Position numbers and translations under genes: made by a program. Below, piece by piece: positions 1 through 64,000 of a stretch of DNA of 64,000 nucleotides. The notes under the pieces are model-generated. The model was not told the DNA's origin. It saw only the letters and a list, made by a program, of their open reading frames with translations, and searched no databases. The stretch comes from an uncultured Lachnospiraceae bacterium (GTDB lineage: Bacteria; Bacillota; Clostridia; Lachnospirales; Lachnospiraceae), in NCBI GenBank assembly GCA_910585005.1, contig CAJUCN010000007.1:37289-101288 (forward strand), read 5' to 3'. Positions within the stretch are counted from its first letter, which is position 1. Every line of letters starts with the position of its first letter.

Positions 1-944
1 TGGGTAAAACGAAGATTTTTATTGATGGCAGTGAAGGGACTACCGGACTGCGTATCCATGAGCGGTTCGCAGGAAGGGATGATATAGAATTGCTTACGAT
101 TTCCAGGGAGCTGCGGAAAGAGAAAACTGAGCGGGCGCGTTTCATTAACCAGTCGGATATTACATTCCTGTGCCTGCCGGATGATGCGGCAAAAGAATCG
201 GTAAGCCTGATCGAAAATGACAAGGTGAGGGTGATCGACACTTCAACGGCACACAGAACCTGTGAAGGCTGGGCATATGGTTTCCCGGAGCTTTCCAAGG
301 TACATAGAAAACAGATTAAGGAAGGAAAGCGGGTGGCGGTTCCAGGCTGCCATGCAACAGGATTTATCTCCCTTGTCTATCCGCTGGTATCTTCGGGGAT
401 ACTTCCTGCGGATTATCCCGTATCCGCCTTTTCCCTGACAGGATATTCGGGAGGCGGCAAAAAGATGATCGGGGAATATGAGGGCAGCGGCCGGCTGCCG
501 GAGCTTGATTCCCCCAGGGAATATGCCCTTTCCCAAAAACACAAGCATTTAAAGGAAATGAAGGCGGTCACGGGACTTGATAGGGAACCGCTATTTTCCC
601 CTATCGTTGCGGATTATTACAGTGGGATGGTAGTAACCTTACCTCTTTATATTGAATTTTTGAAAGGCTCGCCTTCCCCGGAAGGGCTTTGCCGGTTCTT
701 TGAGGAGTATTATGAAGGGGAACCGTTTATAAAAGTCATGCCTTTTGGGGCGGAAGGAAAAGGCATGATGGCAGGGAATGCCTGTGCCGGATGGGACGGG
801 CTTAGGATTTTTGTGACGGGGAATGAAGAGCGGGTAACCCTCCATGCCCAGTTTGATAATCTGGGGAAAGGAGCATCCGGGGCGGCGATCCAGTGCCTGA
901 ACCTGATGCTTGGCTGTGAGGAAAGCCGGGGGCTTTCTTTATGA
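1..944 (+). CDS. argC: N-acetyl-gamma-glutamyl-phosphate reductase; 5' end at the window edge
   Basis: The frame is open from nt 3 (GKTKIFIDGSEGTTGLRIHERF...), upstream of the tracked Met at 90. It has a PGCHATGF catalytic-Cys region and heads an argJ-argB-argD cluster. Confidence 0.85.
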   Translation, partial: GKTKIFIDGSEGTTGLRIHERFAGRDDIELLTISRELRKEKTERARFINQSDITFLCLPDDAAKESVSLIENDKVRVIDTSTAHRTCEGWAYGFPELSKVHRKQIKEGKRVAVPGCHATGFISLVYPLVSSGILPADYPVSAFSLTGYSGGGKKMIGEYEGSGRLPELDSPREYALSQKHKHLKEMKAVTGLDREPLFSPIVADYYSGMVVTLPLYIEFLKGSPSPEGLCRFFEEYYEGEPFIKVMPFGAEGKGMMAGNACAGWDGLRIFVTGNEERVTLHAQFDNLGKGASGAAIQCLNLMLGCEESRGLSL

Positions 945-1399
945 TGGACGGGATAACCATACGAAGCATGACCATAGAAGATTACGACGGCGTGTACGCC
1001 CTTTGGATGACGATCAAGGGCTTTGCCATCCGCAGCGTTGACGACGCCAGGGAAGGGGTAGAGCGGTTCCTTTCAAGAAATCCCGGCATCAGCGTGGCTG
1101 CCGTAAAAGACGGGGAGATCGTAGGCAGTATCCTGTGCGGCCATGACGGCAGGCGGGGATGCCTTTACCATGTGTGCGTCCGTGAGGACTGCCGGATGCA
1201 GGGAATCGGAAAAAGCATGGTGGTATATTGTATGGACGCCTTAGAACGGGAACACATCAGCAAGGTTTCCTTAATTGCCTTTACGAAAAACGATATTGGG
1301 AATGCATTTTGGAAAGGGATAGGCTGGACAAAGCGGGAAGACTTGAATTATTATGATTTTGTGTTGAACAGGGAAAATATTGTAAACTACAACCAGTAG
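941..1399 (+). CDS. GNAT-family N-acetyltransferase embedded in the arg cluster
   Basis: 152 aa with a GNAT-style acetyl-CoA loop (RMQGIGKSM). Its ATGA start overlaps the argC stop. Confidence 0.8.
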   Translation: MMDGITIRSMTIEDYDGVYALWMTIKGFAIRSVDDAREGVERFLSRNPGISVAAVKDGEIVGSILCGHDGRRGCLYHVCVREDCRMQGIGKSMVVYCMDALEREHISKVSLIAFTKNDIGNAFWKGIGWTKREDLNYYDFVLNRENIVNYNQ

Positions 1400-1468
1400 C
1401 CGCTCTTTGCAGACCGTGTTGGTGACAATGCGACAGGATGGAATGGGCAGGAAAGGAAAAGGCAGGAT

Positions 1469-2692
1469 ATGAAGAGGATAACAGGCGGCGTAACAGCAGC
1501 AAAAGGTTTTCAGGCAGCAGGCGTAGAGGCGTCTATCAAATATCAAAACAGGAAGGACATGGCAATCATCTACAGCCAAAGCCCCTGTGTTTTGGCAGGG
1601 ACATTTACCAGCAATGTGGTGAAAGCGGCTCCGGTGCTTTGGGATAAAAAGGTGGTGGAGGAATCCCCCTTTGGACAGGCGGTCATCGTCAATGCAGGAA
1701 TTGCCAATGCCTGTACCGGGAAGGAAGGATTTGCGTACTGCAGCCGGACGGCCCAAAAAGCAGCCGAAGTATTGGGCATTCCTAAAGAGGCGGTGCTGGT
1801 GGCTTCCACCGGCGTGATCGGGATGCAGCTTCCCATAGAGAGGATCGAGGCAGGGATTGAAAAACTTGCCGGAGCCAGGGCGGATACACAGGAAGCCGGG
1901 ACTAAAGCAGCGGAAGCGATCATGACCACGGATACCCGTTCCAAACAGGCGGCGGCAGAAATCGAGATTGGCGGCGTGAAGGTACGGATCGGCGGCATGT
2001 GCAAAGGTTCCGGCATGATCCACCCCAATATGTGCACCATGCTCGCCTTTGTCACAACGGATGCGGTAATCTCCAAGGAACTTTTGACAAAAGCGGTAAA
2101 GGCGGATGTCAAGGACACCTATAATATGATCTCCGTGGACGGGGACACTTCCACCAATGACACCCTTTTAGTGCTGGCAAACGGCATGGCGGGAAATCCT
2201 GAGATTCAGGAGGGCACACCGGAGTTTGAAGCATTTTGCGAAGCCCTTCATGATGTCAATGAGAGCCTTGCCAAGATGATGGCGGGTGACGGGGAAGGAG
2301 CAACGGCGCTGTTTGAGACTAAGGTGGTAGGGGCAACAACCAAAGAGGATGCAAGGATATTAAGTAAATCTGTCATATGCTCCAGCCTGACCAAGGCAGC
2401 GATTTACGGGCATGATGCCAACTGGGGCAGGATTCTGTGCGCTCTTGGCTATTCCGGCGTCAACTTTGACCCGGAAAAGATAGAGCTGTTTTTTGAGGGG
2501 AAGGAAAACCGGATCCAGATTTATAAGGATGGGAAAGCGGCGCCCTATAGTGAGGAGGAAGCCACAAAGATCCTTTCGGAGCCGGAGGTACGGGTTTTGG
2601 TGGATATGAAGATGGGCAGTGAGACGGCGACGGCCTGGGGATGTGACCTTACTTATGACTATGTAAAAATCAACGCGGACTACAGGAGTTAA
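1469..2692 (+). CDS. argJ: Bifunctional ornithine acetyltransferase / N-acetylglutamate synthase
   Basis: 407 aa with the [15 protein letters not shown] self-cleavage/catalytic Thr region and a DGDTSTNDT motif. Sits in arg context. Confidence 0.93.
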
Positions 2693-2702
2693 AGGAGAAG
2701 AT

Positions 2703-3599
2703 ATGGACAAGGACATGCAGGAAGTTTTAAAAAAGGCGGAGGTGCTGATCGAAGCCCTTCCTTATATACAGAAATTTAACCGGAAGATCATTGTGGTTAA
2801 GTACGGCGGCAGCGCCATGAGTAATGAGGAATTAAAAAGAAATGTGATCAAGGATGTGACGCTTCTTAAGCTGGTAGGTTTTAAGCCGATTATCGTCCAC
2901 GGGGGCGGCAAAGAGATCAGCCAATGGGTGGGAAAGGTAGGAAAAGAAGCCCGGTTTGTCAACGGTCTTCGTGTGACCGACGAGGAAACCATGGAGATTG
3001 CCGAGATGGTCCTTTCCAAAGTAAACAAAAGCCTTGTGACCATGGTGCAGGAACTGGGTGTAAAAGCGGTGGGAATCAGCGGCAAAGACGGAGGGCTTCT
3101 TACGGTGGATAAAAAGTATGCGGATGGCCAGGATATCGGCTTTGTGGGAGAAATCAAGAACGTGAATCCCAAGGTGCTTTATGATCTTTTGGAAAGAGAT
3201 TTCCTGCCTATCGTAGCTCCTGTGGGACTGGATGAAGGTTTTGCCACTTATAATATCAATGCGGATGATGCGGCCTGTGCCATTGCCAAGGCAGTAGGGG
3301 CTGACAAGCTGGTATTTCTTACAGATATTGAAGGGCTGTATAAGGATATCAATGATAAAAGCTCTTTTATTTCCCGGATTACGGCGTCGGATGCGGAAGC
3401 GCTGATTGCCGGCGGGTTGATCGGGGGCGGGATGCTGCCAAAGCTGAACAATTGTACCTCCGCCATTGAAAATGGGGTGAACAGGGTCCATATCCTGGAC
3501 GGACGGATCCCTCACTGCCTGCTTCTTGAGATCTTTACTAATTCCGGTGTGGGAACTGCGATCATCGGGGATGAAGATGTACAGGCAATGGAAATGTAA
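2703..3599 (+). CDS. argB: Acetylglutamate kinase
   Basis: 298 aa with amino-acid kinase motifs VVKYGGSAM and IIVHGGG. Sits in arg context. Confidence 0.93.
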
Positions 3600-3628
3600 A
3601 GGATGAAAAAGGAAAGGTTGGGAAAGTG

Positions 3629-4822
3629 ATGCAAAGTATGCAGGAATATATAGAAGAAGCGGAAAAGGCGCTGCTTCATACCTATAACCGTTATCAGATC
3701 GTGCTGGATAAAGGCCAGGGCGTGCACCTATACGACCTGGAGGGGAAACAATATCTGGATTTTTGCGCCGGGATAGCGGTGTTTGCGTTAGGGTACCATA
3801 ATGAGAGGTACAACGACGCCTTAAAGGCACAGATCGATAAACTGATCCATACTTCCAATTATTATTACAACGCACCGGCCATTGAGGCGGCAAAAAAGTT
3901 AAAAAAAGTTTCCGGCATGGATCGGGTGTTTTTTACCAACAGCGGTGCGGAAGCGGTGGAAGGCGCCATCAAAGCGGCCAGGAAATATGCGTATTTGAAG
4001 GACGGCAGCTATGACCATGAGATCATAGCCATGGAGCATTCCTTCCACGGAAGGACCTTTGGGGCATTGTCGGTTACCGGAAATCCCAAGTACCGGGAAG
4101 CCTTCCAGCCCATGATCGGGAACATCCGGTTTGCCAGGATGAATGATTTTGACAGTGTATTGGAACAGGTGAGGGACAAAACCTGCGCCATCATATTTGA
4201 GACGGTACAGGGGGAAGGCGGGATATATCCGGCCGAAGAATCCTTTATGAAGCAGGTTAAGGCATTGTGTGAAGAAAAGGATATTCTTTTGATCCTGGAC
4301 GAGATCCAGTGCGGCATGGGGCGGACAGGCGAGATGTTTGCATGGCAGCGTTATGGCGTAAAGCCGGATATCATGACAACGGCCAAAGCCCTTGGATGCG
4401 GCGTGCCGGTAGGGGCGTTTTTGATGACGGAAAAGGTTTCTGAGAGTTCCCTTGTAAGCGGGGACCACGGGACTACTTACGGCGGCAATCCCCTTGCGGC
4501 CACGGCAATAAATATAGTACTTGATTTATTTGAGGAGAACCATATAATAGATAATGTGAAAGAGGTGGGAGATTACCTTGGAAAGAAACTGGACGAGTTA
4601 GCCGGCAGATATGACTGTATCGTGGGCAGACGGGGAGTTGGCCTGATGCAGGGGCTTGTGTTTGACCGGCCGGTGGGCGGTATCATCACAAGGGCATTGT
4701 CCAAGGGATTGATCCTGATCAATGCGGGTACGGATATTATCAGGTTTGTGCCGCCTCTTGTGATCACAAAAGAAGATGTGGATGAGATGGCAGCAATTTT
4801 AGAGAGCTGCTTAGAAGAATAG
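3629..4822 (+). CDS. argD: Acetylornithine aminotransferase (class III PLP)
   Basis: Has LILDEIQCGMGRTG and TTAKALG (PLP Lys) motifs. ATG 3629 is immediately preceded by an in-frame GTG at 3626. Confidence 0.9.
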   Translation: MQSMQEYIEEAEKALLHTYNRYQIVLDKGQGVHLYDLEGKQYLDFCAGIAVFALGYHNERYNDALKAQIDKLIHTSNYYYNAPAIEAAKKLKKVSGMDRVFFTNSGAEAVEGAIKAARKYAYLKDGSYDHEIIAMEHSFHGRTFGALSVTGNPKYREAFQPMIGNIRFARMNDFDSVLEQVRDKTCAIIFETVQGEGGIYPAEESFMKQVKALCEEKDILLILDEIQCGMGRTGEMFAWQRYGVKPDIMTTAKALGCGVPVGAFLMTEKVSESSLVSGDHGTTYGGNPLAATAINIVLDLFEENHIIDNVKEVGDYLGKKLDELAGRYDCIVGRRGVGLMQGLVFDRPVGGIITRALSKGLILINAGTDIIRFVPPLVITKEDVDEMAAILESCLEE

Positions 4823-4835
4823 AAATGGAGAAAAT

Positions 4836-6371
4836 ATGAGTCTGAAAAAAAGACTGGCGGCTGTGGGTGTTATTGCCGTGGCCGCAGCCCTTACCTTTGG
4901 CATTGCCAAATCAGGGAAACAGATTTCGGAGAAGCAGGAGAATACGGTTTTTACCAATGAAAAGGAAACCCTTTACCTGTGGTATACGGATGAGGCCCTT
5001 ACTTCCTATTTAAGCGGCGCTGCAGTTGCTTATAATGAGACTCATGATGTGCGGATCGTTCCGGTGTTAGAGTCAGGACTTGAATACTTGGAAAGCATTA
5101 ATCAGGCTTCGCTGGAAACCAATGTGCCGGATCTGTATATCCTGGGTCACGACCTGCTGGAAAAGGCTTATCTTGCAGGGCTGGCGTCAGAAGTTGAGCC
5201 TACGGACACGAAGCCGATGGATCAGTTATATATCGGGACAGGTATCCAGGCGGTAACCTATAAGGAGAAGCAGATTGGCTATCCCTTCTACTACGAGACA
5301 AGCGCCCTGCTGTATAACAGGACTTATTTGGAACAGATGGCCGTAAGCCAGCTTGAAGCACAAGCCGTGCAGGAAGCGGAGGAAAACGGGGAGCTTACAC
5401 AAGAAAAGATCCAGGAATCAGAAGAAAAGGGGGAAACCGCTGAAGAGAGAGATGGGGCGTCCGCATTTACGCCGGAGCAGATCAGGGAAAAGGTGATAGA
5501 GATTCTTCCTTCGACGGTGGAAAACATTAAATGGTTTGCAGACAGTTACGATGCGCCAGAGCAGGTGGAAGGCGTATTTAAGTGGGATGTAACGGACATT
5601 TTTTATAACTACTTTTTTGTAGGGAATGCAATCGATATGGGAGGAGAAGCCGGATGGGACACTTCCCGGATCAATATCTATAACCAGGATGCCATTAAAA
5701 GTATGCGGGTGTATCAGGAACTGAACCAGTTCTTTTCCATTGATACCAGCGTTAGCAGCTATGAAGCGATTTTAGACGAGTTCATGGCGGGAAAAATGGT
5801 ATTTACGATGGCCACCTCCGATGCGGTGGCGAAACTGGAACAGGCAAAGGCGGAAGGGAATTTCCCATATGATTACGGTATCACGTTAGCTCCCGATATC
5901 AATGACGAAATGCAGACAAGATCTTTGTCTATGACGGGTTGTGTAGTCATAAATGGTTATTCCCAAAACAGGGAGGCGGCAAATGACTTTGCCCTCTATC
6001 TGACGACCCAGTACAATGATATTCTTTATGCCCGGACAGGCAAGGTATCAGCGGCCAAAAATGTGGTCTATGAGTATGAGGCGTTGACAGGGTTTACGGA
6101 TCAGTATGAACGTTCTGTCTCTATGCCTAAGATGCTGGAGACAAGCAATTTCTGGGTGCGGCTTGAGGCGGCGTTTTCAGAGATCTGGAACGGCGCGGAT
6201 GCCAATGAGGAACTTCGGCTTCTCTCTGAACAGATTATGCATCAGATAACGGGCCAGGAGTATGAGGAACCGCGTATCGAAGAAGAGATCCCGGATCAGG
6301 AAGAAGAGTATTTGGATGAAGATTATGATATGGATGAGGAGTTAGAAGATTCCGGGCAGGAAGAAGATTGA
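4836..6371 (+). CDS. Membrane-anchored extracellular solute-binding-like protein with an acidic C-terminal tail
   Basis: Has an N-terminal hydrophobic anchor, MalE-like family-1 SBP character, and a very acidic C-terminus (EEEYLDEDYDMDEELEDSGQEED). No ABC permease is adjacent. Confidence 0.6.
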   Translation: MSLKKRLAAVGVIAVAAALTFGIAKSGKQISEKQENTVFTNEKETLYLWYTDEALTSYLSGAAVAYNETHDVRIVPVLESGLEYLESINQASLETNVPDLYILGHDLLEKAYLAGLASEVEPTDTKPMDQLYIGTGIQAVTYKEKQIGYPFYYETSALLYNRTYLEQMAVSQLEAQAVQEAEENGELTQEKIQESEEKGETAEERDGASAFTPEQIREKVIEILPSTVENIKWFADSYDAPEQVEGVFKWDVTDIFYNYFFVGNAIDMGGEAGWDTSRINIYNQDAIKSMRVYQELNQFFSIDTSVSSYEAILDEFMAGKMVFTMATSDAVAKLEQAKAEGNFPYDYGITLAPDINDEMQTRSLSMTGCVVINGYSQNREAANDFALYLTTQYNDILYARTGKVSAAKNVVYEYEALTGFTDQYERSVSMPKMLETSNFWVRLEAAFSEIWNGADANEELRLLSEQIMHQITGQEYEEPRIEEEIPDQEEEYLDEDYDMDEELEDSGQEED

Positions 6372-6429
6372 ATGAATAATTTTCCAATCACAGGGGAAAG
6401 CTGAATGAAAGAAGGAAGGAGGCTCCCCT

Positions 6430-6861
6430 ATGATTGGATTTTTTATTGCATTGATTTCCGGTGCGTTAATGAGCGTCCAGGGCGTGTTTAATACCCAGGT
6501 GACAAAATCCTCTACCATCTGGGTCGCAAATGCGTTTGTACAGTTTACAGCGCTTGCCGTGTGTCTGGCGGCCTGGCTTTTTACGGACCGTTCCTCTTTT
6601 GGCGCAGTATTTAAAGTGGAACCCAAGTATATGCTCCTTGGCGGGGCGATTGGGGCATTCATCACTTATACGGTAATCCGCAGCATGGAAATGCTGGGAC
6701 CTGCAAGGGCGGTAATGCTGATCGTGGTTGCCCAGTTACTGGTTGCCTATGTGATTGAACTGTTGGGATGGTTTGGAGTGGAAAAGCAGCCCCTGGAATG
6801 GCGGAAGGTGATTGGGATGGCGGTTGCGATTGTGGGGATCGTTGTATTTAAGTGGGAGTGA
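6430..6861 (+). CDS. Small DMT-superfamily membrane protein (YdcZ/DUF606-like)
   Basis: 143 aa with 4-5 hydrophobic helices. A strong RBS (AAGGAAGGAGG) lies upstream. Confidence 0.6.
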   Translation: MIGFFIALISGALMSVQGVFNTQVTKSSTIWVANAFVQFTALAVCLAAWLFTDRSSFGAVFKVEPKYMLLGGAIGAFITYTVIRSMEMLGPARAVMLIVVAQLLVAYVIELLGWFGVEKQPLEWRKVIGMAVAIVGIVVFKWE

Positions 6862-6891
6862 TGTAATTTTGCCCGTTGGAAGTAATGTCTG

Positions 6892-6955
6892 GCAAACGGA
6901 TCTGACGATATGAGACGAAAAGGGTCGCATGTCGTTAGATCCGTTTGCTTTTTTG
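6892..6955 (+). terminator. Intrinsic terminator after the DMT gene
   Basis: Long stem GCAAACGGATCTGACG / CGTTAGATCCGTTTGC followed by TTTTTT. Confidence 0.75.
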
Positions 6956-7030
6956 TTCCGGAGGTAATCCCAAAACAAAATCAAGACGGCAAAATGCCGT
7001 TGCACGGAAAAATTTTTCTTTGGTTTATGC

Positions 7031-7059
7031 TTGTCAATCCTTCAAAAGTCCGATACAAT
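7031..7059 (+). promoter_or_regulatory. Sigma-A type promoter for comEA
   Basis: TTGTCA, 17-bp spacer, TACAAT. Lies about 50 nt upstream of the comEA RBS. Confidence 0.5.
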
Positions 7060-7109
7060 AAATTATAGTCGTTGTAAGGGGCTTTCCGGTTCACGGAAAG
7101 GAGATAACG

Positions 7110-7757
7110 ATGAAAAAATATCTTAAGCCGGCAGCCGGCTTTCTAGTGATTTCTTTCTGCATTTTCATGGGATGTGAAAGAAAGGAAGAAAAAAGTCAAA
7201 TGTTGGAACCGATTCAGTTTTCGGATCCGGAAGGACAGGAAGCAGAAGAGGAACCCTGTTCTGATGCGGTCAAAATGCTGGAGGAAGGACAAGCAGGTAC
7301 TGGGGACGCTTCTAAGGAGGAATTGTGCGTGGTGCATGTCTGTGGCGCTGTGCAAAATCCAGGGGTCTATACGCTTAAGGCCGGAAGCCGGATTTATCAG
7401 GCAATTGAAAAAGCAGGGGGATTTGGCGTAGAGGCAGGAGAAGATTATTTGAATCAGGCGGATCTGGTCAGCGATGGCATGAAGGTTTATGTGCCCACGA
7501 AGGAGGAAATACAACAGGCCAATTGGCAACAAATTACAGATCAGCCGTTTCTGGAAGAGGAAAATGGGCTGGTCAATATCAATACGGCCAATGAGGAACT
7601 TTTATGCACGCTTTCTGGAGTAGGAAGCAGCAGGGCGAAAAGTATCATTGCATACCGCGAGAAACACGGCGCATATCAAAAGATTGAAGATATCATGAAC
7701 GTTGAGGGGATAAAGGAAGGGCTGTTTCAAAAGATCAGGGACAGCATTACGGTATAA
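7110..7757 (+). CDS. comEA: Competence protein ComEA (SLBB + helix-hairpin-helix DNA receptor)
   Basis: Has a signal anchor, an SLBB-like segment (VHVCGAVQNPGVYTL) and a C-terminal HhH pair (VNINTANEELLCTLSGVGSSRAKSIIAYR). Confidence 0.85.
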   Translation: MKKYLKPAAGFLVISFCIFMGCERKEEKSQMLEPIQFSDPEGQEAEEEPCSDAVKMLEEGQAGTGDASKEELCVVHVCGAVQNPGVYTLKAGSRIYQAIEKAGGFGVEAGEDYLNQADLVSDGMKVYVPTKEEIQQANWQQITDQPFLEEENGLVNINTANEELLCTLSGVGSSRAKSIIAYREKHGAYQKIEDIMNVEGIKEGLFQKIRDSITV

Positions 7758-7805
7758 TGTATGTAATTGTTAATGCAGCAGCGATAGGAAAGGCGTGAAT
7801 ATCAG

Positions 7806-8486
7806 ATGGCAAAAAAAGTGCTTGTAGTGGATGACGAGAAATTGATCGTAAAGGGGCTCCGCTATAGTTTGGAGCAGGATGGAATGGAAGTGGACTGTGC
7901 CTATGATGGAGAAGAGGCTCTTGAGATGATAAAGGGGAAAGCCTACGACATGATCCTTTTGGATGTGATGCTTCCTAAATTTACCGGGTTTGAGGTCTGT
8001 CAGCAAGTGCGGGAGTTTTCCAATGCCCCGATTGTGATGTTAACTGCAAAAGGGGAAGATATGGATAAGATCCTGGGGCTTGAATATGGCGCGGATGATT
8101 ATATTACGAAACCCTTTAATATTCTGGAGGTAAAAGCGAGGATTAAGGCGATCATCAGAAGGACGGCGCCGAAGCCAAAAGACGCGGCGAAAGTGATTGA
8201 AAGCGGAGACTTAAAGCTTGACTGTGAGGGAAGAAGAGTTTATGTTGCAGGCAGGGAGATCAACCTGACTGCCAAGGAATTTGAGCTGTTAGAGCTTTTG
8301 GTGGTCAATGCGAACAAAGTTTACAGCAGGGAAAATCTGCTAAAGCTGGTATGGGGGAACGATTATCCCGGAGATGTGCGTACTGTGGATGTGCATATTA
8401 GAAGGCTCCGGGAAAAAATTGAGTCCACGCCTTCGGAGCCGAAATATGTACACACGAAATGGGGCGTTGGTTATTATTTTGCCTGA
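7806..8486 (+). CDS. OmpR/PhoB-family response regulator
   Basis: Has a REC domain (VVDDE...LLDVMLP) and a winged-helix C-terminus (TVDVHIRRLREKIE). Confidence 0.9.
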   Translation: MAKKVLVVDDEKLIVKGLRYSLEQDGMEVDCAYDGEEALEMIKGKAYDMILLDVMLPKFTGFEVCQQVREFSNAPIVMLTAKGEDMDKILGLEYGADDYITKPFNILEVKARIKAIIRRTAPKPKDAAKVIESGDLKLDCEGRRVYVAGREINLTAKEFELLELLVVNANKVYSRENLLKLVWGNDYPGDVRTVDVHIRRLREKIESTPSEPKYVHTKWGVGYYFA

Positions 8487-8503
8487 ATATAGTATGAAAG
8501 GCT

Positions 8504-9994
8504 GTGCCGGTTATGGCTGAAAAACTATTTCATTTTTTAAAAAATCTGAAGATCGGGCGGAGTTTAAAGGTCCGCCTCTTCGTCATTATTTTTCTTATGG
8601 GTATTATTCCCAGTATCATTATCAGGGCAGTGATCCTGGAAAATTATGAAGACCGGGCTGTGGAGGTGCGGATCTCCGATGTGCAGACCCAGCTTAGGAT
8701 CATTGCAAACCACCTGATCATATATAATTACCTTCAGGACAACTCATCAGAGGTTATCGGTGCGGAGCTGGAACAATTATCCAACTTTTACAGTGGCCGT
8801 ATGCTGATTATTAACGGGAATTTAAGGGTAGTGCGGGACACCTATGGGATTAGTGAGGGCAAGACGATCATTTCGGAAGAAGTGATCCAATGTATGAAAG
8901 GGGTCAGTACAGCCCATTATGATGCGGTGAATGGGTTTATTGAGATCACCATACCGATTATCGAGACCGTTTCTGCCCAAATGGCAACGGAAGAGCTGCC
9001 GGAGGGTACGGAGATTGTGCGGGGCGTTATGCTTACCAGCGTCTCCACCGATAGCATTGCAATGACTTTGGAGATCTTAAACAGGAAAGCGCTGATCATA
9101 GAGTGCATTATGATTTTTTGTATTTTAGCGATTGCCCTTTTTCTTGCCCAGATCTTGATCCGTCCTTTTGACAGGGTATCCAGATCAATCAGTGAGATCA
9201 AAGAAGGCTATACGGAGGATCCCATTTCTGTTCCTGATTACCTGGAGACGGAACATATTGTGGATGCATTTAACAGCGTGCTGCAGCGGATGAAGGTACT
9301 GGATGATTCCAGGCAGGAATTTGTGGCCAACGTATCCCATGAGCTGAAAACGCCCATTACTTCTGTCAAGGTATTGGCGGAATCGCTGCTGGTGCAGCAG
9401 GACGCGCCGGCAGACCTTTACCGGGAATTCATGAAAGACATTTCGGAGGAGATCGAGCGGGAGGACAAGATTATTAACGATTTGCTGGCATTGGTCAAGC
9501 TGGACAGGTCAGTGGCGCAGCTTAAGATCAGTGTAGTGAACATTAACGGGCTTGCGGAGATTATCTTAAAGCGGCTCCGGCCCATTGCAAGAAAGAACAA
9601 CGTGGAAGTGGTACTGATCAGCAAGCGTGAGGTGTCCGCGGAAGTAGACGAGGTGAAAATGTCCCTGATCCTCACCAATCTTGTAGAAAATGCCATCAAA
9701 TATAACAGGGAGCAGGGAACAGTGGAGGTAACCTTAGATGCCGACCATCAGTTTTTTACCGTTCAGGTGGCGGATACGGGGATCGGGATACCGGAGGATT
9801 GTATGGCACAGATTTATGAGCGTTTTTACCGGGTGGACAAGTCCCATTCCAGGGAGATCGGAGGAACAGGGTTAGGGCTTGCGATTACCAAAAATGCTGT
9901 GTTGCTGCATAGAGGATCCATTAAGGTGGAGAGCAGGGAAGGAGAGGGAACGGCTTTTACCGTCAAGATTCCACTGACACGGGCGCTGAAATAG
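8504..9994 (+). CDS. Sensor histidine kinase (2 TM, extracytoplasmic loop, HAMP, HisKA, HATPase)
   Basis: Has an H-box FVANVSHELKTPIT and N/G boxes (NAIKYN, DTGIGIP, GGTGLGLAI). The start is either GTG 8504 or ATG 8513. Confidence 0.9.
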   Translation: MPVMAEKLFHFLKNLKIGRSLKVRLFVIIFLMGIIPSIIIRAVILENYEDRAVEVRISDVQTQLRIIANHLIIYNYLQDNSSEVIGAELEQLSNFYSGRMLIINGNLRVVRDTYGISEGKTIISEEVIQCMKGVSTAHYDAVNGFIEITIPIIETVSAQMATEELPEGTEIVRGVMLTSVSTDSIAMTLEILNRKALIIECIMIFCILAIALFLAQILIRPFDRVSRSISEIKEGYTEDPISVPDYLETEHIVDAFNSVLQRMKVLDDSRQEFVANVSHELKTPITSVKVLAESLLVQQDAPADLYREFMKDISEEIEREDKIINDLLALVKLDRSVAQLKISVVNINGLAEIILKRLRPIARKNNVEVVLISKREVSAEVDEVKMSLILTNLVENAIKYNREQGTVEVTLDADHQFFTVQVADTGIGIPEDCMAQIYERFYRVDKSHSREIGGTGLGLAITKNAVLLHRGSIKVESREGEGTAFTVKIPLTRALK

Positions 9995-10004
9995 GAGGTA
10001 GCGT

Positions 10005-10931
10005 ATGTTGGCCAGAAAAAAAAGAAAAATTTTGTTTTCTTTGCTGTTATTCCTTTTATTATCTGCCTGCGGGCAGCCAAAGAAGAATAACAGCGGGGTG
10101 GTCTATCAAATATATTATGTTAACCATGACGAAACCGGAGTTATTTTCAATGAGTATGCCACGGAAACGACAAAAAGGGATGAGCTTGTGGAGGAACTTT
10201 TGGAGCAGATGGGGGCGGAGTCAGAGAAACTGGAGTACAAAGCGCCTCTTGCAGGGAATTTCAAGCTGCTTGGGTTTTCTTTTTCTGAGGACCAGCTTAT
10301 CCTTAATTTTGATGAGAATTACCGCGCACAGCCGGTGATCAATGAAATCCTGGTGCGTGCAGCCCTGGTTAGGACACTGACGCAGATCGAAGGGATTAGT
10401 TATGTTTCTTTTCAGGTCAATTCCCAGCCGCTCTTGGATGCTTCGGGGGCGCTGGTGGGGGTCATGAATGCAGAACAGTTTATTGACAACGCGGGAAACG
10501 AGATCAATACTTATGAGAAAGTGAAGCTGATCCTTTACCTGGCGGATGAAGATGGAGATCATTTAAAGCCGATTACACGGACGGTGGTCTATAACAGCAA
10601 TATTTCTATGGAACGTTTGGTGGTGGAACAACTGATTGCCGGCCCGGCAAAAAATGAAGCGGTATTTCCTACGATTAATCCGGCAACAAAGGTGATCAGC
10701 GTCAATGTGCAGGATGGAATATGTTATGTTAACCTTGGCAGTAACTTTTTAACTCAAATTTTTAATGTGACTTCGGATGTCACGATTTATTCTATCACTA
10801 ATTCGTTGGTGGAGCTATCGAATGTAAACAAGGTCCAGATCTCCATTGATGGAAATACGAATGTAAATTATAAAGAAAATACCAGTCTTTCCACAGTTTT
10901 TGAAAGGAATCTTGAGATTGTGGAACAGTAA
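10005..10931 (+). CDS. GerM-like (GerMN repeat) lipoprotein
   Basis: Has a lipobox LLLSAC-G. Two GerMN-like halves are judged by eye only. Confidence 0.6.
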   Translation: MLARKKRKILFSLLLFLLLSACGQPKKNNSGVVYQIYYVNHDETGVIFNEYATETTKRDELVEELLEQMGAESEKLEYKAPLAGNFKLLGFSFSEDQLILNFDENYRAQPVINEILVRAALVRTLTQIEGISYVSFQVNSQPLLDASGALVGVMNAEQFIDNAGNEINTYEKVKLILYLADEDGDHLKPITRTVVYNSNISMERLVVEQLIAGPAKNEAVFPTINPATKVISVNVQDGICYVNLGSNFLTQIFNVTSDVTIYSITNSLVELSNVNKVQISIDGNTNVNYKENTSLSTVFERNLEIVEQ

Positions 10932-10945
10932 GGAAAGGCGGAAGG

Positions 10946-13165
10946 ATGAAAAAACGTCCGTTGGCATCGATTGGCCTGCTGCTGGTCTTATTGTTTTACC
11001 TGGCGGTGACGATGCAGGGCCTGCCCTCCCGGGCTGAATATGAAAGCCCCGGGGACAGGGTCTGCGCTTCCGGCAGAGTTTATCAAAAAGAACTTCGGCC
11101 CCAGGCCGGTGAAATGGTGCAGGTTTTGTATTTAAAAGATTTATCGGAAGAATCCCCTCCCGGAAAGGCGGCGGTCTGTTACTTAAAAAACGGGCAGGCG
11201 GAGCCGGAAATGGGGAGCTGGGTAAAAGTGGAAGGGGTCTACAAAAATTTTGAAAGGGCCTCTAACCCGGGACAATTTGATACCTATTCTTTTTATCTGA
11301 TATCTGGAATTTCTTATCGCCTGAATCAGGCTGTTATTCTGGAAAAAACAACGAAATACAACAAAGTGAGGGAAGGGATCTACTGTTTTAGGAGATTTTT
11401 GTCCCGAAAGCTGTCTGCATATCTTCCCCCAAAGGAGAGCGCCCTGATGAAAACGATCCTGTTAGGAGAAAAGGGAGAACTGGATCCTGAACTTAAGGAA
11501 TTATACCAGAGGAATGGGATAGCGCATCTTTTGGCAATCTCCGGTCTTCATGTGTCTATGCTGGGAATGGGGATATACCGGATACTTTGTAAGTGTGGTG
11601 TTCCCATGAAAATATCGGCGGGAGGGGCTTGTGTTTTGCTGGTCTTGTACGGTGTGATGACGGGATTTTCCGTGTCAGCCCTGCGGGCGATCCTTATGTT
11701 TTTGCTGCATATGCTGGCTGTCATGGCGGAAAGGACCTATGACTTACTAACCGCGCTTTCGGTGGCGGCAGTGAGCCTTTTGGTTGGGCAGCCCTTGTAT
11801 TTAAAGCACAGCGGATTTCTCTTTTCTTTTGGGTGCGTACTGGGAATTGCGGTTTTGACCCCTGCACTGACGGAGGGGAAAAGGGATCTTCTTCCGGGAA
11901 ACAAAATACTTACCAAAGGGATAAAGGGAGGTCTTTCGGCATTTTCTATGGGAGTGGCAACGCTTCCGGTCTACCTGTGGTATTATTATCAGTTCCCGGT
12001 GTGGTCTGTGCTGTTAAATTTGATGGTGATTCCGCTTATGAGTTATTTGATGGCAGCAGGGATCCTTTTGCTGATACTAAGTATCGTCTGCCCTTTAGCG
12101 ATTTGGCCGCTGGTATCTTTGATCCGGGGGATCTTTAAGATCTATGAGCTGGGATGCGGGGTCAACGAAACATTACCATTCCATCTTGTAAATTTTGGCA
12201 AACCACAAGGATGGCAGCTTCTTTTTTATCTTTTGATTCTCCTTCTGGTCGTCGGATTAAAAAAGAAGCTTACGCTGCCTGTAAAGTGGATGTTTACCTG
12301 CCTGGGAATTTTGTTGCTGGTCTACCGTCCTGGCGGTAAACTGACCGTAACCTTTTTGGATGTAGGGCAGGGGGATGGAATATTTATAGAAACGCCCCAA
12401 GGCAGCCATTTCCTGATCGACGGCGGAAGTTCATCGGTGGGAAATGTGGGAAAATACCGTCTTCTTCCTTTTCTCCGGTTTCAGGGGGTACAAAGCCTGG
12501 ATGCGGTTTTTGTCACTCACCCGGATACAGATCATTGCAATGGGGTGCAGGAGATTTTAGAGCAGGATACCGGGAGCGGCATAACCGTAAAGTGCCTGGC
12601 GCTGCCGGATATTGCAGGGGAAACCAAAAGCGATGGGTTTAGGAAACTGGAAGGGCTGGCGGAAGAAAGGGGTATTCCGGTGGTTTATTTGAGCCGGGGC
12701 CAGGAAATGGGGGAAGGAGAACTTACATTTACCTGTCTTCATCCTTCCAAGGGGTATCGAACAAAAGACACAAATGAATACTCGCTGGTCCTAAAGCTGA
12801 CATATCAAAATTTCAGCGCTCTTTTTACCGGAGATCTGGAAGGAGAAGGGGAGCAGGATTTTGAAAAGTATCAAGAAGGAAAAGCGGGGAACCGGGGGCA
12901 GCTTACGGTTTTAAAGGCTGCCCATCATGGTTCCGCATATTCCACAGGGACAGGGCTTTTGGAAGTTCTCATGCCGGCGTATACTGTGATCTCCTGCGGA
13001 AAACATAATTCCTACGGCCATCCCCACCAAGAACTGCTAAAACGGCTGGCAGATTGTGGAACAGAAATTTTGATTACCTATCAGACCGGCGCGGTGACGT
13101 TTCAAACGGACGGGGAACAGGTTTGGATCCAAACATTCCTGATAGAAGAGTTAGCGCCGGATTGA
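10946..13165 (+). CDS. comEC: DNA internalization competence protein ComEC/Rec2
   Basis: 739 aa polytopic protein with a competence-domain motif (IAHLLAISGLHV) and a C-terminal metallo-beta-lactamase domain (TFLDVGQGDGIFIE ... HHGS). Confidence 0.9.
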   Translation: MKKRPLASIGLLLVLLFYLAVTMQGLPSRAEYESPGDRVCASGRVYQKELRPQAGEMVQVLYLKDLSEESPPGKAAVCYLKNGQAEPEMGSWVKVEGVYKNFERASNPGQFDTYSFYLISGISYRLNQAVILEKTTKYNKVREGIYCFRRFLSRKLSAYLPPKESALMKTILLGEKGELDPELKELYQRNGIAHLLAISGLHVSMLGMGIYRILCKCGVPMKISAGGACVLLVLYGVMTGFSVSALRAILMFLLHMLAVMAERTYDLLTALSVAAVSLLVGQPLYLKHSGFLFSFGCVLGIAVLTPALTEGKRDLLPGNKILTKGIKGGLSAFSMGVATLPVYLWYYYQFPVWSVLLNLMVIPLMSYLMAAGILLLILSIVCPLAIWPLVSLIRGIFKIYELGCGVNETLPFHLVNFGKPQGWQLLFYLLILLLVVGLKKKLTLPVKWMFTCLGILLLVYRPGGKLTVTFLDVGQGDGIFIETPQGSHFLIDGGSSSVGNVGKYRLLPFLRFQGVQSLDAVFVTHPDTDHCNGVQEILEQDTGSGITVKCLALPDIAGETKSDGFRKLEGLAEERGIPVVYLSRGQEMGEGELTFTCLHPSKGYRTKDTNEYSLVLKLTYQNFSALFTGDLEGEGEQDFEKYQEGKAGNRGQLTVLKAAHHGSAYSTGTGLLEVLMPAYTVISCGKHNSYGHPHQELLKRLADCGTEILITYQTGAVTFQTDGEQVWIQTFLIEELAPD

Positions 13166-14074
13166 TGCTGCCATCCGGTGGTAAGTGTGGCGGATTCCGC
13201 GTATGGCTACAGAATAGGCCTGTATATTTTCGGGCAGGGACATTCCGGCATATCCGGCATCCCCCAGGTGGTGGATGTCTGTGCCAGTCATTTTACACAT
13301 CAGGGCAAGCTGGCGGATGGTATCCGTATGGGCGCCTTCCTGGGAAGTGCCGATTGCCGTGATGGTCAGTGCGCCCAGGCTATGGGCATAGCTGACCAGC
13401 TCTTTGATGTATTCCGTTGTGATACCCGGAACGGTGGCGGGGGCAGGAAATAAAAGAATATCGGCCCCGGCTTTCCGGAAACGTTTTACATCATCCTTTG
13501 TTATGATGCGCTCTGCAGCTTCTGACAACACTCCAGCAGCGTGCATTTTGCCCGCCGCTAAGATGATTTTATCACCCAAATGTTCTTTATATTGTTTCAG
13601 CGTATTTTCAATGGCTTCCTTGGATACGCCCATGCCCGGGTTTCCGGTCAGGAGGATCATATCCACTCCCATCTGACAGGCCCGGCGGGCGTTTTCCAAA
13701 GTGGCCCGCCTTCCCTGGGACATTTTCCATAGAGGATCGGTTTCTGCTTCTTCCCCAGGGGCCACTGGCTCTAAATTAATTCCCACAGGGCGCCCGGTCA
13801 GGCGTTTAACTAATCTTATGGTATCATCCGACTTCCCGGCCGGAAGTCCCTGGATTTCCGGCTGGTTAACGTCAAACATGTTTAAAAGCAGGATGTCGGC
13901 GCCTAAAGCTGAGACAAATTCTGCATTGGTGATATCGCCTAACATAGGACGTATCGTTCCGATGGTCTCGCAGGCTATGGTCCGTCCTTCGCTTTTTGCA
14001 ATTGCATCGAGCAGATCATATTTAGAAAAATTTTCAAAATCGGAAGAATAACAGTCTAGTATTCGTTTTGCCAT
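13151..14074 (-). CDS. Conserved hypothetical protein, alternating beta/alpha (TIM-barrel-like) pattern
   Basis: 307-aa intact ORF with an RBS. Its 3' end overlaps the comEC 3' end by 15 nt (convergent). I do not confidently recognise a family. Confidence 0.6.
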   Translation of the reverse strand: MAKRILDCYSSDFENFSKYDLLDAIAKSEGRTIACETIGTIRPMLGDITNAEFVSALGADILLLNMFDVNQPEIQGLPAGKSDDTIRLVKRLTGRPVGINLEPVAPGEEAETDPLWKMSQGRRATLENARRACQMGVDMILLTGNPGMGVSKEAIENTLKQYKEHLGDKIILAAGKMHAAGVLSEAAERIITKDDVKRFRKAGADILLFPAPATVPGITTEYIKELVSYAHSLGALTITAIGTSQEGAHTDTIRQLALMCKMTGTDIHHLGDAGYAGMSLPENIQAYSVAIRGIRHTYHRMAASIRR

Positions 14075-14277
14075 AAGAACTCCTTTTTGTCTAGTATTTG
14101 CTGTATTTCCACACTTATGCCATAAGGGTGGATAAATTTATAATAACATGGTAATTTGGCGGGGGCAACAATGACAGGATTGTGTATTGGTATTCGCTTT
14201 TTTTTAATTTTCGTGTATAATAGAAAATAGTACGGCGAAGGAAGAGGCCTTCGCGCTGGAAGAAATGGGGTATTGGT

Positions 14278-15366
14278 ATGCAAAGGATATTGGTAGTGGA
14301 CGATGTGGATTTAAACCGCGATTTACTGCGTAATATGCTGGAAGATGACTACTTGATCGAAATTGCGGAGGATGGGGAGAAGGCGCTGGAAAAGCTCCGG
14401 GAGTATACGGATCGTATTGCAGCGGTGTTGTTGGACTTACAGATGCCTAATAAAGATGGGTTTGCAGTTATCAGGGAGATGAAAAAAAGCGGGATGCTCC
14501 AGAAGATCCCGGTGCTTATCGTAAGCAGCGAACATGCCATAGAGGTGGAAAGCCAATGTCTTGCGCTTGGGGCGGCAGACTTTATCCATAAGCCTTTTGA
14601 GAGTTCCATTGTTCAAAACCGGATTAGAAACACGATCGAGTTGTTTAACGGGAAGAATCGGCTTGAGCAAAAGGTGGAGGAGCAGGAGGAAGCTTTAAGG
14701 AAGCAGGACCGGATCATCCAGTTACAGGCGGAAAAGCTGCAGGAGGCGGAGCCTTTTAACCGTCTGATGATGGAATACCGGGCAGCGATCATGGGGGTGG
14801 AAAACAGGCTTCGGGTATTAAATGAGGAATTTTCGCTGGAATATAACCGGAATCCCTTTGAGTCCATCAAAAGCAGGCTCAAGACGCCGGCAAGCATTTA
14901 CGAAAAAATGAGCCGGAAAGGGTATCCGGTCACGGTGGAAAGCATCAGGGAAAACTTAAAGGATGTGGCGGGAGTACGGGTGATCTGTTCTTTCCCGGAT
15001 GATATTTACCAGTTGGCGGAACTTTTGGTCAAGCAGGACAATATTACCCTTCTCGGAAGAAAAGATTACATTAAAAGTCCCAAGACAAACGGATACAGAA
15101 GCCTTCATCTTATCTTAAATGTACCGATTTTTTTGTCCAATGAAAAAAAATATATGAAGGTTGAGGTTCAATTCCGCACCATCGCCATGGACTTTTGGGC
15201 AAGCTTGGAACATAAGTTAAAATATAAAAAGGATATTGATAATGCAGAGGAGATCGTAGGGCTTTTGAAGAACTGTGCCGATTCCATCGTGATGCTGGAT
15301 TATCAGATGCAGGAGATCAGGGATAAGATCGAAAGTTCCAAGGAAAATAAACGAAGAGAAATTTAA
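14278..15366 (+). CDS. Response-regulator receiver domain fused to a RelA/SpoT-type small alarmone synthetase
   Basis: The N-terminus is a REC domain (VVDDVDLNR ... LLDLQMPNKDG ... KP). The C-terminus has the SAS core (GVRVICSF, GYRSLHLIL, EVQFRTIAMDFWASLEHKLKYK). Confidence 0.85.
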   Translation: MQRILVVDDVDLNRDLLRNMLEDDYLIEIAEDGEKALEKLREYTDRIAAVLLDLQMPNKDGFAVIREMKKSGMLQKIPVLIVSSEHAIEVESQCLALGAADFIHKPFESSIVQNRIRNTIELFNGKNRLEQKVEEQEEALRKQDRIIQLQAEKLQEAEPFNRLMMEYRAAIMGVENRLRVLNEEFSLEYNRNPFESIKSRLKTPASIYEKMSRKGYPVTVESIRENLKDVAGVRVICSFPDDIYQLAELLVKQDNITLLGRKDYIKSPKTNGYRSLHLILNVPIFLSNEKKYMKVEVQFRTIAMDFWASLEHKLKYKKDIDNAEEIVGLLKNCADSIVMLDYQMQEIRDKIESSKENKRREI

Positions 15367-15407
15367 AGTTTCAAAAAGAAGAAGGCCAGGCGTTAAGGGA
15401 GAGAAGA

Positions 15408-16388
15408 TTGCAGCGTTTAAATCAGGATATCAAAACGGGACAACTGAATCATATTTACCTGCTCTACGGGGAAGAGGCGTATTTGCAAAAGCAGTACAGG
15501 GACAGGCTTAAGGCAGCGATTATTGGTGATGATACCATGAATTATCACTATTATGAAGGAAAGAACCTATCTGTAGGGGAGGTGATCGACCAGGCGGAGA
15601 CAATGCCTTTTTTTGCAGATAAAAGGCTGATTGTATTGGAAAATACCGGGCTTTTTAAAAGCGGCGGGGAAGAGCTTGCGGAATATTTGAAAACACCTGC
15701 CCCGACCGTTTACTTTCTTTTGGTGGAGAAAGAGGTGGATAAGCGCAGCAAGCTTTACAAAGCAGTCTCTGCCAAGGGATGTGCCGTGGAATTTGGCATT
15801 CAGGATGAAAATACGTTGAAACGCTGGATACTGGGGATGATGAAGAGGGAAAATAAAAAAATTTCTGAGGCGTCCCTGGAGTTTCTACTGGAAATGACTG
15901 GCACGGATATGGAAAATATCAAGAAGGAGACGGAAAAACTTTTTTCGTATTGTTTGGATAAAGAAGCCATCACACAAGAAGACATCGGGCAGATCTGTAC
16001 CAAAAGGATTTCCAGCCACATTTTTGATATGATAAACGCCATTGCCGACAGGAAACAAAAAAAGGCGTTGGAGCTTTATTATGAACTGTTGGCGTTAAAA
16101 GAGCCGCCTATGCGGATCTTGTTTCTGATCACCAGGCAGTTTAACCTTCTTTTGCAGGTAAAAGAACTTGCGGGAAAGGGATACCAGGGCAGGGCAATCG
16201 GGGAGAAAGTAGGGCTTCCGGGATTTGTCGCAGGAAAGTATGTAACCCAGGCTTCCCGGTTTCAAAAAGAGGAACTTCGGGAAACGGTGGAAGCCTGCGT
16301 GGAGGCAGAAGAAGCAGTAAAGACAGGCAGGATGAACGATAACATGAGTGTGGAGCTTTTGATCGTGAAATATAGCAGTAACCGATAA
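15408..16388 (+). CDS. holA: DNA polymerase III delta subunit
   Basis: 326 aa with a typical HolA N-terminus (YLLYGEEAYL). TTG start preceded by AAGGGAGAG. Confidence 0.8.
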   Translation: MQRLNQDIKTGQLNHIYLLYGEEAYLQKQYRDRLKAAIIGDDTMNYHYYEGKNLSVGEVIDQAETMPFFADKRLIVLENTGLFKSGGEELAEYLKTPAPTVYFLLVEKEVDKRSKLYKAVSAKGCAVEFGIQDENTLKRWILGMMKRENKKISEASLEFLLEMTGTDMENIKKETEKLFSYCLDKEAITQEDIGQICTKRISSHIFDMINAIADRKQKKALELYYELLALKEPPMRILFLITRQFNLLLQVKELAGKGYQGRAIGEKVGLPGFVAGKYVTQASRFQKEELRETVEACVEAEEAVKTGRMNDNMSVELLIVKYSSNR

Positions 16389-16412
16389 AGAATGAAAGGA
16401 TGGGAATCAGGT

Positions 16413-16865
16413 ATGAGTATGATCGATGAGGTAAGAGGCCAGATGGTGGAGGCCATGAAAAGTAAGGATAAGCCAAGGAAGGATGCCCTTTCCATGCTGC
16501 TTTCCGCTTTGAAAAACAAGGCCATTGATAAACGGGAGGATCTGACACAGGCGGAAGAGTTTGAGGTAGTCAAAAAGGAAATGAAGCAGACCAAAGAAAC
16601 CATGGAGCTTGCCCCGGAAGACCGTGAGGATGTGAAAGAAGCCTGCCGTATCAGGCTTAGCGTATACCAGGAGTTTGCGCCGGAGGAGATGAGTGAGGAT
16701 GCAATCAGGGAGACGGTTAAGCAGGCGCTTGAAAGTCTTGGAATCACAGAACCTTCCGGAAAAGATAAGGGCAAGGTGATGAAGGAGTTGATGCCTAAGG
16801 TAAAAGGCAGGGCCGATGGAGGGCTGGTGAATAAAATTGTGGGGGAAATGCTGGGCGGAATATGA
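16413..16865 (+). CDS. GatB/YqeY domain protein
   Basis: The MSMIDEVRGQMVEAMKSKD... N-terminus is typical of YqeY. I prefer internal ATG 16413 to the tracked 16392. Confidence 0.8.
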   Translation: MSMIDEVRGQMVEAMKSKDKPRKDALSMLLSALKNKAIDKREDLTQAEEFEVVKKEMKQTKETMELAPEDREDVKEACRIRLSVYQEFAPEEMSEDAIRETVKQALESLGITEPSGKDKGKVMKELMPKVKGRADGGLVNKIVGEMLGGI

Positions 16866-17341
16866 AAAGTGCATTGACTACCCTGTGCTACATGGAAAAG
16901 GACGGAAAGTACCTGATGCTGCACAGGGTTTCCAAAAAGAAGGATGTAAATAAGGATAAATGGATTGGCGTAGGCGGGCATTTTGAAGCCGGGGAAAGCC
17001 CGGAGGACTGTCTGCTCCGCGAGGTGAAGGAAGAGACCGGCCTGACGCTTACAAGCTGGCAGTTCCGGGGGATTGTGACTTTTTGTTATAGTGATGATCC
17101 GGCGGAGTATATGTGCCTGTATACTGCGGATGAGTTTGTGGGAACGCTGACGGACTGTAAAGAAGGGGTGCTGGAATGGGTTCCAAGGGATCAGATAAGG
17201 AGCTTGAACCTGTGGAAGGGCGACCTTTTGTTTTTTGACTTGATAGAAAAGGAAACTCCCTTTTTTTCTCTGAAATTATGCTATTATGAGGATGGAACCT
17301 TATACCAGGCGATCCTTGACGGGAAAGAGTTGGAAATATAA
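16862..17341 (+). CDS. NUDIX hydrolase (MutT-like)
   Basis: Has the Nudix box GGHFEAGESPEDCLLREVKEETGL. Its ATGA overlaps the upstream gene. Confidence 0.85.
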   Translation: MKSALTTLCYMEKDGKYLMLHRVSKKKDVNKDKWIGVGGHFEAGESPEDCLLREVKEETGLTLTSWQFRGIVTFCYSDDPAEYMCLYTADEFVGTLTDCKEGVLEWVPRDQIRSLNLWKGDLLFFDLIEKETPFFSLKLCYYEDGTLYQAILDGKELEI

Positions 17342-17344
17342 AGA

Positions 17345-19396
17345 ATGGAAAAAAGGAAATGGCAGAAACTAGGGTCGGCGATGCTTTTGGCGTCTCTGGC
17401 GCTGGTATGTATGGGAATTGGAAAGCGGGAAACGGGCGTTAAGATTATGGCCTGCAAAGCTATTTATAGTGAGAAAAAGGATGGGGATGAAACCGTCCTT
17501 GCGATTGGAAACCTTACCATCAGGCTTCCGGCAGGGTGGCAGGCGGAAAAACGCGGAGAAGGCGCTGCTACCCAATACATTTTGCGGGATACCCATTCTT
17601 GGTGTGAAGATGAGGAAGTGGAAAAGCATAAAGAGGGCTATGAGCATGAGATTGTGATCACGCCCTATGTCATTTCCGGGATGCCGGAAGATACATTGGA
17701 ATTGGCAGCAGAAGTGAGGGAATACTTCCCCACTTCTGTTTTGTATGGAATCCCTGGCAGCGGCAGGGAAAAGGAAGCAGAGGGCTGCCTGATGTACGGG
17801 GAAAACCGGGATACAGAAGAAAAAGAGTATTTTCTTTTTTTGGGAAAAGGCTCCAAAAGACATCTGTTCCATGTCAGGGAAAGCAGCATTTATGCGTATA
17901 CAAACCAGGTGGAAAGTTTTGGTGATTTCCTGTACTATGGGCTGGTGCAGGCGGACGGGGAAAAGGATGTTAAGGACGGTCGTTCTTATGACGGCCAAAG
18001 AGAGTATTATTTTTGGGTGAACCGTAAACAGGAAAAGCCTTTATTTGTTGTGATGAAAGGCAGTACGGGGGAAGAGGCAGGAACGGTCACCGTTTATCAG
18101 AAGGGGGATTATGGATCCCCATTGGCAAGCCAGCGGGTAAAAGAATTATATCCGGGGCAGATGGAGATTGTTGATGTAGATCAAGATGGAAACGGGGATT
18201 TTTTGTGCAGGTATTGGCTGATGGATCCGCTGCGTTCCCTGGATTTTGCGGATGAAGAGGATTTTGACGGTTATTTGTGGGATGAAGGGCGGAAAAACTT
18301 TGTCTATACAAACGGCGCAAAGATGCTTAGCCGATATGGCGGGATATGGGAAGAGCAAAGAAACAGGCAGGGTTCTTCAGAGGGGGCGGAAAAAATCCCG
18401 GAGAGCCTGAAAGAATATCTGTCCGGATGCCTGCTGTCAGACAGGGAAAAACTGCGCGATGCTATGCTTCCCCTTGTTTCGGACCGGGAACTGGATTTTG
18501 CGGAAGTGAAGGAACTGGCGGAGGATAACCCTGCCATTAGAAATGAAATGCAAAGGATTGCAGCTACTTACGATGGATCCGGGGTGTGGCTTATGGTGGA
18601 TGCGGATAATGACGGGATAGAAGACGTTTACCTCTGCGAATTTTTAGGCGGCACGTTAGGGAGTGTTTCTTACCATCTGTTTAAGGGGGATGGGGACGGA
18701 AGTTACGAACTGACAAACAAGCTGGAAGAACTTAAGGAGGAATTTGCCTTTTTGGAATGGGAAGGCAGGAATTATCTGGCAAGGACCACATGGGATTTTA
18801 CCAAGAAGGTATACAACGGGGTTTTACTGGGATGCTATGAGGAGGGGGTTTTTCAGGGCGGCGTCTGGCTTTCCATCACGCCAAAAGAAGGGAAGGATGG
18901 ACGGGAGATGGAGACGTCTTATTTAAAAGATGAGAAATACCGGGATCTGGAAAAAGGGCTTATCAAGCTGGCAAAGGAATATCGGTCAGAGGACAGGATA
19001 GGACCCGGAACGGCGGAATCGGAAGATGAGGGGGAGGAGTATCGGAGAAGCTGTGATATTGACAATGACGGGAACAAGGAGCGGTATCGGGTAAGCCTTT
19101 GGCAGACCACCAATTATTACACAGTTGATCAGATAAGCTTTCATGCGATGGAGGAAGGGATCAACGACCGGGTATGGGAATTGATCAATGAAGAAGAAAA
19201 CAACGGGATCCCGAAAAACCTTTGGGTAGATGAAACAAGATACGGAAATGTCATTTATCTTTTATCCGAGGAGGGACTGTATGATTTCCATATCTGCGGC
19301 TGGCTTTTGTCAGAGACAGGGCAGGAAAAGCTGATCCAGGTAACCTGCCGGGTGCAGAGGGAGGTTACGGAAGAAGTGATGGCAGTAAGGCAGTAA
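17345..19396 (+). CDS. Large secreted/anchored hypothetical protein with DxDxDG-type motifs
   Basis: 683 aa with an N-terminal signal/anchor. Contains three motifs, DVDQDGNGDF, DADNDGIEDVY and DIDNDGNKE, which are FG-GAP / Ca-binding-loop-like. Confidence 0.6.
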   Translation: MEKRKWQKLGSAMLLASLALVCMGIGKRETGVKIMACKAIYSEKKDGDETVLAIGNLTIRLPAGWQAEKRGEGAATQYILRDTHSWCEDEEVEKHKEGYEHEIVITPYVISGMPEDTLELAAEVREYFPTSVLYGIPGSGREKEAEGCLMYGENRDTEEKEYFLFLGKGSKRHLFHVRESSIYAYTNQVESFGDFLYYGLVQADGEKDVKDGRSYDGQREYYFWVNRKQEKPLFVVMKGSTGEEAGTVTVYQKGDYGSPLASQRVKELYPGQMEIVDVDQDGNGDFLCRYWLMDPLRSLDFADEEDFDGYLWDEGRKNFVYTNGAKMLSRYGGIWEEQRNRQGSSEGAEKIPESLKEYLSGCLLSDREKLRDAMLPLVSDRELDFAEVKELAEDNPAIRNEMQRIAATYDGSGVWLMVDADNDGIEDVYLCEFLGGTLGSVSYHLFKGDGDGSYELTNKLEELKEEFAFLEWEGRNYLARTTWDFTKKVYNGVLLGCYEEGVFQGGVWLSITPKEGKDGREMETSYLKDEKYRDLEKGLIKLAKEYRSEDRIGPGTAESEDEGEEYRRSCDIDNDGNKERYRVSLWQTTNYYTVDQISFHAMEEGINDRVWELINEEENNGIPKNLWVDETRYGNVIYLLSEEGLYDFHICGWLLSETGQEKLIQVTCRVQREVTEEVMAVRQ

Positions 19397-19407
19397 GGGA
19401 GGAAGTT

Positions 19408-20052
19408 ATGACGATTTTGATCGTAGAAGACGACAGGCCGTTAAATGACGGCATTGCCTTATCGCTTGGCGGGGCAAGGACTTTACAGGCATATAACTTA
19501 AAAGAAGCGCGGGTTTTGTTAAAAGAAGCCATAGACCTTATACTTTTGGACGTGAACCTTCCGGATGGAAGCGGGTTTGATTTTTGTAAGGAAATCCGGT
19601 CTTTTTCCACTTTGCCTGTGATATTTCTTACTGCAAATGACATGGAGCTTGATATAGTGGCGGGCTTTGCCCAAGGAGCGGATGATTATATCACCAAGCC
19701 CTTTTCGCTGGCGGTGCTCCGGGCGCGGATTGATGCCGTTATGCGGCGGCATGAACCTGCGGCTTGTGTGTATGAGCAGGAGGGATTTTTCTTTGATTTT
19801 GACAATATGATCTTTAAAGTGGGGGAAACCCCGGTCAATTTAAGCAAGACAGAGCAGAAGCTTTTAAAGCTTTTGGTGACAAACCGGGGAATCACCCTTT
19901 CCCGGGATAAGCTTATGGACCGGATCTGGACGGACGGGGCTGAGTTCGTGGAGGAAAATGCGCTTTCCGTGACCATAGGGCGGCTGCGCCAGAAATTAGG
20001 CGGGGCGCCGATCAAGACGGTTTACGGGATTGGTTATGTCTGGGAGCGGTGA
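19408..20052 (+). CDS. OmpR-family response regulator (Bce-like module)
   Basis: REC domain plus winged helix. RBS is GGGAGGAAG. Confidence 0.9.
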   Translation: MTILIVEDDRPLNDGIALSLGGARTLQAYNLKEARVLLKEAIDLILLDVNLPDGSGFDFCKEIRSFSTLPVIFLTANDMELDIVAGFAQGADDYITKPFSLAVLRARIDAVMRRHEPAACVYEQEGFFFDFDNMIFKVGETPVNLSKTEQKLLKLLVTNRGITLSRDKLMDRIWTDGAEFVEENALSVTIGRLRQKLGGAPIKTVYGIGYVWER

Positions 20053-20076
20053 TTGGGTCACATAGGGAGGATTCTT

Positions 20077-20964
20077 ATGTTTTGGGTATGCGTTATGTGT
20101 GTGATCGTTCTTATCTGTGGGGTGGCCTGTTTCTATGCAAAGACATCGGCGATCCTTAATCATATAGATGAAATGATAGATCAGGCGATAGAAGGAACTT
20201 TAACGGAAAATGAGTTTTCCGAAAAAAAGGCGTCCAGGATCGAGGCAAAGCTTTACCGGTTCCTCCATGCGGGAAAGATGGACAGGCAACAGGCGGTGAA
20301 GGAAAGGGATTCCATCAAGAGCCTGATCAGTGATATTTCCCACCAGACAAAGACGCCTGTGGCAAACATCCTGCTTTATACCCAGTTATTGGATGAAAGG
20401 GGTGTTTTGGGGGAAGAAGAAAAAAAGCTTCTGTCCCGTATCTCTTCCCAGACAGAAAAGCTGGACTTCCTGATCCAGGCTTTGGTCAAGCTTTCCCGGC
20501 TGGAAAACGGGATCATTGCAGTGTTGCCTAAGCGGGACAGTGTGGAAGAGCTGGTTGGGGAGATTGACTTTGGGGCGGCAATCACCAAGGGGATTTCCTT
20601 TTCCGTGGAACATACGCCGGGGCTTACCGCGTTGTTTGACCGCAAGTGGACGGCCGAGGCGCTAGGGAACCTGGTGGATAATGCGGTAAAATACACACCT
20701 TCCGGGGGCAGGATCCGGGTAAGCGCCAAAGCCTATGAAATGTTTGTCTGTATCGAGGTGGCCGATGACGGCATGGGGATCGAGGAAGAAGAAACGGCAA
20801 AAATTTTCCAGCGTTTTTACCGTTCCCAACAGGCAGCGGAGGAAAAGGGCGTGGGGATAGGGCTTTATCTTACACGGGAGATCATCAGGGAGCAGGGCGG
20901 ATATGTGAAAGTGGCATCCAGCCCCGGAGAGGGATCCGTGTTTTCAGTTTATCTGCCCAGATAG
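20077..20964 (+). CDS. Intramembrane-sensing type histidine kinase
   Basis: Has a short hydrophobic N-terminus with no sensor loop, an H-box ISDISHQTKTPV and an HATPase domain. I prefer ATG 20077 (RBS GGGAGG, 8 nt upstream) to the TTG at 20053. Confidence 0.85.
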   Translation: MFWVCVMCVIVLICGVACFYAKTSAILNHIDEMIDQAIEGTLTENEFSEKKASRIEAKLYRFLHAGKMDRQQAVKERDSIKSLISDISHQTKTPVANILLYTQLLDERGVLGEEEKKLLSRISSQTEKLDFLIQALVKLSRLENGIIAVLPKRDSVEELVGEIDFGAAITKGISFSVEHTPGLTALFDRKWTAEALGNLVDNAVKYTPSGGRIRVSAKAYEMFVCIEVADDGMGIEEEETAKIFQRFYRSQQAAEEKGVGIGLYLTREIIREQGGYVKVASSPGEGSVFSVYLPR

Positions 20965-20996
20965 CAGTTTTTGAGTGAATAACATAAAGAAAATAT

Positions 20997-21020
20997 GCGG
21001 CTGCCCTGGCCGCTATTTTT
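20997..21020 (+). terminator. Weak intrinsic terminator after the kinase
   Basis: GCGGCT / GGCCGC stem followed by TATTTTT. Confidence 0.5.
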
Positions 21021-21041
21021 GTCTGCAAATCTGTCAAAACT

Positions 21042-21072
21042 GTTAGAATCCGGAAAGAATTGAGTTAGAATC
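21042..21072 (+). promoter_or_regulatory. Direct repeat GTTAGAATC x2 (22-bp period) upstream of the ABC genes
   Basis: Exact 9-mers at 21042-21050 and 21064-21072, just upstream of a TATAGT -10-like box at 21079-21084. Confidence 0.35.
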
Positions 21073-21110
21073 TTAGCCTATAGTTATTGTTAAAAGGAGG
21101 CATAAATCAT

Positions 21111-21794
21111 ATGGATATTTTAAAAACAACGAATTTAAAGAAATATTATGGAGAGGGCGATACCCAGGTGAAAGCCCTTGACGGGGTAGATTTTGCTGTA
21201 GGGGAAGGGGAGTTTGTGGCCATCGTAGGCACATCGGGAAGCGGCAAGTCAACGCTCCTTCATATGATCGGCGGGTTGGACCGCCCTACAAGCGGAAAGG
21301 TAGAAGTGGCGGGGAAGGATATCTTTACTTTAAAGGACGATGAGCTGACAATTTTCAGGAGACGGAAGATCGGGTTTATTTTCCAGAGTTATAACCTGGT
21401 GCCGGTGCTGAATGTTTATGAAAATATTGTCCTGCCCATCACCCTTGACGGGAACAAGATCGACCGAGGGCATATTGACAATATCATTGAAACCTTAGGG
21501 CTTCCTTCCAAGGTAAGCAGCCTGCCGGGTCAGCTATCTGGCGGCCAGCAGCAAAGGGTAGCCATTGCAAGGGCCCTGGCGTCAAAGCCTGCCATCATCC
21601 TTGCGGATGAGCCTACCGGGAATCTGGACAGTAGTACGAGTTTGGATGTGATGGGGCTTTTGAAGGTGACCAGCGACAAGTTTAAACAGACCATGGTGAT
21701 GATTACTCACAATGAGGAGATCGCCCAGATGGCGGACCGGATCATCCGGATAGAAGATGGAAAAATCGTAAATAAAAAGGCTGTGGGGGTGTAG
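21111..21794 (+). CDS. ABC transporter ATP-binding protein (MacB/FtsE-like)
   Basis: Has Walker [10 protein letters not shown], signature LSGGQQQRV and Walker [13 protein letters not shown] prefer ATG 21111 (RBS AAAAGGAGG). Confidence 0.92.
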
Positions 21795-21796
21795 AG

Positions 21797-24415
21797 ATGT
21801 TTAACGTGAACAGTAAAGCCGCGGTAAGGAAGCTTTCCCGGAAAAGCTTTGCGGCAGCGAAATCAAGAAATCTGATCGCCGTGCTTGCCATTGCCTTAAC
21901 GGCGCTTTTGTTTACGGCGCTTTTTACAATAGGGAGCGGTATGATAGAGAACTTCCAGCGCCAGACCATGCGCCAGGCGGGGGGAGACGGCATGGGGGCG
22001 CTGAAATACGTTACCGATGAGCAGTATGACAAGGTCAAAGACCATGAGCTGATCGAGGAGATTTCCTATAACCGCATTTTGTGTGACGATGTGTTAAATG
22101 AAGAGTTTTTAAAGCGCCGCGCAGAGTTTTATTATATGGATGATGTTGGGATCAAACTGGGATTCTGCGAGCCCACAGGAGGGCATAAGCCTGTGGCTCC
22201 CAATGAGATCATGATGGATACCAGGGCCATTAAGCTGCTGGGGATCCGGCAAAGGGAAGGAGAACCGGTGACTTTAAAGCTTTTGGTGCACGGAAAGGAA
22301 GTGGAGAGGGATTTTGTGCTTTCCGGCTGGTGGGAGGCGGATCCGGTGTTCAATGTATCCATTCTGATAGGCTCAAGAGCCTATGTGGATGCACATTTAG
22401 AGGAACTTTATAATGATTATAAGGAAAGCGCACAACTGACAGGTGTGATCAATTGCTATATCATGTTTAAAAATTCCATGGATCTTGAGGGAAAGATGGA
22501 TCGTGTGGTCACGGAAAGCGGTTTTTCCACGGATCAGGATTCGCCGGATTATATTGCATATAACGTGAACTGGGGTTATCTTTCCACCAATATCGGACTG
22601 GATGCGCCTACCATAGCGGCAATCGGCCTGTTTCTTTTGCTGATCATTTTTGCGGGCTATCTGATCATCTATAATATTTTCCAGATATCCGTGATCAGGG
22701 ATATCCGTTTTTACGGGCTTTTAAAGACCATAGGCGCCACAGGCAGACAGTTAAGGAGCATTATCCGGTATCAGGCGCTTGTCTTGTCCTGTATCGGCAT
22801 TCCTTTTGGGCTGGCAGCCGGATATTTGACAGGGTGTGCACTTGTTCCTTTGATCATGAACCAGACTTATTTTGCGGCAATTGACTATCAGGTTTCTTTC
22901 CATCCTTTGATTTTTGCAGGGAGCACCTTGTTTGCCCTTATCACGGTGCTTCTAAGCACGGCAAAGCCGGGAAGGATCGCAGGGCGGGTATCGCCGGTGG
23001 AGGCAATGCGGTATACGGATAGCGGCGCCGTGGTGGACGGACGGGGAAAACATAGGAAAAGAAAGGACGGACAGGGAAAAAAGAATACCCGGGAAAGGGT
23101 GCAAAGATCCGGATACGGTGCGCGCATAGCAGGGATGGCGGCAGCGAACCTGGGAAGAAACCGGAAGCGCACGGTTTTGGTAGTGTTATCCATGTCTTTA
23201 AGCCTGGTGCTGTTTAACACCATCTATACGGTAAGTCTGGGTTTTGATATGGATAAGTATTTAAGCAAATTTGTGGATACGGACTTTTTGGCTGCCCATG
23301 CGGATTATTTCCGGTATCGGTTCCGGGGACCGGAAAACGGAACATCGGAGAGCCTTATTGAGGCGGTGGAAGGACTGCCTGGCTTTGTGGAAGGGGGAAG
23401 GATCCTTGGAAATATCATGGATGAAGAATCCTTTAAGATAGAATATGACGGAGAGACCCGGGAAACAGCGGACGATCATGGAAATTATTTCTGTGCGGTC
23501 TACGGGATGGAAGATTTGCCTTTGCAGCGGCTTTGGGTTTTGGAAGGGGAGATCGATCTGGAAAAATTAAAGTCCGGAAATTATATCCTGGAGGGTGTTA
23601 ATCTGGATGATTACGAAAATCCTAAGTGGGAGTCCTCCCATTACCAAATTGGGGATACCGTGACGCTGCACAACTATAAAGGACGGCTTACGGAGGGGGA
23701 GGAGAATAATGACAAGGAGTATCAGAGCCGGGAGTATACAGCCAGGGAATTTACGGTGATGGCCAAGGTTGCCATGAAATATTATACCAATACCTGCGGG
23801 ACAGGGCATGACTTCAATTTTTATCTTCCTGCGGATGTGTACCGGGAGATGGTGGAAGTACCCGGAGTTATGAGCTATTCCTTTAATGTCAGTGACGAGG
23901 AAGAGGCTAATGTGGAAGCTTTTTTGGGAAAATATACGGAAGAGGTGGAGCCGCTTATGGGGTATAGCTCAAAGGCCAGCCGGAAAGGAGAATTTGAAAG
24001 TACGCGGAACATGGTGCTTTTCGTAGGCGGTGTGTTAAGCCTTGTGATCGGGCTTATTGGGGTGCTGAATTTTGTAAATTCCGTGCTCACCAGCATTTTG
24101 ACCCGGAGAAGGGAATTTGCCATGCTGCAGTCGGTGGGCATGACCACATCCCAGCTTAGAAAGATGCTGATGGTGGAAGGATTGTATTATACTGCAGGGG
24201 CGGGGATCCTTTCCCTTGTTCTGGCGGCGGTTTTTTCCGGATATGTTGTGCCTGGGGTGACAGGCGGGTTATGGTTTTTCACCTATCGGTTTACGTTAAC
24301 GCCTCTTCTTGTCACCGCGCCGGTCCTTTTGGCGCTGGGAATCATCCTTCCGGCGGGAGTGCTTGGCAGCGTGACCAGACAGAGCGTGGTGGAACGGCTC
24401 CGGGAAACGGAATAA
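21797..24415 (+). CDS. FtsX-family ABC permease with large extracytoplasmic domains
   Basis: 872 aa with two FtsX-like TM bundles separated by a basic linker and a large soluble region. Confidence 0.85.
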   Translation: MFNVNSKAAVRKLSRKSFAAAKSRNLIAVLAIALTALLFTALFTIGSGMIENFQRQTMRQAGGDGMGALKYVTDEQYDKVKDHELIEEISYNRILCDDVLNEEFLKRRAEFYYMDDVGIKLGFCEPTGGHKPVAPNEIMMDTRAIKLLGIRQREGEPVTLKLLVHGKEVERDFVLSGWWEADPVFNVSILIGSRAYVDAHLEELYNDYKESAQLTGVINCYIMFKNSMDLEGKMDRVVTESGFSTDQDSPDYIAYNVNWGYLSTNIGLDAPTIAAIGLFLLLIIFAGYLIIYNIFQISVIRDIRFYGLLKTIGATGRQLRSIIRYQALVLSCIGIPFGLAAGYLTGCALVPLIMNQTYFAAIDYQVSFHPLIFAGSTLFALITVLLSTAKPGRIAGRVSPVEAMRYTDSGAVVDGRGKHRKRKDGQGKKNTRERVQRSGYGARIAGMAAANLGRNRKRTVLVVLSMSLSLVLFNTIYTVSLGFDMDKYLSKFVDTDFLAAHADYFRYRFRGPENGTSESLIEAVEGLPGFVEGGRILGNIMDEESFKIEYDGETRETADDHGNYFCAVYGMEDLPLQRLWVLEGEIDLEKLKSGNYILEGVNLDDYENPKWESSHYQIGDTVTLHNYKGRLTEGEENNDKEYQSREYTAREFTVMAKVAMKYYTNTCGTGHDFNFYLPADVYREMVEVPGVMSYSFNVSDEEEANVEAFLGKYTEEVEPLMGYSSKASRKGEFESTRNMVLFVGGVLSLVIGLIGVLNFVNSVLTSILTRRREFAMLQSVGMTTSQLRKMLMVEGLYYTAGAGILSLVLAAVFSGYVVPGVTGGLWFFTYRFTLTPLLVTAPVLLALGIILPAGVLGSVTRQSVVERLRETE

Positions 24416-24436
24416 ATGATGCAGGATACCAAATGG

Positions 24437-24457
24437 CGCAGGGGGATTTCCCCTGCG
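24437..24457. terminator. Bidirectional hairpin between convergent genes
   Basis: CGCAGGGG / CCCCTGCG stem, T-rich on the + side. Confidence 0.6.
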
Positions 24458-24462
24458 TTGTT

Positions 24463-25269
24463 TCATGATGCGCCGGTATTGTGGTCCGTGTGATCAAAAG
24501 GAACAGAAGCGTAGGCGTGCTGGCCCATATCCACACAGACCCAAAGGAAACCTTCTTCGTATTCCACAAGATAATCAAAAAACGGGCTTCGTCCAAACAA
24601 TTCCCGAACCTGCCAATTGCCAGGATATCCGCTGAGTTCCTGATAGCCGGACAGGGCGATGGAAAGAGCCTGGGAGATGGAGATTTCGTATAAGTCATGA
24701 AAAGGGTTGATCAGAGAGACCGGGCCATAGTTTCCATGGAAATCAAAGGCGGCCCAGTTTAGCTGTGAAGCATAAGGGATCTGGTTAACGCCTGCACAGC
24801 GTTCCCCGCCTTCGTACTGTGCGTACAGGACGATATATTTTTTCAAGCCGGGGTGGAACAGCAGGTTCATGGACAGGTCATGTTCTTTTTGGGAGATCAT
24901 GGCATTGTAATATCCGCCATCCAGAGGGAAAATGCGTTCTGCCATCCAGTTGTCCCCTGTAAAATCATATCCGGCCTCCTGTCCGTATTGGCGTAAAATA
25001 TATGTGATTTCCAGGAAGATCCACCAGTGAAACCCCTGTCCGTCCCGGGAGGAAATAAAATCATGATGATAAACAAAATCATCGTTGCTTTCGTAAGAAT
25101 GCCAAAGATCCTGGCTTACGACGGGGGTAAAGCTGCTGGACGCGGAAGGGCCGGATGATATTGGGGCAGACAACAAACCGGGTTCTTGCCGGGGGAGTGA
25201 TTTGGCGTATGCGGATATGCCAAGCGTGCATATGAGTACAAGGGCAAAGCTGGTCAATCTTGTTTTCAA
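24463..25269 (-). CDS. Secreted hypothetical protein
   Basis: 268 aa with an N-terminal signal peptide (MKTRLTSFALVLICTLGISAYA). No family recognised. Confidence 0.55.
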   Translation of the reverse strand: MKTRLTSFALVLICTLGISAYAKSLPRQEPGLLSAPISSGPSASSSFTPVVSQDLWHSYESNDDFVYHHDFISSRDGQGFHWWIFLEITYILRQYGQEAGYDFTGDNWMAERIFPLDGGYYNAMISQKEHDLSMNLLFHPGLKKYIVLYAQYEGGERCAGVNQIPYASQLNWAAFDFHGNYGPVSLINPFHDLYEISISQALSIALSGYQELSGYPGNWQVRELFGRSPFFDYLVEYEEGFLWVCVDMGQHAYASVPFDHTDHNTGAS

Positions 25270-25526
25270 TCAGAGTTCTCCTTTGCAAATATGTCTGAAA
25301 ACGGCGTGATGGTTCTCTGGGCAAATTATACCATGGGAAACCGGTATTCTCAATAGCGGTAACAATTTATCAAAGCCCTTTTGCCTGCCGGATCCGGCAG
25401 GGATTTTTAGTTTTGCTTGACAGGTATGCTATATGATGATATATTAATGATATTAAAATAATATCAAGAATACTGAGGGATAAAAAGAACCCAGGTATGT
25501 ATGCAGGGAAAGGATGGAGGTTCACT

Positions 25527-26507
25527 ATGGAAGAGAAAAGAAATATCATTACGGAAAAGGAAATCACATCGGCAAAAGGGGGAATGGGGCTGATCCTGGT
25601 GCTTTTAGGATTTATTGTGGACATTGCGGCCATAGTGGGGGCAATTTTCTTTTTGGAAGTGGGAAGCGGGATGATTGGCGGCATTTTGCTGGCAGTTGGA
25701 ATTGTCTTTTTTGTGGCAATGATTATTTTAAGTACCGGGCTTCATGTGGTGAACCCCAATGAAGCAATGGTATTTACCCTTTTCGGGAAATATTATGGTA
25801 CAATTAAAAAACAGGGATTTTATTATTTAAATCCTTTTGCGTCAGCCATCAACCCGGCAGGGAAGACTATAGTCAGCGCCGGCGGCAATGCTTCGGCCGG
25901 TACGGTGAGCGTGAAAAAGATTTCCACGAAGGTTATGACACTGAATAATGAAAAGCAGAAGGTCAACGATGTGCTGGGAAACCCGGTCATCATCGGTGCG
26001 GTGGTAATCTGGCGGGTAAAAGACCCTACAAGCGCAGTCTTTCAGGTGGAAAACTACAAAAAATATTTATCTACCCAGTGTGATTCTACGATCAGGAATA
26101 TTGCAAGGCTTTATCCATATGACGTGATGGACGAGGGGGAAACGGAAGAAAAGACGCTGCGGGGCAGCAGCCAGGAGATTGCTGTCAATATGACGGCAGA
26201 GCTGCAAGAGAGGGTAAAAGATGCAGGGCTGGAGATTATGGAAGTGCGTATCACCCATTTATCCTATGCAGAGGAAATCGCGGCGGCAATGCTCCAGCGC
26301 CAGCAGGCGGTAGCGATCATTGCCGCAAGGAAAAAGATTGTGGAAGGCGCAGTGAGTATGGTCAAGATGGCCATTGACGAGTTGGGAGAGGAAGAGGTTG
26401 TGGTGCTTGACGAGGAGAGAAAAGCAGCCATGGTTAGTAACCTTTTGGTAGTCCTTTGCGGAAACAAGGATGCCCAGCCCATTGTAAACAGTGGAAGTAT
26501 TTATTAA
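25527..26507 (+). CDS. SPFH/Band-7 (stomatin-like) membrane protein
   Basis: Two N-terminal TM helices followed by an SPFH-like domain and a coiled C-terminus. I prefer ATG 25527 (RBS GGAGG, 8 nt upstream). Confidence 0.75.
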   Translation: MEEKRNIITEKEITSAKGGMGLILVLLGFIVDIAAIVGAIFFLEVGSGMIGGILLAVGIVFFVAMIILSTGLHVVNPNEAMVFTLFGKYYGTIKKQGFYYLNPFASAINPAGKTIVSAGGNASAGTVSVKKISTKVMTLNNEKQKVNDVLGNPVIIGAVVIWRVKDPTSAVFQVENYKKYLSTQCDSTIRNIARLYPYDVMDEGETEEKTLRGSSQEIAVNMTAELQERVKDAGLEIMEVRITHLSYAEEIAAAMLQRQQAVAIIAARKKIVEGAVSMVKMAIDELGEEEVVVLDEERKAAMVSNLLVVLCGNKDAQPIVNSGSIY

Positions 26508-26582
26508 ATATGCAGACGAAGAAATATGCCGCATGCGCAGACCACTACGGGAAGCGGATCCGGCAGGAAGGAAGTGAGAAAG

Positions 26583-26876
26583 ATGGGGAAGGCTATGCAA
26601 AAAGGCCGGATGGGAGAGTTGCCCTTGGAAGAACTGGAACAAAAGGAACAGGAATTGTCCCAGCGGCTTTTGCGCTTAAAGGCGATGGAGGATGAGATCC
26701 GCGATAAGGAAAAAAAGTTAAAAGAAACAGAAAAAGCGAAAAAGCAGATCCTGCTCCGGCTTTCCCCTTCCTTGTGGAATGAGATCGCAAAATGGGCGGA
26801 GGAAGATTTCCGTTCCATAAACGGACAGATTGAGTATCTTTTAAGCGAATGTGTCCGGCAGAAAAAGAAAAAATAA
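26583..26876 (+). CDS. Arc/MetJ-type ribbon-helix-helix protein with an N-terminal coiled coil
   Basis: C-terminus ILLRLSPSLWNEIAKWAEEDFRSINGQIEYLL is RHH-like. The start is uncertain (26526 or 26583). Confidence 0.55.
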   Translation: MGKAMQKGRMGELPLEELEQKEQELSQRLLRLKAMEDEIRDKEKKLKETEKAKKQILLRLSPSLWNEIAKWAEEDFRSINGQIEYLLSECVRQKKKK

Positions 26877-26998
26877 AGAGGCTGGACGCAGTAGAAAAGT
26901 CGTTAGAATATTGTATTTGAAAAACAAAGCCGGTATGCTATAATGCTTATACGAAAATATATCTTGTGGCGCCCCCAGGATACGATCGGAGGAACTTT

Positions 26999-29383
26999 AT
27001 GTACGAGGAAAGTACGGCATCGGCTTTGGGACAGTTGTTCTTTTATGACAAAATAAGCAAACGTGTTTCTGACAACAGTGGAAACATGCTGGCCGTAGCC
27101 CAAAAGGATAAAGAAAGATTTCAGGAAATCCTGGAAATTGCCGCGGCGGCAGACCAGCCGGCGGTAGTTTATACGGACATATGTGTAAAGGGAAAAGAAG
27201 GGAATGTTACAAGTTATCATGCCGGAATTGTTTGTACAGCGCCGGGGGAGCAGGTCATTGTTACACTTCAAAAAAACGAAAAAGCCTATGAGACGAATCC
27301 TGTAACGGATCAACTTACAGGGCTGCTTAACAGAAGCGCTTTTTCGGAACGGGTAGAAGATATGATAGCCAATGACGGTGCGGCGCCGGCAGAAAAATAT
27401 ATGGTGGTATATTTTGATGTACAGCGTTTTAAGACAGTCAATGATATGCTGGGGATTGCTGAAGGGGACAGGCTGTTAAAGCATATAGCCAAGGTGGTGA
27501 CCAGGGCGGTAGAGGGAAACGGTGAAGCATGCCGTATCGGTTCAGACCGTTTTGCATTGATCACAAAATGCGAAAAAGAAAACAGGGACAGCTTTGTAGA
27601 AAAATTGTTTGAGGACATCTCCGGATTTGATCTGCCTTTCGAGATAACTTGTAATGCCGGTATTTTTGTAATAGAGAATGGCCAGCTCCTGGCTGATGCT
27701 GCAATAGACAGGGCGATCATGGCGCAAGCGCCGATTAAAGGAAGCTATACAAGGCGATTTAATTACTATACTGAGGTTCTGCGCGAGATGCTTCTTACGG
27801 AGCAGGAAATCACAGGTATGATGAAAGCGGCCTTGGAAGGGGAACAATTTATGATCCACTATCAGCCCCAGTACAACCACTCAACAGGTATGCTGGTAGG
27901 GGCGGAGGCGTTGGTAAGGTGGCATCATCCTGAAAAAGGGCTGATTCCGCCCGGTCGTTTTATTCCCGTATTTGAAAAAAATGGGTTTATCACGAAGCTT
28001 GACCTGTATGTGTTTGAAAAGGTCTGTGTGTTCCTGCGCGGATGCATTGACAAAAACCTGCCTGTGGTGCCAATTTCCACTAATCTAACAAGGTACGATA
28101 TCTTTTCACCCAATTTTATAGAGATGCTTGAGGAAACCAGGGAAAAATATCAGGTGCCGCCAAAATATATCCGGGTGGAGATTACAGAGTCTGCCGCGTT
28201 AGGAAACAGCCAATTTATCAATGCAGCGGTAAAAAAGCTGCATAACTATGGATACATCGTGGAGATGGATGATTTTGGAAGTGGCTATTCTTCCCTAAAT
28301 ATTTTAAAGGATATCGATTTTGACATTATCAAACTGGATATGCGGTTTTTAGAAAGCGAACAGGGGGGAAAGAACCGGGGCGGCACTATTTTAAGTTCCG
28401 TGGTCAGGATGGTCAACTGGCTGGGGCTTCCTATTATTGCAGAAGGGGTTGAAACGATCCAGCAGGCGGATTTCTTAAAAAGCATCGGATGCGATTATGT
28501 GCAGGGCTTTTTATATTCAAGGCCTTTGGGGCAGGAGGCCTATGAGGAACTGCTAAACGGAACCCAGATTGGATCAACGATTCCACAGATGAAATTGATT
28601 GATACTTTAAATATTGCAAATTTCTGGTCAAGCGATTCCCTGGAAACATTGATTTTCAGTAATTTCGTGGGTGGCGCCGCTATCTTTGAGTATAGAGGCC
28701 AAAAACCGGAGATTCTTAGAGTAAACCGGAAGTACCTTGCCGAACTTGGAATGAATTTATCCGAAAAGGAACTTGTGAATGCAAACTTTTTGGACTTTTT
28801 TGACGAGGCAGGCAGAGAAGCTTACATAAAAATGCTTGATTGCGCCATTGAAAGCGGAGAGGAGCAGGAAAGCGAGGCATGGCGAACAATCACTTCTTCT
28901 TGCTGCGGCGAAGAGAAAATGTGTATCCGCAGTACGGTACGGGTGATCGGAAAAAGTAAGGATAATTATTTATTTTATGCAATGATCAGGAATGTTACTG
29001 CGGAAAAGAAGCAGTATGATGCTATTTTGGACAGTGAGAGACGGTTTAAGATGGCAAGTGAGCAGGTCAATATTTATTATTGGGAATATACAGTTGCTAC
29101 CAGGGAAATGCGTCCCTGTTTCCGGTGTATGCGTGATTTAGGGCTTCCTGCGCTTTTGACGAATTACCCGGATAGTGCAATTGAAATGGGTGTGTTCCCG
29201 CCGGAAACTGCGGATATGTACCGTGACTGGCACAGGCAGATTGCAGAAGGCGTGCCGTCTTTGGAGGCTGTGATTCCGCTTACAGTGGGAAGAATTCCTT
29301 TTATTGTGCGGTATACGACGGAATTTGATGAGAATAACAGGCCGGTTAAGGCTTACGGTTCCGCTGCTCTTGTAGTGGACTGA
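26999..29383 (+). CDS. GGDEF(degenerate)-EAL protein with additional C-terminal sensor-like region
   Basis: The GGDEF-domain signature reads RIGSDRF. The EAL motifs are intact (EALVRW, EITES, DDFGSGYSS, KLD, EGVE, QGF). About 250 aa follow the EAL domain. ATG 26999 has RBS GGAGGA. Confidence 0.85.
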   Translation: MYEESTASALGQLFFYDKISKRVSDNSGNMLAVAQKDKERFQEILEIAAAADQPAVVYTDICVKGKEGNVTSYHAGIVCTAPGEQVIVTLQKNEKAYETNPVTDQLTGLLNRSAFSERVEDMIANDGAAPAEKYMVVYFDVQRFKTVNDMLGIAEGDRLLKHIAKVVTRAVEGNGEACRIGSDRFALITKCEKENRDSFVEKLFEDISGFDLPFEITCNAGIFVIENGQLLADAAIDRAIMAQAPIKGSYTRRFNYYTEVLREMLLTEQEITGMMKAALEGEQFMIHYQPQYNHSTGMLVGAEALVRWHHPEKGLIPPGRFIPVFEKNGFITKLDLYVFEKVCVFLRGCIDKNLPVVPISTNLTRYDIFSPNFIEMLEETREKYQVPPKYIRVEITESAALGNSQFINAAVKKLHNYGYIVEMDDFGSGYSSLNILKDIDFDIIKLDMRFLESEQGGKNRGGTILSSVVRMVNWLGLPIIAEGVETIQQADFLKSIGCDYVQGFLYSRPLGQEAYEELLNGTQIGSTIPQMKLIDTLNIANFWSSDSLETLIFSNFVGGAAIFEYRGQKPEILRVNRKYLAELGMNLSEKELVNANFLDFFDEAGREAYIKMLDCAIESGEEQESEAWRTITSSCCGEEKMCIRSTVRVIGKSKDNYLFYAMIRNVTAEKKQYDAILDSERRFKMASEQVNIYYWEYTVATREMRPCFRCMRDLGLPALLTNYPDSAIEMGVFPPETADMYRDWHRQIAEGVPSLEAVIPLTVGRIPFIVRYTTEFDENNRPVKAYGSAALVVD

Positions 29384-29401
29384 CCTGACAGGAAAAGACA
29401 C

Positions 29402-29462
29402 TTGACAAATACCCCCATAGGGTATATTCTTTGTAAGAAGAGAATATACCCTATGGGGGTAT
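29402..29462 (+). promoter_or_regulatory. csoR-copA promoter with two CsoR-type operators
   Basis: TTGACA at 29402-29407. ATACCCCCATAGGGTAT lies at 29409-29425 and its exact reverse complement at 29446-29462. They form part of a perfect 22-bp inverted repeat (29409-29430 / 29441-29462). Confidence 0.8.
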
Positions 29463-29518
29463 TTTGCAATAAAGATTCCCGTCCCAAGAGCAGGGATTTA
29501 GAAAGAGAGGTAATGAGT

Positions 29519-29848
29519 ATGGCCCAAACGGGAAATAATTTGAACCAGGAAAATATTTGCGGGTGCTGCCGCACCAAAAACACACCCAGAAGCGAAAAGG
29601 AGTTAAGGCAGCTTCAAAACCGGTTAAACCGGATGATTGGCCAATTAAACGGAATCAGCCGGATGCTGGATGAGAACCGTTATTGTGGGGATATTTTGAC
29701 GCAGGTGGCGGCAGTGGAAAGCGCTTTGCAGAATTTTGGGTATCTTGTGCTTGCAGAACATATGGAGACATGTGTGGCGGAGGAGATTCGCAATGGAAAC
29801 GATCAGATCATGGAGGAAGTTATTGAGCTAGTAAAAAAACTCAAGTGA
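29519..29848 (+). CDS. csoR: Copper-sensing repressor CsoR
   Basis: DUF156-type sequence (LNRMIGQLNGISRMLDENRYCGDILTQVAAVESAL) with the conserved Cys/His ligand region. I prefer ATG 29519. Confidence 0.88.
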   Translation: MAQTGNNLNQENICGCCRTKNTPRSEKELRQLQNRLNRMIGQLNGISRMLDENRYCGDILTQVAAVESALQNFGYLVLAEHMETCVAEEIRNGNDQIMEEVIELVKKLK

Positions 29849-29864
29849 CAGGAAGGAGATCAGT

Positions 29865-32489
29865 GTGAGAAAAGAAAAATATTCAGTGACGGGAATGACT
29901 TGTTCCGCATGTTCGTCCCATGTGGAAAAGAGCGTAAGCAAGCTTCCGGGTATGGGAGAAGTAAGCGTAAATCTGCTGACTAACAGTATGCAGGTTGTTT
30001 ACGATGAAACGCTCTGCGGTGAGCAAGGAATCGTTGATGCTGTGGAAAAAGCAGGTTATGGAGCAAGTTTGGCGTCCACAGGAGGAAAGGTGGACGCTTC
30101 TTTGGGAGGTGTTTCGGAAAATTGTCCGGTAGATCCTGCCAGGCAAAATGCCAGCAGGCCAAACGGGCCGGACAGAGAGGCGATCAAAGGGAAAAAGGAA
30201 AACAGGGAAATGAAAGCCAGGCTGACCATTTCCATTGTCTTTATGGTTTTACTGATGGCAGTATCCATGCATCACATGTTTTTTATGTGGCTGCACCTTC
30301 CTGTACCAGAATTTTTTATGAAGTTGTTTCACGGCAATGAAAATGCGTTGACTTTTGCATTTACCCAGTTTTTACTTACATTACCTATTATCTATGTAAA
30401 CCGGAAATATTTTCAGACCGGATATCGGACGTTGCTGCACGGAAGCCCCAATATGGACAGCCTGATTGCGGTAGGCTCCGGTGCGGCGCTCCTATATGGA
30501 ATTTTTGCAATTTACAGGATTGGCTATGGATTAGGGCATGGAGATTTGGCAGTGGTCAGCCGGTATGCATCAGACCTATATTTTGAATCGGCGGGGATGA
30601 TCCTTGCACTGATCACGGTAGGAAAATATTTAGAAACCCGTTCCAAAGGAAAGACGGGGGAAGCGATTGAAAAGCTGATGGATCTGTCTCCTAAGACGGC
30701 GCTTCTTCTTTTGGAGGATGGGACGGAGAAAGAAATTCCCACCCAGCAGCTTGTAAAAGGCGACCGCTTTCTTGTAAAACCGGGAAGCCTGATTCCGGTG
30801 GATGGAGTGATTGAGGAAGGGACTTCCAGCGTAAATGAGGCAGCGATTACAGGAGAGAGTATTCCGGTGGAAAAGGGGCCTGGAGATCCTGTGGTTTCCG
30901 CCACCATGAATAGGGCGGGGAGGCTGATCTGCCGGGCGGTAAAGGTTGGAGAGGATACGACGCTTTCCCAGATCATCCGGTTGGTGGAGGAGGCTTCTGC
31001 ATCCAAAGCGCCCATTGCCAGGCTGGCGGATAAGATTGCAGGGGTCTTTGTACCGGTGGTCATGGCAATTGCCGCTGTCACCTTTATCACATGGCTTTTG
31101 GCGGGAGGCGGGTTTGAAGAGGCAATGTCCTGTGCCATTGCGGTGCTGGTCATTTCCTGTCCGTGCGCGCTGGGGCTTGCAACGCCGGTGGCGATCATGG
31201 TAGGAACTGGTGTTGGGGCAAAGAACGGTATCCTGATTAAGTCAGGCGACGCATTGCAGGCGGCAAGGGATATTGACACGGTGGTATTAGATAAGACGGG
31301 AACGATCACGGAAGGAAAACCCAAAGTTACGGATATCCAATGCTATGGGGAAGATGTGGATGAAAATGAAACGCTTTCCCTGATTGCGGCAGTGGAAAAA
31401 CCCAGCGAACACCCTCTGGCGGAAGCGATCATGGCGGAAGCGGAAAAGAGACATCTGGCAGTTCCGGCAGTGTCAGAATTTCAGGCGGTCTTTGGAAAAG
31501 GAGTCTGGGCAAAGTATGCGGATGGCAGATATTTTGCAGGAAATACAGCTTTTATGGAAGAAAACGGAATTTCCTTATCTTCCAGGCAAAAAGAAAAGAT
31601 CGACCAGTTTTCAGAAGAGGGAAAGACGCCGCTTCTTTTTGCAAAAGACCGTACGCTGCTTGCTGTGATTGCAGTGGCGGATACGGTGAAAGAATCTTCC
31701 AAACTTGCTATGGAAGAATTTAGCAGGATGAAGATAGATGTTGTTATGTTAACCGGAGATCATAAGCGTACAGCACAGGCTGTCATGCGGCAGTTACATG
31801 TGGGGCAGGTGATTGCCGAGGTGCTTCCCGAAGAGAAAGAAAAAGAAATCCAGCGTCTTAAACGGGAAGGCCGGAAGGTGGCAATGATTGGCGATGGGAT
31901 TAACGATGCGCCCGCCCTTGCCGCTGCAGATGTGGGGATTGCGATTGGGGCAGGCACCGATGTGGCTATAGACAGCGCTGATATTATTTTGATGAAGAGC
32001 AGGCTGACAGATGCAATTACGGCAATCCGGTTAAGCAGGGCTGTGATCAAAAATATTAAAGAAAACCTGTTTTGGGCATTCTTTTATAATGTAATTGGGA
32101 TTCCCTTAGCGGCAGGAATCTGGTATCCTATTTTTGGCATCCGGTTAAACCCCATGTTCGGAGCGGCGGCAATGAGCCTTAGCAGCCTGTTTGTCGTTGG
32201 GAACGCCTTACGGCTCCGGAACTTTAAAGGAATAGTGCAAAATCAAAAAATAGAAAAAGAAAAGATGGAGGAAGAAAAAATGGAGAAAACAATGATCATT
32301 GAAGGCATGATGTGTGCACATTGTACAGGAAGGGTGCAAAAGGCATTGGAAGAAGTGGGGGGCGTGGAAAGGGTATCCATGAGCCTTGAGGAAAAGAGCG
32401 CTACAGTTGTGTTGGCTAAGGAGACAGGAGACAGCGTTTTAAAAGAAGCGGTAGAGAAGGCAGGGTACGAGGTAGTGGAGATCCGGTAA
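29865..32489 (+). CDS. copA: Copper-translocating P1B-type ATPase with N- and C-terminal HMA domains
   Basis: Has GMTCSACSSHVEK (N-terminal HMA), a CPC motif (SCPCALGLATP), DKTGT, GDGINDAP and a C-terminal HMA (GMMCAHCTGRVQK). GTG start with RBS GGAAGGAG. Confidence 0.93.
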   Translation: MRKEKYSVTGMTCSACSSHVEKSVSKLPGMGEVSVNLLTNSMQVVYDETLCGEQGIVDAVEKAGYGASLASTGGKVDASLGGVSENCPVDPARQNASRPNGPDREAIKGKKENREMKARLTISIVFMVLLMAVSMHHMFFMWLHLPVPEFFMKLFHGNENALTFAFTQFLLTLPIIYVNRKYFQTGYRTLLHGSPNMDSLIAVGSGAALLYGIFAIYRIGYGLGHGDLAVVSRYASDLYFESAGMILALITVGKYLETRSKGKTGEAIEKLMDLSPKTALLLLEDGTEKEIPTQQLVKGDRFLVKPGSLIPVDGVIEEGTSSVNEAAITGESIPVEKGPGDPVVSATMNRAGRLICRAVKVGEDTTLSQIIRLVEEASASKAPIARLADKIAGVFVPVVMAIAAVTFITWLLAGGGFEEAMSCAIAVLVISCPCALGLATPVAIMVGTGVGAKNGILIKSGDALQAARDIDTVVLDKTGTITEGKPKVTDIQCYGEDVDENETLSLIAAVEKPSEHPLAEAIMAEAEKRHLAVPAVSEFQAVFGKGVWAKYADGRYFAGNTAFMEENGISLSSRQKEKIDQFSEEGKTPLLFAKDRTLLAVIAVADTVKESSKLAMEEFSRMKIDVVMLTGDHKRTAQAVMRQLHVGQVIAEVLPEEKEKEIQRLKREGRKVAMIGDGINDAPALAAADVGIAIGAGTDVAIDSADIILMKSRLTDAITAIRLSRAVIKNIKENLFWAFFYNVIGIPLAAGIWYPIFGIRLNPMFGAAAMSLSSLFVVGNALRLRNFKGIVQNQKIEKEKMEEEKMEKTMIIEGMMCAHCTGRVQKALEEVGGVERVSMSLEEKSATVVLAKETGDSVLKEAVEKAGYEVVEIR

Positions 32490-32520
32490 ATCAAAGCCCC
32501 CATTGACGGAAAAATGTATT

Positions 32521-32560
32521 TGATGCAAAAATGATGCAAAAATGATGCAGTTATGATGCA
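32521..32560 (+). repeat. Four tandem TGATGCA motifs with 11-bp phasing
   Basis: TGATGCA at 32521, 32532, 32543 and 32554, upstream of a TGATAAAAT extended -10-like box (32567-32575) and the ORF at 32622. Confidence 0.6.
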
Positions 32561-32621
32561 ACCCTTTGATAAAATAGGCTTGTAACTACTAACGGCCGGA
32601 AAGAAAAGGAATGGTTGCATT

Positions 32622-33596
32622 ATGGACGAAAGAGAGCTGAAGCAAGGGGATGTGGGGGAACTTTTCGCAGAAAAAGAAACAAAGCGGGGCAAAAAAAGCA
32701 TTATCCTGGTATGTGGTGTGATAGGGACGGTTACGCTGGCTGTGATTGTATGCTGTGTTTTCTTTTTAAAGAGGGATCAGGGGTATCAGGATTATACGGT
32801 ACAAATGAAGCAATATTATGTGGAGTATTCCGAGGCATATGATTATTGGGATGTAATTACCGTGGAATACCCGTATTTGGAAGGGATTGACGAGGAGGTG
32901 CAGGGGCAGTTAAATACGCTGATGTATGATGCGGCCATGGACAGGGTGAATTATTGGCATCTTGATCCCTCGGAGGATGTGAAAGCATATCAGGAAGAGG
33001 TATTTTCCATTTTTTGCAGTGATGTAAACTGCCAGGCAACATATCAAAGCCAGTATCTTCTCAGCCTGGATTACCTTGAGTGGTATTCAGCCGGACATCC
33101 GGTGTGGGCGACGAATGGGACAGAGCGGACTCTTATGCTGGACTTGGTGACAGGGCAAAGTTATGAACTTGCGGATATCTTGGAAATAAACAGGGATTTT
33201 GCAAGATGTTGGGATAAGTCCCTTAGTGACCGTTTGGAAGAGGAGTACGGGGATGAAGAGGATTTGGATATCCTGGTTTCCTGGTTTACCCAATCGGATG
33301 AAGAAGTAAATGAAGATTTCGTCTGCCGTCCCTTTTTCTATCTTACGCCGGAAAAAGACTTTGTAATCGGTGTTTCTCTTGATCCGATCTTGTGGAGGGC
33401 ATATACTTACGAGCCGGTTAGCTGGAATTTTTATGCCCGGCTGAGTTATGATGAGATAGAACCTTTTAAGAAGGATAGTGGATTTTGGGACAAATATGAG
33501 AAGTCGGAACCGGCAGGGGAAGTATTTCCATGTGAGGATAAAAAAGAAAATATTTGGCTTGGGGAGGATGCAGGGATATGGGACTACGAATATTAA
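32622..33596 (+). CDS. Membrane-anchored hypothetical protein
   Basis: 324 aa with one N-terminal TM helix and an acidic extracytoplasmic domain. Confidence 0.55.
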   Translation: MDERELKQGDVGELFAEKETKRGKKSIILVCGVIGTVTLAVIVCCVFFLKRDQGYQDYTVQMKQYYVEYSEAYDYWDVITVEYPYLEGIDEEVQGQLNTLMYDAAMDRVNYWHLDPSEDVKAYQEEVFSIFCSDVNCQATYQSQYLLSLDYLEWYSAGHPVWATNGTERTLMLDLVTGQSYELADILEINRDFARCWDKSLSDRLEEEYGDEEDLDILVSWFTQSDEEVNEDFVCRPFFYLTPEKDFVIGVSLDPILWRAYTYEPVSWNFYARLSYDEIEPFKKDSGFWDKYEKSEPAGEVFPCEDKKENIWLGEDAGIWDYEY

Positions 33597-34600
33597 AAAA
33601 ATTAATTCCCTGCGTTGTGGCCGGTTCCCTGCTCTTTAATGGAACACCGGGGATAGAGGCATTGGCGGCAGAGGAAGAATATCCTTTGGTTTATGAAGAT
33701 TTGTCAGAGGGCGAAGAACCGGTAGCGGTGTTGTTTTGCGATATGCAAAGCTATACAGTGCTTCCTGGTGACAGCCTTTGGAAGATTGCAGAAAAATTAT
33801 GGGGGGATGGCAAGGGGTATTTGGATCTGGCAAGAGAAAATAAGGAATTGATAAAGGATCCGGATGTGATTTTCCCGGGTATGGTTCTAACCGCATCCCG
33901 AACAGGCAGTATCATCAGAAAAGAGGCAAAAAATGGAGGGGTCCAGATGGGGGATTATTCTATGGATATGCCTTATGGATGGGGGGTAGGGGTCATTGAG
34001 ATGGGCAATGCGTTTACCAATTTTGCCATGATTGACGATCAGACTGCCATAGCCTGCCTGATTCAGGACAGGAAAAAGGAAACAGGTACAAGCGTCAGGG
34101 ATTGGGAACAATGTAAGGAACGGATTACCGGCTATGTCAGCAAAAATTATGAGGAGCAGGTATCGGATCTTCAGTTTGAGCATTACCGGATGGAAGGCCA
34201 AGGCGGTATGTCGGGGGACATTTACTTATATTCTTTTACATGGCAGGTTAGCCCTGCGTATCCCGGTTTTACGATCCCGGTCTGTGTTGGCCTTAAGCTG
34301 ACAGACCATATTCAGGCGGAATTTGTAGGATACGGTATGGATTACGATATCCATGGCGCCGTACGTTATGTAAGCGCTACCTTTGAGGAACATTTTAACC
34401 CTGACAACAAGGAGGGCTTTACCGTTAATGATTCTAATATGCAATTGACTCCTGAAGCAGAGTGGGAGATTGACGGAATGTTTAATTCCTTTGCGTGGGT
34501 GGATGAGTTTTTCACTTCTTTATTCAATAAGGCGCTTAATACATTAGGGGGCGAAGAAGAAAAAAGCGCAAGGGAAAAATTGATGGAGAAGATGAATTAG
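33578..34600 (+). CDS. Secreted LysM-domain protein
   Basis: Signal peptide plus a LysM motif (YTVLPGDSLWKIAEKLWGDG ... IFPGMVL). Overlaps the upstream ORF by 19 nt. Confidence 0.7.
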   Translation: MGLRILKKLIPCVVAGSLLFNGTPGIEALAAEEEYPLVYEDLSEGEEPVAVLFCDMQSYTVLPGDSLWKIAEKLWGDGKGYLDLARENKELIKDPDVIFPGMVLTASRTGSIIRKEAKNGGVQMGDYSMDMPYGWGVGVIEMGNAFTNFAMIDDQTAIACLIQDRKKETGTSVRDWEQCKERITGYVSKNYEEQVSDLQFEHYRMEGQGGMSGDIYLYSFTWQVSPAYPGFTIPVCVGLKLTDHIQAEFVGYGMDYDIHGAVRYVSATFEEHFNPDNKEGFTVNDSNMQLTPEAEWEIDGMFNSFAWVDEFFTSLFNKALNTLGGEEEKSAREKLMEKMN

Positions 34601-34641
34601 CCATCCTTCCCACGCCAGGCGGAGCAATATTTTCCTGAAAT

Positions 34642-36246
34642 TCAGGTATGCGATCCGGTATCAGGGTTTAAACGGATGCGGATGATTTGTCCATCTAAAA
34701 CGTAATGGGAGAAATTTGTCTCATCTCCATTGCGCCTGAAGTCCACAACCCATTTGCCCTCTTCAAAATGTCCTTCTTCGACACTGAGGAAGTTTAGCTG
34801 TCCCCATTGCCTTGAGGCCATATGGATATAACTTTGTTCATCGAAAGCGTCGGGCCTTTTGATAAAATCAAATGCAACCCCGGCGCCTCCGGCATAAAAC
34901 TCATGTTTCCCGGTTTGTACCAGAATTGCCCTGCCCCGTATCTGGGTTTTGTCTTTTCCCGTTTGGTCGGTTAATTCCTGTGTATACCCAAGGCGGAGCT
35001 GTTTGGCATGCATAAAATGAGCAATTACATGGTAATCTTCTAATTTAATATAGCGTTTTTCTTCAAATTCCTCTTCGGCGATGGCATGGATATTTCCGGT
35101 TTTGCGGTATCGGATAAGCAGCGGTGACATATTTGCAATTGTCCGCATGGTAACGGCCATGTCCCGGCATTGTTCTTTCAGGTTTCCATTTGCATCCAGG
35201 GCATGTTCGGCGCCAAAGCAGCAAATACCGATTGCGCTAAAGTCTGCTGCGGCAAGGAGCGCGTTCATAGCATTGGCTTCTCCAAAAAGAGGAGATTCAG
35301 GGATAAAAAGCGGGTTGTCCTTCCGGTCATAGCGTTGACAGATCCGTGTGTATTCCTGCCGGCTTTGGTTGTAAATATCGGGACCGATAAAATCCAGCGC
35401 CGGCGCCCCGGCTTTCCAGATATCCAGCACTCTGCCAACAGCAGCCCCGGCATTATAGCATAGCCCGGCCTCCTCGTATCCATTTTCCCCGACCATCACG
35501 TTTGTGAGCATTGGCAGGTCATAAATACTTTTTCCGGTTTGGGCAATCTGTCCGATGTACTGTGCATGATACCAGGCTGAAAAGGCCTCATGAGCGTGTC
35601 TGCCGAACTGCTTTCTCCATGGAGACACAGGGCTGGCATGATTCAAATCATCGACGCCGGAGTCTTCCAAGAAGATTTCTTTTAGACATTCCGGGACCTT
35701 TTGCATGTAAGCCTCCCGGGCTTGCCTGGAATAATCCATATCTGTGTTGGCATATCCCATTTCATTTTCAATTTGTACGGCAAGGACGGTCCGTGTCTGA
35801 GTGTCATATTCTTTCAGGAATTCCATGAGTTTTCCAAATGCTTTTTCATCCCGTTCCAAAGTTTGTTTACAATGAGGGGAAAGGGAGGCGACCGGCGCCC
35901 CGTCAGGGCCTTTGGCTATATGGTATGTTTTTGAGTCCTGCTTGATATATTCAGGGACATAATTGGGATGCCCGTTTTTGCTTGTGCCAAACCATAAAAG
36001 AATTAGTTTCAGTTTGGCAGCTCTTGCTTCATCGATCAGCCCTTTTACATGGCTCATATCGTAAGTATCTTTTTCCGGTTCTAAACGATACCAGTAAACT
36101 GGCGCTTCCAGACAGTTTCCGCCATAGGCGTTAACGACCTGGACCGCTTTTTGGATAAGAGGCGTTCCGGTGGAAGAATTGTGCGCCTGTACGCCTACAA
36201 CCAGAAATGGTGCGCCCTTTTCATCTTTTATAAAATCGTTTTTCAT
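34642..36246 (-). CDS. Clan GH-A glycoside hydrolase (GH35/GH42-like beta-galactosidase family)
   Basis: Has a QIENEMG acid/base-type motif and a TIM-barrel-like N-terminal half. I prefer the start at Met36 of the tracked ORF (36246). Confidence 0.65.
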   Translation of the reverse strand: MKNDFIKDEKGAPFLVVGVQAHNSSTGTPLIQKAVQVVNAYGGNCLEAPVYWYRLEPEKDTYDMSHVKGLIDEARAAKLKLILLWFGTSKNGHPNYVPEYIKQDSKTYHIAKGPDGAPVASLSPHCKQTLERDEKAFGKLMEFLKEYDTQTRTVLAVQIENEMGYANTDMDYSRQAREAYMQKVPECLKEIFLEDSGVDDLNHASPVSPWRKQFGRHAHEAFSAWYHAQYIGQIAQTGKSIYDLPMLTNVMVGENGYEEAGLCYNAGAAVGRVLDIWKAGAPALDFIGPDIYNQSRQEYTRICQRYDRKDNPLFIPESPLFGEANAMNALLAAADFSAIGICCFGAEHALDANGNLKEQCRDMAVTMRTIANMSPLLIRYRKTGNIHAIAEEEFEEKRYIKLEDYHVIAHFMHAKQLRLGYTQELTDQTGKDKTQIRGRAILVQTGKHEFYAGGAGVAFDFIKRPDAFDEQSYIHMASRQWGQLNFLSVEEGHFEEGKWVVDFRRNGDETNFSHYVLDGQIIRIRLNPDTGSHT

Positions 36247-36586
36247 TGTGGTTTTCATCCTTTCTCTGCATATAGATTTTGATTTTGTCCGCTGCTTTAC
36301 AATACAGTTTAACATGGAATAGTGCATTTTGAAATATAAACCGTTTGACAAGGGCCTGTTTCAATGATAAGATAATAAACACTTTGAAAATATAATCACC
36401 ATCAGGAAACAAGGAGACGAAATGAACCGGAACTACTTTTCAAAAAGCTATCGTTATCTGTATTATTACGGACGTATTTGCTTGTAACTGGCTAAACAGA
36501 TGCACAGTTATAAGCCGGTAGGTCTTATGTCTGTGCGTAGCTGAAAGTGGAAGTAGGTAACGTTGTATACCAATATTGCATTTTTA

Positions 36587-36624
36587 ACGCATCAGACATA
36601 GGGAAGTCTGGTGCGTTTTTGTTT
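36587..36624 (+). terminator. Leader terminator (attenuator) upstream of tyrS
   Basis: 11-bp stem ACGCATCAGAC / GTCTGGTGCGT followed by TTTTTGTTT. It ends 30 nt before the tyrS ATG. Confidence 0.7.
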
Positions 36625-36654
36625 GAACGGGAAAGGAAAGGAGAAAGAAGAGAA

Positions 36655-37872
36655 ATGAACGAAATTGAAAATCAAATTGCCATCATGCTAAAGGGCGCCG
36701 CCCAGCATACGGAGATTCATGAAATCAAGGAAAAACTGTTAAAAGCAAGCAAGGAAAAAAGACCCCTTCGGATAAAACTGGGGCTTGACCCATCAGCGCC
36801 CGATATCCATATCGGACATTCAGTGGTACTGCGGAAGATCCGTCAATTGCAGGATCTGGGGCATGAGGCAGTGATTATCATCGGAGACTATACGGGGATG
36901 ATTGGAGATCCTACAGGAAAATCAAAAACAAGGAAACAGTTATCCAAGGAAGAGATCGCAAGCAACGCCAATACTTATATGGAGCAGATCTTTAAGGTCA
37001 TTGACAGGCAGCGGACACAGATCCATTACAATAGTGAGTGGCTGAGTAAGATGAATTTTGGGGATGTGATTGAGCTTGCGGCAAAATGTACGGTTGCCAG
37101 AATGCTGGAGCGGGACGATTTCCACAATCGGTATGTCAATCATTTGCCCTTATCCGTTCACGAATTTTTTTATCCTCTGATGCAGGCCTATGATTCCGTT
37201 GCTGTCAAAGCGGACATTGAATTAGGCGGGACAGACCAGACTTTTAATATTTTGATGGGAAGGAACATTCAAAGGGATTATGGTCAAGAACCCCAGCTTA
37301 CTTTGTTTATGCCCCTTTTGGAAGGGATTGACGGAGTGGAAAAAATGAGTAAAAGCCTTGGCAACTATATAGGGATCAGTGAGGAGCCTGAAGTGATTTA
37401 TGAAAAAGTAATGAAAATTCCTGATTCCCTGATTATAAAATATTATAATTTATGTACGGATGTACATCCGGACGAAATCAAAAAGCTTCAGAGAAAATTG
37501 GAAGAGGGTTCCAATCCCAGAGATATCAAAATGATGCTGGCTGGTGAGATTACAAGGCTTTATCATGGGCAGGAAGGGACGGAAAGGGCGGAAAAATATT
37601 TTGAGACTGTGTTCCAAAAAAGCCAGGTTCCCGAAAATGTGCCCACCATTATTGTGGATCCGGCTTTCCAGGCGGCATATAGCGAACAGGTTTTGCAGGA
37701 GCTTGTAAAACAAGGCTTTTACAAGTCGAAAAATGAGATCCGGCGCATTTTTAAGCAGGGTGGCGCTTATTACGATGGAGAAAAATTATTGGATAGCAAG
37801 GATATCATGCCAGGCGAAGGGGAACATATCTTAAAGCTTGGGAAAAGCAGTTTCTTTAAGATATGCCTCTAG
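36655..37872 (+). CDS. tyrS: Tyrosyl-tRNA synthetase
   Basis: Has the HIGH motif (DIHIGHSV), KMSKS (KMSKSLGN) and a C-terminal S4-like domain. I prefer ATG 36655 (RBS AAAGGAGAAAG). Confidence 0.9.
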   Translation: MNEIENQIAIMLKGAAQHTEIHEIKEKLLKASKEKRPLRIKLGLDPSAPDIHIGHSVVLRKIRQLQDLGHEAVIIIGDYTGMIGDPTGKSKTRKQLSKEEIASNANTYMEQIFKVIDRQRTQIHYNSEWLSKMNFGDVIELAAKCTVARMLERDDFHNRYVNHLPLSVHEFFYPLMQAYDSVAVKADIELGGTDQTFNILMGRNIQRDYGQEPQLTLFMPLLEGIDGVEKMSKSLGNYIGISEEPEVIYEKVMKIPDSLIIKYYNLCTDVHPDEIKKLQRKLEEGSNPRDIKMMLAGEITRLYHGQEGTERAEKYFETVFQKSQVPENVPTIIVDPAFQAAYSEQVLQELVKQGFYKSKNEIRRIFKQGGAYYDGEKLLDSKDIMPGEGEHILKLGKSSFFKICL

Positions 37873-37874
37873 TC

Positions 37875-38978
37875 CTATAATGCCTTTTTGACAGAAATTG
37901 CTTTTACAGGGCACATTTCCTGGCAGCAAAAGCAGGAGATGCACTGCCGTTTCTTAAAGTGGGCTTTGCGCTTTTTGATCGTGATAACTTTGGCCGGGCA
38001 GCTTTCTGCACATTTCCCGCAGCCAACACAAAGTTCTTTGTTAAGCTGTGGGTAGGATTTGAGCAGTTTTTTTGCAATTGGTAAAAGGAAATGGGGCATT
38101 TTACCGGAAAAATCAAGCTTTTGAGCATCAGGAACCTGAAAAGGAGTGAGGTCTTCCGGAATTCGGTCCCCCAAAAGCTGAAGACGGTCTGGTTTGGCAA
38201 GCCCGCTGTCCACGGCCTGACGGATCATAGTGATGCCCATGGGATCCAATTTCATCAGTGATGCGGCAAAGTAATCCTGGGTATAGAAATCTCTGGAGGC
38301 AAGGAGCATATGGAGGGGATGGGAAGTGCCGCTTGTAGGTCCATTCCCCTCCATGGCGTCTATGGCGTCAATAATTGTGAGCTGGGGATTGACTACCTGG
38401 GCAAGTTCTAAAAGCATACGGGAAAAATTTTCAATGTCAGGCCAGCGGTAGTGCATCTGGGGTTTTTCCAGACCGGGAATCACACCGAAAAGATTCTTAA
38501 TGCCGCCGGAATATCCGGTCATTGCATGGGTTTTTAGCTTACAGATATTGATGATATAATCAGCGTTAGCTATGGGGGTAATGATATGGAAAGAGTGATT
38601 GGCAAATTCCTCCGGGCAATGGATCGTTTTTGCTGAAAAATCCATATTTAGGGTAAGATCCGGTTCAAGAGCTTTCATTCCACAGGCGTGATAGATATTT
38701 TTCATGTGTTCCGCCGTATACAGTCCCCCGGAACTTTCCGCCAAAGTAATGTTTTTTACACCGTGTTCCCTGAGCCAGCGCACAATGCATTTGACCACGA
38801 GAGGGTGGGTGGTAACGGGAACGCTGGGGGTTTTGGCCATAATCAGATTAGGCTTTAGGACAACCTTTAAGTCAGGGCGCATATCCTTTTGGATGGAAAG
38901 CGCTTCCATGGCTTTGCAGATAGCGGGATAAATTTGTTCTTCTTTATATTCGGGTACAAGGTATAAGGTCTGTATCAT
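37875..38978 (-). CDS. DUF362-type protein with a C-terminal 2x[4Fe-4S] ferredoxin domain
   Basis: Has CVGCGKCAESCP and CISCFCCQEMCP clusters at the C-terminus. Confidence 0.75.
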   Translation of the reverse strand: MIQTLYLVPEYKEEQIYPAICKAMEALSIQKDMRPDLKVVLKPNLIMAKTPSVPVTTHPLVVKCIVRWLREHGVKNITLAESSGGLYTAEHMKNIYHACGMKALEPDLTLNMDFSAKTIHCPEEFANHSFHIITPIANADYIINICKLKTHAMTGYSGGIKNLFGVIPGLEKPQMHYRWPDIENFSRMLLELAQVVNPQLTIIDAIDAMEGNGPTSGTSHPLHMLLASRDFYTQDYFAASLMKLDPMGITMIRQAVDSGLAKPDRLQLLGDRIPEDLTPFQVPDAQKLDFSGKMPHFLLPIAKKLLKSYPQLNKELCVGCGKCAESCPAKVITIKKRKAHFKKRQCISCFCCQEMCPVKAISVKKAL

Positions 38979-39190
38979 AAATACTCTCTTCCTTAAAAAT
39001 TGATTAGCAGATGTTTTCCCGCTTCCGGGACATATTTATGATAACTAGTTTACATCTGCTGAAATAGTTTTGCAATGATTCTGTGAACAATTTGTTTAAC
39101 AGAGTCCTTTTTATAGGACATTTCATTTTGTATACTGGTTTTAAGTGAGAAATACAAAGTGCCGGAAGGCAGACAGGAAGGAGGGACAAT

Positions 39191-39610
39191 ATGAAGATTT
39201 TTTGCAGGAGGCTGGTTTTTAAATGGATCTGTAATATGGCAGCCACGATAGCGCTGATGCTGGCCGGGGGGATGTTCCTGTCAATGACAGTTCTCGGTAA
39301 GGATACGATTTTTCATAAGAACCGGGAAGTTTTCAGGGAACAAAAGGAGTATTATAAGAGCCTTGAGCAGGAATACATGAAAGATATGCAAAACTTTTTG
39401 GCCAGCCAGGGATATGCAGACAGCGGTGTTACGATGAACAGGGTTATTGAAGAGGATGGGAGCCTTCAATATATTGTGACTATTTACCACAAGGGAATAG
39501 TGCAGTTAGACGTTACAGGCAGGGGGCAGCTTCTTTCCAAATGTGAAAGGATAGAATTTGCGGACAAAGAGTGCAGTTTTTGCCATAAAATTTTGGAAGT
39601 ATCCTCTTAG
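39191..39610 (+). CDS. Small membrane-anchored hypothetical protein
   Basis: 139 aa with one TM helix. No family recognised. Confidence 0.45.
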   Translation: MKIFCRRLVFKWICNMAATIALMLAGGMFLSMTVLGKDTIFHKNREVFREQKEYYKSLEQEYMKDMQNFLASQGYADSGVTMNRVIEEDGSLQYIVTIYHKGIVQLDVTGRGQLLSKCERIEFADKECSFCHKILEVSS

Positions 39611-39746
39611 TGGTTGTCACTATTGCCTGGAAATATAAAAAGAAGAATGACAAGAAGAAATACTGGGATTATAATTGATATAGTTGTGTAAATTTTCAGA
39701 AGTACATGCCGGCAGGAACTGCTGCTTACAAAGATGGAGGTAAACT

Positions 39747-40301
39747 ATGTCAAATATGCCCGTACCACAACAGATTTACAGACACTTTAAAGGAAATCTT
39801 TACAGGATCATTACCCTTGCAAGGCACAGCGAGACGGACGAAGAACTGGTGGTCTATCAGGCGCTTTATGGTGATTACCAGGTATATGCAAGGCCAGTCG
39901 GGTCATTTCTTGGGAAAGTGGACAGGGAAAAATATCCGGATGCATCCCAGGAACAACGTTTTGAACTGATGCAGGAAGTGATCCAAACGCCTGAAACGGA
40001 TCATGCATATGATAAGAAAGAAGATCAGGTGAACAAAGAACCCGGCAAAACCTTGCAGGAGCCGGAGCAGGAAGAATTAAATATAGACCCGCTGGTATTG
40101 GAATTTTTAGATGCCGGTTCTTATGAAGAGCGTCTGAACCTATTGGCAGCGCTTCGTTACCGCATCACAGATGAGATGATCAATACGATGGCAGTTTCCG
40201 TTGATCTGGAGATTGAGGAGGGAAATATCCAGGAGAGGTATGAGGAGTTAAAAAACTGTCTCATAACCCTTGAGAGGTTTGAATGTAACAGGCTCAGATA
40301 A
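39747..40301 (+). CDS. DUF1653-like protein with an acidic C-terminal extension
   Basis: N-terminus YRHFKGNLYRIITLARHSETDEELVVYQALYG matches my memory of DUF1653. Confidence 0.65.
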   Translation: MSNMPVPQQIYRHFKGNLYRIITLARHSETDEELVVYQALYGDYQVYARPVGSFLGKVDREKYPDASQEQRFELMQEVIQTPETDHAYDKKEDQVNKEPGKTLQEPEQEELNIDPLVLEFLDAGSYEERLNLLAALRYRITDEMINTMAVSVDLEIEEGNIQERYEELKNCLITLERFECNRLR

Positions 40302-40368
40302 GCTGTTCTCCTTTTTCCGCCAGGCAGCAGCGCTGCACAAGTTTTGATAGCGGGAAAAGGAGGAGACT

Positions 40369-41301
40369 ATGGCATATGACTTGGAGAACAGGCTGGTGAT
40401 TGGGGTGTCATCCAGGGCGTTATTTGACCTGACCGTTGAAAATGAAATTTTTCAGAGTCAGGGTGTGGATGCATATTGCAGTTATCAGGTGGAACATGAA
40501 AAGGAACTGCTTAAGCCAGGAAACGGGTTTAAACTGGTGGAGGCGCTCTTAAATATTAATAATCTGCCGGGGCAGGAGGGAAGGGTTGAGGTGATCATCA
40601 TGTCCCATAACAGCCCGGATACGTCCCTTCGGGTCTTTCATTCCATAGCGCATTACGGGTTAAATATTTCCAGGGCGGTGCTTGCCAGCGGCGCATCGCT
40701 GACACCGTATCTGGAAGCGTTTCATACGGATTTGTATTTATCGGCGGACGAAGAGGATGTGCAGTCGGCGGTTAACTGCGGGATTGCGGCAGGGATCATC
40801 TGCTGTGATGAAATCCGGATGCCGGGGAAGCAGGATCAGATCTCTCAGATCCGGATCGCTTTTGATGGGGATGCCGTTTTGTTTTCCGATGAGTCGGAGC
40901 GGATCTATAAAGAAAAGGGGCTTGAGGCCTTTGAGGAAAATGAACGTCTCCAGGCGGAAAATCCATTAAAGCAGGGTCCTTTTGCCAAATTTTTGAAGAC
41001 CATTTCTGATATTCAGAAAGAATTCGTACCTGAACAGGCGCCAATCAGGACAGCGCTTGTCACTGCAAGAAGCGCACCCGCCCATGAGCGTGTGATCAGG
41101 ACACTGCGGGCATGGAATGTGCGTATCGACGAGGCGTTTTTTTTGGGAGGGATTCAAAAGACAGAAGTGCTTAAGGCATTTGGGGCGCATATCTTTTTTG
41201 ACGACCAGGCAGTACATACCCGCCCGGCTTCGGAGGTAGTCCCTTCGGCGCGGGTTCCTTATAAACAGGAGAAGACAAAAGAACATGGGCGAGACCCATA
41301 A
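40369..41301 (+). CDS. Putative 5'-nucleotidase (PF06189-like)
   Basis: 310 aa with the N-terminus LVIGVSSRALFDL..EN.IF, recalled from that family. Not verified. Confidence 0.55.
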   Translation: MAYDLENRLVIGVSSRALFDLTVENEIFQSQGVDAYCSYQVEHEKELLKPGNGFKLVEALLNINNLPGQEGRVEVIIMSHNSPDTSLRVFHSIAHYGLNISRAVLASGASLTPYLEAFHTDLYLSADEEDVQSAVNCGIAAGIICCDEIRMPGKQDQISQIRIAFDGDAVLFSDESERIYKEKGLEAFEENERLQAENPLKQGPFAKFLKTISDIQKEFVPEQAPIRTALVTARSAPAHERVIRTLRAWNVRIDEAFFLGGIQKTEVLKAFGAHIFFDDQAVHTRPASEVVPSARVPYKQEKTKEHGRDP

Positions 41302-41385
41302 AGAACTATGGCTGGTTATCGTATTTTCGGCATTGCCGGCAAAAAAGGACGATATGCCAGCAGCATAGGAGTGGGAGTAAAGGAT

Positions 41386-43113
41386 ATGAAATACAAAAAT
41401 ATATATGAGGGGCGGTTTTTAAGCCGTCCCAATCGTTTTATCGCATATGTGGATATAGGTGGGCAGCGGGAGAAGGTTCATGTGAAAAATACGGGGAGGT
41501 GCAGGGAGCTGCTTACCGGCCATGCCCAGGTATTTTTGGAAAAAAGTGAGAATGCCGGACGGAGCACAGGGTTTGACCTGGTGGCGGTAAGAAAGGGTGG
41601 GAGGATCATCAATATGGATTCCCAGGCGCCGAATAAGGCGGTGGAGGAATGGCTGAAACAGGGAGGCTTGTTTGGTGAGACAAAGCTGATCCGGCCGGAG
41701 ACTGTTTATGGGGATTCCCGTTTTGATTTTTATGTGGAGACCCCGGAAGATAACATTTTTATTGAGGTGAAGGGAGTGACTTTGGAACAGGAGGATGTAG
41801 TATTGTTTCCTGATGCTCCATCAGAACGTGCCGTCAAACATGTCCGGGAATTGGCAAAGATAACGAGACAAGGATACAAAGCGTATGTGATTTTCGTGAT
41901 ACAAATGGAAGGGGTGAAGTATTTTACTCCCAATACAACGACCCATCCGGAATTTGCAAGCGCTCTCCTGGAAGCAAGAAATGCGGGCGTATCGGTGCTG
42001 GCCTATGATTGCCGGGTGACGAAAGAATCTATGAGCATTAACCGCCCTGTTCCCGTCATTCTTTCCGTGCTCGACAGGATTGCGGTACCGCTGCTTGACT
42101 GGTATGATAACGGGCGCAGGATCCTTCCCTGGAGGGAAGATCCGTCCCCCTACCATGTCTGGGTATCGGAAATCATGCTTCAGCAGACCAGGGTAGAGGC
42201 GGTCAAGCCTTATTATGACCGTTTTATGAAAGCGCTTCCCGATGTGGAGGATCTTGCCAGGGCTGGGGAAGAAGAACTATTAAAACTATGGGAAGGCCTT
42301 GGATATTATAATCGTGTCAGGAATTTAGGGAAAGCGGCGAAGATGATCATGGAGGAGTATCAGGGAAAGGTGCCGGAGGAATATGAGGAACTGGTGAGAC
42401 TGCCAGGGATCGGAAGTTATACGGCAGGAGCGGTCTGTTCTATTGCATACGGGAAAAGAGTCCCGGCAGTGGACGGAAATGTGCTCCGCGTGCTGGCAAG
42501 GCTTTGCTGTGATGAACGGGATATTACACAGCAGTCTGTGCGTAAACAGGTTGAGGAGGAACTAAAGCCGGTCATTCCTCCGCACCGTGCAGGGGATTTT
42601 AACCAGGCCCTTATGGAACTTGGCGCAACAGTCTGTGTGCCCAACGGAAGTCCGCACTGCACGAGGTGTCCATGGGAAATGCTTTGCCAGGCGCACCTTG
42701 CCGGCCAGGAGCAGAAGTATCCCCGGAAAACGCCGAAAAAACCACGGACGATAGAAGAAAAGACCGTCCTGGTTATTAAAGACGCGAGCAGAACGGCGCT
42801 CCAGAAGCGGGAATCTTCCGGGCTTTTAGCAGGAATGTATGAATTTCCAAGCCTTCCGGGGAAATTATCTCAAAGACAGGTACTGTTATATCTGAAACAG
42901 AAAGGCATTTCGGTACTTAAGATTGAAAAGCTCAAAGAAAGCAAACATATTTTTACCCATAAAGAATGGCACATGGTTGGCTATGCCGTCCAGGTGGATG
43001 AGCTTGCTCCCAAACTGGGCGATGAGAAGATTTTATTTGTGGAAAAACATGAGGCAAAAGAAAAATATCCCATACCTTCAGCATATGCAGCCTATATGGA
43101 ATTTTTTCTTTAG
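41386..43113 (+). CDS. mutY: SfsA-like domain fused to A/G-specific adenine glycosylase MutY
   Basis: The N-terminal ~235 aa is SfsA-like (YEGRFLSRPNRFIAYVDIGG...VHVKNTGRCRELL). It then runs without a break into MutY (LLDWYDNGRRILPWRE, SEIMLQQTRV, HhH LPGIGSYTAGAV, an Fe-S Cys cluster and a NUDIX-like C-terminus). Confidence 0.85.
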   Translation: MKYKNIYEGRFLSRPNRFIAYVDIGGQREKVHVKNTGRCRELLTGHAQVFLEKSENAGRSTGFDLVAVRKGGRIINMDSQAPNKAVEEWLKQGGLFGETKLIRPETVYGDSRFDFYVETPEDNIFIEVKGVTLEQEDVVLFPDAPSERAVKHVRELAKITRQGYKAYVIFVIQMEGVKYFTPNTTTHPEFASALLEARNAGVSVLAYDCRVTKESMSINRPVPVILSVLDRIAVPLLDWYDNGRRILPWREDPSPYHVWVSEIMLQQTRVEAVKPYYDRFMKALPDVEDLARAGEEELLKLWEGLGYYNRVRNLGKAAKMIMEEYQGKVPEEYEELVRLPGIGSYTAGAVCSIAYGKRVPAVDGNVLRVLARLCCDERDITQQSVRKQVEEELKPVIPPHRAGDFNQALMELGATVCVPNGSPHCTRCPWEMLCQAHLAGQEQKYPRKTPKKPRTIEEKTVLVIKDASRTALQKRESSGLLAGMYEFPSLPGKLSQRQVLLYLKQKGISVLKIEKLKESKHIFTHKEWHMVGYAVQVDELAPKLGDEKILFVEKHEAKEKYPIPSAYAAYMEFFL

Positions 43114-43185
43114 AATTTCTTAAGTTGATTTGAATGATAAGCTGGGGTATATTAGTGACAAGAGATTGTGAAAGAGGTGGAAAAT

Positions 43186-44211
43186 ATGAAGCTGTTGTCT
43201 TTTGCCGTACCTTGTTTTAATTCGGCAGCTTACATGGAAAAATGTGTAGATTCCCTTTTAAAAGGTGGGGAGGATGTTGAAATAATTATCGTAAATGACG
43301 GTTCCACAGATGAAACTGCTGAAATTGCAGAAAGGTATGTCAGTGAGCACCCTTCCATTGTAAAAGCCGTGCACAAAGAAAACGGCGGGCACGGGTCGGC
43401 GGTGAATGCAGGAATAGACCAGGCGTCAGGCCTTTACTTTAAAGTAGTGGACAGTGACGATTGGGTGAAGGAAGAGCCTTATATGCAGATATTGGATACG
43501 CTGAGAAACCTAACAGGCGGCGAGAAGGCTTTGGACATGCTGATAAGCAACTTTGTCTACGAAAAGGTTGGCGAGAGAAGGCATAAGGTCATGCGCTATA
43601 AACATACACTGCCCATTGATGAAATGTTTACATGGGAAGATGTGAGGCATTTCCATAAGGGACAGTATCTGTTAATGCATTCAGTTATTTTCAGGACGAA
43701 GCTTCTTAGGGAATGCGGCCTTAGGCTTCCGGAGCATACGTTTTATGTGGACAATCTGTATGTGTTTGAACCGTTGCCTTATGTGAGGAATATGTATTAT
43801 CTGGATGTGAATTTTTACCGTTATTATATTGGAAGGGAAGATCAGTCTGTCAATGAAAGCGTTATGATTGGAAGGATCGACCAGCAGATCAGGGTCAATA
43901 AACTTATGGTTGACTATATGGCTGAAAAGAAAAACCAGATCCTGTCAAATAAAAAACTCTATACTTATATGTTGAGTTACTTGGATATCATCACCACAGT
44001 ATCTTCTATCCTGCTGATCCGTTCTGGTACGGAAGAAAATCTGGAAAAGAAAAAGGAATTATGGAATTACTTAAAGAAAAAAGACTGGCTGCTTTACAGG
44101 AAATTAAGGTACGGGCTTTTAGGAAATTGTACGAACCTGCCTGGCAGAAGCGGACGGATGATATCTGTGGAAGGGTATAAGATATGCAGACATTTTTTCA
44201 ACTTTAATTAA
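43186..44211 (+). CDS. Family-2 glycosyltransferase
   Basis: LSFAVPCFNSAAYMEKC ... IIVNDGSTDET ... VDSDDW motifs. Confidence 0.85.
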   Translation: MKLLSFAVPCFNSAAYMEKCVDSLLKGGEDVEIIIVNDGSTDETAEIAERYVSEHPSIVKAVHKENGGHGSAVNAGIDQASGLYFKVVDSDDWVKEEPYMQILDTLRNLTGGEKALDMLISNFVYEKVGERRHKVMRYKHTLPIDEMFTWEDVRHFHKGQYLLMHSVIFRTKLLRECGLRLPEHTFYVDNLYVFEPLPYVRNMYYLDVNFYRYYIGREDQSVNESVMIGRIDQQIRVNKLMVDYMAEKKNQILSNKKLYTYMLSYLDIITTVSSILLIRSGTEENLEKKKELWNYLKKKDWLLYRKLRYGLLGNCTNLPGRSGRMISVEGYKICRHFFNFN

Positions 44212-44215
44212 TGAA

Positions 44216-44238
44216 AAGCGCCGCTTGGCAGCGGCGCT
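44216..44238. terminator. Bidirectional hairpin between convergent genes
   Basis: AAGCGCCGC / GCGGCGCTT stem. Confidence 0.65.
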
Positions 44239-44913
44239 TTAAATATGTCTGATTCGTTGTTTCGCATTGGAACGGTATGTTTGGAAAACCGAAACAATAT
44301 CTGCCTGATATACGATTACATACATAACTGCCGCCATCACAAAGGCTGTCAGCACATCAAAGACAGAATGCTGTTTAATAAATACAGTGGAAAGGATAAT
44401 GGATAGGCACAAAATAAATGAGCCTATATATACTGCCTTGTTTTTAGCAAGTTTCGGGTTATGGATGATTGCCAAATGAGCGCCAATGGAATTATACACA
44501 TGGATACTGGGCCAAAGGTTTGTAGGCGTATCGGCACGGTATAGATGGGAGATCATTTGGGTAAAAATGTTTTCCCTGGGCATTATTTGAGGGCGAAGGT
44601 GATGCCCATTAGGCCAGAGTGTGGAAATTACAAGAAAGACGGTCATTCCCGTAAAAAGAAAGACGCATGTTCTGCAATATTCACGCTTATTTTTGAAAAA
44701 GCAGTAAAGCACTGCCACCGAAACATAAGCAAACCACAAAAAGTAAGGGATCACAAAAGGTTCGCAAAAAGGAATGAAATCATCAATCCAAACATGGATA
44801 ACCGTCTGGGGATGGGTGACAGTTCTTTCAAGAAAAGCGAACCAAAGGCAATAAATAAGGGCATAAATAATAAGCGGTATGGCATGCTTATATTTTTCAT
44901 AAAAATTTTTCAT
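44239..44913 (-). CDS. PAP2-superfamily membrane phosphatase/transferase-like protein
   Basis: 224 aa polytopic protein with a PSIHV and later H/D pattern that is PAP2-like. Confidence 0.6.
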   Translation of the reverse strand: MKNFYEKYKHAIPLIIYALIYCLWFAFLERTVTHPQTVIHVWIDDFIPFCEPFVIPYFLWFAYVSVAVLYCFFKNKREYCRTCVFLFTGMTVFLVISTLWPNGHHLRPQIMPRENIFTQMISHLYRADTPTNLWPSIHVYNSIGAHLAIIHNPKLAKNKAVYIGSFILCLSIILSTVFIKQHSVFDVLTAFVMAAVMYVIVYQADIVSVFQTYRSNAKQRIRHI

Positions 44914-44923
44914 AATATCCTCA

Positions 44924-45898
44924 CTAATATAAAAACTTTAATTTTTCCTTTTCACAGATCAATGTGATGGAGTGACTCATAACGTTTACTTCTCCGTCAG
45001 TGTGCACCCAGAGGGGAGCGGAGGTTTCCAAATGGATTTTGGAAGCCGTATAGTGATCGATTCCCCGGAAACGGTAATGCTTTCCCATAAAAGCAGTGGG
45101 CAAAGCCAAAAGAACCAGCCACTTAGGGATGTCCCCAATGGCGCAGATGTCAAGCAGGCCGTCATGGAAATCTGCACTAGGACAGAACTTAAATCCACCG
45201 CCTTCGTACTGATGGTTCATACATGCCACAAACAGAAATTTGGGTATGTGGATCTTCTGACCGTCATCAAGAGTAAAATCACATGTGATCTTTTGGGCTT
45301 TGATGAGCTGCTTTAGAGCAATGGTCAGATAGGTTAGTTTCCCAAGACCTATTTTATTCAGGATCTTCTTAAATTTAGAAGTCAATGCTTCCTGACATAC
45401 CGCGGCATCGAACCCGATACCGCTGCTGACGATAAAATATCTTTCATCTGCAGGTTCACTCATTGCCTGCCCCGGCAGGCGCCGGGCAACATGATTGTAG
45501 ATTAGCCGTCCAATATCCATCAAAACAGGCTTCTGGCAGGATAAGATTCTATCCAGGGCTTTGGATGGATCGGTAGGAAGTTTTAAATCCCTTGCCATAT
45601 CGTTGCTGGAACCGGTAGGAATATATCCTACTTCTACATGTTCAAAATCGCTGATCCCCTGCAAAGTTTCATTTAGGGTTCCATCGCCCCCAAGGACAAT
45701 CAGCCTTAATGACGTTCCGGATTCAGGCTTTAATAAAGAAGCAGACAGATTCCGAACTAACTTGATAACATGTCCTGCTTCTTGGGAGAAGAAAACCTTA
45801 TATTCAATTTTTCGCTTCTTCAAAACCGGTTCTATCTGAGCCCAGATATGAGCCCCTTTTCCGGATTTTGAAGCAGGATTTACAATTATATAGTACAT
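44924..45898 (-). CDS. Diacylglycerol/lipid kinase family protein (YegS/BmrU-like)
   Basis: Has the VLGGDGTLNE motif and the two-domain DAGK layout. Confidence 0.85.
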   Translation of the reverse strand: MYYIIVNPASKSGKGAHIWAQIEPVLKKRKIEYKVFFSQEAGHVIKLVRNLSASLLKPESGTSLRLIVLGGDGTLNETLQGISDFEHVEVGYIPTGSSNDMARDLKLPTDPSKALDRILSCQKPVLMDIGRLIYNHVARRLPGQAMSEPADERYFIVSSGIGFDAAVCQEALTSKFKKILNKIGLGKLTYLTIALKQLIKAQKITCDFTLDDGQKIHIPKFLFVACMNHQYEGGGFKFCPSADFHDGLLDICAIGDIPKWLVLLALPTAFMGKHYRFRGIDHYTASKIHLETSAPLWVHTDGEVNVMSHSITLICEKEKLKFLY

Positions 45899-46014
45899 GG
45901 CTGCAACCGTACCTTATCTTTGGCGGCGGCAAAGATGCCGCTCTAAAAATCTTTTCCTATTGTAACAGCATTTTAATAAGTAGTAAAGTTTTTTTAAGCA
46001 TGTTTCGTAAATCT

Positions 46015-46027
46015 TAAGCTTTGCTTA
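46015..46027 (+). repeat. Left copy of the 13-bp border repeat TAAGCTTTGCTTA
   Basis: Exact match to 50160-50172. Itself a small palindrome (TAAGC-TTT-GCTTA). Confidence 0.7.
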
Positions 46028-46277
46028 AGAAAGTGATTATTTTCTAAGCCGCTCATTTATGGAAATGCCCTATTTTACGCTATTTTCTTTTTTGCAGTTA
46101 TTGGAAAAATATAGTGTTTTTTACTTCACTAGTGATAAGCCAGTAACAGGTTCATGACAAAAAGAGCGCCTGAGACAAATTATTGTTCAGGTGCTTTTAT
46201 CAGTTCCACGGCTGCCCTTAATTCTTCAATATCCTTTGACAGGTTTTGGCATATGATATTTCAATGTCCTTTGTGGG

Positions 46278-46679
46278 CTATTCTTCTTTTTTGGTGTAAC
46301 GTGGTACTTCGGTTAGTTCTTCTATACGATTAAAAGCTTCTCTTTTCCCCTTTTCATTTAATAAAGAATAGGACAAAAGCATATTTTCTACATAAGGATC
46401 ATCAAAAGCTTTCCCCGCTAGTTTGATTGCTTCACTTTGATTTAATAAGGCGTCAATTTCCTTTTCCCTTTTTTCTATATAATTTTCAGTTATAAAAATG
46501 TTCCAATCAACATTTAATGCGTGGGCAATTTTTTGAATCGTTTCTATTTTAGGATTGACTTTTCCCGTTTCCCATTGTCCTATTTGCTGCTGGGATATTC
46601 CGCCTAATTTTTCCCCCAGTTCTTTTTGGGTCATATTTCTTTTTATTCGTATGCGTTTAATATTTTCGCCTGTAGTCAT
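46278..46679 (-). CDS. XRE-family HTH repressor (CI-like)
   Basis: HTH IKRIRIKRNMTQKELGEKLGGISQQQIGQWETGK. I prefer the start at Met34 of the tracked ORF (RBS GAGGTGA). Confidence 0.85.
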   Translation of the reverse strand: MTTGENIKRIRIKRNMTQKELGEKLGGISQQQIGQWETGKVNPKIETIQKIAHALNVDWNIFITENYIEKREKEIDALLNQSEAIKLAGKAFDDPYVENMLLSYSLLNEKGKREAFNRIEELTEVPRYTKKEE

Positions 46680-46697
46680 TGTTATCACCTCAAAATA

Positions 46698-46802
46698 ACT
46701 ATATCGTAAAAAGGATTTATTTACAATAAAAAACTTGTTTTTTATATTGACACAAGGAGAATATTGTTGTATATTCAATATAACACAAGAAAAGTATTGT
46801 GT
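46698..46802. promoter_or_regulatory. Divergent promoter pair with two ACACAA-N8-TTGTGT operators
   Basis: Leftward promoter: TTGTAA-17-TATAGT on the minus strand (46726-46698). Rightward promoter: TTGACA (46747) -17- TATATT (46770). O1 lies at 46750-46769 and O2 at 46783-46802, with centres 33 bp apart. Confidence 0.6.
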
Positions 46803-46896
46803 AAAGTAAAAGCTTAGAGGAAGGGAATACGAATGAAAAAGTATCGCCTGTAAGATTTAAAAGTGAAATATGCAGTTAGAAGAAAGGAGAGATAAA

Positions 46897-47049
46897 ATGT
46901 CAATCAAAATAAAAGTATCGTATGAGACGGAGGAGGAGCTTAAAGGAGTTCTGATGCTTCTTGCTCCTGTCAAAAGCTGGACAAGGGCGGCGAAGAAAAG
47001 CGGGAAGTTCTTCCGGGCATACATAACCATGGATCATGTGAAAAAGTGA
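46897..47049 (+). CDS. 50-aa ORF downstream of the rightward switch promoter
   Basis: RBS AAAGGAGAG, 7 nt before the ATG. Translation MSIKIKVSYETEEELKGVLMLLAPVKSWTRAAKKSGKFFRAYITMDHVKK. Below the ORF-track cutoff. Confidence 0.45.
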   Translation: MSIKIKVSYETEEELKGVLMLLAPVKSWTRAAKKSGKFFRAYITMDHVKK

Positions 47050-47151
47050 TTTTAGGTGAAGCTTTCTGCTGTATTTTGGCAGTAAATCCCTTTTTTTTGG
47101 ATTGAAAAGATATATCGGATGATAGGAAGTTCCCGAAAATTAAAAAAATAC

Positions 47152-47180
47152 TTGCATATTTGTTAGTGATCTGATATAAT
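47152..47180 (+). promoter_or_regulatory. Near-consensus extended -10 promoter of the scaffold/capsid operon
   Basis: TTGCAT, 17-bp spacer, TGATATAAT. Confidence 0.6.
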
Positions 47181-47254
47181 CACAATATAGCAAATAGAAC
47201 AAATGTGTACCCTACCCCTTATTCTTCAGTGGGGTGGAAGCCTTTGAATTAATG

Positions 47255-47300
47255 GCGCGGTAATGGCTGATTATGGATATCAGTTATTATGGCGCTTTTT
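47255..47300 (+). terminator. Intrinsic terminator inside the 5' leader of the scaffold/capsid operon
   Basis: 17-bp stem (GCGCGGTAATGGCTGAT / ATCAGTTATTATGGCGC; 1 mismatch, 3 G-U pairs) with a 7-nt loop, followed by TTTTT. It ends 50 nt upstream of the ATG at 47351. Confidence 0.6.
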
Positions 47301-47350
47301 CTGTTTGCCAGAATATAGCCGCACGGGCGTAAAACGGAAAGGAAATAAGT

Positions 47351-47791
47351 ATGGACGATAACACGAAAAACACACAGGCATCAACGCAGCAGGACGGCGC
47401 ACAGCAGCCGGAAAAGCTTTTCACGCAGACAGACGTTGACCGGATCATCAATGGCCGGATTGCACGGATGAAGCAGGACATGGACACCGCCGACCAATAC
47501 AGGCGGGAGCGTGACGATGCCCGGAGGGAACTGGAACAATATAAGAATGACGCTTTCCTGACATCAAAGGGCATAAAGGACGCAGATAGGGATTATGTCA
47601 CTTTTAAGGCTACGCAGATGGTCGATGACAGTACCAGCTTTCAGCAGGCGGTTGAAAACTTTCTGAAAGAGAATCCCCGCTACACGGGCAGGGGTTACAC
47701 GGTTGTTTCCACCGGAAGCAGTGGTAACAGCGGATCTGGCGCCTTTTGTGCTGATGCGGATATCAGGAAAGCCATGGGATTGAAAGGATGA
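47351..47791 (+). CDS. Phage capsid scaffolding-like protein (DUF4355-like)
   Basis: 146 aa. LFTQTDVDRIINGRIARMKQ and a charged helical region resemble phage scaffold proteins. Lies immediately upstream of the capsid-like gene. Confidence 0.65.
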   Translation: MDDNTKNTQASTQQDGAQQPEKLFTQTDVDRIINGRIARMKQDMDTADQYRRERDDARRELEQYKNDAFLTSKGIKDADRDYVTFKATQMVDDSTSFQQAVENFLKENPRYTGRGYTVVSTGSSGNSGSGAFCADADIRKAMGLKG

Positions 47792-47797
47792 TGAATT

Positions 47798-48637
47798 ATG
47801 GCTATTGATTTAGTTGAAAAATATCTGCCCTATGTGGACGAACTTTTCACAACGGAGAGCAAGAAAGAGTTGCTTACAAATAAGGATTTTGCCTTTAAGG
47901 GGGCGCACACGGTAAAAATTTATAAGATCAGCACCGGGAAAATGAATGACTATGGAAGGTCAGGGCCAAGTACAGGGAACTGGTCAAGATATGGTGAGGT
48001 AGAATCGCTTAATGCCACCACCCAGACCTGCACACTGTCAAAAGATCGTTCTTTTACCTTTGCCATTGATGCACTGGACAGTGACGAGACAGGGGATTCT
48101 TTGGAAGCGGCTACGGCGTTGGCAAGGCAGGTCAGGGAAGTGGTGATCCCGGAGGTAGACACTTATGTTTTTGGGGTTATGTGCAATCTGGCAGGGATAA
48201 AGCAGGCGCCGAAAGCGCTGACAAAAACAAATATCTATGAGGAGATCATTAACAGCAATAAACTTCTGGATGATGAACAGGTTCCCGAAACAGGGCGTAT
48301 CCTTGTAGTGACTCCTGCCACTTATCTGCTGATGAAGCAGTGCAAGGATATTACAATGGAGACTGACATGGGCAATGACATGAGGATACGGGGCGTAATT
48401 GCAAACCTTGACGGGCTTACCGTCATGAAGATACCAGCCTCCAGGCTTCCGGAGAAATTCGGGTTCATGGTAGCTCATCCATGTGCAACGGTAGTGCCTA
48501 CAAAGTTGGAAAGCTACATCACGCACCATAACCCGCCTGGGATCAATGGGGATCTGGTAGAGGGCCGTGTTGTGTATGATGCTTTCGTACTGGAAAACAA
48601 GGCAAAGGCTATCTGCTACCAGGAGCTGGAAGCATAA
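47798..48637 (+). CDS. Phage major capsid-like protein
   Basis: 279 aa. YLPYVDELF...KDFAFKGAHTVKIYKISTGKMNDYGR ... FTFAIDALD ... ALARQVREVVIPEVDTYVFG matches my recollection of Firmicutes siphophage major head proteins. Not verified. Confidence 0.65.
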   Translation: MAIDLVEKYLPYVDELFTTESKKELLTNKDFAFKGAHTVKIYKISTGKMNDYGRSGPSTGNWSRYGEVESLNATTQTCTLSKDRSFTFAIDALDSDETGDSLEAATALARQVREVVIPEVDTYVFGVMCNLAGIKQAPKALTKTNIYEEIINSNKLLDDEQVPETGRILVVTPATYLLMKQCKDITMETDMGNDMRIRGVIANLDGLTVMKIPASRLPEKFGFMVAHPCATVVPTKLESYITHHNPPGINGDLVEGRVVYDAFVLENKAKAICYQELEA

Positions 48638-48676
48638 GGTTCAGGAAGGGGCTGCTAACGGCAGCCCTTAACCGAT

Positions 48677-48979
48677 ATGGGAGGGCTTATGAATCGGGTT
48701 GACAGGTTGATTGCAAAGGCGAAAAAATTAGGTTTCGGAAATGGGGATGTATTCCTGATATCTGGTGAGACCGGGGGTTGGAAAGTGGGGGCGAAGGAAT
48801 TTCCCGACCTGGAATCGGCAGAACAGTATGTCGATGCATTGATCGGGGATTCTGGCAATGATTTTACGGTTATCATCAATGACATTACCCCGGAATGCCT
48901 GAAAGGCTTGGAAAAGGAACGGTTGGAAAAAGAACGGTCAGGGAAAGAACAGTTCATGAGAATAGATGAGGACAGATAA
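48677..48979 (+). CDS. Hypothetical protein
   Basis: 100-aa ORF in the same operon. No family recognised. Confidence 0.45.
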   Translation: MGGLMNRVDRLIAKAKKLGFGNGDVFLISGETGGWKVGAKEFPDLESAEQYVDALIGDSGNDFTVIINDITPECLKGLEKERLEKERSGKEQFMRIDEDR

Positions 48980-48984
48980 TTACT

Positions 48985-49194
48985 ATGACACAGATCAGAT
49001 TGAAAGCAAAAACTCCTGCTGATATACGCCGTACCCTTACAAGGATAATAAATATGGTGGTGAATGGTCAGATGGACACCAAAACGGCAAATACGATTAT
49101 AGTAGGGTGCAATGCTGTATTATCTTCTATCCGGGTAGACGAGCAACAGCGTAAAATTGAGGAACTGGAAAAAATAATAAATAATATGGCTTGA
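48985..49194 (+). CDS. Hypothetical small helical protein
   Basis: 69 aa, tightly spaced with its neighbours (5 nt and 9 nt). Confidence 0.45.
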   Translation: MTQIRLKAKTPADIRRTLTRIINMVVNGQMDTKTANTIIVGCNAVLSSIRVDEQQRKIEELEKIINNMA

Positions 49195-49203
49195 GGATGG
49201 GTT

Positions 49204-50097
49204 ATGACAAACGAACAGCTTGTAACATTGATAAAAAACAAAGTAGACGTATCTGACAATATGCTTCAGCTTTGGGAGCAGAACAAGGGCTTCATAAACA
49301 AGATTGCATTTGCTCATCGTGGGTATGAGGACATAGAGGATCTGAAGCAGCAGGGTTATCTTGGCTTATGCCAGGCGGTGGAAGGGTACCGGGAAAAAGA
49401 AGGTGTGCCATTTATCAAATATGCTGCTTTCTGGATCCGTCAGAGCATGGCGCGCTATATAGAAAACTGCGGCAGTGTTGTGAGGATCCCTTCACATGAA
49501 AAACAACGTCAGAGAAAATACATAAAGCTTATTCAAGACTTTAAAGTTCAGATGGGCAGGGAACCTGCCGATTGGGAAGTATGCCATTGTATGCAGATTA
49601 GTTTTAAGATCCTGGAAGAAATAAAAAACAATGCCAGGTTGGGGCAGATCGGAAGCATTGATAACTATATAGGAGAAGATGGTGACAATACGGCTGCCGA
49701 TATGGTAGCGGCGGATGTTGATGTGGAAAGCGCTGTGCTTGACAAAATAGAAAAAGAGGAACTGAAACAGGTGGTATGGTCCGTAGTGGATACACTTCCG
49801 GACAATCAGCCGCAGGTGATACGGTCCATATACCAGGAAGGGAAGAGCCTTAAGGCAACCGGGGAAGAGATAGGCGTGAGCAAGGAGCGCACAAGGATAA
49901 TCAGAGATAAGGCTTTAAAGAAATTAAGGTGTACGGATCGCAAATATAAGCTCATGGCATTTTTGCCGGAAGCAGTGGAAAGCGCCGCATACCGGCATAA
50001 CGGAGTCAGTGAGTTCTGCCGCACATGGACAAGCTCAACGGAGCTTGCAGCCCTGAAAATCTATGAGGAAATAACAGGGCATGTTCTCCCCCAGTGA
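49204..50097 (+). CDS. Sigma-70 family RNA polymerase sigma factor with a C-terminal extension
   Basis: Region 2-like (YLGLCQAVEGYREKEGVPFIKYAAFWIRQSMARYI) and region 4 HTH (SLKATGEEIGVSKERTRIIRDKALKKLR). Confidence 0.8.
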   Translation: MTNEQLVTLIKNKVDVSDNMLQLWEQNKGFINKIAFAHRGYEDIEDLKQQGYLGLCQAVEGYREKEGVPFIKYAAFWIRQSMARYIENCGSVVRIPSHEKQRQRKYIKLIQDFKVQMGREPADWEVCHCMQISFKILEEIKNNARLGQIGSIDNYIGEDGDNTAADMVAADVDVESAVLDKIEKEELKQVVWSVVDTLPDNQPQVIRSIYQEGKSLKATGEEIGVSKERTRIIRDKALKKLRCTDRKYKLMAFLPEAVESAAYRHNGVSEFCRTWTSSTELAALKIYEEITGHVLPQ

Positions 50098-50159
50098 CAG
50101 ACGAGCGGCATCCAGGCTGCAGAAAGCCGCATAATACGGAAAGATTTCTTTCGGGCATA

Positions 50160-50172
50160 TAAGCTTTGCTTA
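50160..50172 (+). repeat. Right copy of the 13-bp border repeat TAAGCTTTGCTTA
   Basis: Exact match to 46015-46027. Confidence 0.7.
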
Positions 50173-50327
50173 GGAGTTTCATAAGGGTTAGCAGGGGAAG
50201 GAATTTGAAATCCTGTTAGGAAACAATAAAAATGGAAAGAAAGGTTTTTTTTCCAATGAGTATGTGATATAATAACTACAATTTGTTATTTTTCAAATCT
50301 TATAGGACGAAAAACGGAGGAACTTAT

Positions 50328-51566
50328 ATGTATTCACTGGACGAGGTAAGGAATTTTGACCCTGAAGTGGCAAAAGCAATTGTGGATGAGCAGGAGAGAC
50401 AAAATAGCCATATTGAACTGATCGCATCCGAGAACTGGGTAAGCAAGGCTGTCATGGCAGCGATGGGAAGCCCTCTTACTAATAAATATGCGGAAGGATA
50501 CCCGGGAAAACGCTATTATGGCGGATGTCAGTGTGTTGACGTGGTGGAGAATCTTGCTATTGACAGAGCAAAGGAACTGTTTGGCTGTGATTATGCAAAT
50601 GTACAGCCTCACTCAGGCGCCCAGGCAAATTTGGCTGTGCAGTTTGCAATCTGTGACCCTGGTGATACGATTATGGGGATGAACTTAGATCACGGCGGTC
50701 ATCTTACCCATGGAAGCCCGGTTAATATTTCAGGCAAGTATTTTCACATAGTACCTTACGGAGTCAATGACGACGGATTTATTGACTATGAAAAGTTACG
50801 GGAAATTGCGTTAGAATGTAAGCCTAAAATGATCATTGCAGGCGCTTCTGCGTATGCAAGAACCATAGATTTTAAGAAGTTCAGGGAGGTTGCAGACGAA
50901 GTAGGGGCTGTGCTTATGGTTGATATGGCACATATTGCAGGTCTTGTTGCGGCAGGACTTCACCCAAGCCCGATTCCCTATGCAGATGTAGTGACCACCA
51001 CGACCCATAAGACTTTAAGGGGGCCAAGAGGCGGTTTGATCCTTTGCAATCAGGAGGCGGCGGAAAAATATAATTTTAATAAAGCAGTATTTCCCGGTAT
51101 TCAGGGTGGGCCGCTGATGCATGTTATTGCCGCGAAAGCAGTCTGCTTTAAAGAAGCATTGTCTGATGAGTTCAAGGCATATCAGAAAGGAATCGTGGAT
51201 AACGCACAAGCGCTTTGTAAAGGATTGATCAATAGAGGAATCAAGATCGTGTCCGGGGGAACCGATAACCACCTGATGTTAATGGACTTGACGCCTTATG
51301 ATCTTACTGGCAAGGCAATTGAGAAAATGCTGGATGAAGCCTATATTACAGCGAATAAGAATACCATTCCCAATGATCCCAAATCACCGTTTGTAACCAG
51401 TGGTGTCCGTCTCGGTACGCCTGCAGTCACGTCAAGAGGCATGGGCATAGAAGATATGGATCAGATTGCCGAAGCCATTGCCATGATCATCAAAGGCGGT
51501 GAAGAGAAGATTCCGGAGGCAAGGGCGATTGTACAGAAGCTGACAGAGAAATATCCGCTTATTTGA
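50328..51566 (+). CDS. glyA: Serine hydroxymethyltransferase
   Basis: Has ELIASENW and the [17 protein letters not shown]-Lys motif. I prefer ATG 50328 (RBS ACGGAGGAA). Confidence 0.95.
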
Positions 51567-51597
51567 TAAGTAGAAGAATATAGAAAAGATAAAAACC

Positions 51598-51649
51598 AGA
51601 GGGCGCCGCAAAATCGTCGGATTAGATGATTTTGCGGCGCCCTCTTTTG
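51598..51649. terminator. Bidirectional terminator between glyA and the LUD gene
   Basis: 18-bp perfect stem AGAGGGCGCCGCAAAATC / GATTTTGCGGCGCCCTCT, T-rich on both sides. Confidence 0.85.
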
Positions 51650-51672
51650 CATAGCGCTGTTCGTCTGCCAGA

Positions 51673-52308
51673 TTAATATCCTAGTTCTTCGGCAATGAAA
51701 AAGATTTTGATTCTTCCGGGAATGCCGCTTCTTCTTGTGATGACGATCTGGTTGCACATACAGTCATCGGACAGGCAGCCGCCGCATTTTCCAGTGTGGA
51801 AACAAGGTGTGTTACGGTTTAAACGTTTGGCATTGGCGGGGGATGCTGTGTTTTGAACGCGCAGGCAGCCTGCATTAACATCGGCAACCAGCTTATTCAT
51901 GCCAACGATCATAATGATGTTTTTGGGGCCATGAATCAGGCACGCCACACGGTTTCCGCTGCCGTCAATGTTGATTAGTTCACCATCAAAGGTTATGGCG
52001 TTTGTGCTCATGAGGTAGTAATCTGCAAGGACAGACTTGGCGTAAAGCTGGCGTCCTTCTTCTGGGGTTTTCGCGCTGAACCGGTCAATAAGCTGGTAAT
52101 TTCCCTTTTGGAGTGCATCCATAAGCCCGCATTCCTTGATCGATTCGCTTCCGCCCCAACTGATCACAGAGCCTTCCTTGATTATATCAGTGACAAATGC
52201 AACGCAGGCGGCGCTGTTTTCAAAAAAGTATCCTTCCATGTTTCTTTTTTTTAGGTTTTGAATGGTGGTTTTTGCTGCAGTTTCAAAAGCAAGCTGTTTT
52301 GGTGTCAT
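51673..52308 (-). CDS. LUD-domain (LutC/YkgG-like) protein with a C-terminal Cys cluster
   Basis: 211 aa, LUD-like with a CFHTGKCGGCLSDDCMC tail. RBS is AGGAGGA. Confidence 0.7.
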   Translation of the reverse strand: MTPKQLAFETAAKTTIQNLKKRNMEGYFFENSAACVAFVTDIIKEGSVISWGGSESIKECGLMDALQKGNYQLIDRFSAKTPEEGRQLYAKSVLADYYLMSTNAITFDGELINIDGSGNRVACLIHGPKNIIMIVGMNKLVADVNAGCLRVQNTASPANAKRLNRNTPCFHTGKCGGCLSDDCMCNQIVITRRSGIPGRIKIFFIAEELGY

Positions 52309-52371
52309 AAGTAATCCTCCTGATGATTGTTTTGACTTATGGTATTAAGTATTATATCACGGTTTAGGGCC

Positions 52372-52427
52372 TGTGTCTCTTGTTTGCTGAGGATAAATTG
52401 TGGTTGGAGATTTAGAAAAGTGGAAAT
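52372..52427 (+). repeat. 56-bp perfect direct repeat, copy 1
   Basis: TGTGTCTCTTGTTTGCTGAGGATAAATTGTGGTTGGAGATTTAGAAAAGTGGAAAT, identical to 53553-53608. Confidence 0.95.
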
Positions 52428-52658
52428 AGCCTTATAGACCTACTATACAGTCACATCATAAAACAATAAAAAAAGCAAGGAAAACCTTGCAAAATAAGGA
52501 AATTTTTTATGAAGCTGGTTTATTCAAGTGGCAAACTCCGGATTGAAATATCAATGACGCCATGTTACAATACCATGAAATAAGGCGCTATACTTTATAC
52601 GAAATTGTGAAGGGGATCTTTCTGAAGATATGGAAGCCGCAGAGGGAGATGAAGTTAA

Positions 52659-53435
52659 GTGGAATTGGTGATTTGGGTAGTATTTGAGACAATATGTGTG
52701 CTGGCACATTTATTGATGAGTATGATACCGGTATCAGACCCTGTTTGGGTATGGACGTTAAGCGCATATAGCCAGGTGTTTATTACTTTGATTTCTATTT
52801 ACATTTTCCGGAGTTATTTATGCAAAGAACCTGCTCTGTGTTCATTGGGAAGGAAAGAATTGAAATACTGCGTTTGGGCAGCCGTCATAGGGGTTGGGAT
52901 ATGCCTTGGGCACAGAGCCTTGCTACTGTTTTTTTGGGATTTTGTAGAAAAAAGTTTAAGGGATATCGGGGGAGTATCGATATCGAACAATGCGGTATTT
53001 GTAAATACATTACCGGGAATCCTGTATACGGCTTTGCTTGGGCCTGCGACGGAGGATATATTTTACCGTGGGGTTATTTTTCACGTCGCAAGGCAGAGAT
53101 GGGGCAACCTCTATGCAGTCCTTATTTCAAGTTTGCTGTTTGCAATCTGGCATTTAAACGGCGTCCAGTTTATTTCGGCTTTGTTTATGGGCGTGATCAT
53201 CGGGTACGCCGTTATTTTGACAGACAATGTCTATATCGGGGTGGTGATCCATGTTGTGAATAATGCTTTTTCACTTTTCAATGGGGCTGTTTTGAATAAG
53301 CTGTGGGATTTCGAGGGCAGTTTTGCTTTTGCACCGATTGGAATCGGGATTTTATTATTGGTGTTTGGTATTTTGATGCTCCAGCGTGAAACGCGGAAAG
53401 TGGCATGGCGGATAAGCGCAGAAAAGGAGCAATAG
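52659..53435 (+). CDS. CPBP-family intramembrane glutamic endopeptidase (CAAX protease/Abi-like)
   Basis: Has TEDIFYRG, FAIWH and HVVNN motifs in a polytopic protein. GTG start. Confidence 0.85.
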   Translation: MELVIWVVFETICVLAHLLMSMIPVSDPVWVWTLSAYSQVFITLISIYIFRSYLCKEPALCSLGRKELKYCVWAAVIGVGICLGHRALLLFFWDFVEKSLRDIGGVSISNNAVFVNTLPGILYTALLGPATEDIFYRGVIFHVARQRWGNLYAVLISSLLFAIWHLNGVQFISALFMGVIIGYAVILTDNVYIGVVIHVVNNAFSLFNGAVLNKLWDFEGSFAFAPIGIGILLLVFGILMLQRETRKVAWRISAEKEQ

Positions 53436-53552
53436 AAAGGAATCCGGATGCGGCGCCTGCAGGGGGTCTTGTTGTCAGCAATTAATCTTAGAAATTTTTT
53501 TTGGATTCACATAATAGTTGCTGTAATATCAATCGTACTGTGATATAACCCG

Positions 53553-53608
53553 TGTGTCTCTTGTTTGCTGAGGATAAATTGTGGTTGGAGATTTAGAAAA
53601 GTGGAAAT
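53553..53608 (+). repeat. 56-bp perfect direct repeat, copy 2
   Basis: Identical to 52372-52427. The offset is 1181 bp. Confidence 0.95.
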
Positions 53609-53761
53609 GGCCAGAAAGACTGTCCAAGACATAAAATATTTGAATATTATGTAAAATTTTGTAAAAATATGTAAAATATTGACGCATAATACATATAATA
53701 CAGATAAATTGTGTATATAAAAAGAAAAATGAAAAAATAAAGAAAAAATTGAAAAAATGTG

Positions 53762-53790
53762 TTGACAAATTATGCTGAACTGGTTATAAT
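53762..53790 (+). promoter_or_regulatory. Perfect consensus sigma-A promoter with no ORF downstream
   Basis: TTGACA, 17-bp spacer, TATAAT. Preceded by an AT-rich tract carrying three TGTAAAA repeats (53650-53676). Confidence 0.7.
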
Positions 53791-54121
53791 AAAATCACAA
53801 AAACAAATTCACATAGATAATCTTAAGGAAAAGGAGGTACGGTCCACCAAGAACATAAGATCAGCTATTTGATACTAAATAGCATAATGTGAAAGAGTTA
53901 GCTTTTAAAGTACAAAAGAACAAAGTACCAAAGAAAGCGAATTTCAAATTCGTATCCAGTACAGAAGAAAAAGTAGCGAATTACATCAAGATGAGTTAGA
54001 AACGTTACAGTACACATTGTACAAAAGAAAAAAGGGAAAAGTACGAAGGAGAAAACAACTGAATAGGGAAACAGTCCAAAAAGGAAAGGGAGGTAAAGAC
54101 CATTGGATAGCATAGTTTAAG

Positions 54122-54157
54122 AGCGGGTGTTGATCGAGAAGATTGATGCCCGCTTTT
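54122..54157 (+). terminator. Intrinsic terminator 1 of the candidate RNA
   Basis: 14-bp stem (AGCGGGTGTTGATC / GATTGATGCCCGCT, with G-U pairs) followed by TTTT. Confidence 0.6.
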
Positions 54158-54159
54158 AT

Positions 54160-54188
54160 GCGGTGTGAAGGTGTGCACCGCCATTTTT
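54160..54188 (+). terminator. Intrinsic terminator 2 of the candidate RNA
   Basis: GCGGTG / CACCGC stem followed by CATTTTT. Confidence 0.55.
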
Positions 54189-54258
54189 ATGTAAAAAATT
54201 TTTTTTGTAGAAATTTGCAGATGAATCATGTATGATAATTCATATGGAGGATTATAGC

Positions 54259-55581
54259 ATGGCAAAGAATGAAGATATTGTTGAAGAGTTAGACCGGAGG
54301 GCATACAGGCGGAAAAGAAGGATCAGAAATCAGGCGATCTCATATATAGCGCTTGCGGTTATATTGATTGGACTGGTGATCGGCTGCGTGATCGGTGTCG
54401 GGAAGGTCATGAAGATATTGAATGAGAAAAAGCTTTCGGAGGATCTTCAAAAGCAATTGGAGGAGCTTACACAAAATGAAGAAGAACCGGCTACGGTGGA
54501 AGCGCCTGATGATCAGATGGAACCTGTTGGAGAGACGGATTATTTGGATGAGATCGTAAATAATTGCATTGCAGAGATGCCTCTTGAGGATAAGGTGGCA
54601 GGGCTGTTTATCATTACGCCGGAAGCGCTTACTGATACGGATATTGTAGTCAGGGCAGGCGATACCACCAAAGAAAAGTTAACAGCACATACCATAGGGG
54701 GGCTGATTTATTCTTCCCAAAATATTAAGGATTCCGAACAACTCATGGAGATGCTCAAAAACACTAAAAATTGGAGCAGATACCCCATCTTTTTAGGGAT
54801 AGAGGAAGAAGGCGGAGAGGTAAGCAGGGTCGCCCAGGCGGGGCTTGCTGACAATGTAGGACCGATGGCGGAGATAGGAAGTTCGGGAGATGCGGCCATT
54901 GCCAAAGAAGCAGGTACGGCAATTGGATCTTATTTGTCAGGGTATGGATTTAATATGGATTTTGCACCGGTAGCGGATGTGGCCGTGGAAGAAAATGCAA
55001 TGATTGGGGAGAGATCTTTTGGCAGTGACGTTAATTTGGTTTCTCCAATGGTTGCGGCTGCGGTGGAAGGATTGCAGGAAAGTGGTGTCAGTGCATGCCT
55101 GAAGCATTTTCCGGGGCTTGGGAACACCACGGAAGATCCCCATAATGGGATGGCAGTTACAGAAAAGACGATGGATGATTTTGCGGTTACGGATTTTCCG
55201 GTATACCAGGCAGGGATTGGCGCGGGGGTTGATTTTATCATGGTAAGCCATCTTTCGGCGCCCAATGCGTTGGGGGATAATACACCGGCATCCCTTTCGC
55301 CTGTGATGATCACAGATACCCTTAAGGGGCAATTAGGATACCAGGGGATCGTACTTACAGACGCTATGGACATGGCAGCGATCACGGAATATTACACGTC
55401 CGGGGAGGCGGCCGTAAAAGCGCTTTTGGCGGGGGCGGATATGATCCTTATGCCGGAAAATTTCCTGGAAGCTTATCAGGGAGTATTGGATGCCGTAAAT
55501 GACGGCACATTGTCAGAAGAACGTATTGACGAATCTTTGAGAAGGATCTACCGTGTCAGATACAAGGACAGGGTGGAATAA
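54259..55581 (+). CDS. Membrane-anchored GH3 N-terminal-domain hydrolase (NagZ-like beta-N-acetylhexosaminidase)
   Basis: Basic N-terminus plus a TM helix, then GH3 motifs (KHFPGLGNT, the MVSH region). I prefer ATG 54259. Confidence 0.8.
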   Translation: MAKNEDIVEELDRRAYRRKRRIRNQAISYIALAVILIGLVIGCVIGVGKVMKILNEKKLSEDLQKQLEELTQNEEEPATVEAPDDQMEPVGETDYLDEIVNNCIAEMPLEDKVAGLFIITPEALTDTDIVVRAGDTTKEKLTAHTIGGLIYSSQNIKDSEQLMEMLKNTKNWSRYPIFLGIEEEGGEVSRVAQAGLADNVGPMAEIGSSGDAAIAKEAGTAIGSYLSGYGFNMDFAPVADVAVEENAMIGERSFGSDVNLVSPMVAAAVEGLQESGVSACLKHFPGLGNTTEDPHNGMAVTEKTMDDFAVTDFPVYQAGIGAGVDFIMVSHLSAPNALGDNTPASLSPVMITDTLKGQLGYQGIVLTDAMDMAAITEYYTSGEAAVKALLAGADMILMPENFLEAYQGVLDAVNDGTLSEERIDESLRRIYRVRYKDRVE

Positions 55582-55589
55582 TTAAAAGC

Positions 55590-55970
55590 ATGGACTTTTA
55601 TAAGAAAATTGGAATTGTCTGCAGGCAGATTCCGGCGGGAAGGGTGGCGACTTATGGGCAGATAGCCCTTTTATGCGAAAAGCCCCGGAACGCTAGGCAG
55701 GTAGGGTATGCATTAAAAAACGGGCTTGCCGGAGAAGGTATCCCCGCCTACCGGGTGGTAAATTCCCAAGGGATATTAAGTGGAGCGGTTCATTTTGAGA
55801 CTTATGATATGCAAAAGCTCTTGCTGGAAGAAGAAGGGATTGAAGTGAAATTCCGCCAGGGAATGTGGTATGTGGATCTAAAGAACTATGGCTGGAAAAA
55901 CACGATGGAGGACTTTTACCTGCTTCAAGGTTTGTTTGCCGGTATGACAGAAGGAGAACTGGAACGCTAG
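55590..55970 (+). CDS. Alkyltransferase-like (MGMT DNA-binding domain) protein lacking the acceptor Cys
   Basis: VATYGQIA...NARQVGYAL HTH. The position of the PCHRV active site reads PAYRV. Confidence 0.75.
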   Translation: MDFYKKIGIVCRQIPAGRVATYGQIALLCEKPRNARQVGYALKNGLAGEGIPAYRVVNSQGILSGAVHFETYDMQKLLLEEEGIEVKFRQGMWYVDLKNYGWKNTMEDFYLLQGLFAGMTEGELER

Positions 55971-56016
55971 GCAGATAAGGCCGTTTAAAATTTATGAAAT
56001 AAATTTAAAAAATTCG

Positions 56017-56045
56017 TTGACAAAGTGGAAATTATATAGTATATT
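56017..56045 (+). promoter_or_regulatory. Promoter of tRNA-Gly
   Basis: TTGACA, 17-bp spacer, TATATT, about 30 nt upstream of the tRNA. Confidence 0.6.
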
Positions 56046-56077
56046 AATACTTGTCCGTCAGGTACGGATGAGCAAAT

Positions 56078-56150
56078 GCGCGAGTGGCTCAGTTGGTGGA
56101 GCGCGACCTTGCCAAGGTCGAGGCCGCGGGTTCGAGTCCCGTCTCGCGCT
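56078..56150 (+). tRNA. tRNA-Gly: tRNA-Gly (anticodon GCC), no encoded CCA
   Basis: Hand-folded cloverleaf: acceptor GCGCGAG/CTCGCGC, D-arm GCTC..GAGC, anticodon stem CGACC/GGTCG with loop TTGCCAA, T-arm GCGGG TTCGAGT CCCGT. Confidence 0.9.
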
Positions 56151-56152
56151 CT
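56130..56152 (+). repeat. attL core (3' end of the intact tRNA-Gly)
   Basis: GTTCGAGTCCCGTCTCGCGCTCT, identical to 63954-63976. Confidence 0.9.
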
Positions 56153-56161
56153 TTTTAAAGA

Positions 56162-56200
56162 AGCGGAAACGTTGATAAATACAGCGTTTCCGCTATTTTT
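56162..56200 (+). terminator. Terminator after the tRNA (element-borne)
   Basis: AGCGGAAACG / CGTTTCCGCT stem followed by ATTTTT. Confidence 0.7.
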
Positions 56201-56203
56201 GTG

Positions 56204-56235
56204 TGTCTACAAATCGGTAGACAGTTGTAGACAGT
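56204..56235 (+). repeat. GTAGACA repeats next to int (candidate arm-type sites)
   Basis: TGTCTAC (inverted) at 56204-56210, GTAGACAGT at 56217-56225 and TTGTAGACAGT at 56225-56235. Confidence 0.5.
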
Positions 56236-56247
56236 ACCTTAGTACCA

Positions 56248-57438
56248 TTACAATGCCTTTGTTATGAGGTCATAGGTTTCTTTTTCGGTCAGCGGATTGT
56301 AGATATATTCTAAGGTTGTGGAAAGGTTGCTATGCCCTAACATTTCCCTGATACAATCTAGCGGTACACCGTTCGCGTTCAGATTACTTGCATAGGTCTT
56401 ACGCATTTTATGGGTGCTCTTTGTGCGTACTCCCTGTCTCTCCGCAAACTTCTCCAATACATAAGCTATCTGTCTGGATGTAATGCGTTCCCCATCCCTC
56501 ATAAAAATGTACTTCCCCTGTTTTGGTATCTCCTCTAAGATTGATACCGCTTTCGGAATAAGGATAACAAAACGGTCACGGTTTGTTTTGGTATGCTCTA
56601 CTACCTCATATTGGTTTGTTTCCTGATTTCTGACTTCTTCACGGACAATATGAAGATGTGAAAGGTCTTTGCAGTCTTCCCATTTAAGGGCGGCTAACTC
56701 ACCCACACGCAGGCCGAGCAAAAAATTGATTTTTACAGCCAGAAATGCAACATCCTCTGTCTCTGTATACATTTTGTCAAGATACTGGTTCAGTTCCTTT
56801 AATTCCTCTGTATTGTAAGTCTCTGTCCTGCCCGTTTTCTTGACAATCTGTCTGTACTTGACGTATATCTCTACCTTATCCATAGGATTATCAGTCAGAT
56901 ATCTTTTCCTTATACTATATGTATACATCCCATTGAGAATCGTCTTTATGTTGCACCACTCTTTTCTGGACAAGTTAAACTCCTTTACAATACGGTTGCA
57001 CTCCTGTTCCAATATAAGTTCGTCAATCTTCTTGATTTTCATATCATGCAGGACAGACGGTTCAAAATATTTGCGGTAGTGCTGTCTGTGCCTTTTAATG
57101 GTATTAGAACTGTTTGTAACAGTAGCCTTATACGCAAGCCATTCTTCATAAAGTCCGTAAAATGTTAAGTTGTCAATGTGCGTATTAGCGAAATATATTG
57201 GAATCAGCTTATCCAACAATTCCTCTTTTGATTGTGCCTTGATATTTTTGCGCTTTCCTTTTTCATCTTTATAGCAGGTCTGCCAACGTCCGTTTGCAGT
57301 AGACGGTGGAGTAATCGCATAAGGGTGCATTTTTAATATAGTATCTATCTTCTTTGACATAAGCATATCAAGCACACTGTCTATATTTATTATACCAAGT
57401 TCTACGGCATTTTGCAATATTTCGTTCTGTTTTTCCAT
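56248..57438 (-). CDS. Tyrosine recombinase / integrase
   Basis: 396 aa with a C-terminal catalytic region (HKMRKTYAS ... LGHSNLSTTLEYIY). Adjacent to attL. Confidence 0.9.
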   Translation of the reverse strand: MEKQNEILQNAVELGIINIDSVLDMLMSKKIDTILKMHPYAITPPSTANGRWQTCYKDEKGKRKNIKAQSKEELLDKLIPIYFANTHIDNLTFYGLYEEWLAYKATVTNSSNTIKRHRQHYRKYFEPSVLHDMKIKKIDELILEQECNRIVKEFNLSRKEWCNIKTILNGMYTYSIRKRYLTDNPMDKVEIYVKYRQIVKKTGRTETYNTEELKELNQYLDKMYTETEDVAFLAVKINFLLGLRVGELAALKWEDCKDLSHLHIVREEVRNQETNQYEVVEHTKTNRDRFVILIPKAVSILEEIPKQGKYIFMRDGERITSRQIAYVLEKFAERQGVRTKSTHKMRKTYASNLNANGVPLDCIREMLGHSNLSTTLEYIYNPLTEKETYDLITKAL

Positions 57439-57681
57439 ATTTTCACCACCTTTTACAGTGGTGTAAAGAATTGCATTTTCGTGGAATATTAATGTTTTTT
57501 AATTTGATGAGTTTGTCAGATTTTTAAGATGCTTTATTTTTTCAATAGTTATATTATAAGTTTATTTTCTTTTTCTTCTTTATTGTTATGTCACTCTTTA
57601 CACCTTTTGTTTCATTGTTTCATAAACGGGTTTTCCGAATCTGGAATCTCTCGAAATCCATATAAATAGTCTTTACTATAC

Positions 57682-58584
57682 CTATATTTTGGTATCGCCC
57701 AATGATGAGTTTTCAAAAACTCTACTTATGCGGCGTTCCGTCTTTGCGGTTATCAGATAGCCTGTATCTGTCTGGGACAGTGCGCCCGTTTCCGGGTCTG
57801 CCGTCAGATTGTAAATGCCGGTCTCTATAACGTTCCTGCCGTCCTCATCTGTTTCAATGACTCCAAAATTGGGTGTGAAGACCTTCAGGTCACTATTATC
57901 TTTCATACCGAAGGTTACGGCTGGCTTTGCAAGTCCCTGTGAATTAAAGTACCGTTTCTTGTTGTACATCTCTTTATCGGTCAGCAGGGCGGTAGTCACA
58001 TATTTTGTGATATAGGAAGCGGCTCTCTCCGGGCTTTCGATTTCTTCGCAGTCACTGAACCCGTATTCCCATTCAGGCAGGTTGTACACCTGTCTGTTGT
58101 GCCTGATGACGGGCTTCCCGGTCTTTGCATTTACCGCTTCCACAAAGTAAGCGGTAACATCACCTAACAGCCCATGGAAATGAACTGCCCCAGATTTGTG
58201 CAGTTCGGGTATCATCAGATAATCAAACTGTTTATGCCTGTCTCTCATTTTCCTGCACCATTTTAAGAGGGTATTTTTTGCCGTTTCATAATCGGAACTG
58301 TTCACCTTTTCCGGGTCGAAGGTAAGGGTCACGAACCATCGGAAGCCGTTACAGAGTGCATATCCTTTTATCTTTCTCCGGATGGCGTATATCTGTTGCC
58401 GTGTCCGTGCTTCCTGTGCTTCAGCCGTCGTTTCGGCTTCCTTGCTACATGGCGTTCTGCCGCTCCCCATGTAGCGGAGTCTTGGGGAATGGTAAGCCGC
58501 TATCTCTATCCTCCCGTTCCCATAGTCTGTTGTACGCCTGTTGTATTCCTTGCAATCATCAGAATGCAAGCTGTCTGCATCCAT
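57682..58584 (-). CDS. HUH-type rolling-circle Rep / relaxase
   Basis: Has FVTLTFD and the HUH motif AVHFHGLL. I prefer the start at Met94 of the tracked ORF (RBS GGAGGG, 7 nt upstream). The upstream 93 codons lie in the GC-rich segment. Confidence 0.75.
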   Translation of the reverse strand: MDADSLHSDDCKEYNRRTTDYGNGRIEIAAYHSPRLRYMGSGRTPCSKEAETTAEAQEARTRQQIYAIRRKIKGYALCNGFRWFVTLTFDPEKVNSSDYETAKNTLLKWCRKMRDRHKQFDYLMIPELHKSGAVHFHGLLGDVTAYFVEAVNAKTGKPVIRHNRQVYNLPEWEYGFSDCEEIESPERAASYITKYVTTALLTDKEMYNKKRYFNSQGLAKPAVTFGMKDNSDLKVFTPNFGVIETDEDGRNVIETGIYNLTADPETGALSQTDTGYLITAKTERRISRVFENSSLGDTKI

Positions 58585-58628
58585 ATCATTTCCCTCCGTT
58601 TCTGTGTTTTCTGGTGTTTCCGTCGCAA

Positions 58629-58860
58629 CATTGCCTTTTGTCAAGTAAGGCAATGCCGCGCCGCCTTCCCCCATCCTGCCTCCTGCATGTCCCGGCAGTG
58701 GCCGCGCCGCCCGCTCCCTCCCTGCCGCCGCACACTTGCAGGGATACAGCGGCCTTTGGCGGCAGGCCGCCCCGGCCGCCATCCCCTGCCCAGTGCGGCA
58801 TCCGTAAGAGCAGGCGCGCATCCACCACAGGACGCACGGCGGCAGAAGAGGGCGGCGGCT
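58629..58860. other. GC-rich (~70%) non-coding segment with hairpins; candidate origin (oriT/dso)
   Basis: Perfect 9-bp hairpin CATTGCCTT/AAGGCAATG at 58629-58655. Inverted repeat CCTGCCGCC/GGCGGCAGG at 58721-58766. My hand count is ~73% GC over 58651-58860, and the surrounding DNA is much more AT-rich. Confidence 0.45.
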
Positions 58861-59063
58861 CACTTTTCTGTCTTACGAAAGGCGGGTGTAAAACGGAAGC
58901 CGCCGGAAACAATGGCACGGTAGCCGTTCTCTGTCTGCACAGGCTTTTCTTTCAGATAATCCAGTGCATACCACCGCGCCATCTGCCTTTTGTCCGTGCT
59001 GATGATGCAGGTCTCCCCGTTTTCCAGTTCCAGTACATGGAACCCTTTAACGTCCTTCCCCAT
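58860..59063 (-). CDS. Small hypothetical protein between the FtsK-like and Rep genes
   Basis: 67 aa. Overlaps the FtsK-like gene's 3' end by 17 nt. Confidence 0.45.
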   Translation of the reverse strand: MGKDVKGFHVLELENGETCIISTDKRQMARWYALDYLKEKPVQTENGYRAIVSGGFRFTPAFRKTEK

Positions 59064-60381
59064 ATGGGTTCGCCCCCCTTTTCTTTAGTTTCCTTAACAA
59101 TTCCCCGTAATTGGCAAGCCTCCCGGAGAGCAGGGGCGTTTTGATATAGGCCGGCCTGTCGGTTTCCGGGGTGACTGCATAACCTTTCCCCTTGCCGCCC
59201 CGATATACCGTTCCGATATCCTTCTTATACATGCCGGTTACCTGATGGAAAGTTTCGTCCGAGACTGACTTCCCTAAGATGATGCGCGTCTGGCACTGTT
59301 CCGTAATGGATTTAGGCAGGTCAGTGGCATTTAACTTCTGCGCCGTAATGACGATGGAGAACCCTGCGGCTCTTCCCTTTAATGCAATCTGTCCTAACAG
59401 CTTTTCAATCCGCTCCTTATCCTTTTTTTCCGCAAAGGACACCACGGACAGGATTTCATCAAAAATAAGGATATATCCCGGCATCCCTTTTTCCCGGAAA
59501 TCCAGCCCTTCTGAACCATCAGCCCGATAAAGCAGGGAATACCGTTTTTCCATTTCCTCAACAAGTTCAGTAAGCATCTGGATGATTTCTTTTATATCTG
59601 TGGCAACCGGTACACCGGCATAGCGGAATATCATCCCGAAGTCAGAGTTTTTCGCGTCTACCACATACAGCCTGTGCTGGCGTTTCAAAACCATGCCGCT
59701 AAAATATACTAAAAGACGTGTCTTCCCCGCACCGCTTGGGGCAATCAGCAGGATGTGAATGGCTTCACTGGTGAAATCCCATATCACTTCGCCATAAATG
59801 GGAATTGGCTCATAACTTAACACCGGCACATAACGTTCCATCGGTTCGATGATATCCTCCAACATCTTTTCCATGGCGTTAAAGCGTTCAGGGGGAAGGC
59901 CGAAAACATAACAGGCCATGCCGTCACCTTCCTCATATCTGAGCAGGGGCTTCCACAGATATTCCGACAGCCGCCGCCCTATGTCAGCCGTATCTTTTTC
60001 AAGTCCTTTCGGGTAAAGGACGACGGTAACCTTTCCGTTTTCTACGCTGTACTGCCACTGGACAAAACAGCGCAGAAACCCATCCCCTTCCGAGTGCAGG
60101 AACATCCGGGTAAAAAGAATAAGTTCTTTACGGATTTTAAGACATTTCACAGGCGAAAACCGAGACAGCAACCATACCGACAGGGCAAGGGTTATCAGCA
60201 GTGCAAGACCAGACAAAAACACGGCCTGCAATATCCGCCTTATGGCGGGAGTGACGGTTAAGCCGCTCCCGTTCACGTTGGCAATGGCGGGGAAAATCAC
60301 AAACATCAGGGATATAAACAGTAACGATTGTTTTAAGGCTGTTATTATCTTACCGTCTGTCCTTATCTTCAAAGTGTGCAT
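59047..60381 (-). CDS. FtsK/SpoIIIE-family DNA translocase (TcpA/Tra-like)
   Basis: Two N-terminal TM helices, Walker A APSGAGKT and Walker B-like ILIFDE. Confidence 0.85.
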   Translation of the reverse strand: MHTLKIRTDGKIITALKQSLLFISLMFVIFPAIANVNGSGLTVTPAIRRILQAVFLSGLALLITLALSVWLLSRFSPVKCLKIRKELILFTRMFLHSEGDGFLRCFVQWQYSVENGKVTVVLYPKGLEKDTADIGRRLSEYLWKPLLRYEEGDGMACYVFGLPPERFNAMEKMLEDIIEPMERYVPVLSYEPIPIYGEVIWDFTSEAIHILLIAPSGAGKTRLLVYFSGMVLKRQHRLYVVDAKNSDFGMIFRYAGVPVATDIKEIIQMLTELVEEMEKRYSLLYRADGSEGLDFREKGMPGYILIFDEILSVVSFAEKKDKERIEKLLGQIALKGRAAGFSIVITAQKLNATDLPKSITEQCQTRIILGKSVSDETFHQVTGMYKKDIGTVYRGGKGKGYAVTPETDRPAYIKTPLLSGRLANYGELLRKLKKRGANPYGEGR

Positions 60382-60396
60382 TTTCCTTTTCCCCCT

Positions 60397-60825
60397 TTAC
60401 TTTACTTCTTCCAGTCTGGTGACCATCAGTTTCAGCCCTTTCGCGGCATAGCCGGTGAACTTCCCGCCGCTCATATTTGCTATCAGGGCGAACTTGTAAT
60501 CAACAAGACGGTATTTTTTGTTGACTGCCGCCACGGGGTCTAACTCTGTGTTGAGCAGGGTCACTTCAAAGCTGACAGCATCCTCTAACGTTGTGCCGCC
60601 CATGACCTCAATCTTCTGGGTGGTATCCTTTGTATCTTCGTTCATATAAGGATTTCTCAGCTTTTTTACAGTCACTACGTTCGGCACAGGGAAACAACGC
60701 CGGAGTGCTTTCTGCACTTCGTCTTCCTCAAGCACTCCTTTGAGGCGTATCTCTGCGGGGCTGATGTACATATCCTTCAAATCAGTGACATTTCCATTTG
60801 CTTCAATATTATTTTCTTTAATCAT
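60397..60825 (-). CDS. Hypothetical protein preceding the translocase gene
   Basis: 142-aa ORF with an RBS. Its position is analogous to the small ORFs that precede the FtsK-like gene in Tn916-type elements (an analogy only). Confidence 0.5.
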   Translation of the reverse strand: MIKENNIEANGNVTDLKDMYISPAEIRLKGVLEEDEVQKALRRCFPVPNVVTVKKLRNPYMNEDTKDTTQKIEVMGGTTLEDAVSFEVTLLNTELDPVAAVNKKYRLVDYKFALIANMSGGKFTGYAAKGLKLMVTRLEEVK

Positions 60826-61065
60826 AGTTTACCTGCCTTTCTTAACTATAAAATGTTTTAAGTTGCATGTTACTGTTGGACAGTTTTGTGTCATGTCCGG
60901 GACATGATATGCAAAAACATTCATTGAGTCCCCCTTTCCTTAGTAAAATTTTTAGATGATATAAACAGGATAAGCCAGGGGATATCCGGCTACCCAGATA
61001 CCCCCCATTTTCAGAAAAAATTTTTAGACATGCCTGAGACTTTAACACCATTCTTTGATGACACT

Positions 61066-61392
61066 TTAATCTATAAGGTCAGAGAGTTCACATTGAAGCA
61101 CATGTGCAATATTTATAGCTGTTTTTAATTTGATATTATCGCTTTTGCCGGACAGATAATCCGCATAAGTGGAAAGACCAATACCGGCTTTCTCTGCCAG
61201 TTGCTTCTGAGTATACCCGTCAAACACCATCTGTCGTTTTTTCCGCCTATGCTCTACTTCACTCATAAAAGATTCAAACCAACGATAGTTTTCCGTATCG
61301 TCAATTTCGCGTTCAGCTATTACGTCATTCTTTAAATCCTGTTCCAGTTCTGCATGGGTTTTATGTTTTGCATATACATATTGTCTATCCAT
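61066..61392 (-). CDS. XRE-family HTH regulator of the element
   Basis: HTH YTQKQLAEKAGIGLSTYADYLSGK. I prefer the start at Met73 of the tracked ORF (RBS AAGGAA). Confidence 0.75.
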   Translation of the reverse strand: MDRQYVYAKHKTHAELEQDLKNDVIAEREIDDTENYRWFESFMSEVEHRRKKRQMVFDGYTQKQLAEKAGIGLSTYADYLSGKSDNIKLKTAINIAHVLQCELSDLID

Positions 61393-61838
61393 ACAAGTTT
61401 CCTTATATGGTGCGCACCTTAATTCTCCTTTCGCTTTTATAGTCAATACCGGTATTTTTTCATAATGGCCATTGTGCCTAAAAGACACTTTATAAAAATT
61501 TAATAAAAAAACCCCTAAACAAACCTTATCCAGTAGACGATAGTATTTAAGAGAGTTGAAGAGAAGAAGTGAGATAAAGGGTTGTAGGTAATTAATTTTA
61601 TTATTCAAAAAAGATGAGGGGAACGGGGATTCTCCCCGTGAGTGAGGGCGCGGCGTATGCCGCGGCCACCTATATAAATAAGGAATGATTGTAGATTAAT
61701 AAAGGTTGAAATATAAAAGAAATGTAAAAGAGAGTGGATTGTGAAAATGAAAAACCACTCTCTTTCTTTTATGGAAGATATTAAAAACGAATCACAATAA
61801 ACAATAGCAGAGGTCTCCCTCTGCTATTGTCATTATTC

Positions 61839-62522
61839 TTACTGTACAGGAACTGTGGATAATGCCAATGTGCCGTTAATCTTAATCCCGCTTACACCAA
61901 GCTCCGTATACAGATAATTAGCGTCACCCTTTGTCATGCCTATCGCATAGCCGGTTGTGTCCACATCGTCAGCAAAAGTGATGTTCACATACCAGAGATT
62001 GTCTTCACCCTTTACCAGTGCCGCTGTCTTATAAGCCACGCCTGTTCCGTCCGTATTGCCTACGGTATAGGTTGCCTTGCTTACGCCACAGTGATATACC
62101 TGGAAGGACTTGTGGTTGCCCGCCATTACCATACGGAACTTCTGTCCGCCTTCAACGCCCATTGTCACGTCATTAGGATTCTTTTTAGCGACAGGTGTAT
62201 AGGAAGCGCCATTGTCTGAAGAACCACCGTCATAGGAACTGCCCCCATCATAGGAACCGGAATCAGAATAGCTGCTGTCTGAAGAACCACCGTCATAGGA
62301 ACCGGAATCGCTGCTGCCGGAATCAGAGGAACTGCTGCCGGAACTGGAAGAACTGCTGCCGGAATCAGGATCCGAAAGGTTGAAATCAGAATCCCCGCCA
62401 TACTCATGTTCCGGTGCATCTGCATTAAATCCAAATGCATGCGATGTAATCGCTGTCTGGGGAGATGCGAGAACCAGTGCCATTGCGAATGCTGTTGCAA
62501 GAACTTTGTATAATTTTCTCAT
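61839..62522 (-). CDS. Secreted protein with a Ser/Gly/Asp/Tyr low-complexity repeat region
   Basis: Has a signal peptide (MRKLYKVLATAFAMALVLASPQTAITSHA), then SSSSSGSSSSDSGSSDSGSYDGGSSDSSYSDSGSYDGGSSYDGGSSDNG, then a beta-rich C-terminal domain. Confidence 0.7.
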   Translation of the reverse strand: MRKLYKVLATAFAMALVLASPQTAITSHAFGFNADAPEHEYGGDSDFNLSDPDSGSSSSSSGSSSSDSGSSDSGSYDGGSSDSSYSDSGSYDGGSSYDGGSSDNGASYTPVAKKNPNDVTMGVEGGQKFRMVMAGNHKSFQVYHCGVSKATYTVGNTDGTGVAYKTAALVKGEDNLWYVNITFADDVDTTGYAIGMTKGDANYLYTELGVSGIKINGTLALSTVPVQ

Positions 62523-63133
62523 AATCATATACCTCCGTGCTTGTTGTGTGTTTGTCTGTTTCAAAAAAATTACGGGGTGTGGGGCGAAGCCCCATGCCGT
62601 GCCCGGACATATGTCCGGGATACTTTGATACTGTAATCAAACAGTTGTTATAAATCTTTTCTTCATCGTAATTATCTCTTTTTCATAACCTCTCTTTCAT
62701 AAGTAATTGTTTATCAGAACATCCCAACAGTCCGGCAGAGGGGGCATAGTTTTATGCCCTCTGCCAATTCTGCCGAGATAAACAATAAGAAAGCGGCGCA
62801 GGATTTATCTTTCCTACACCGCTGAAAATACAGCACCACAAATCTAAATACGTGCTGGTTTCCCACTTGAAATAGTGTGGAAAATTCGCTATACTTGACT
62901 TGGCGCATTATATGCTGTGTGGGAGGTCTCGTCTCCTGCATAGGGGTGTAGGGAATTGGCGTTCCCTACATCCTGCCTTTTATTATCTATCTCGTTTTTC
63001 ATTATACCGCCACTGTATAAAATTAGCAAGAGGGTATCTTTCTCAAATAGAATAAACTGTATTGTTTACTCTGACTTCTATTTCCTTTTACTTTCCCATT
63101 TTAAGTATGCTATAATATTATAATAGAAAGTAG

Positions 63134-63460
63134 GTGAAAAAAGTGGCTCTGCTTATCAACGATTTAAGAAAGCTGTGTACAGATGATACTGTTATAATGA
63201 CTGCACATGTTATAAAACGGTGCAGGGAAAGAAATATTGATTCAGACAGTATTATAAAAGTCATTATGCAAGGCGAAATCATAAAGCAATATGAAGATGA
63301 TAAACCGTTCCCCAGTTGCCTGCTATTGGGATTGTCAATAAATGGCAAATACTTACATGTAGTCGTTGCAAGCGATAATATCAATCTGCATATAATAACG
63401 GCATACTACCCAAGTATTGAAGAATGGGAGCCGGACTTTAAAACAAGAAAGGGGCGTTAA
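63134..63460 (+). CDS. DUF4258-like toxin candidate
   Basis: TAHVIKRCRERNI ... YLHVVVA ... IITAYYP pattern. The start is GTG 63134 or GTG 63143. Confidence 0.65.
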   Translation: MKKVALLINDLRKLCTDDTVIMTAHVIKRCRERNIDSDSIIKVIMQGEIIKQYEDDKPFPSCLLLGLSINGKYLHVVVASDNINLHIITAYYPSIEEWEPDFKTRKGR

Positions 63461-63462
63461 AT

Positions 63463-63693
63463 ATGAATTGTTTTACTTGTGGCAGTAATCATATGATTGA
63501 AGCAACAACAATCTATGTTGAAAAATTAGAAAACGGTATCTTGATTGTGAAAAATGTTCCATGTAAAAAATGTTCCCAATGCGGCGAGGAATTTTTTTCA
63601 ATGGCAATTATGAAAGAAATTGAAAGATTAAGCAAACAGGCAGAAAAAATTATCAGTGAAGTTATGATTATTGATTACAACAAGGCGGCATAA
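63463..63693 (+). CDS. YgiT/MqsA-type zinc-finger antitoxin candidate
   Basis: CFTCGS ... CKKCSQCGEEF four-Cys zinc ribbon. Starts 2 nt after the upstream stop. Confidence 0.65.
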   Translation: MNCFTCGSNHMIEATTIYVEKLENGILIVKNVPCKKCSQCGEEFFSMAIMKEIERLSKQAEKIISEVMIIDYNKAA

Positions 63694-63704
63694 AAATATA
63701 ATCA

Positions 63705-63746
63705 AGAGGGAATGAAAGATGGTGCGTCTTTTCATTCCCTCTTTTT
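63705..63746 (+). terminator. Terminator after the TA pair
   Basis: 13-bp perfect stem AGAGGGAATGAAA / TTTCATTCCCTCT followed by TTTT. Confidence 0.8.
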
Positions 63747-63887
63747 CCTATTTTGTATTGGCTCCATCCGCTGTGTCAAGGGTTGCCCTACGGCGTATCG
63801 CTTCGCTTGCCCCTTGACACGCTATGTTTTTATTAAAAGATAAATCAAAAAACTATTGTTATTTCAATTCAGAAGCGAAAATCAAAG

Positions 63888-63909
63888 TTGTAGACACATT
63901 GTAGACAGT
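63888..63909 (+). repeat. TTGTAGACA repeats near attR
   Basis: TTGTAGACA at 63888-63896 and TTGTAGACAGT at 63899-63909. The second is the same 11-mer as at 56225-56235. Confidence 0.5.
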
Positions 63910-63953
63910 GTGCATTCCTCCTTGTTTTTATGGGCTTTCCGGGAGAAAATAAA

Positions 63954-63976
63954 GTTCGAGTCCCGTCTCGCGCTCT
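63954..63976 (+). repeat. attR core (displaced 3' fragment of tRNA-Gly)
   Basis: Identical 23-mer to 56130-56152, followed by the presumed original tRNA terminator hairpin AGCCTAG/CTAGGCT. Confidence 0.9.
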
Positions 63977-64000
63977 GAAAAGCCTAGTAAATTCTAGGCT

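Follow-up and report, generated by a model that had tools for sequence, protein, structure and literature searches.

The island between dagK and glyA in this Lachnospiraceae genome (positions 46015–50172 of the window, the 64-kb stretch of DNA that was analysed) very probably descends by deletion from a small integrative element and is now grounded. Intact, the element measures about 8.4–10.6 kb; it is found widely among gut Clostridia and has genes for an HK97 major capsid protein (MCP) and a scaffold of its own, with no portal, terminase or tail gene. The interval holds an XRE repressor, the small ORF o50, a scaffold gene, an MCP gene, two further small ORFs and a sigma-70 family gene; every ORF listed in a preliminary description of this DNA was found in place, and domain and PHROG profile searches bore out its statement that genes for portal, terminase, protease, tail, lysis and replication are all missing from the island interior.

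The ends of the island are marked by the 13-mer TAAGCTTTGCTTA, which occurs exactly twice in the window, as direct repeats at 46015..46027 (attL core) and 50160..50172 (attR core) that bracket the island (chance expectation 0.14; two or more matches in 0 of 100 shuffles). The preliminary description had read these repeats as possible att scars and named an empty site with a single copy as the test. Such a site, with the predicted attB junction, is present in two metagenome contigs (L168 and L169), where one core copy lies between adjacent dagK (72–73%) and glyA (92–95%) flanks, and in a sister genome (L011) the same dagK-glyA site is occupied by an integrase-bearing element with a 1-nt core variant, TTAAGGTTTGCTTA, at both ends; the 13-mer is thus the att core and the island ends are att scars. 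The L011 element is 8.7 kb long and has, beyond the genes of the window copy, a tyrosine integrase together with cro-like regulators and genes for replication: PAP2-dagK (70% amino acid identity) is followed by a 354-aa integrase, XRE, cro-like HTH proteins, DUF6291, a DnaC-like loader, an M78 peptidase and then the late module, with o50, scaffold, MCP, an o100-like gene, o69 and sigma leading to glyA (94%). The element-internal left arm adjoining attL in the window (46028..46148) is 73% identical to the L011 interval between the core and the integrase stop (3586–3731) and holds CTAGTGA(C/T)A-like repeats; similar ctagtgaca repeats lie directly inside attR of L011, and these repeats may be integrase arm sites. 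The intact element entered a core of about 13–14 bp in the dagK-glyA interval by tyrosine-recombinase site-specific recombination, which duplicated the core.

Two deletions then reduced it. The first removed the integrase except for its last ~33 codons, which survive as a pseudogene stub with an in-frame stop (~46180..46281, minus strand; tblastn with family integrases, E 2e-4), where the C-terminus of the L075 integrase, MGHKGQ..VYTHKDLDQLRAAVETIKVGPE, aligns with IAHKGH*NIICQNL..SKDIEELRAAVELIKAPE in the window (asterisk, stop codon). The second, of about 4 kb, runs from codon ~6 of a cro-like gene to just upstream of o50; its left edge is a 6-codon stub (MKKYRL*, 46834..46854, plus strand) whose ribosome-binding site and ATG line up with the beginning of cro in L075 and L047; homology ends after a few codons, and homology to other elements picks up again at 46880–46898, downstream of the stub. 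In relatives this ~4-kb segment carries cro, an excisionase-like HTH gene, and a D5-type primase or replisome organiser plus DnaC-like loader. What remains is the XRE repressor, two operators over the early promoter, and a complete late module (o50, late promoter, leader and terminator, scaffold, MCP, o100, o69 and sigma); self-excision and self-replication appear to have been lost, so that the window copy would be immobilised. The term "integrase-less" used in the preliminary description therefore needs qualifying, given the degraded integrase C-terminus, and its view that the island does not look like prophage decay is contradicted by that stub, by the truncated cro gene and by L011, where this att site holds an element proficient in integrase and replication functions. 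Among its three readings, a doubly deleted remnant comes closest, with the correction that the parent was no full prophage but an element of ~9 kb that encodes a capsid; a minimal capsid-encoding satellite describes the parent family and not the window copy; domestication draws some support from recurrent independent reductions.

The retained left-hand genes form a regulatory switch. The XRE/CI-like repressor gene (46278..46679, minus strand; 133 aa from the ATG at 46679), called identically in independent assemblies, matches HTH_3 (E 5.5e-19) and the phrog_8 and phrog_3 repressors; its product is RstR-like at a score below cutoff, and no S24 peptidase domain was found in the domain search. 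A rightward early promoter, TTGACA-17-TATATT (46747..46775, plus strand; promoter scan score 11/12), is overlain by two predicted palindromic operators detected by repeat search (repeat D1; 46751–46767 and 46784–46800, plus strand), and their position is kept in L075 and L047 with different half-sites (CACACC..GGTGTG and CAGAAG..CTTCTG). The preliminary description was right about this switch, and likewise in its scaffold, sigma-70 and capsid calls, the last borne out by the structural modelling that it had suggested.

Downstream lies o50 (46897..47049, plus strand), a conserved 50-aa ORF represented by 18 distinct homologues in the corresponding place of other family loci, with a dN/dS of 0.11 against L011, and no match in Pfam, PHROG, NCBIfam or PDB. 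The 146-aa head scaffolding protein (47351..47791, plus strand; phrog_2303, E 1.2e-14; dN/dS 0.125 against L008) is encoded directly upstream of the MCP throughout the family. The 279-aa MCP (47798..48637, plus strand; dN/dS 0.039) matches the phrog_422 major head protein (E 1.8e-55), shares 41–48% identity with proteins annotated as major capsid proteins in siphophages of Streptococcus and Bacillus, and has homologues in complete 35–38-kb siphophages; its sequence profile matches the solved capsid protein of Che8 (PDB 8e16, E 4e-18). The top Foldseek matches of its AlphaFold (AF2) model (pLDDT 83.3) are exclusively HK97-fold capsid proteins, Che8 8e16 first (E 7e-13, TM 0.66–0.68) and then T7 and others. 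Two small conserved proteins follow: o100 (48677..48979, plus strand), with homologues after the MCP in L011, L013 and L170, an N-terminal motif (IDRLI.KAKK) common to cluster C13 and no family match in domain, PHROG or NCBIfam profile searches, and o69 (48985..49194, plus strand), with 20 distinct homologues, always 3′ of the MCP, and no significant PDB or Pfam match. The module closes with a 297-aa sigma-70 family factor (49204..50097, plus strand; Sigma70_r2 and Sigma70_r4; phrog_351, E 1e-39; dN/dS 0.10) that has regions 2, 3 and 4, is not of the ECF type and is RpoD_Cterm-like (E 3e-33, below every equivalog cutoff); in 24 of 55 GTDB loci the element ends with sigma, which lies inside attR.

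Ahead of the capsid operon stands a late promoter, TTGCAT-17-TATAAT (47152..47180, plus strand), with an extended −10 element (TG at 47172–47173); the same architecture recurs family-wide, 120–290 nt upstream of the scaffold gene. It is followed by a structured leader RNA predicted by covariance model and folding (47186..47313, plus strand; MFE −47 kcal/mol, z −3.9), with helices P1 (47190–47199 with 47299–47308) and P2 (47212–47218 with 47231–47237) and an intrinsic terminator; the leader terminator reported in the preliminary description is confirmed, with the correction that the long hairpin (47254–47296) and its U-run (47297–47301) form it and not the first hairpin. A simple terminator scan missed this long hairpin. 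Covariance model R1 matches the window at 47172–47313 (91.6 bits, E 7e-13) and finds a single match in each locus of the family, in every case 5′ of the scaffold gene; covariation supports the structure, with 97% of cells paired, compared with 83% in shuffles and 39–56% in slid controls (97.9% vs 78.4% with 64 sequences). The leader has no match in Rfam at E ≤ 1, and neither Rfam nor the available text of a 2025 preprint on related elements (Aguilar et al., bioRxiv 10.1101/2025.06.18.659913) was found to contain this combination of conserved promoter and structured leader with terminator. The capsid operon of the window would still have two gates, XRE acting on the early promoter and the leader terminator.

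The family to which the parent belongs occurs in at least 80 species-representative Clostridia genomes, with 540 candidate loci, each found through its MCP. Across about 55 GTDB loci the order is integrase and XRE (both minus strand), then cro, xis, primase/DnaC-type replication genes, small ORFs, o50, scaffold and MCP, ending in sigma or o69/adaptor; among loci with enough flank, 30 of 36 have a tyrosine integrase and one a serine recombinase. Intact close relatives include L170, whose MCP is 85% identical, and some IMG/VR contigs with terminal overlaps are circular assemblies with the full set, such as the 8379-bp L096 (integrase, XRE, excisionase, primase, o50, scaffold, MCP, sigma). A head-tail adaptor is present in some members (phrog_615, E 6e-40). 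In two IMG/VR contigs an element is inserted in the late genes of one prophage, splitting the phage MCP gene in L088, where a 14-bp core is duplicated, and lying in a head-completion gene in L128; both contigs with such helper-embedded copies are metagenomic and derive from one sample.

A satellite lifestyle is favoured by the two elements that sit inside prophage late genes, and further points in its favour are that no element has a portal, terminase or tail gene, that some members carry the adaptor and that the MCP is homologous to those of complete siphophages; we infer that family elements are phage satellites that probably rely on a helper phage for functions beyond their own capsid and scaffold. 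On derepression an element would excise and replicate and build small procapsids from its own MCP and scaffold, with a helper siphophage supplying portal, terminase and tail, while the terminal sigma, judging from architecture, might redirect host RNA polymerase to helper late genes or element promoters. Neither a packaging signal nor a small terminase could be recognised; no helper phage was identified for this host, and the 64-kb window has no phage structural genes outside the island.

That the host has kept the grounded cassette of XRE, capsid/scaffold and sigma for a useful role is possible, though doubtful; its most plausible form would be interference with assembly of related helper-type phages, in which satellite capsid proteins made on infection misdirect or titrate portal and terminase, and a protein nanocompartment is less plausible. 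The same reduced gene set arose independently in L173/L174 (MCP 87% identical), where XRE, scaffold, MCP, an o100-like gene, o69 and sigma lie between a glycosyltransferase gene and rmuC with breakpoints unlike those of the window: the XRE reading frame runs on into the last 10 codons of the integrase (...EELREAVEMI*), and the other deletion extends from within cro to the leader's U-run, so that the leader RNA is gone. At least two independent reductions thus gave the same XRE, capsid and sigma set, which the available text of the preprint does not report. A third locus (L067) retains XRE, scaffold and MCP between host genes; all six late ORFs of the window island are intact, at least three independent assemblies from different samples carry it with 100% identity, and dN/dS values are 0.04–0.13. 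Those values, however, mostly reflect history before the deletions, a cargo-like gene is lacking, only 2–3 cases are known, and remnants without a capsid gene are invisible to a search made through the MCP; repressor retention is moreover expected from plain purifying selection against toxic derepression.

It is improbable that the family consists of autonomous tailless, portal-less HK97 viruses or procapsid/encapsulin intermediates, with the window copy a dead provirus and no satellite, a reading that the preprint suggests (Aguilar et al., 2025). None of the family elements examined, complete ones included, has a portal, terminase or tail gene, and an encapsulin is among the Foldseek matches (rank 46, E 4.6e-8). 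The best structural and sequence matches are nevertheless tailed-phage capsid proteins, some elements are embedded in prophage late genes, and the adaptor carried by some members would be useless without portal and tail; to our knowledge, no HK97 capsid packages dsDNA without portal and terminase.

Since both att cores and the left arm survive, the 4.2-kb island might still be mobile as a non-autonomous element, given Int, Xis and replication in trans by a co-resident full-length relative and then packaged. The cores are identical, the attL-adjacent arm is homologous to that of L011, and the capsid module and leader are intact; this reading is nonetheless highly improbable, as the same deletion form was seen at no other site (exact-MCP contigs with flanks all lie at dagK-glyA), the replication origin was probably inside the deleted primase/replication region, and the 64-kb window contains no second family element. 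Almost no credence is given to a leftover of a 35–40-kb prophage once resident at dagK-glyA, which the phage-derived capsid and scaffold genes (48% identity to Streptococcus Javan prophage MCPs) would allow and which is contradicted by the 8.7-kb larger form at the same site, by circular assemblies of 8.4–10.6 kb, by the clear gap between identities within the family (57–94%) and to full phages (at most 48%), and by the absence of the leader RNA (model R1) from full phages L131–L167.

The grounded element and its intact relatives can be set against several known systems. The family late promoter, constitutive-looking and followed by a terminated leader, resembles lambda PR′-tR′/Q and other promoter-proximal terminated leaders under processive antitermination in its strong sigma-70-type promoter, ~110–130-nt leader, intrinsic terminator and adjoining morphogenesis operon, and may act in the same way, so that read-through would require an antitermination signal from element or helper; the likeness is one of architecture, the family leader has its own conserved three-way-junction structure without Rfam match, and no Q-like or other antiterminator was found. 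Classical PICIs/SaPIs share with the family their size, unique att sites, divergent repressor/cro switch, xis-like HTH, D5-type primase and the order int-stl-str-xis-pri followed by a morphogenesis module. PICIs have no capsid protein of their own; they reshape the capsids of the helper (Cpm) and use a TerS of their own to divert packaging, whereas in the present family the capsid is self-encoded and TerS is not detectable. The cf-PICIs (Alqurainy et al., 2023) are satellites that likewise integrate, have an int-regulator-primase left half, encode a capsid protein themselves and depend on a helper for the remainder; in the SatelliteFinder model (PMC10085698), however, terL, terS, portal, protease, HNH and head-tail connectors are among their 9–11 core genes and only tails are stolen, whereas the present family has MCP and scaffold alone, to which some members add an adaptor and many a sigma factor. 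Insertion in a phage MCP gene (L088) and a head-completion gene (L128) recalls helper-embedded PICIs (PMC10111431), although the element family differs, embedding is seen here in two metagenomic contigs only, and the window copy lies in a chromosomal intergenic site.

The closest counterpart is the dominant human-gut clade of the "Encapsulin-enriched mini viral entities" (Aguilar et al., 2025). In the available text its members are ~8.9 kb long and recovered as DTR (circular) contigs; MCP and scaffold are their sole structural genes, terminase, portal and tail are lacking, and they encode sigma factors, repressors, an integrase that may or may not be joined by an excisionase, and replication genes of the RepA/helicase/DnaI type. 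The preprint sees in the clade a possible bridge between viruses and encapsulins. In size, gene content and habitat, the intact relatives of the present analysis match that clade as described, so the view in the preliminary description that a capsid-encoding satellite or a domesticated capsid module of this kind would be undescribed is outdated for the family. That account, in its available text, is without att sites, host genomes, helper-embedded copies and a leader RNA, which come from the present analysis; the 4.2-kb window copy, lacking integrase and replication genes, is a new, defective member of the family and not a new kind of element.

The island at 46015–50172 lies between a DAGK/YegS-type lipid kinase gene (dagK; 44924–45898, − strand) and the SHMT gene glyA (from ~50325), and the genes ascribed to it in the preliminary description were borne out by the ORF listing and by family scans of the window. 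These are an XRE/CI-like repressor (46278–46679, − strand; HTH_3, E 5.5e-19), a 50-aa ORF (o50; 46897–47049), a 146-aa head scaffolding protein (47351–47791; phrog_2303, E 1.2e-14), a 279-aa major capsid protein (MCP; 47798–48637; phrog_422, E 1.8e-55), two small ORFs (o100, 48677–48979, and o69, 48985–49194), and a 297-aa sigma-70 family protein with regions 2–4 (49204–50097). The sigma protein is RpoD-like yet falls under every curated equivalog cutoff, and it is not of the ECF type. Domain and PHROG scans of the island found no terL, terS, portal, protease/HNH, or head-tail connector gene, and o50, o69, and o100 had no match in Pfam, PHROG, NCBIfam, or PDB-profile searches; o69 had been suspected of being a small terminase, for which the profile searches gave no support. 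The dN/dS ratios for MCP, scaffold, sigma, and o50 are 0.04–0.13, and the island is 100% identical across three assemblies from different samples. Mouse gut samples with this species include ERZ777316 and SRR22052423.

The 13-mer TAAGCTTTGCTTA, previously read as a pair of att scars, occurs in the window at 46015 and 50160 only (chance expectation 0.14), and none of 100 shuffles gave two or more copies. A sister genome (L011) has the same neighborhood as the window, with PAP2, dagK (70%), and glyA (94% amino acid identity), and its dagK–glyA gap is filled by an 8.7-kb element whose two ends both bear TTAAGGTTTGCTTA, which differs by one base from the window repeat and lies at matching positions relative to dagK and glyA. 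In order from dagK, this element encodes a tyrosine integrase (354 aa), XRE, cro-like HTH proteins, a DUF6291 protein, a DnaC-like loader, an M78 peptidase-like protein, o50, scaffold, MCP, an o100-like protein, o69, and sigma. The empty-site junction AAATCTTAAGSTTTGCTTAGGAGTTT was predicted from the L011 comparison and then searched for; two metagenome contigs carry it, with dagK (72–73%) adjoining glyA (92–95%) and one copy of the core, so the foreseen empty allele exists. Direct repeats at the ends and a single copy at the empty site mark a site-specific integrative element; the 13-mer is its att core, and the island derives from such an element by deletion.

Both deletions have left their edges in place. 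At ~46180–46281 (− strand) there remain the last ~33 codons of an integrase, interrupted by an in-frame stop relative to family integrases, and the stub is directly adjacent to the stop codon of XRE. On the right-hand side of that gene, the sequence that aligns with two other elements (L075 and L047) takes in the early promoter, the two operators, and the start of the cro-like gene with its RBS and ATG; the cro-like frame stops after six codons (46834–46854), and homology to other elements picks up again only at o50. From the integrase stub and the six-codon cro remnant it follows that two deletions have cost the island the body of its integrase gene and ~4 kb that held early and replication genes. 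What the preliminary description had observed at this locus held, as did its att scars and the empty site it proposed to look for. Its interpretation was partly right, the island being a grounded (presumably no longer mobile), doubly deleted family member.

A search of species-representative genomes with the MCP alignment yielded 540 candidate loci, the best 80 of which (MCP 64–94% identical) are from Lachnospiraceae, Oscillospiraceae, and other Clostridia; at least 80 such genomes carry an MCP at ≥64% identity, and relatives occur in hundreds of IMG/VR contigs. Gene maps of ~55 GTDB loci and ~40 IMG/VR contigs reveal a single architecture, in which integrase and XRE (both − strand) occupy the left side and are followed rightward by a cro-HTH gene, an excisionase-like HTH gene (phrog_989), a replication module consisting of either a ~610-aa D5_N/DUF5906 primase (phrog_864, E 2e-151) or a replisome organizer with a DnaC-like loader, and a late part made up of small ORFs, o50, scaffold, and MCP. 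The right end carries sigma (24 of 55 loci) or the small-ORF clusters C13 and C21 with o69 and a head-tail adaptor (phrog_615, E 6e-40). The terminal sigma is replaced by C13, o69, C21, and the adaptor in one sub-lineage (L049, at 11667–12050; L047, L084, L095, and L032), which indicates that the family has two alternative right-end modules. No portal, terminase, protease, tail, or lysis gene was found in the mapped loci of either collection. Among the 36 loci with enough upstream flank, the recombinase is a tyrosine integrase in 30 and a serine recombinase in 1, and six IMG/VR contigs of 8.4–10.6 kb with terminal overlaps, i.e., assembled as circles, contain the full gene set.

Some members have further early genes. 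An intact close relative (L170, MCP 85% identical) has a Phage_pRha gene in its early operon (5025–5669), whose product we take to be Rha-type regulatory or antirepressor-like, and the M78 (ImmA/IrrE-like) peptidase gene of L011 lies at 8641–8937; either gene may serve in induction, and neither is left in the window copy. In a 17.6-kb contig (L122, IMGVR_UViG_3300006217_000570), two identical matches to the family leader RNA (1920–2039 and 10433–10552) lie 8513 nt apart, a spacing suggestive of an ~8.5-kb element assembled in tandem or as a concatemer, which would fit a concatemer that is replicative or packaged.

The early promoter of the island (TTGACA-17-TATATT, 46747–46775) is overlapped by two palindromic operators at 46751–46767 and 46784–46800, and this placement, over the −35 element and downstream of the −10 element, is kept across elements. 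The operator half-sites themselves vary, being CACAAG..ATTGTG in the window (46747–46800) and CACACC..GGTGTG and CAGAAG..CTTCTG elsewhere (L075, ~4840–4900; L047, ~5280–5340), and elements with differing half-sites also have differing XRE repressors; the pattern suggests that the family comprises distinct immunity types.

The near-consensus promoter followed by a leader terminator, noted at the outset in the window, proved to be a family hallmark across loci. An extended −10 promoter lies 120–290 nt upstream of the scaffold gene throughout the family; in the window it is TTGCAT-17-TGaTATAAT (47152–47180), and because of this −35 sequence it was overlooked by the promoter scan, just as a simple terminator scan overlooked the leader terminator. 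The leader contains the conserved blocks GCAAATAGAA, GAGTACCSC with a hairpin, GGAAGCC or GTTAGTC, and GGCRYGGGAA, the last of which opens a long hairpin that is closed by YRYGCC and followed by a U-run. When 32 sequences are aligned with MAFFT blind to structure, pairing in the two helices reaches 97%, vs. 83% in column shuffles and 39–56% in slid controls, with double substitutions in 65 cells against 21 expected; 64 model-aligned sequences give 97.9% vs. 78.4% paired and 170 double-substitution cells, values biased towards the model structure because this alignment was fitted to it. A covariance model finds exactly one match per matched family locus, always on the coding strand and upstream of the scaffold gene (81 GTDB sources, the window among them, give 64 matches, and family contigs from IMG/VR give 35), and none in 37 full-phage contigs or elsewhere in 2.2 Mb. 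One copy is thus present in ~98 loci (e.g., L008, 9360–9501; L096, 5409–5535), and the window match (47172–47313, 91.6 bits) folds into a three-way junction at −47 kcal/mol (z −3.9).

A further leader helix, P1, joins the 5′ end of the leader to the U-run and the bases following it, and about half of the members can form it, with differing sequences; in a column-based test 16 of 31 sequences reached p ≤ 0.05 (mean z −2.1), which supports P1 in many members, short of universally. An upstream copy of the terminator 5′ half (GGCATGAG) was considered as an alternative antiterminator helix and rejected, being present in only about one third of members. An Rfam E-value search of 45800–50400 returned no match, so the leader cannot be assigned to a known RNA family. 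By analogy with lambda PR′–tR′, we infer that late-operon expression would need antitermination, and the leader is a candidate for a cis-regulatory RNA not yet described, acting as an antitermination target or as an sRNA.

The reduction seen in the window has parallels. A second island of the same content (XRE, scaffold, MCP, o100-like, o69, and sigma), with neither integrase nor replication genes and an MCP 87% identical, is flanked by a glycosyltransferase gene and rmuC in two Logan assemblies (L173, 3651–7541, from SRR24150562, and L174, from SRR24150588). Its breakpoints are unlike those of the window: the XRE ORF is fused in frame with the last ten integrase codons ("...EELREAVEMI*"), and a second deletion runs from within cro to the leader U-run, which leaves no o50, late promoter, or leader RNA and puts the XRE-controlled promoter directly in front of the capsid operon. 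In a third reduced copy (L067, 9047–10834), XRE, scaffold, and MCP remain between host genes, and the copy in Blautia hominis KB1 (L019) is without an integrase. Integrase-bearing elements occur in the isolates Clostridium porci WCA-389, Dorea sp. 5-2, and Lachnospiraceae 62-26. As judged from sequence, the cassette of XRE, scaffold, MCP, two small proteins, and sigma has arisen independently at least two times.

Domestication of the grounded cassettes by their hosts is compatible with these data, as the recurrence of one reduced gene set and the identity of the island in three assemblies fit it; however, every locus was found via its MCP, an ascertainment bias, and selection against copies losing the repressor would be an alternative explanation. 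It is a doubtful further step that grounded copies have been repeatedly exapted as an anti-phage, phage-triggered capsid-assembly decoy, with the leader RNA as a hitherto undescribed riboregulator or antitermination target linking capsid expression to a helper-phage signal; if true, this would be an anti-phage system that reuses the capsid genes of a satellite. Taken by itself, the island represents ordinary decay.

The assignment of the 279-aa protein as a capsid protein is secure on identity, profile, AlphaFold model, and Foldseek. Annotated major head proteins from phages of Streptococcus (Javan), Geobacillus (phiOH2), and Bacillus (TP21-L) are 41–48% identical to it, and a 52-sequence MCP profile matches PDB entry 8e16 (E 4e-18), P-SCSP1u gp19 (1.6e-9), and T7 gp10A (2e-5), which together with the phrog_422 match place it among the homologs of tailed-phage MCPs. 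The HK97 fold anticipated for it was recovered in an AlphaFold (AF2) model (pLDDT 83.3, pTM 0.79) built on the 52-sequence alignment, which included representatives 30–60% identical; a shallow alignment (23 sequences, 74–94% identical) gave an unusable model (pLDDT 40). In Foldseek searches of the PDB, the top 45 matches to the model are all phage or archaeal-virus capsid proteins, led by that of Mycobacterium phage Che8 (8e16; E 7e-13, TM 0.66/0.68), and the first encapsulin appears at rank 46. An encapsulin nanocompartment is rejected, as the island departs from the encapsulin operon plan (a cargo enzyme as neighbor and no phage scaffold or mobile context): the upstream neighbor is a phage-type scaffold (phrog_2303) and the surroundings are those of an integrative element bounded by att sites. 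MCP identity is 57–94% inside the family vs. ≤48% to complete phages of 20–40 kb, and the notion that the island is the leftover of a full prophage at this site is likewise rejected.

The family elements are probably phage satellites: the left half is PICI-like, some members encode head-tail adaptors that would be pointless without a portal and tail, the MCP descends from siphophage MCPs, and two IMG/VR contigs have elements inside the late operon of the same prophage. These two contigs, both from one sample (3300045988), carry elements (L088, 2739–13225; L128, 1853–12770) that are 91–98% identical in nucleotide sequence. Insertion in L088 has divided the MCP gene of the phage itself into parts for residues 1–98 and 88–297, and a 14-bp core, CCCATGGACATTGA, is duplicated, with one copy at each junction; in L128 the phage MCP gene is intact and the element sits ~1 kb downstream, in a 128-aa head-completion gene. 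Phage and element MCPs in these contigs are just 24–25% identical. A helper-embedded arrangement is known from HE-PICIs (PMC10111431), and L088 and L128 have the same configuration, with insertion within prophage late genes.

A tblastn search of the 64-kb window for a helper prophage, with the phage proteins of L088 and L128, gave no match outside the island except an unrelated integrase at 56.3 kb. The stretch 56078–63460 begins with tRNA-Gly (56078–56151) and continues with a separate integrative element, which encodes a tyrosine integrase (56248–57438, − strand), a rolling-circle Rep (REP_ORF2-G2P; 57682–58863, − strand), an FtsK/SpoIIIE ATPase (59047–60381, − strand), an HTH regulator, and a DUF4258 protein. 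In appearance this is a small mobilizable or conjugative integrative element, unrelated to the island.

PICIs take everything from the helper and cf-PICIs take tails only. Satellites with their own shell but without recognizable portal, terminase, or tail would be a new intermediate between PICIs and cf-PICIs and, being abundant in gut Clostridia, are likely to shape gut phage–host dynamics and gene transfer. The window supplies a chromosomal att site whose empty and fully occupied alleles both exist in relatives, and an instance of decay in place to a recurrent core of XRE, capsid, and sigma; the helper-embedded copies suggest that the elements live as satellites and indicate which phages may be helpers, and the strongly covarying leader RNA with its terminator is a directly testable candidate for a late-gene switch.

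Among described elements, PICIs as defined in SatelliteFinder (PMC10085698) have int, a regulator, pri-rep, a capsid-morphogenesis gene, and their own terS, and no capsid or phage structural genes; the family shares int, regulator, and pri-rep, and differs in encoding an MCP and in having no detectable terS, and the window copy, additionally without int and pri-rep, falls outside the definition. The cf-PICIs of the same source have 9–11 core genes including terL, terS, portal, protease/HNH, and connectors (PMC10085698), of which family loci have the adaptor only, and only in some. By these definitions the family is neither PICI nor cf-PICI. Papers on gut VLP-packaged DNA do not mention it. The closest counterpart is a dominant human-gut clade of DTR contigs of 8.9 ± 0.6 kb (Aguilar et al., 2025; bioRxiv 10.1101/2025.06.18.659913), in which MCP and scaffold are the sole structural genes, terminase, portal, and tail are absent, and sigma factors, repressors, integrase/excisionase, and RepA/helicase/DnaI genes are also present; its authors discuss procapsid–encapsulin transitions and raise a possible helper dependence (bioRxiv 10.1101/2025.06.18.659913). 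Every described point fits the intact relatives, which by description would belong to this clade. The window copy agrees with that clade in its structural genes and in having sigma and repressor, and departs from it in integrase, replication genes, and size, all three of which are present as described in L011, L170, and L096; at 4.2 kb, with an integrase stub and no replication gene, it is a defective derivative. The island, grounded and carrying two deletions, thus belongs to a family described only recently and opens no new category.

Follow-up and report, generated by a model that had tools for sequence, protein, structure and literature searches.

In Bacilli a strong Shine-Dalgarno (SD) sequence without initiation codon stabilises transcripts, as reported in PMC3997798, and such STAB-SD elements or 5' stabilisers, described for the cryIIIA, ermC and hbs leaders, are situated near the 5' end of the RNA (PMC3997798; PMC5737220). 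In ribosome-dependent attenuators a short ORF is placed such that the position of the ribosome sets the fate of a terminator, and according to the account of rnTrpL the terminated attenuator product can act as an sRNA (PMC6614838). As set out in PMC8501985, the CreT RNA toxin of the CRISPR-associated CreTA system is driven by a strong promoter and carries an SD with a mini-ORF of few codons, directly followed by a stable stem-loop. The rreB small mRNA of Bradyrhizobiaceae is described as small, conserved and independently transcribed, with a ribosome-binding site and a tiny ORF; it was found in the ribosome fraction and carries one 17-nt SD and a 14-codon ORF on 165 nt (PMC5711450). Clostridiales-1, raiA, ROOL and OLE are orphan structured RNAs, likewise conserved, stand-alone, a few hundred nucleotides long and strongly promoted. 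Here we describe a locus from an uncultured Lachnospiraceae bacterium, located in a stretch of 64,000 nt (the window), that shares traits with each of these systems. With some reserve we favour the interpretation that it is a stand-alone, strongly promoted sRNA gene of an undescribed family, built for ribosome occupancy at both ends. The features of the locus are the following:

53722..53761, plus strand: A-tract run, conserved in the genus, a candidate UP element or curved-DNA region
53762..53790, plus strand: sigma-A type promoter TTGACA-17-TATAAT, exact consensus, kept in related loci
53797..54157, plus strand: predicted RNA of ~361 nt, 66% purine, delimited by promoter, conservation and terminal hairpin
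53808..53893, plus strand: 5' domain helix TTCACAT (53808-53814) / ATGTGAA (53887-53893), from pairing in the genus and the MFE fold
53820..53861, plus strand: 5' SD module within the stem ATCTTA (53820-53825) / TAAGAT (53856-53861), from sequence and pairing
53831-53838, plus strand: SD AAGGAGGT in the loop of this stem, 35 nt from the predicted RNA start
53864..53883, plus strand: variable hairpin GCTATTT/AAATAGC, with compensatory changes
53910..54050, plus strand: purine-rich body with repeated GTAC-N-RRRGR (53910, 53925, 53959, 54019, 54041), from motif counts and enrichment
53910-53928 and 54010-54022, plus strand: GTAC/GTAC mini-hairpins inside the purine-rich body
53938-53952, plus strand: hairpin CGAATT/AATTCG inside the purine-rich body
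53973..54008, plus strand: central helix GTAGCG (53973-53978) / CGTTAC (54003-54008) with a variable insert between, paired variants occurring elsewhere
54088..54094, plus strand: GGGAGGT, SD of the mini-ORF, its core 8-10 nt before the start in homologues
54103..54120, plus strand: mini-ORF TTG GAT AGC ATA GTT TAA (MDSIV, stop), with conserved start, stop and frame
54122..54157, plus strand: terminal hairpin of 14 bp with loop GAGAA, then TTTT, the intrinsic terminator of the RNA, from covariation
54160..54188, plus strand: second terminator-like hairpin, then a T-run, from a terminator scan, specific to this genome
54259..55581, plus strand: neighbouring GH3 gene, membrane-anchored, with glycoside hydrolase family 3 N-terminal domain (Pfam PF00933, E = 6.9e-73)

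The perfect TTGACA-17-TATAAT promoter is the single match on both strands of the 64-kb window (0.01 expected from shuffles), which bears out the preliminary description of this locus, where it had been noted as the only perfect one among the promoters examined. Of 107 related loci, 101 retain the pattern TTGACA(AAT)-16..18-TATAAT/TATACT. An upstream tract of TGTAAAA repeats had been likened there to an UP element. The repeats do exist in three copies (53650, 53660 and 53670), but at a distance of 86-112 nt upstream from the -35 element, and the three-copy form is specific to the window, relatives carrying 0-2 copies. The conserved upstream feature is instead the A-tracts directly abutting the -35 element (53722-53759), which align and are mostly conserved in 20 members of the genus. 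To judge from the sequence, transcription would start at an A located 7 nt past the -10 element. Comparison with 19 relatives of the genus defines the unit that follows: its mean identity is 79% across 98% of the length of the RNA, and conservation ends after the terminal hairpin, with the stretch past 54157 being unmatched in 18 of the 19 relatives. The same hairpin assigns the RNA to the plus strand, as its G.U pairs fit this strand only. The unit is present in all 24 genomes of the genus (24/24), and with a mean nucleotide identity of 79% in the genus comparison it is as conserved as the neighbouring SHMT gene (78%) and more conserved than the GH3 gene (68%); the value for the LUD gene is 71%. 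No ORF of more than 30 codons is conserved in the relatives on either strand. The 36-codon GTG frame at 53889 was rejected as a protein gene, being truncated to ≤11 codons in 13 of 19 genus relatives, and minus-strand frames, including a 71-aa ORF, were rejected since their matches are split over frames in many relatives.

The predicted RNA folds at -89.2 kcal/mol versus -63.1 kcal/mol in shuffles (z = -5.9), and little covariation-supported structure was found beyond three helices. The terminal hairpin is supported by covariation, with 99.3% of cells paired over 13 pairs in an alignment of 77 sequences, and 9 of these pairs changed on both sides. Our terminator scan listed only 54160-54188 and not this hairpin. 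The two tandem terminators of the preliminary description are both present, one recognised by covariation and one by the scan. The U-run after the terminal stem comprises ≤3 nt in 61 of 77 sequences, and termination may therefore often be leaky. In the hairpin GCTATTT/AAATAGC, also named before and placed here at 53864-53883, pairing is kept through compensatory changes, 3 of 7 pairs being changed on both sides within the genus. The 5' domain helix encloses this variable hairpin together with the 5' SD module; within the genus, pairing is seen in 95.8% of cells, yet all changes are confined to one side and so do not prove the helix. Variants of the central helix in other genera keep the pairing (GTAACA/TGTTAC, GTAATG/CATTAC and GTAGTG/CACTAC, their homologous placement being judged by eye), a support that is only moderate because a chance hexamer match is likely in a 150-nt search. 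The body is studded with GTAC: the 361-nt stretch holds 7 sites versus 0.95 expected (~7-fold), a number reached in 0 of 2000 simulations, which bears out the roughly seven AGTAC-containing motifs reported earlier. Five of the 9 matches to GTACNRRRGR in the window lie inside the stretch, and the GTAC pairs are invariant within the genus.

Two SD modules frame this body. The first, with the strong SD-like sequence AAGGAGGT at 53831-53838, had been described as lacking a usable start codon, and this holds: CCA (53847-53849) occupies the start-equivalent place and is followed by TAA in the same frame at 53856-53858. Among 97 RNAs with at least 2 modules, the start-equivalent triplet of the 5' SD is CCN in 73, and the module lies at a median of 37 nt from the predicted RNA start. 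The enclosing stem ATCTTA/TAAGAT is 82-90% paired. In terms of sequence, STAB-SD elements are defined by a strong SD close to the 5' end that lacks a suitably spaced initiation codon, and in most relatives the first SD, likewise without start codon, resembles a 5' stabiliser of this type. In contrast to STAB-SD, which heads a long mRNA, the SD is here located in a loop of a non-coding RNA that is closed by a conserved stem, and a paralogous module is found towards the 3' end; its stabilising role is putative. SD modules recur 2-5 times in single RNAs, up to five copies in locus L133, where they are followed by frames of 1-6 codons or none; a search of this genome found no further copies elsewhere.

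The second SD had been regarded as start-less as well, and its sequence GGGAGGT had been placed near 54098. The sequence is present, but its true place is 54088-54094, and it does have a start, TTG at 54103, 9 nt past GGAGG, which opens a frame of five codons closed by TAA at 54118-54120. The stop lies 1 nt from the terminator stem, which begins at 54122. Because this 5-codon mini-ORF is conserved, the term 'ORF-less' used for the transcript has to be corrected. Among 96 unique variants of the mini-ORF the start codon is TTG in 87, ATG in 8 and GTG in 1, the length is five codons in 93, six in 2 and eight in 1, and the stop is TAG (67), TAA (20) or TGA (9) and never TGG. Length changes amount to +3, +3 and +9 nt, and the frame is therefore kept. 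In 96 of 96 variants the stop is found 0-1 nt from the first pairable base of the stem. A start codon was present in 122 of 122 loci matched by nhmmer (119 by pattern, 3 by eye), and the same design recurs in 32 further module matches from other genera (30 by pattern, 2 by eye); all 154 homologues examined have a TTG, ATG or GTG start, 5-8 codons and TAG, TAA or TGA as stop. The peptide varies freely except for D/E at position 2, so the selected feature appears to be translation at this place and not its product. Some observations speak against translation as the whole explanation. In the clade of the window the start is mostly the weak TTG (87/96) and the SD is often no more than GAGG. In codon 4, bases 1 and 2 vary more than base 3, which is not coding-like. 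G and A after the start are nearly invariant, and together with the partly palindromic CCA(A/U)UGGA this suggests a constraint at the RNA level beyond translation.

Alternatively, the RNA could be purely non-coding, with SD-like modules that ribosomes do not use. The modules would then be repeated recognition sites GAGGUA-N3-4-CCA-(A/U)UGGA to which a protein or another RNA binds, or palindromes that, along with GUAC, pair with themselves, and the mini-ORF would be a side effect. Besides the number of modules per RNA (two to five, and in L133 five with frames so short or missing), the conservation of the spacer between SD and start itself speaks for this explanation, and so do the near-invariant bases after the start (the second codon begins with G except in L101 and L168), the self-complementarity of CCA(A/U)UGGA and GUAC and the enrichment of GTAC. 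A binding motif, however, leaves unexplained the constant U before the G of UGGA, the first base of the start triplet, which is T, A or G and never C, the in-frame triplet before the stem, which is always a stop codon, and insertions in steps of 3, 3 and 9 nt. No partner was found either: CsrA shows no association with the RNA, Hfq was not found in the genomes of the family, and a short-word BLAST for base-pairing targets in the own genome yielded 58 same-sense and 55 antisense matches with a best match of 16 nt, which is the level of chance. We consider this explanation unlikely, though it deserves to be taken seriously. Another candidate role, the replacement of a housekeeping RNA, was rejected, as 6S RNA and tmRNA are located elsewhere in the genome.

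With the model of the 3' module the RNA was detected in 54 of 150 sampled Lachnospiraceae genera (about a third), and 41 of the 150 genera were positive at E ≤ 1e-5. Cultured carriers include Kineothrix alysoides (locus L096) as well as Parablautia and Suilimivivens isolates. A search with the same model outside Lachnospiraceae gave no true match. In a class-level search, model R1 matched in 18 of 151 genomes. Fifteen of these loci were examined, and only two, both from Lachnospiraceae, held up; the remaining ones were rejected as common terminators that follow genes or as parts of coding sequences. As far as these sequence searches reach, the RNA is restricted to Lachnospiraceae. While this genome has one copy, with an inheritance that looks vertical and syntenic, some genomes carry 2-3 copies, in one case as a tandem pair with an own promoter for each copy. 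A comparison with Rfam had been proposed in the preliminary description and gave no known family at the gathering threshold: only a tRNA at 56078 was matched by Rfam 15 in the whole window, the best E-value between 53400 and 54400 was 1.8 with all scores far under the gathering score, and in 20 loci from other genera the only match was Clostridiales-1, which in L163 adjoins the RNA but is encoded on the other strand. In a full-text literature search no paper describing the RNA was found, and supplements of large structured-RNA screens may hold one. The RNA family is apparently undescribed so far. From Clostridiales-1, raiA, ROOL and OLE it differs by the missing Rfam match and is distinguished by its SD and mini-ORF modules. 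From rreB, to which it has no sequence relation and which belongs to another phylum, it differs by SD cores of 5-8 nt (counted against the generally known anti-SD sequence, the 3' end of the 16S RNA being absent from the assembly), by at least 2 modules, by a 5-codon ORF set against the terminator and by the long purine-rich body.

In the window the RNA is surrounded by SHMT, LUD-domain, CAAX-protease and GH3 genes, and two alternatives had been put forward earlier, a discrete sRNA, possibly a ribosome sponge, or a leader of the GH3 gene. Of 98 near-clade loci, 92 have GH3 downstream in the same orientation. In other genera it is retained in 12 of 32 module matches, some of which have lost the remaining neighbours, with neither LUD nor SHMT nearby, and this hints at a link in cis. 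The RNA could be a cis-acting leader of the GH3 (NagZ-like) gene with a ribosome-dependent attenuator: GH3 would be served by the strong promoter, a ribosome on the mini-ORF would cover the 5' arm of the terminator and cause read-through, and the ~360-nt RNA would be a by-product. An SD and a short ORF immediately before an intrinsic terminator, the classical layout of an attenuator, were found in all 154 homologues, the gap to GH3 is estimated to be as small as 46-90 nt in some loci, and the short U-run (≤3 nt in 61/77) is in line with a leaky terminator. Against this, 20 of the 32 matches from other genera have no GH3 in a range of 1.5 kb, two of the 20 being uninformative because the locus breaks off within 171 nt. 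Downstream genes are instead an amino-acid kinase, an asparaginase, a histidine kinase, solute-binding proteins or an aldose epimerase, and in 4 loci a convergent, Pfam-supported gene lies 29-52 nt from the hairpin; nor do the genomes with 2-3 copies suit a leader. Between the RNA and GH3 the distance ranges from ~50 to 450 nt, and the sequence of this spacer is not conserved, 18 of 19 relatives showing nothing similar; in the window the second terminator (54160-54188) and a promoter-like site at 54208-54236 (9/12 matches) intervene. Different from attenuators, the ORF contains no diagnostic codons, its stop abuts the stem, and several genera have no co-directional gene after the terminator; the ~300 nt of RNA before the mini-ORF are conserved far more than an attenuator requires. 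No antiterminator pairing was seen on reading the alignments. Because the downstream genes differ elsewhere and four of them are convergent, we regard the locus as a stand-alone gene and not only as a GH3 leader. The sRNA alternative fits, with promoter, body and hairpin conserved as a unit to the same degree as SHMT and more than GH3, no Rfam family and unrelated or convergent genes downstream in other genera; the leader may be an added role in the clade with GH3 in 92 of 98 loci but fails as a general explanation, and as the main account of the locus we judge it rather improbable.

Very unlikely, in our view, is a minigene akin to the CreT toxins and to the bar minigenes of lambda, in which heavy translation of a tiny ORF before a stable stem-loop sequesters a tRNA (e.g. 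the AUA-reading tRNA-Ile) or ribosomes and so slows growth. The strong promoter, the SD, the mini-ORF and the adjoining stable stem-loop correspond to the layout described as essential for CreT (PMC8501985), and most variants have AUA as codon 4, which among the Ile codons of this genome is used least (18%). This AUA is single, however, and replaced by GUA, GAA, GCA, UCA or ACA in many variants, whereas CreT is reported to need two consecutive rare codons and to be inactive with GUG or UUG (PMC8501985), UUG being the most frequent start in our variants. Neither tandem rare codons with an efficient start nor creA or CRISPR-Cas neighbours were found; no CRISPR or antitoxin partner adjoins the RNA, its neighbours being SHMT, LUD and GH3, and a toxin module would not be expected to show the pattern seen here, a chromosomal and syntenic locus that looks vertically inherited and is present once in this genome.

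Hardly credible is a sponge, either CsrB/RsmZ-like or Hfq-binding, whose GGA or A-R-N motifs would titrate a global RNA-binding protein; it was rejected for both proteins. In its favour are the two GGA of each module, an A-N-GGA belonging to the SD and a UGGA at the start with a distance of ~16 nt between them, and the body rich in A-R-N runs. They are opposed by a lack of GGA enrichment (8 observed, 6.9 expected) and by the presence of CsrA in 18 of 41 RNA-positive genera (23 without) versus 77 of 150 overall. Hfq (PF17209) was found in 0 of 151 family genomes including this one, with 5 control genomes giving hits, so that Lachnospiraceae seem to lack Hfq.

We return to the sRNA gene that would be occupied by ribosomes at both ends. 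Comparison of relatives establishes the unit and its strand, the hairpin, the constraints on the mini-ORF, the independence from GH3 and the distribution, while the level of transcription, the binding of ribosomes, translation and the functional consequences are read from sequence features. The perfect, start-less SD exposed in a loop ~35 nt from the 5' end would dock 30S subunits, and a docked 30S would shield the RNA from 5'-to-3' decay, like STAB-SD elements in Bacilli. The second SD would drive translation of the 5-codon mini-ORF, whose stop abuts the terminator stem; given the usual footprint of a ribosome, one positioned at this stop would melt the GC-rich base of the stem. Most likely, translation would in this way couple the integrity of the RNA 3' end, or read-through of the terminator, to the availability of ribosomes. 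The purine-rich, GUAC-studded body between the SD sites may be the working or partner-binding part of the RNA. More tentatively, and as a possibility about which we are doubtful, the RNA could represent a new class of translation-directed regulatory RNA, abundant and permanently loaded with 30S subunits on the start-less SD and with translating 70S ribosomes on a minigene that overlaps its own terminator. Its stability, 3' end or read-through would then report the pool of free ribosomes, or the RNA itself would buffer this pool, and the self-complementary GUAC and CCA(A/U)UGGA sites could pair copies into multimers once the ribosomes leave.

In the mammalian gut, Lachnospiraceae rank with the most abundant bacteria, and to our knowledge almost nothing is known about their regulatory RNAs. 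Conservation similar to that of core genes, a consensus promoter and the presence in about a third of the sampled genera make this RNA a candidate for a major housekeeping or regulatory RNA of the family. With a decoy ribosome-binding site and a five-codon frame set against a terminator, it offers a small system, open to experiment, in which ribosomes would act on a non-coding RNA. Confirmation would provide Rfam with a new family, to be annotated across hundreds of genomes, and would add a representative from Gram-positive gut commensals to the few known ribosome-tethered mini-mRNAs and minigenes.

The preliminary description of this locus reported a perfect consensus promoter driving a purine-rich, ORF-less transcript that ends in two terminators. 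We found that TTGACA-17-TATAAT at 53762–53790 indeed has no second perfect counterpart in the 64-kb window when both strands are counted, and that shuffled sequences predict 0.01 matches. The predicted RNA extends from A53797, the inferred start, to the end of a T-run at 54157, giving a total of 361 nt with 66% purine and 45% adenine; the only other equally purine-rich stretch of the window lies at ~32180–32700 on the plus strand (0.68–0.69 in 360-nt windows). The two strong SD-like sequences and the two tandem terminator hairpins described before are both present, as listed here:

53831–53838, plus strand, first SD AAGGAGGT (from the sequence)
53864–53883, plus strand, hairpin (from the sequence)
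54088–54094, plus strand, second SD GGGAGGT (from the sequence)
54122–54154, plus strand, terminal hairpin of 14 bp, followed by TTTT (from the sequence)
54160–54188, plus strand, second hairpin with T-run (from the sequence and a terminator scan)

The about seven AGTAC-containing motifs noted earlier correspond to 7 GTAC sites, against 0.95 expected, a number reached in 0 of 2000 simulations, and 5 of the window's 9 copies of GTAC-N-RRRGR lie inside the RNA stretch. Its fold stability exceeds that of shuffled sequences (z = -5.9). The Rfam search proposed in the preliminary description was run and assigned no known family to the stretch, neither at gathering scores nor at E ≤ 10.

The second SD, thought to lack a usable start, in fact precedes a 5-codon frame that had been missed, so that the transcript is not ORF-less: a TTG at 54103, 9 nt past GGAGG, is followed by GAT AGC ATA GTT TAA, and the stem begins at 54122. 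A nhmmer profile of this 3' module matched 122 of 127 loci, with the mini-ORF recognized in 119 by pattern and in three (L012, L071, L101) by eye. Of the 96 unique variants, 87 start with TTG, 8 with ATG and 1 with GTG; 93 have 5 codons, 2 have 6 and 1 has 8; 67 end in TAG, 20 in TAA and 9 in TGA. TGG was found at the stop position in none of the 96, where ~6 are predicted from the A/G variation at both positions. The stop codon is 0–1 nt from the first pairable stem base in 96/96. Synonymous changes are frequent (GAT/GAC, AGC/AGT, GTT/GTC/GTA), and the peptide reads MDSIV in 60/96, others being MESIV, MDSVV, MDQEV, MDLSV and MDNLETIV. The same design recurs in 32 further module matches from other genera (L173 and L175 read by eye) with peptides that are freer still, such as MEKQN, MEPTH, MGQTDR and MITEDSIF. 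At the sequence level, this pattern bears the signature of a frame being read rather than of a conserved peptide, and what is kept is a start, a few codons and a stop placed at the base of the stem. As GA nearly always opens codon 2 and the initiation triplet sits within the partly self-complementary CCA(A/U)UGGA, an RNA-level constraint seems to be superimposed on the mini-ORF. The 36-codon GTG frame at 53889, raised earlier as a possible ORF, is not kept, being reduced to ≤11 codons in 13 of 19 relatives. The minus strand has long stop-free runs that switch frame between relatives and are a by-product of the purine-rich plus strand.

Each of the 24 genomes sampled from the window's genus carries the RNA (68–83% identity), and all 24 alignments end where the first terminal hairpin ends; the 100 nt between hairpin and GH3 were unmatched in 18 of 19 relatives. 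Mean nucleotide identity in the 19 genus relatives is 79% for the RNA, 78% for SHMT, 71% for the LUD-domain gene and 68% for GH3. An invariant-column pattern search of 185,579 species genomes yielded 87 stretches, nearly all titled Lachnospiraceae (including Kineothrix, Parablautia, Suilimivivens and Acetatifactor), with two chance matches in Bacteroidota. The promoter TTGACA(AAT)-16..18-TATAAT/TATACT is present at the correct distance in 101 of 107 loci, the other six being four cut contigs and the two Bacteroidota matches. Across 77 sequences, 99.3% of the cells in 13 pairs of the terminal hairpin are paired and both partners have changed in 9 of these pairs; none of the shuffled or slid controls came near this result, so that the hairpin may be called proven as well as comparison allows. 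Its many G·U pairs would be C·A mismatches on the opposite strand, which places the RNA on the plus strand.

The purine-rich body between the modules is highly variable in length, whole RNAs ranging from 179 to 884 nt (median 378, 122 unique examples). Within the genus, compensatory changes are restricted to a variable hairpin and the terminal hairpin, while GUAC/GUAC mini-hairpins and GUAGCG/CGUUAC are invariant; at the homologous place other genera carry GUAACA/UGUUAC, GUAAUG/CAUUAC or GUAGUG/CACUAC, variants that lend this putative helix moderate support. The 5' module, GGAGGUACGGUCCA CCA AGA ACA UAA, aligns with GGAGGUAAAGACCA UUG GAU ... of the 3' module and is its start-less paralog. In the 97 RNAs with two or more modules the start-equivalent triplet is CCN in 73 and a true start in few. 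A median of 37 nt separates the 5' module from the predicted 5' end. The loop that holds the module is closed by AUCUUA/UAAGAU and nested within the helix UUCACAU/AUGUGAA; both pairings are kept in the genus with informative changes nearly absent. According to a review (PMC3997798), a strong SD near the 5' end without an initiation codon stabilises long-lived transcripts of Bacilli, and by analogy the 5' SD module would most likely serve transcript stabilisation as well. In some genera modules are stacked: one RNA (L133, G041:C10) has five SD modules with frames of 0, 1, 2 and 6 codons, including ATG-TAA, a bare start-stop, and ATG-TTC-TAG, and another (L122, G062:C57) has four.

R1, a covariance model of the 3' module, recovered the element from 54 of the 150 Lachnospiraceae genera sampled when the cut-off was E ≤ 1e-3, and from 41 when it was E ≤ 1e-5. 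An order-level sample gave 4 of 11 Lachnospiraceae genomes and 0 of 139 genomes from 33 other families, and a class-level sample no true match beyond Lachnospiraceae. The preliminary description had proposed either an sRNA or a leader of GH3 (54259–55581, plus strand). Of 98 loci from the window's clade, counted without de-duplication, 92 have GH3 downstream in the same orientation, 50–450 nt away; among the 32 other-genus module matches (31 loci) GH3 follows in 12, and elsewhere the next genes are unrelated ones for an amino-acid kinase, asparaginase, histidine kinase, DUF1538, solute-binding proteins, aldose epimerase or CoA-transferase. At four other-genus loci a Pfam-supported convergent gene (CNNM, two radical-SAM, RecQ) lies 29–52 nt from the hairpin. 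Several genomes carry two or three copies, and L164 (G187:C57) has two complete units in tandem, ~570 nt apart, each with its own promoter. Given these unrelated or convergent neighbors and multiple copies, the element is a gene in its own right and not merely a GH3 leader. Read-through into GH3 may still play a secondary part specific to this clade, as several distant genera retain the linkage of GH3 to the element, U-runs of ≤3 nt follow the stem in 61 of the 77 sequences and the gap to GH3 is short in some loci. In the window, the second terminator lies between the two, as does a weak promoter-like site (54208–54236), and both argue for GH3 being largely independent there. In a genome of another genus (G043) a Clostridiales-1 RNA (RF01699, 124.7 bits; L163:2203–2369, plus strand) is located divergently just upstream of the element's promoter, so that two orphan RNA genes stand back to back.

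Regarding the flanking DNA, an A/T-rich block ~85–100 nt upstream of the -35 (window ~53640–53700) is common to the genus (L002–L020), e.g. AAAATTATGAGAAAATTT in relatives. It resembles the CodY-box consensus and may instead be part of the divergent LUD promoter. Among 20 genus members, the window's genome alone has a CAAX-protease (Rce1-like) gene (52659–53435, plus strand) separating the LUD gene from the RNA promoter, and contigs from four metagenome runs all depart from the window at 53553; this region looks like a strain-specific insertion adjoining the RNA gene. Downstream of GH3 and an MGMT-like gene, a tRNA gene (56078–56150, plus strand) directly followed by a phage-type integrase gene (56248–57438, minus strand) probably marks the edge of an integrated element.

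As to candidate partners, GGA is not enriched in the RNA (8 observed, 6.9 expected). CsrA is present in about half of the family's sampled genomes, with many CsrA-like copies in some (8 matches in G062, 3 in the window's genome), and in 18 of 41 RNA-positive genera versus 77 of 150 overall. A search of 151 sampled Lachnospiraceae genomes for Hfq (PF17209) gave no match, and antisense matches of the RNA within its own genome were at chance level only. 6S RNA and tmRNA are encoded elsewhere in the window's genome.

By analogy, the RNA would work most like a STAB-SD stabiliser combined with a minigene, for which the lambda bar minigenes serve as comparison, or a leader-peptide attenuator. CreT RNAs (PMC8501985) share its layout of SD, mini-ORF and stem-loop, but have tandem rare codons, an efficient start and a CRISPR context, all absent here. 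It likewise resembles rreB, a ribosome-bound small mRNA (PMC5711450) with a 17-nt SD that this RNA lacks. The RNA belongs to none of these classes. Comparison of the sequences shows a real and conserved small-RNA gene, apparently undescribed so far, whose transcript would be abundant, bound by ribosomes and translated, and whose predicted design is distinctive and ribosome-directed.
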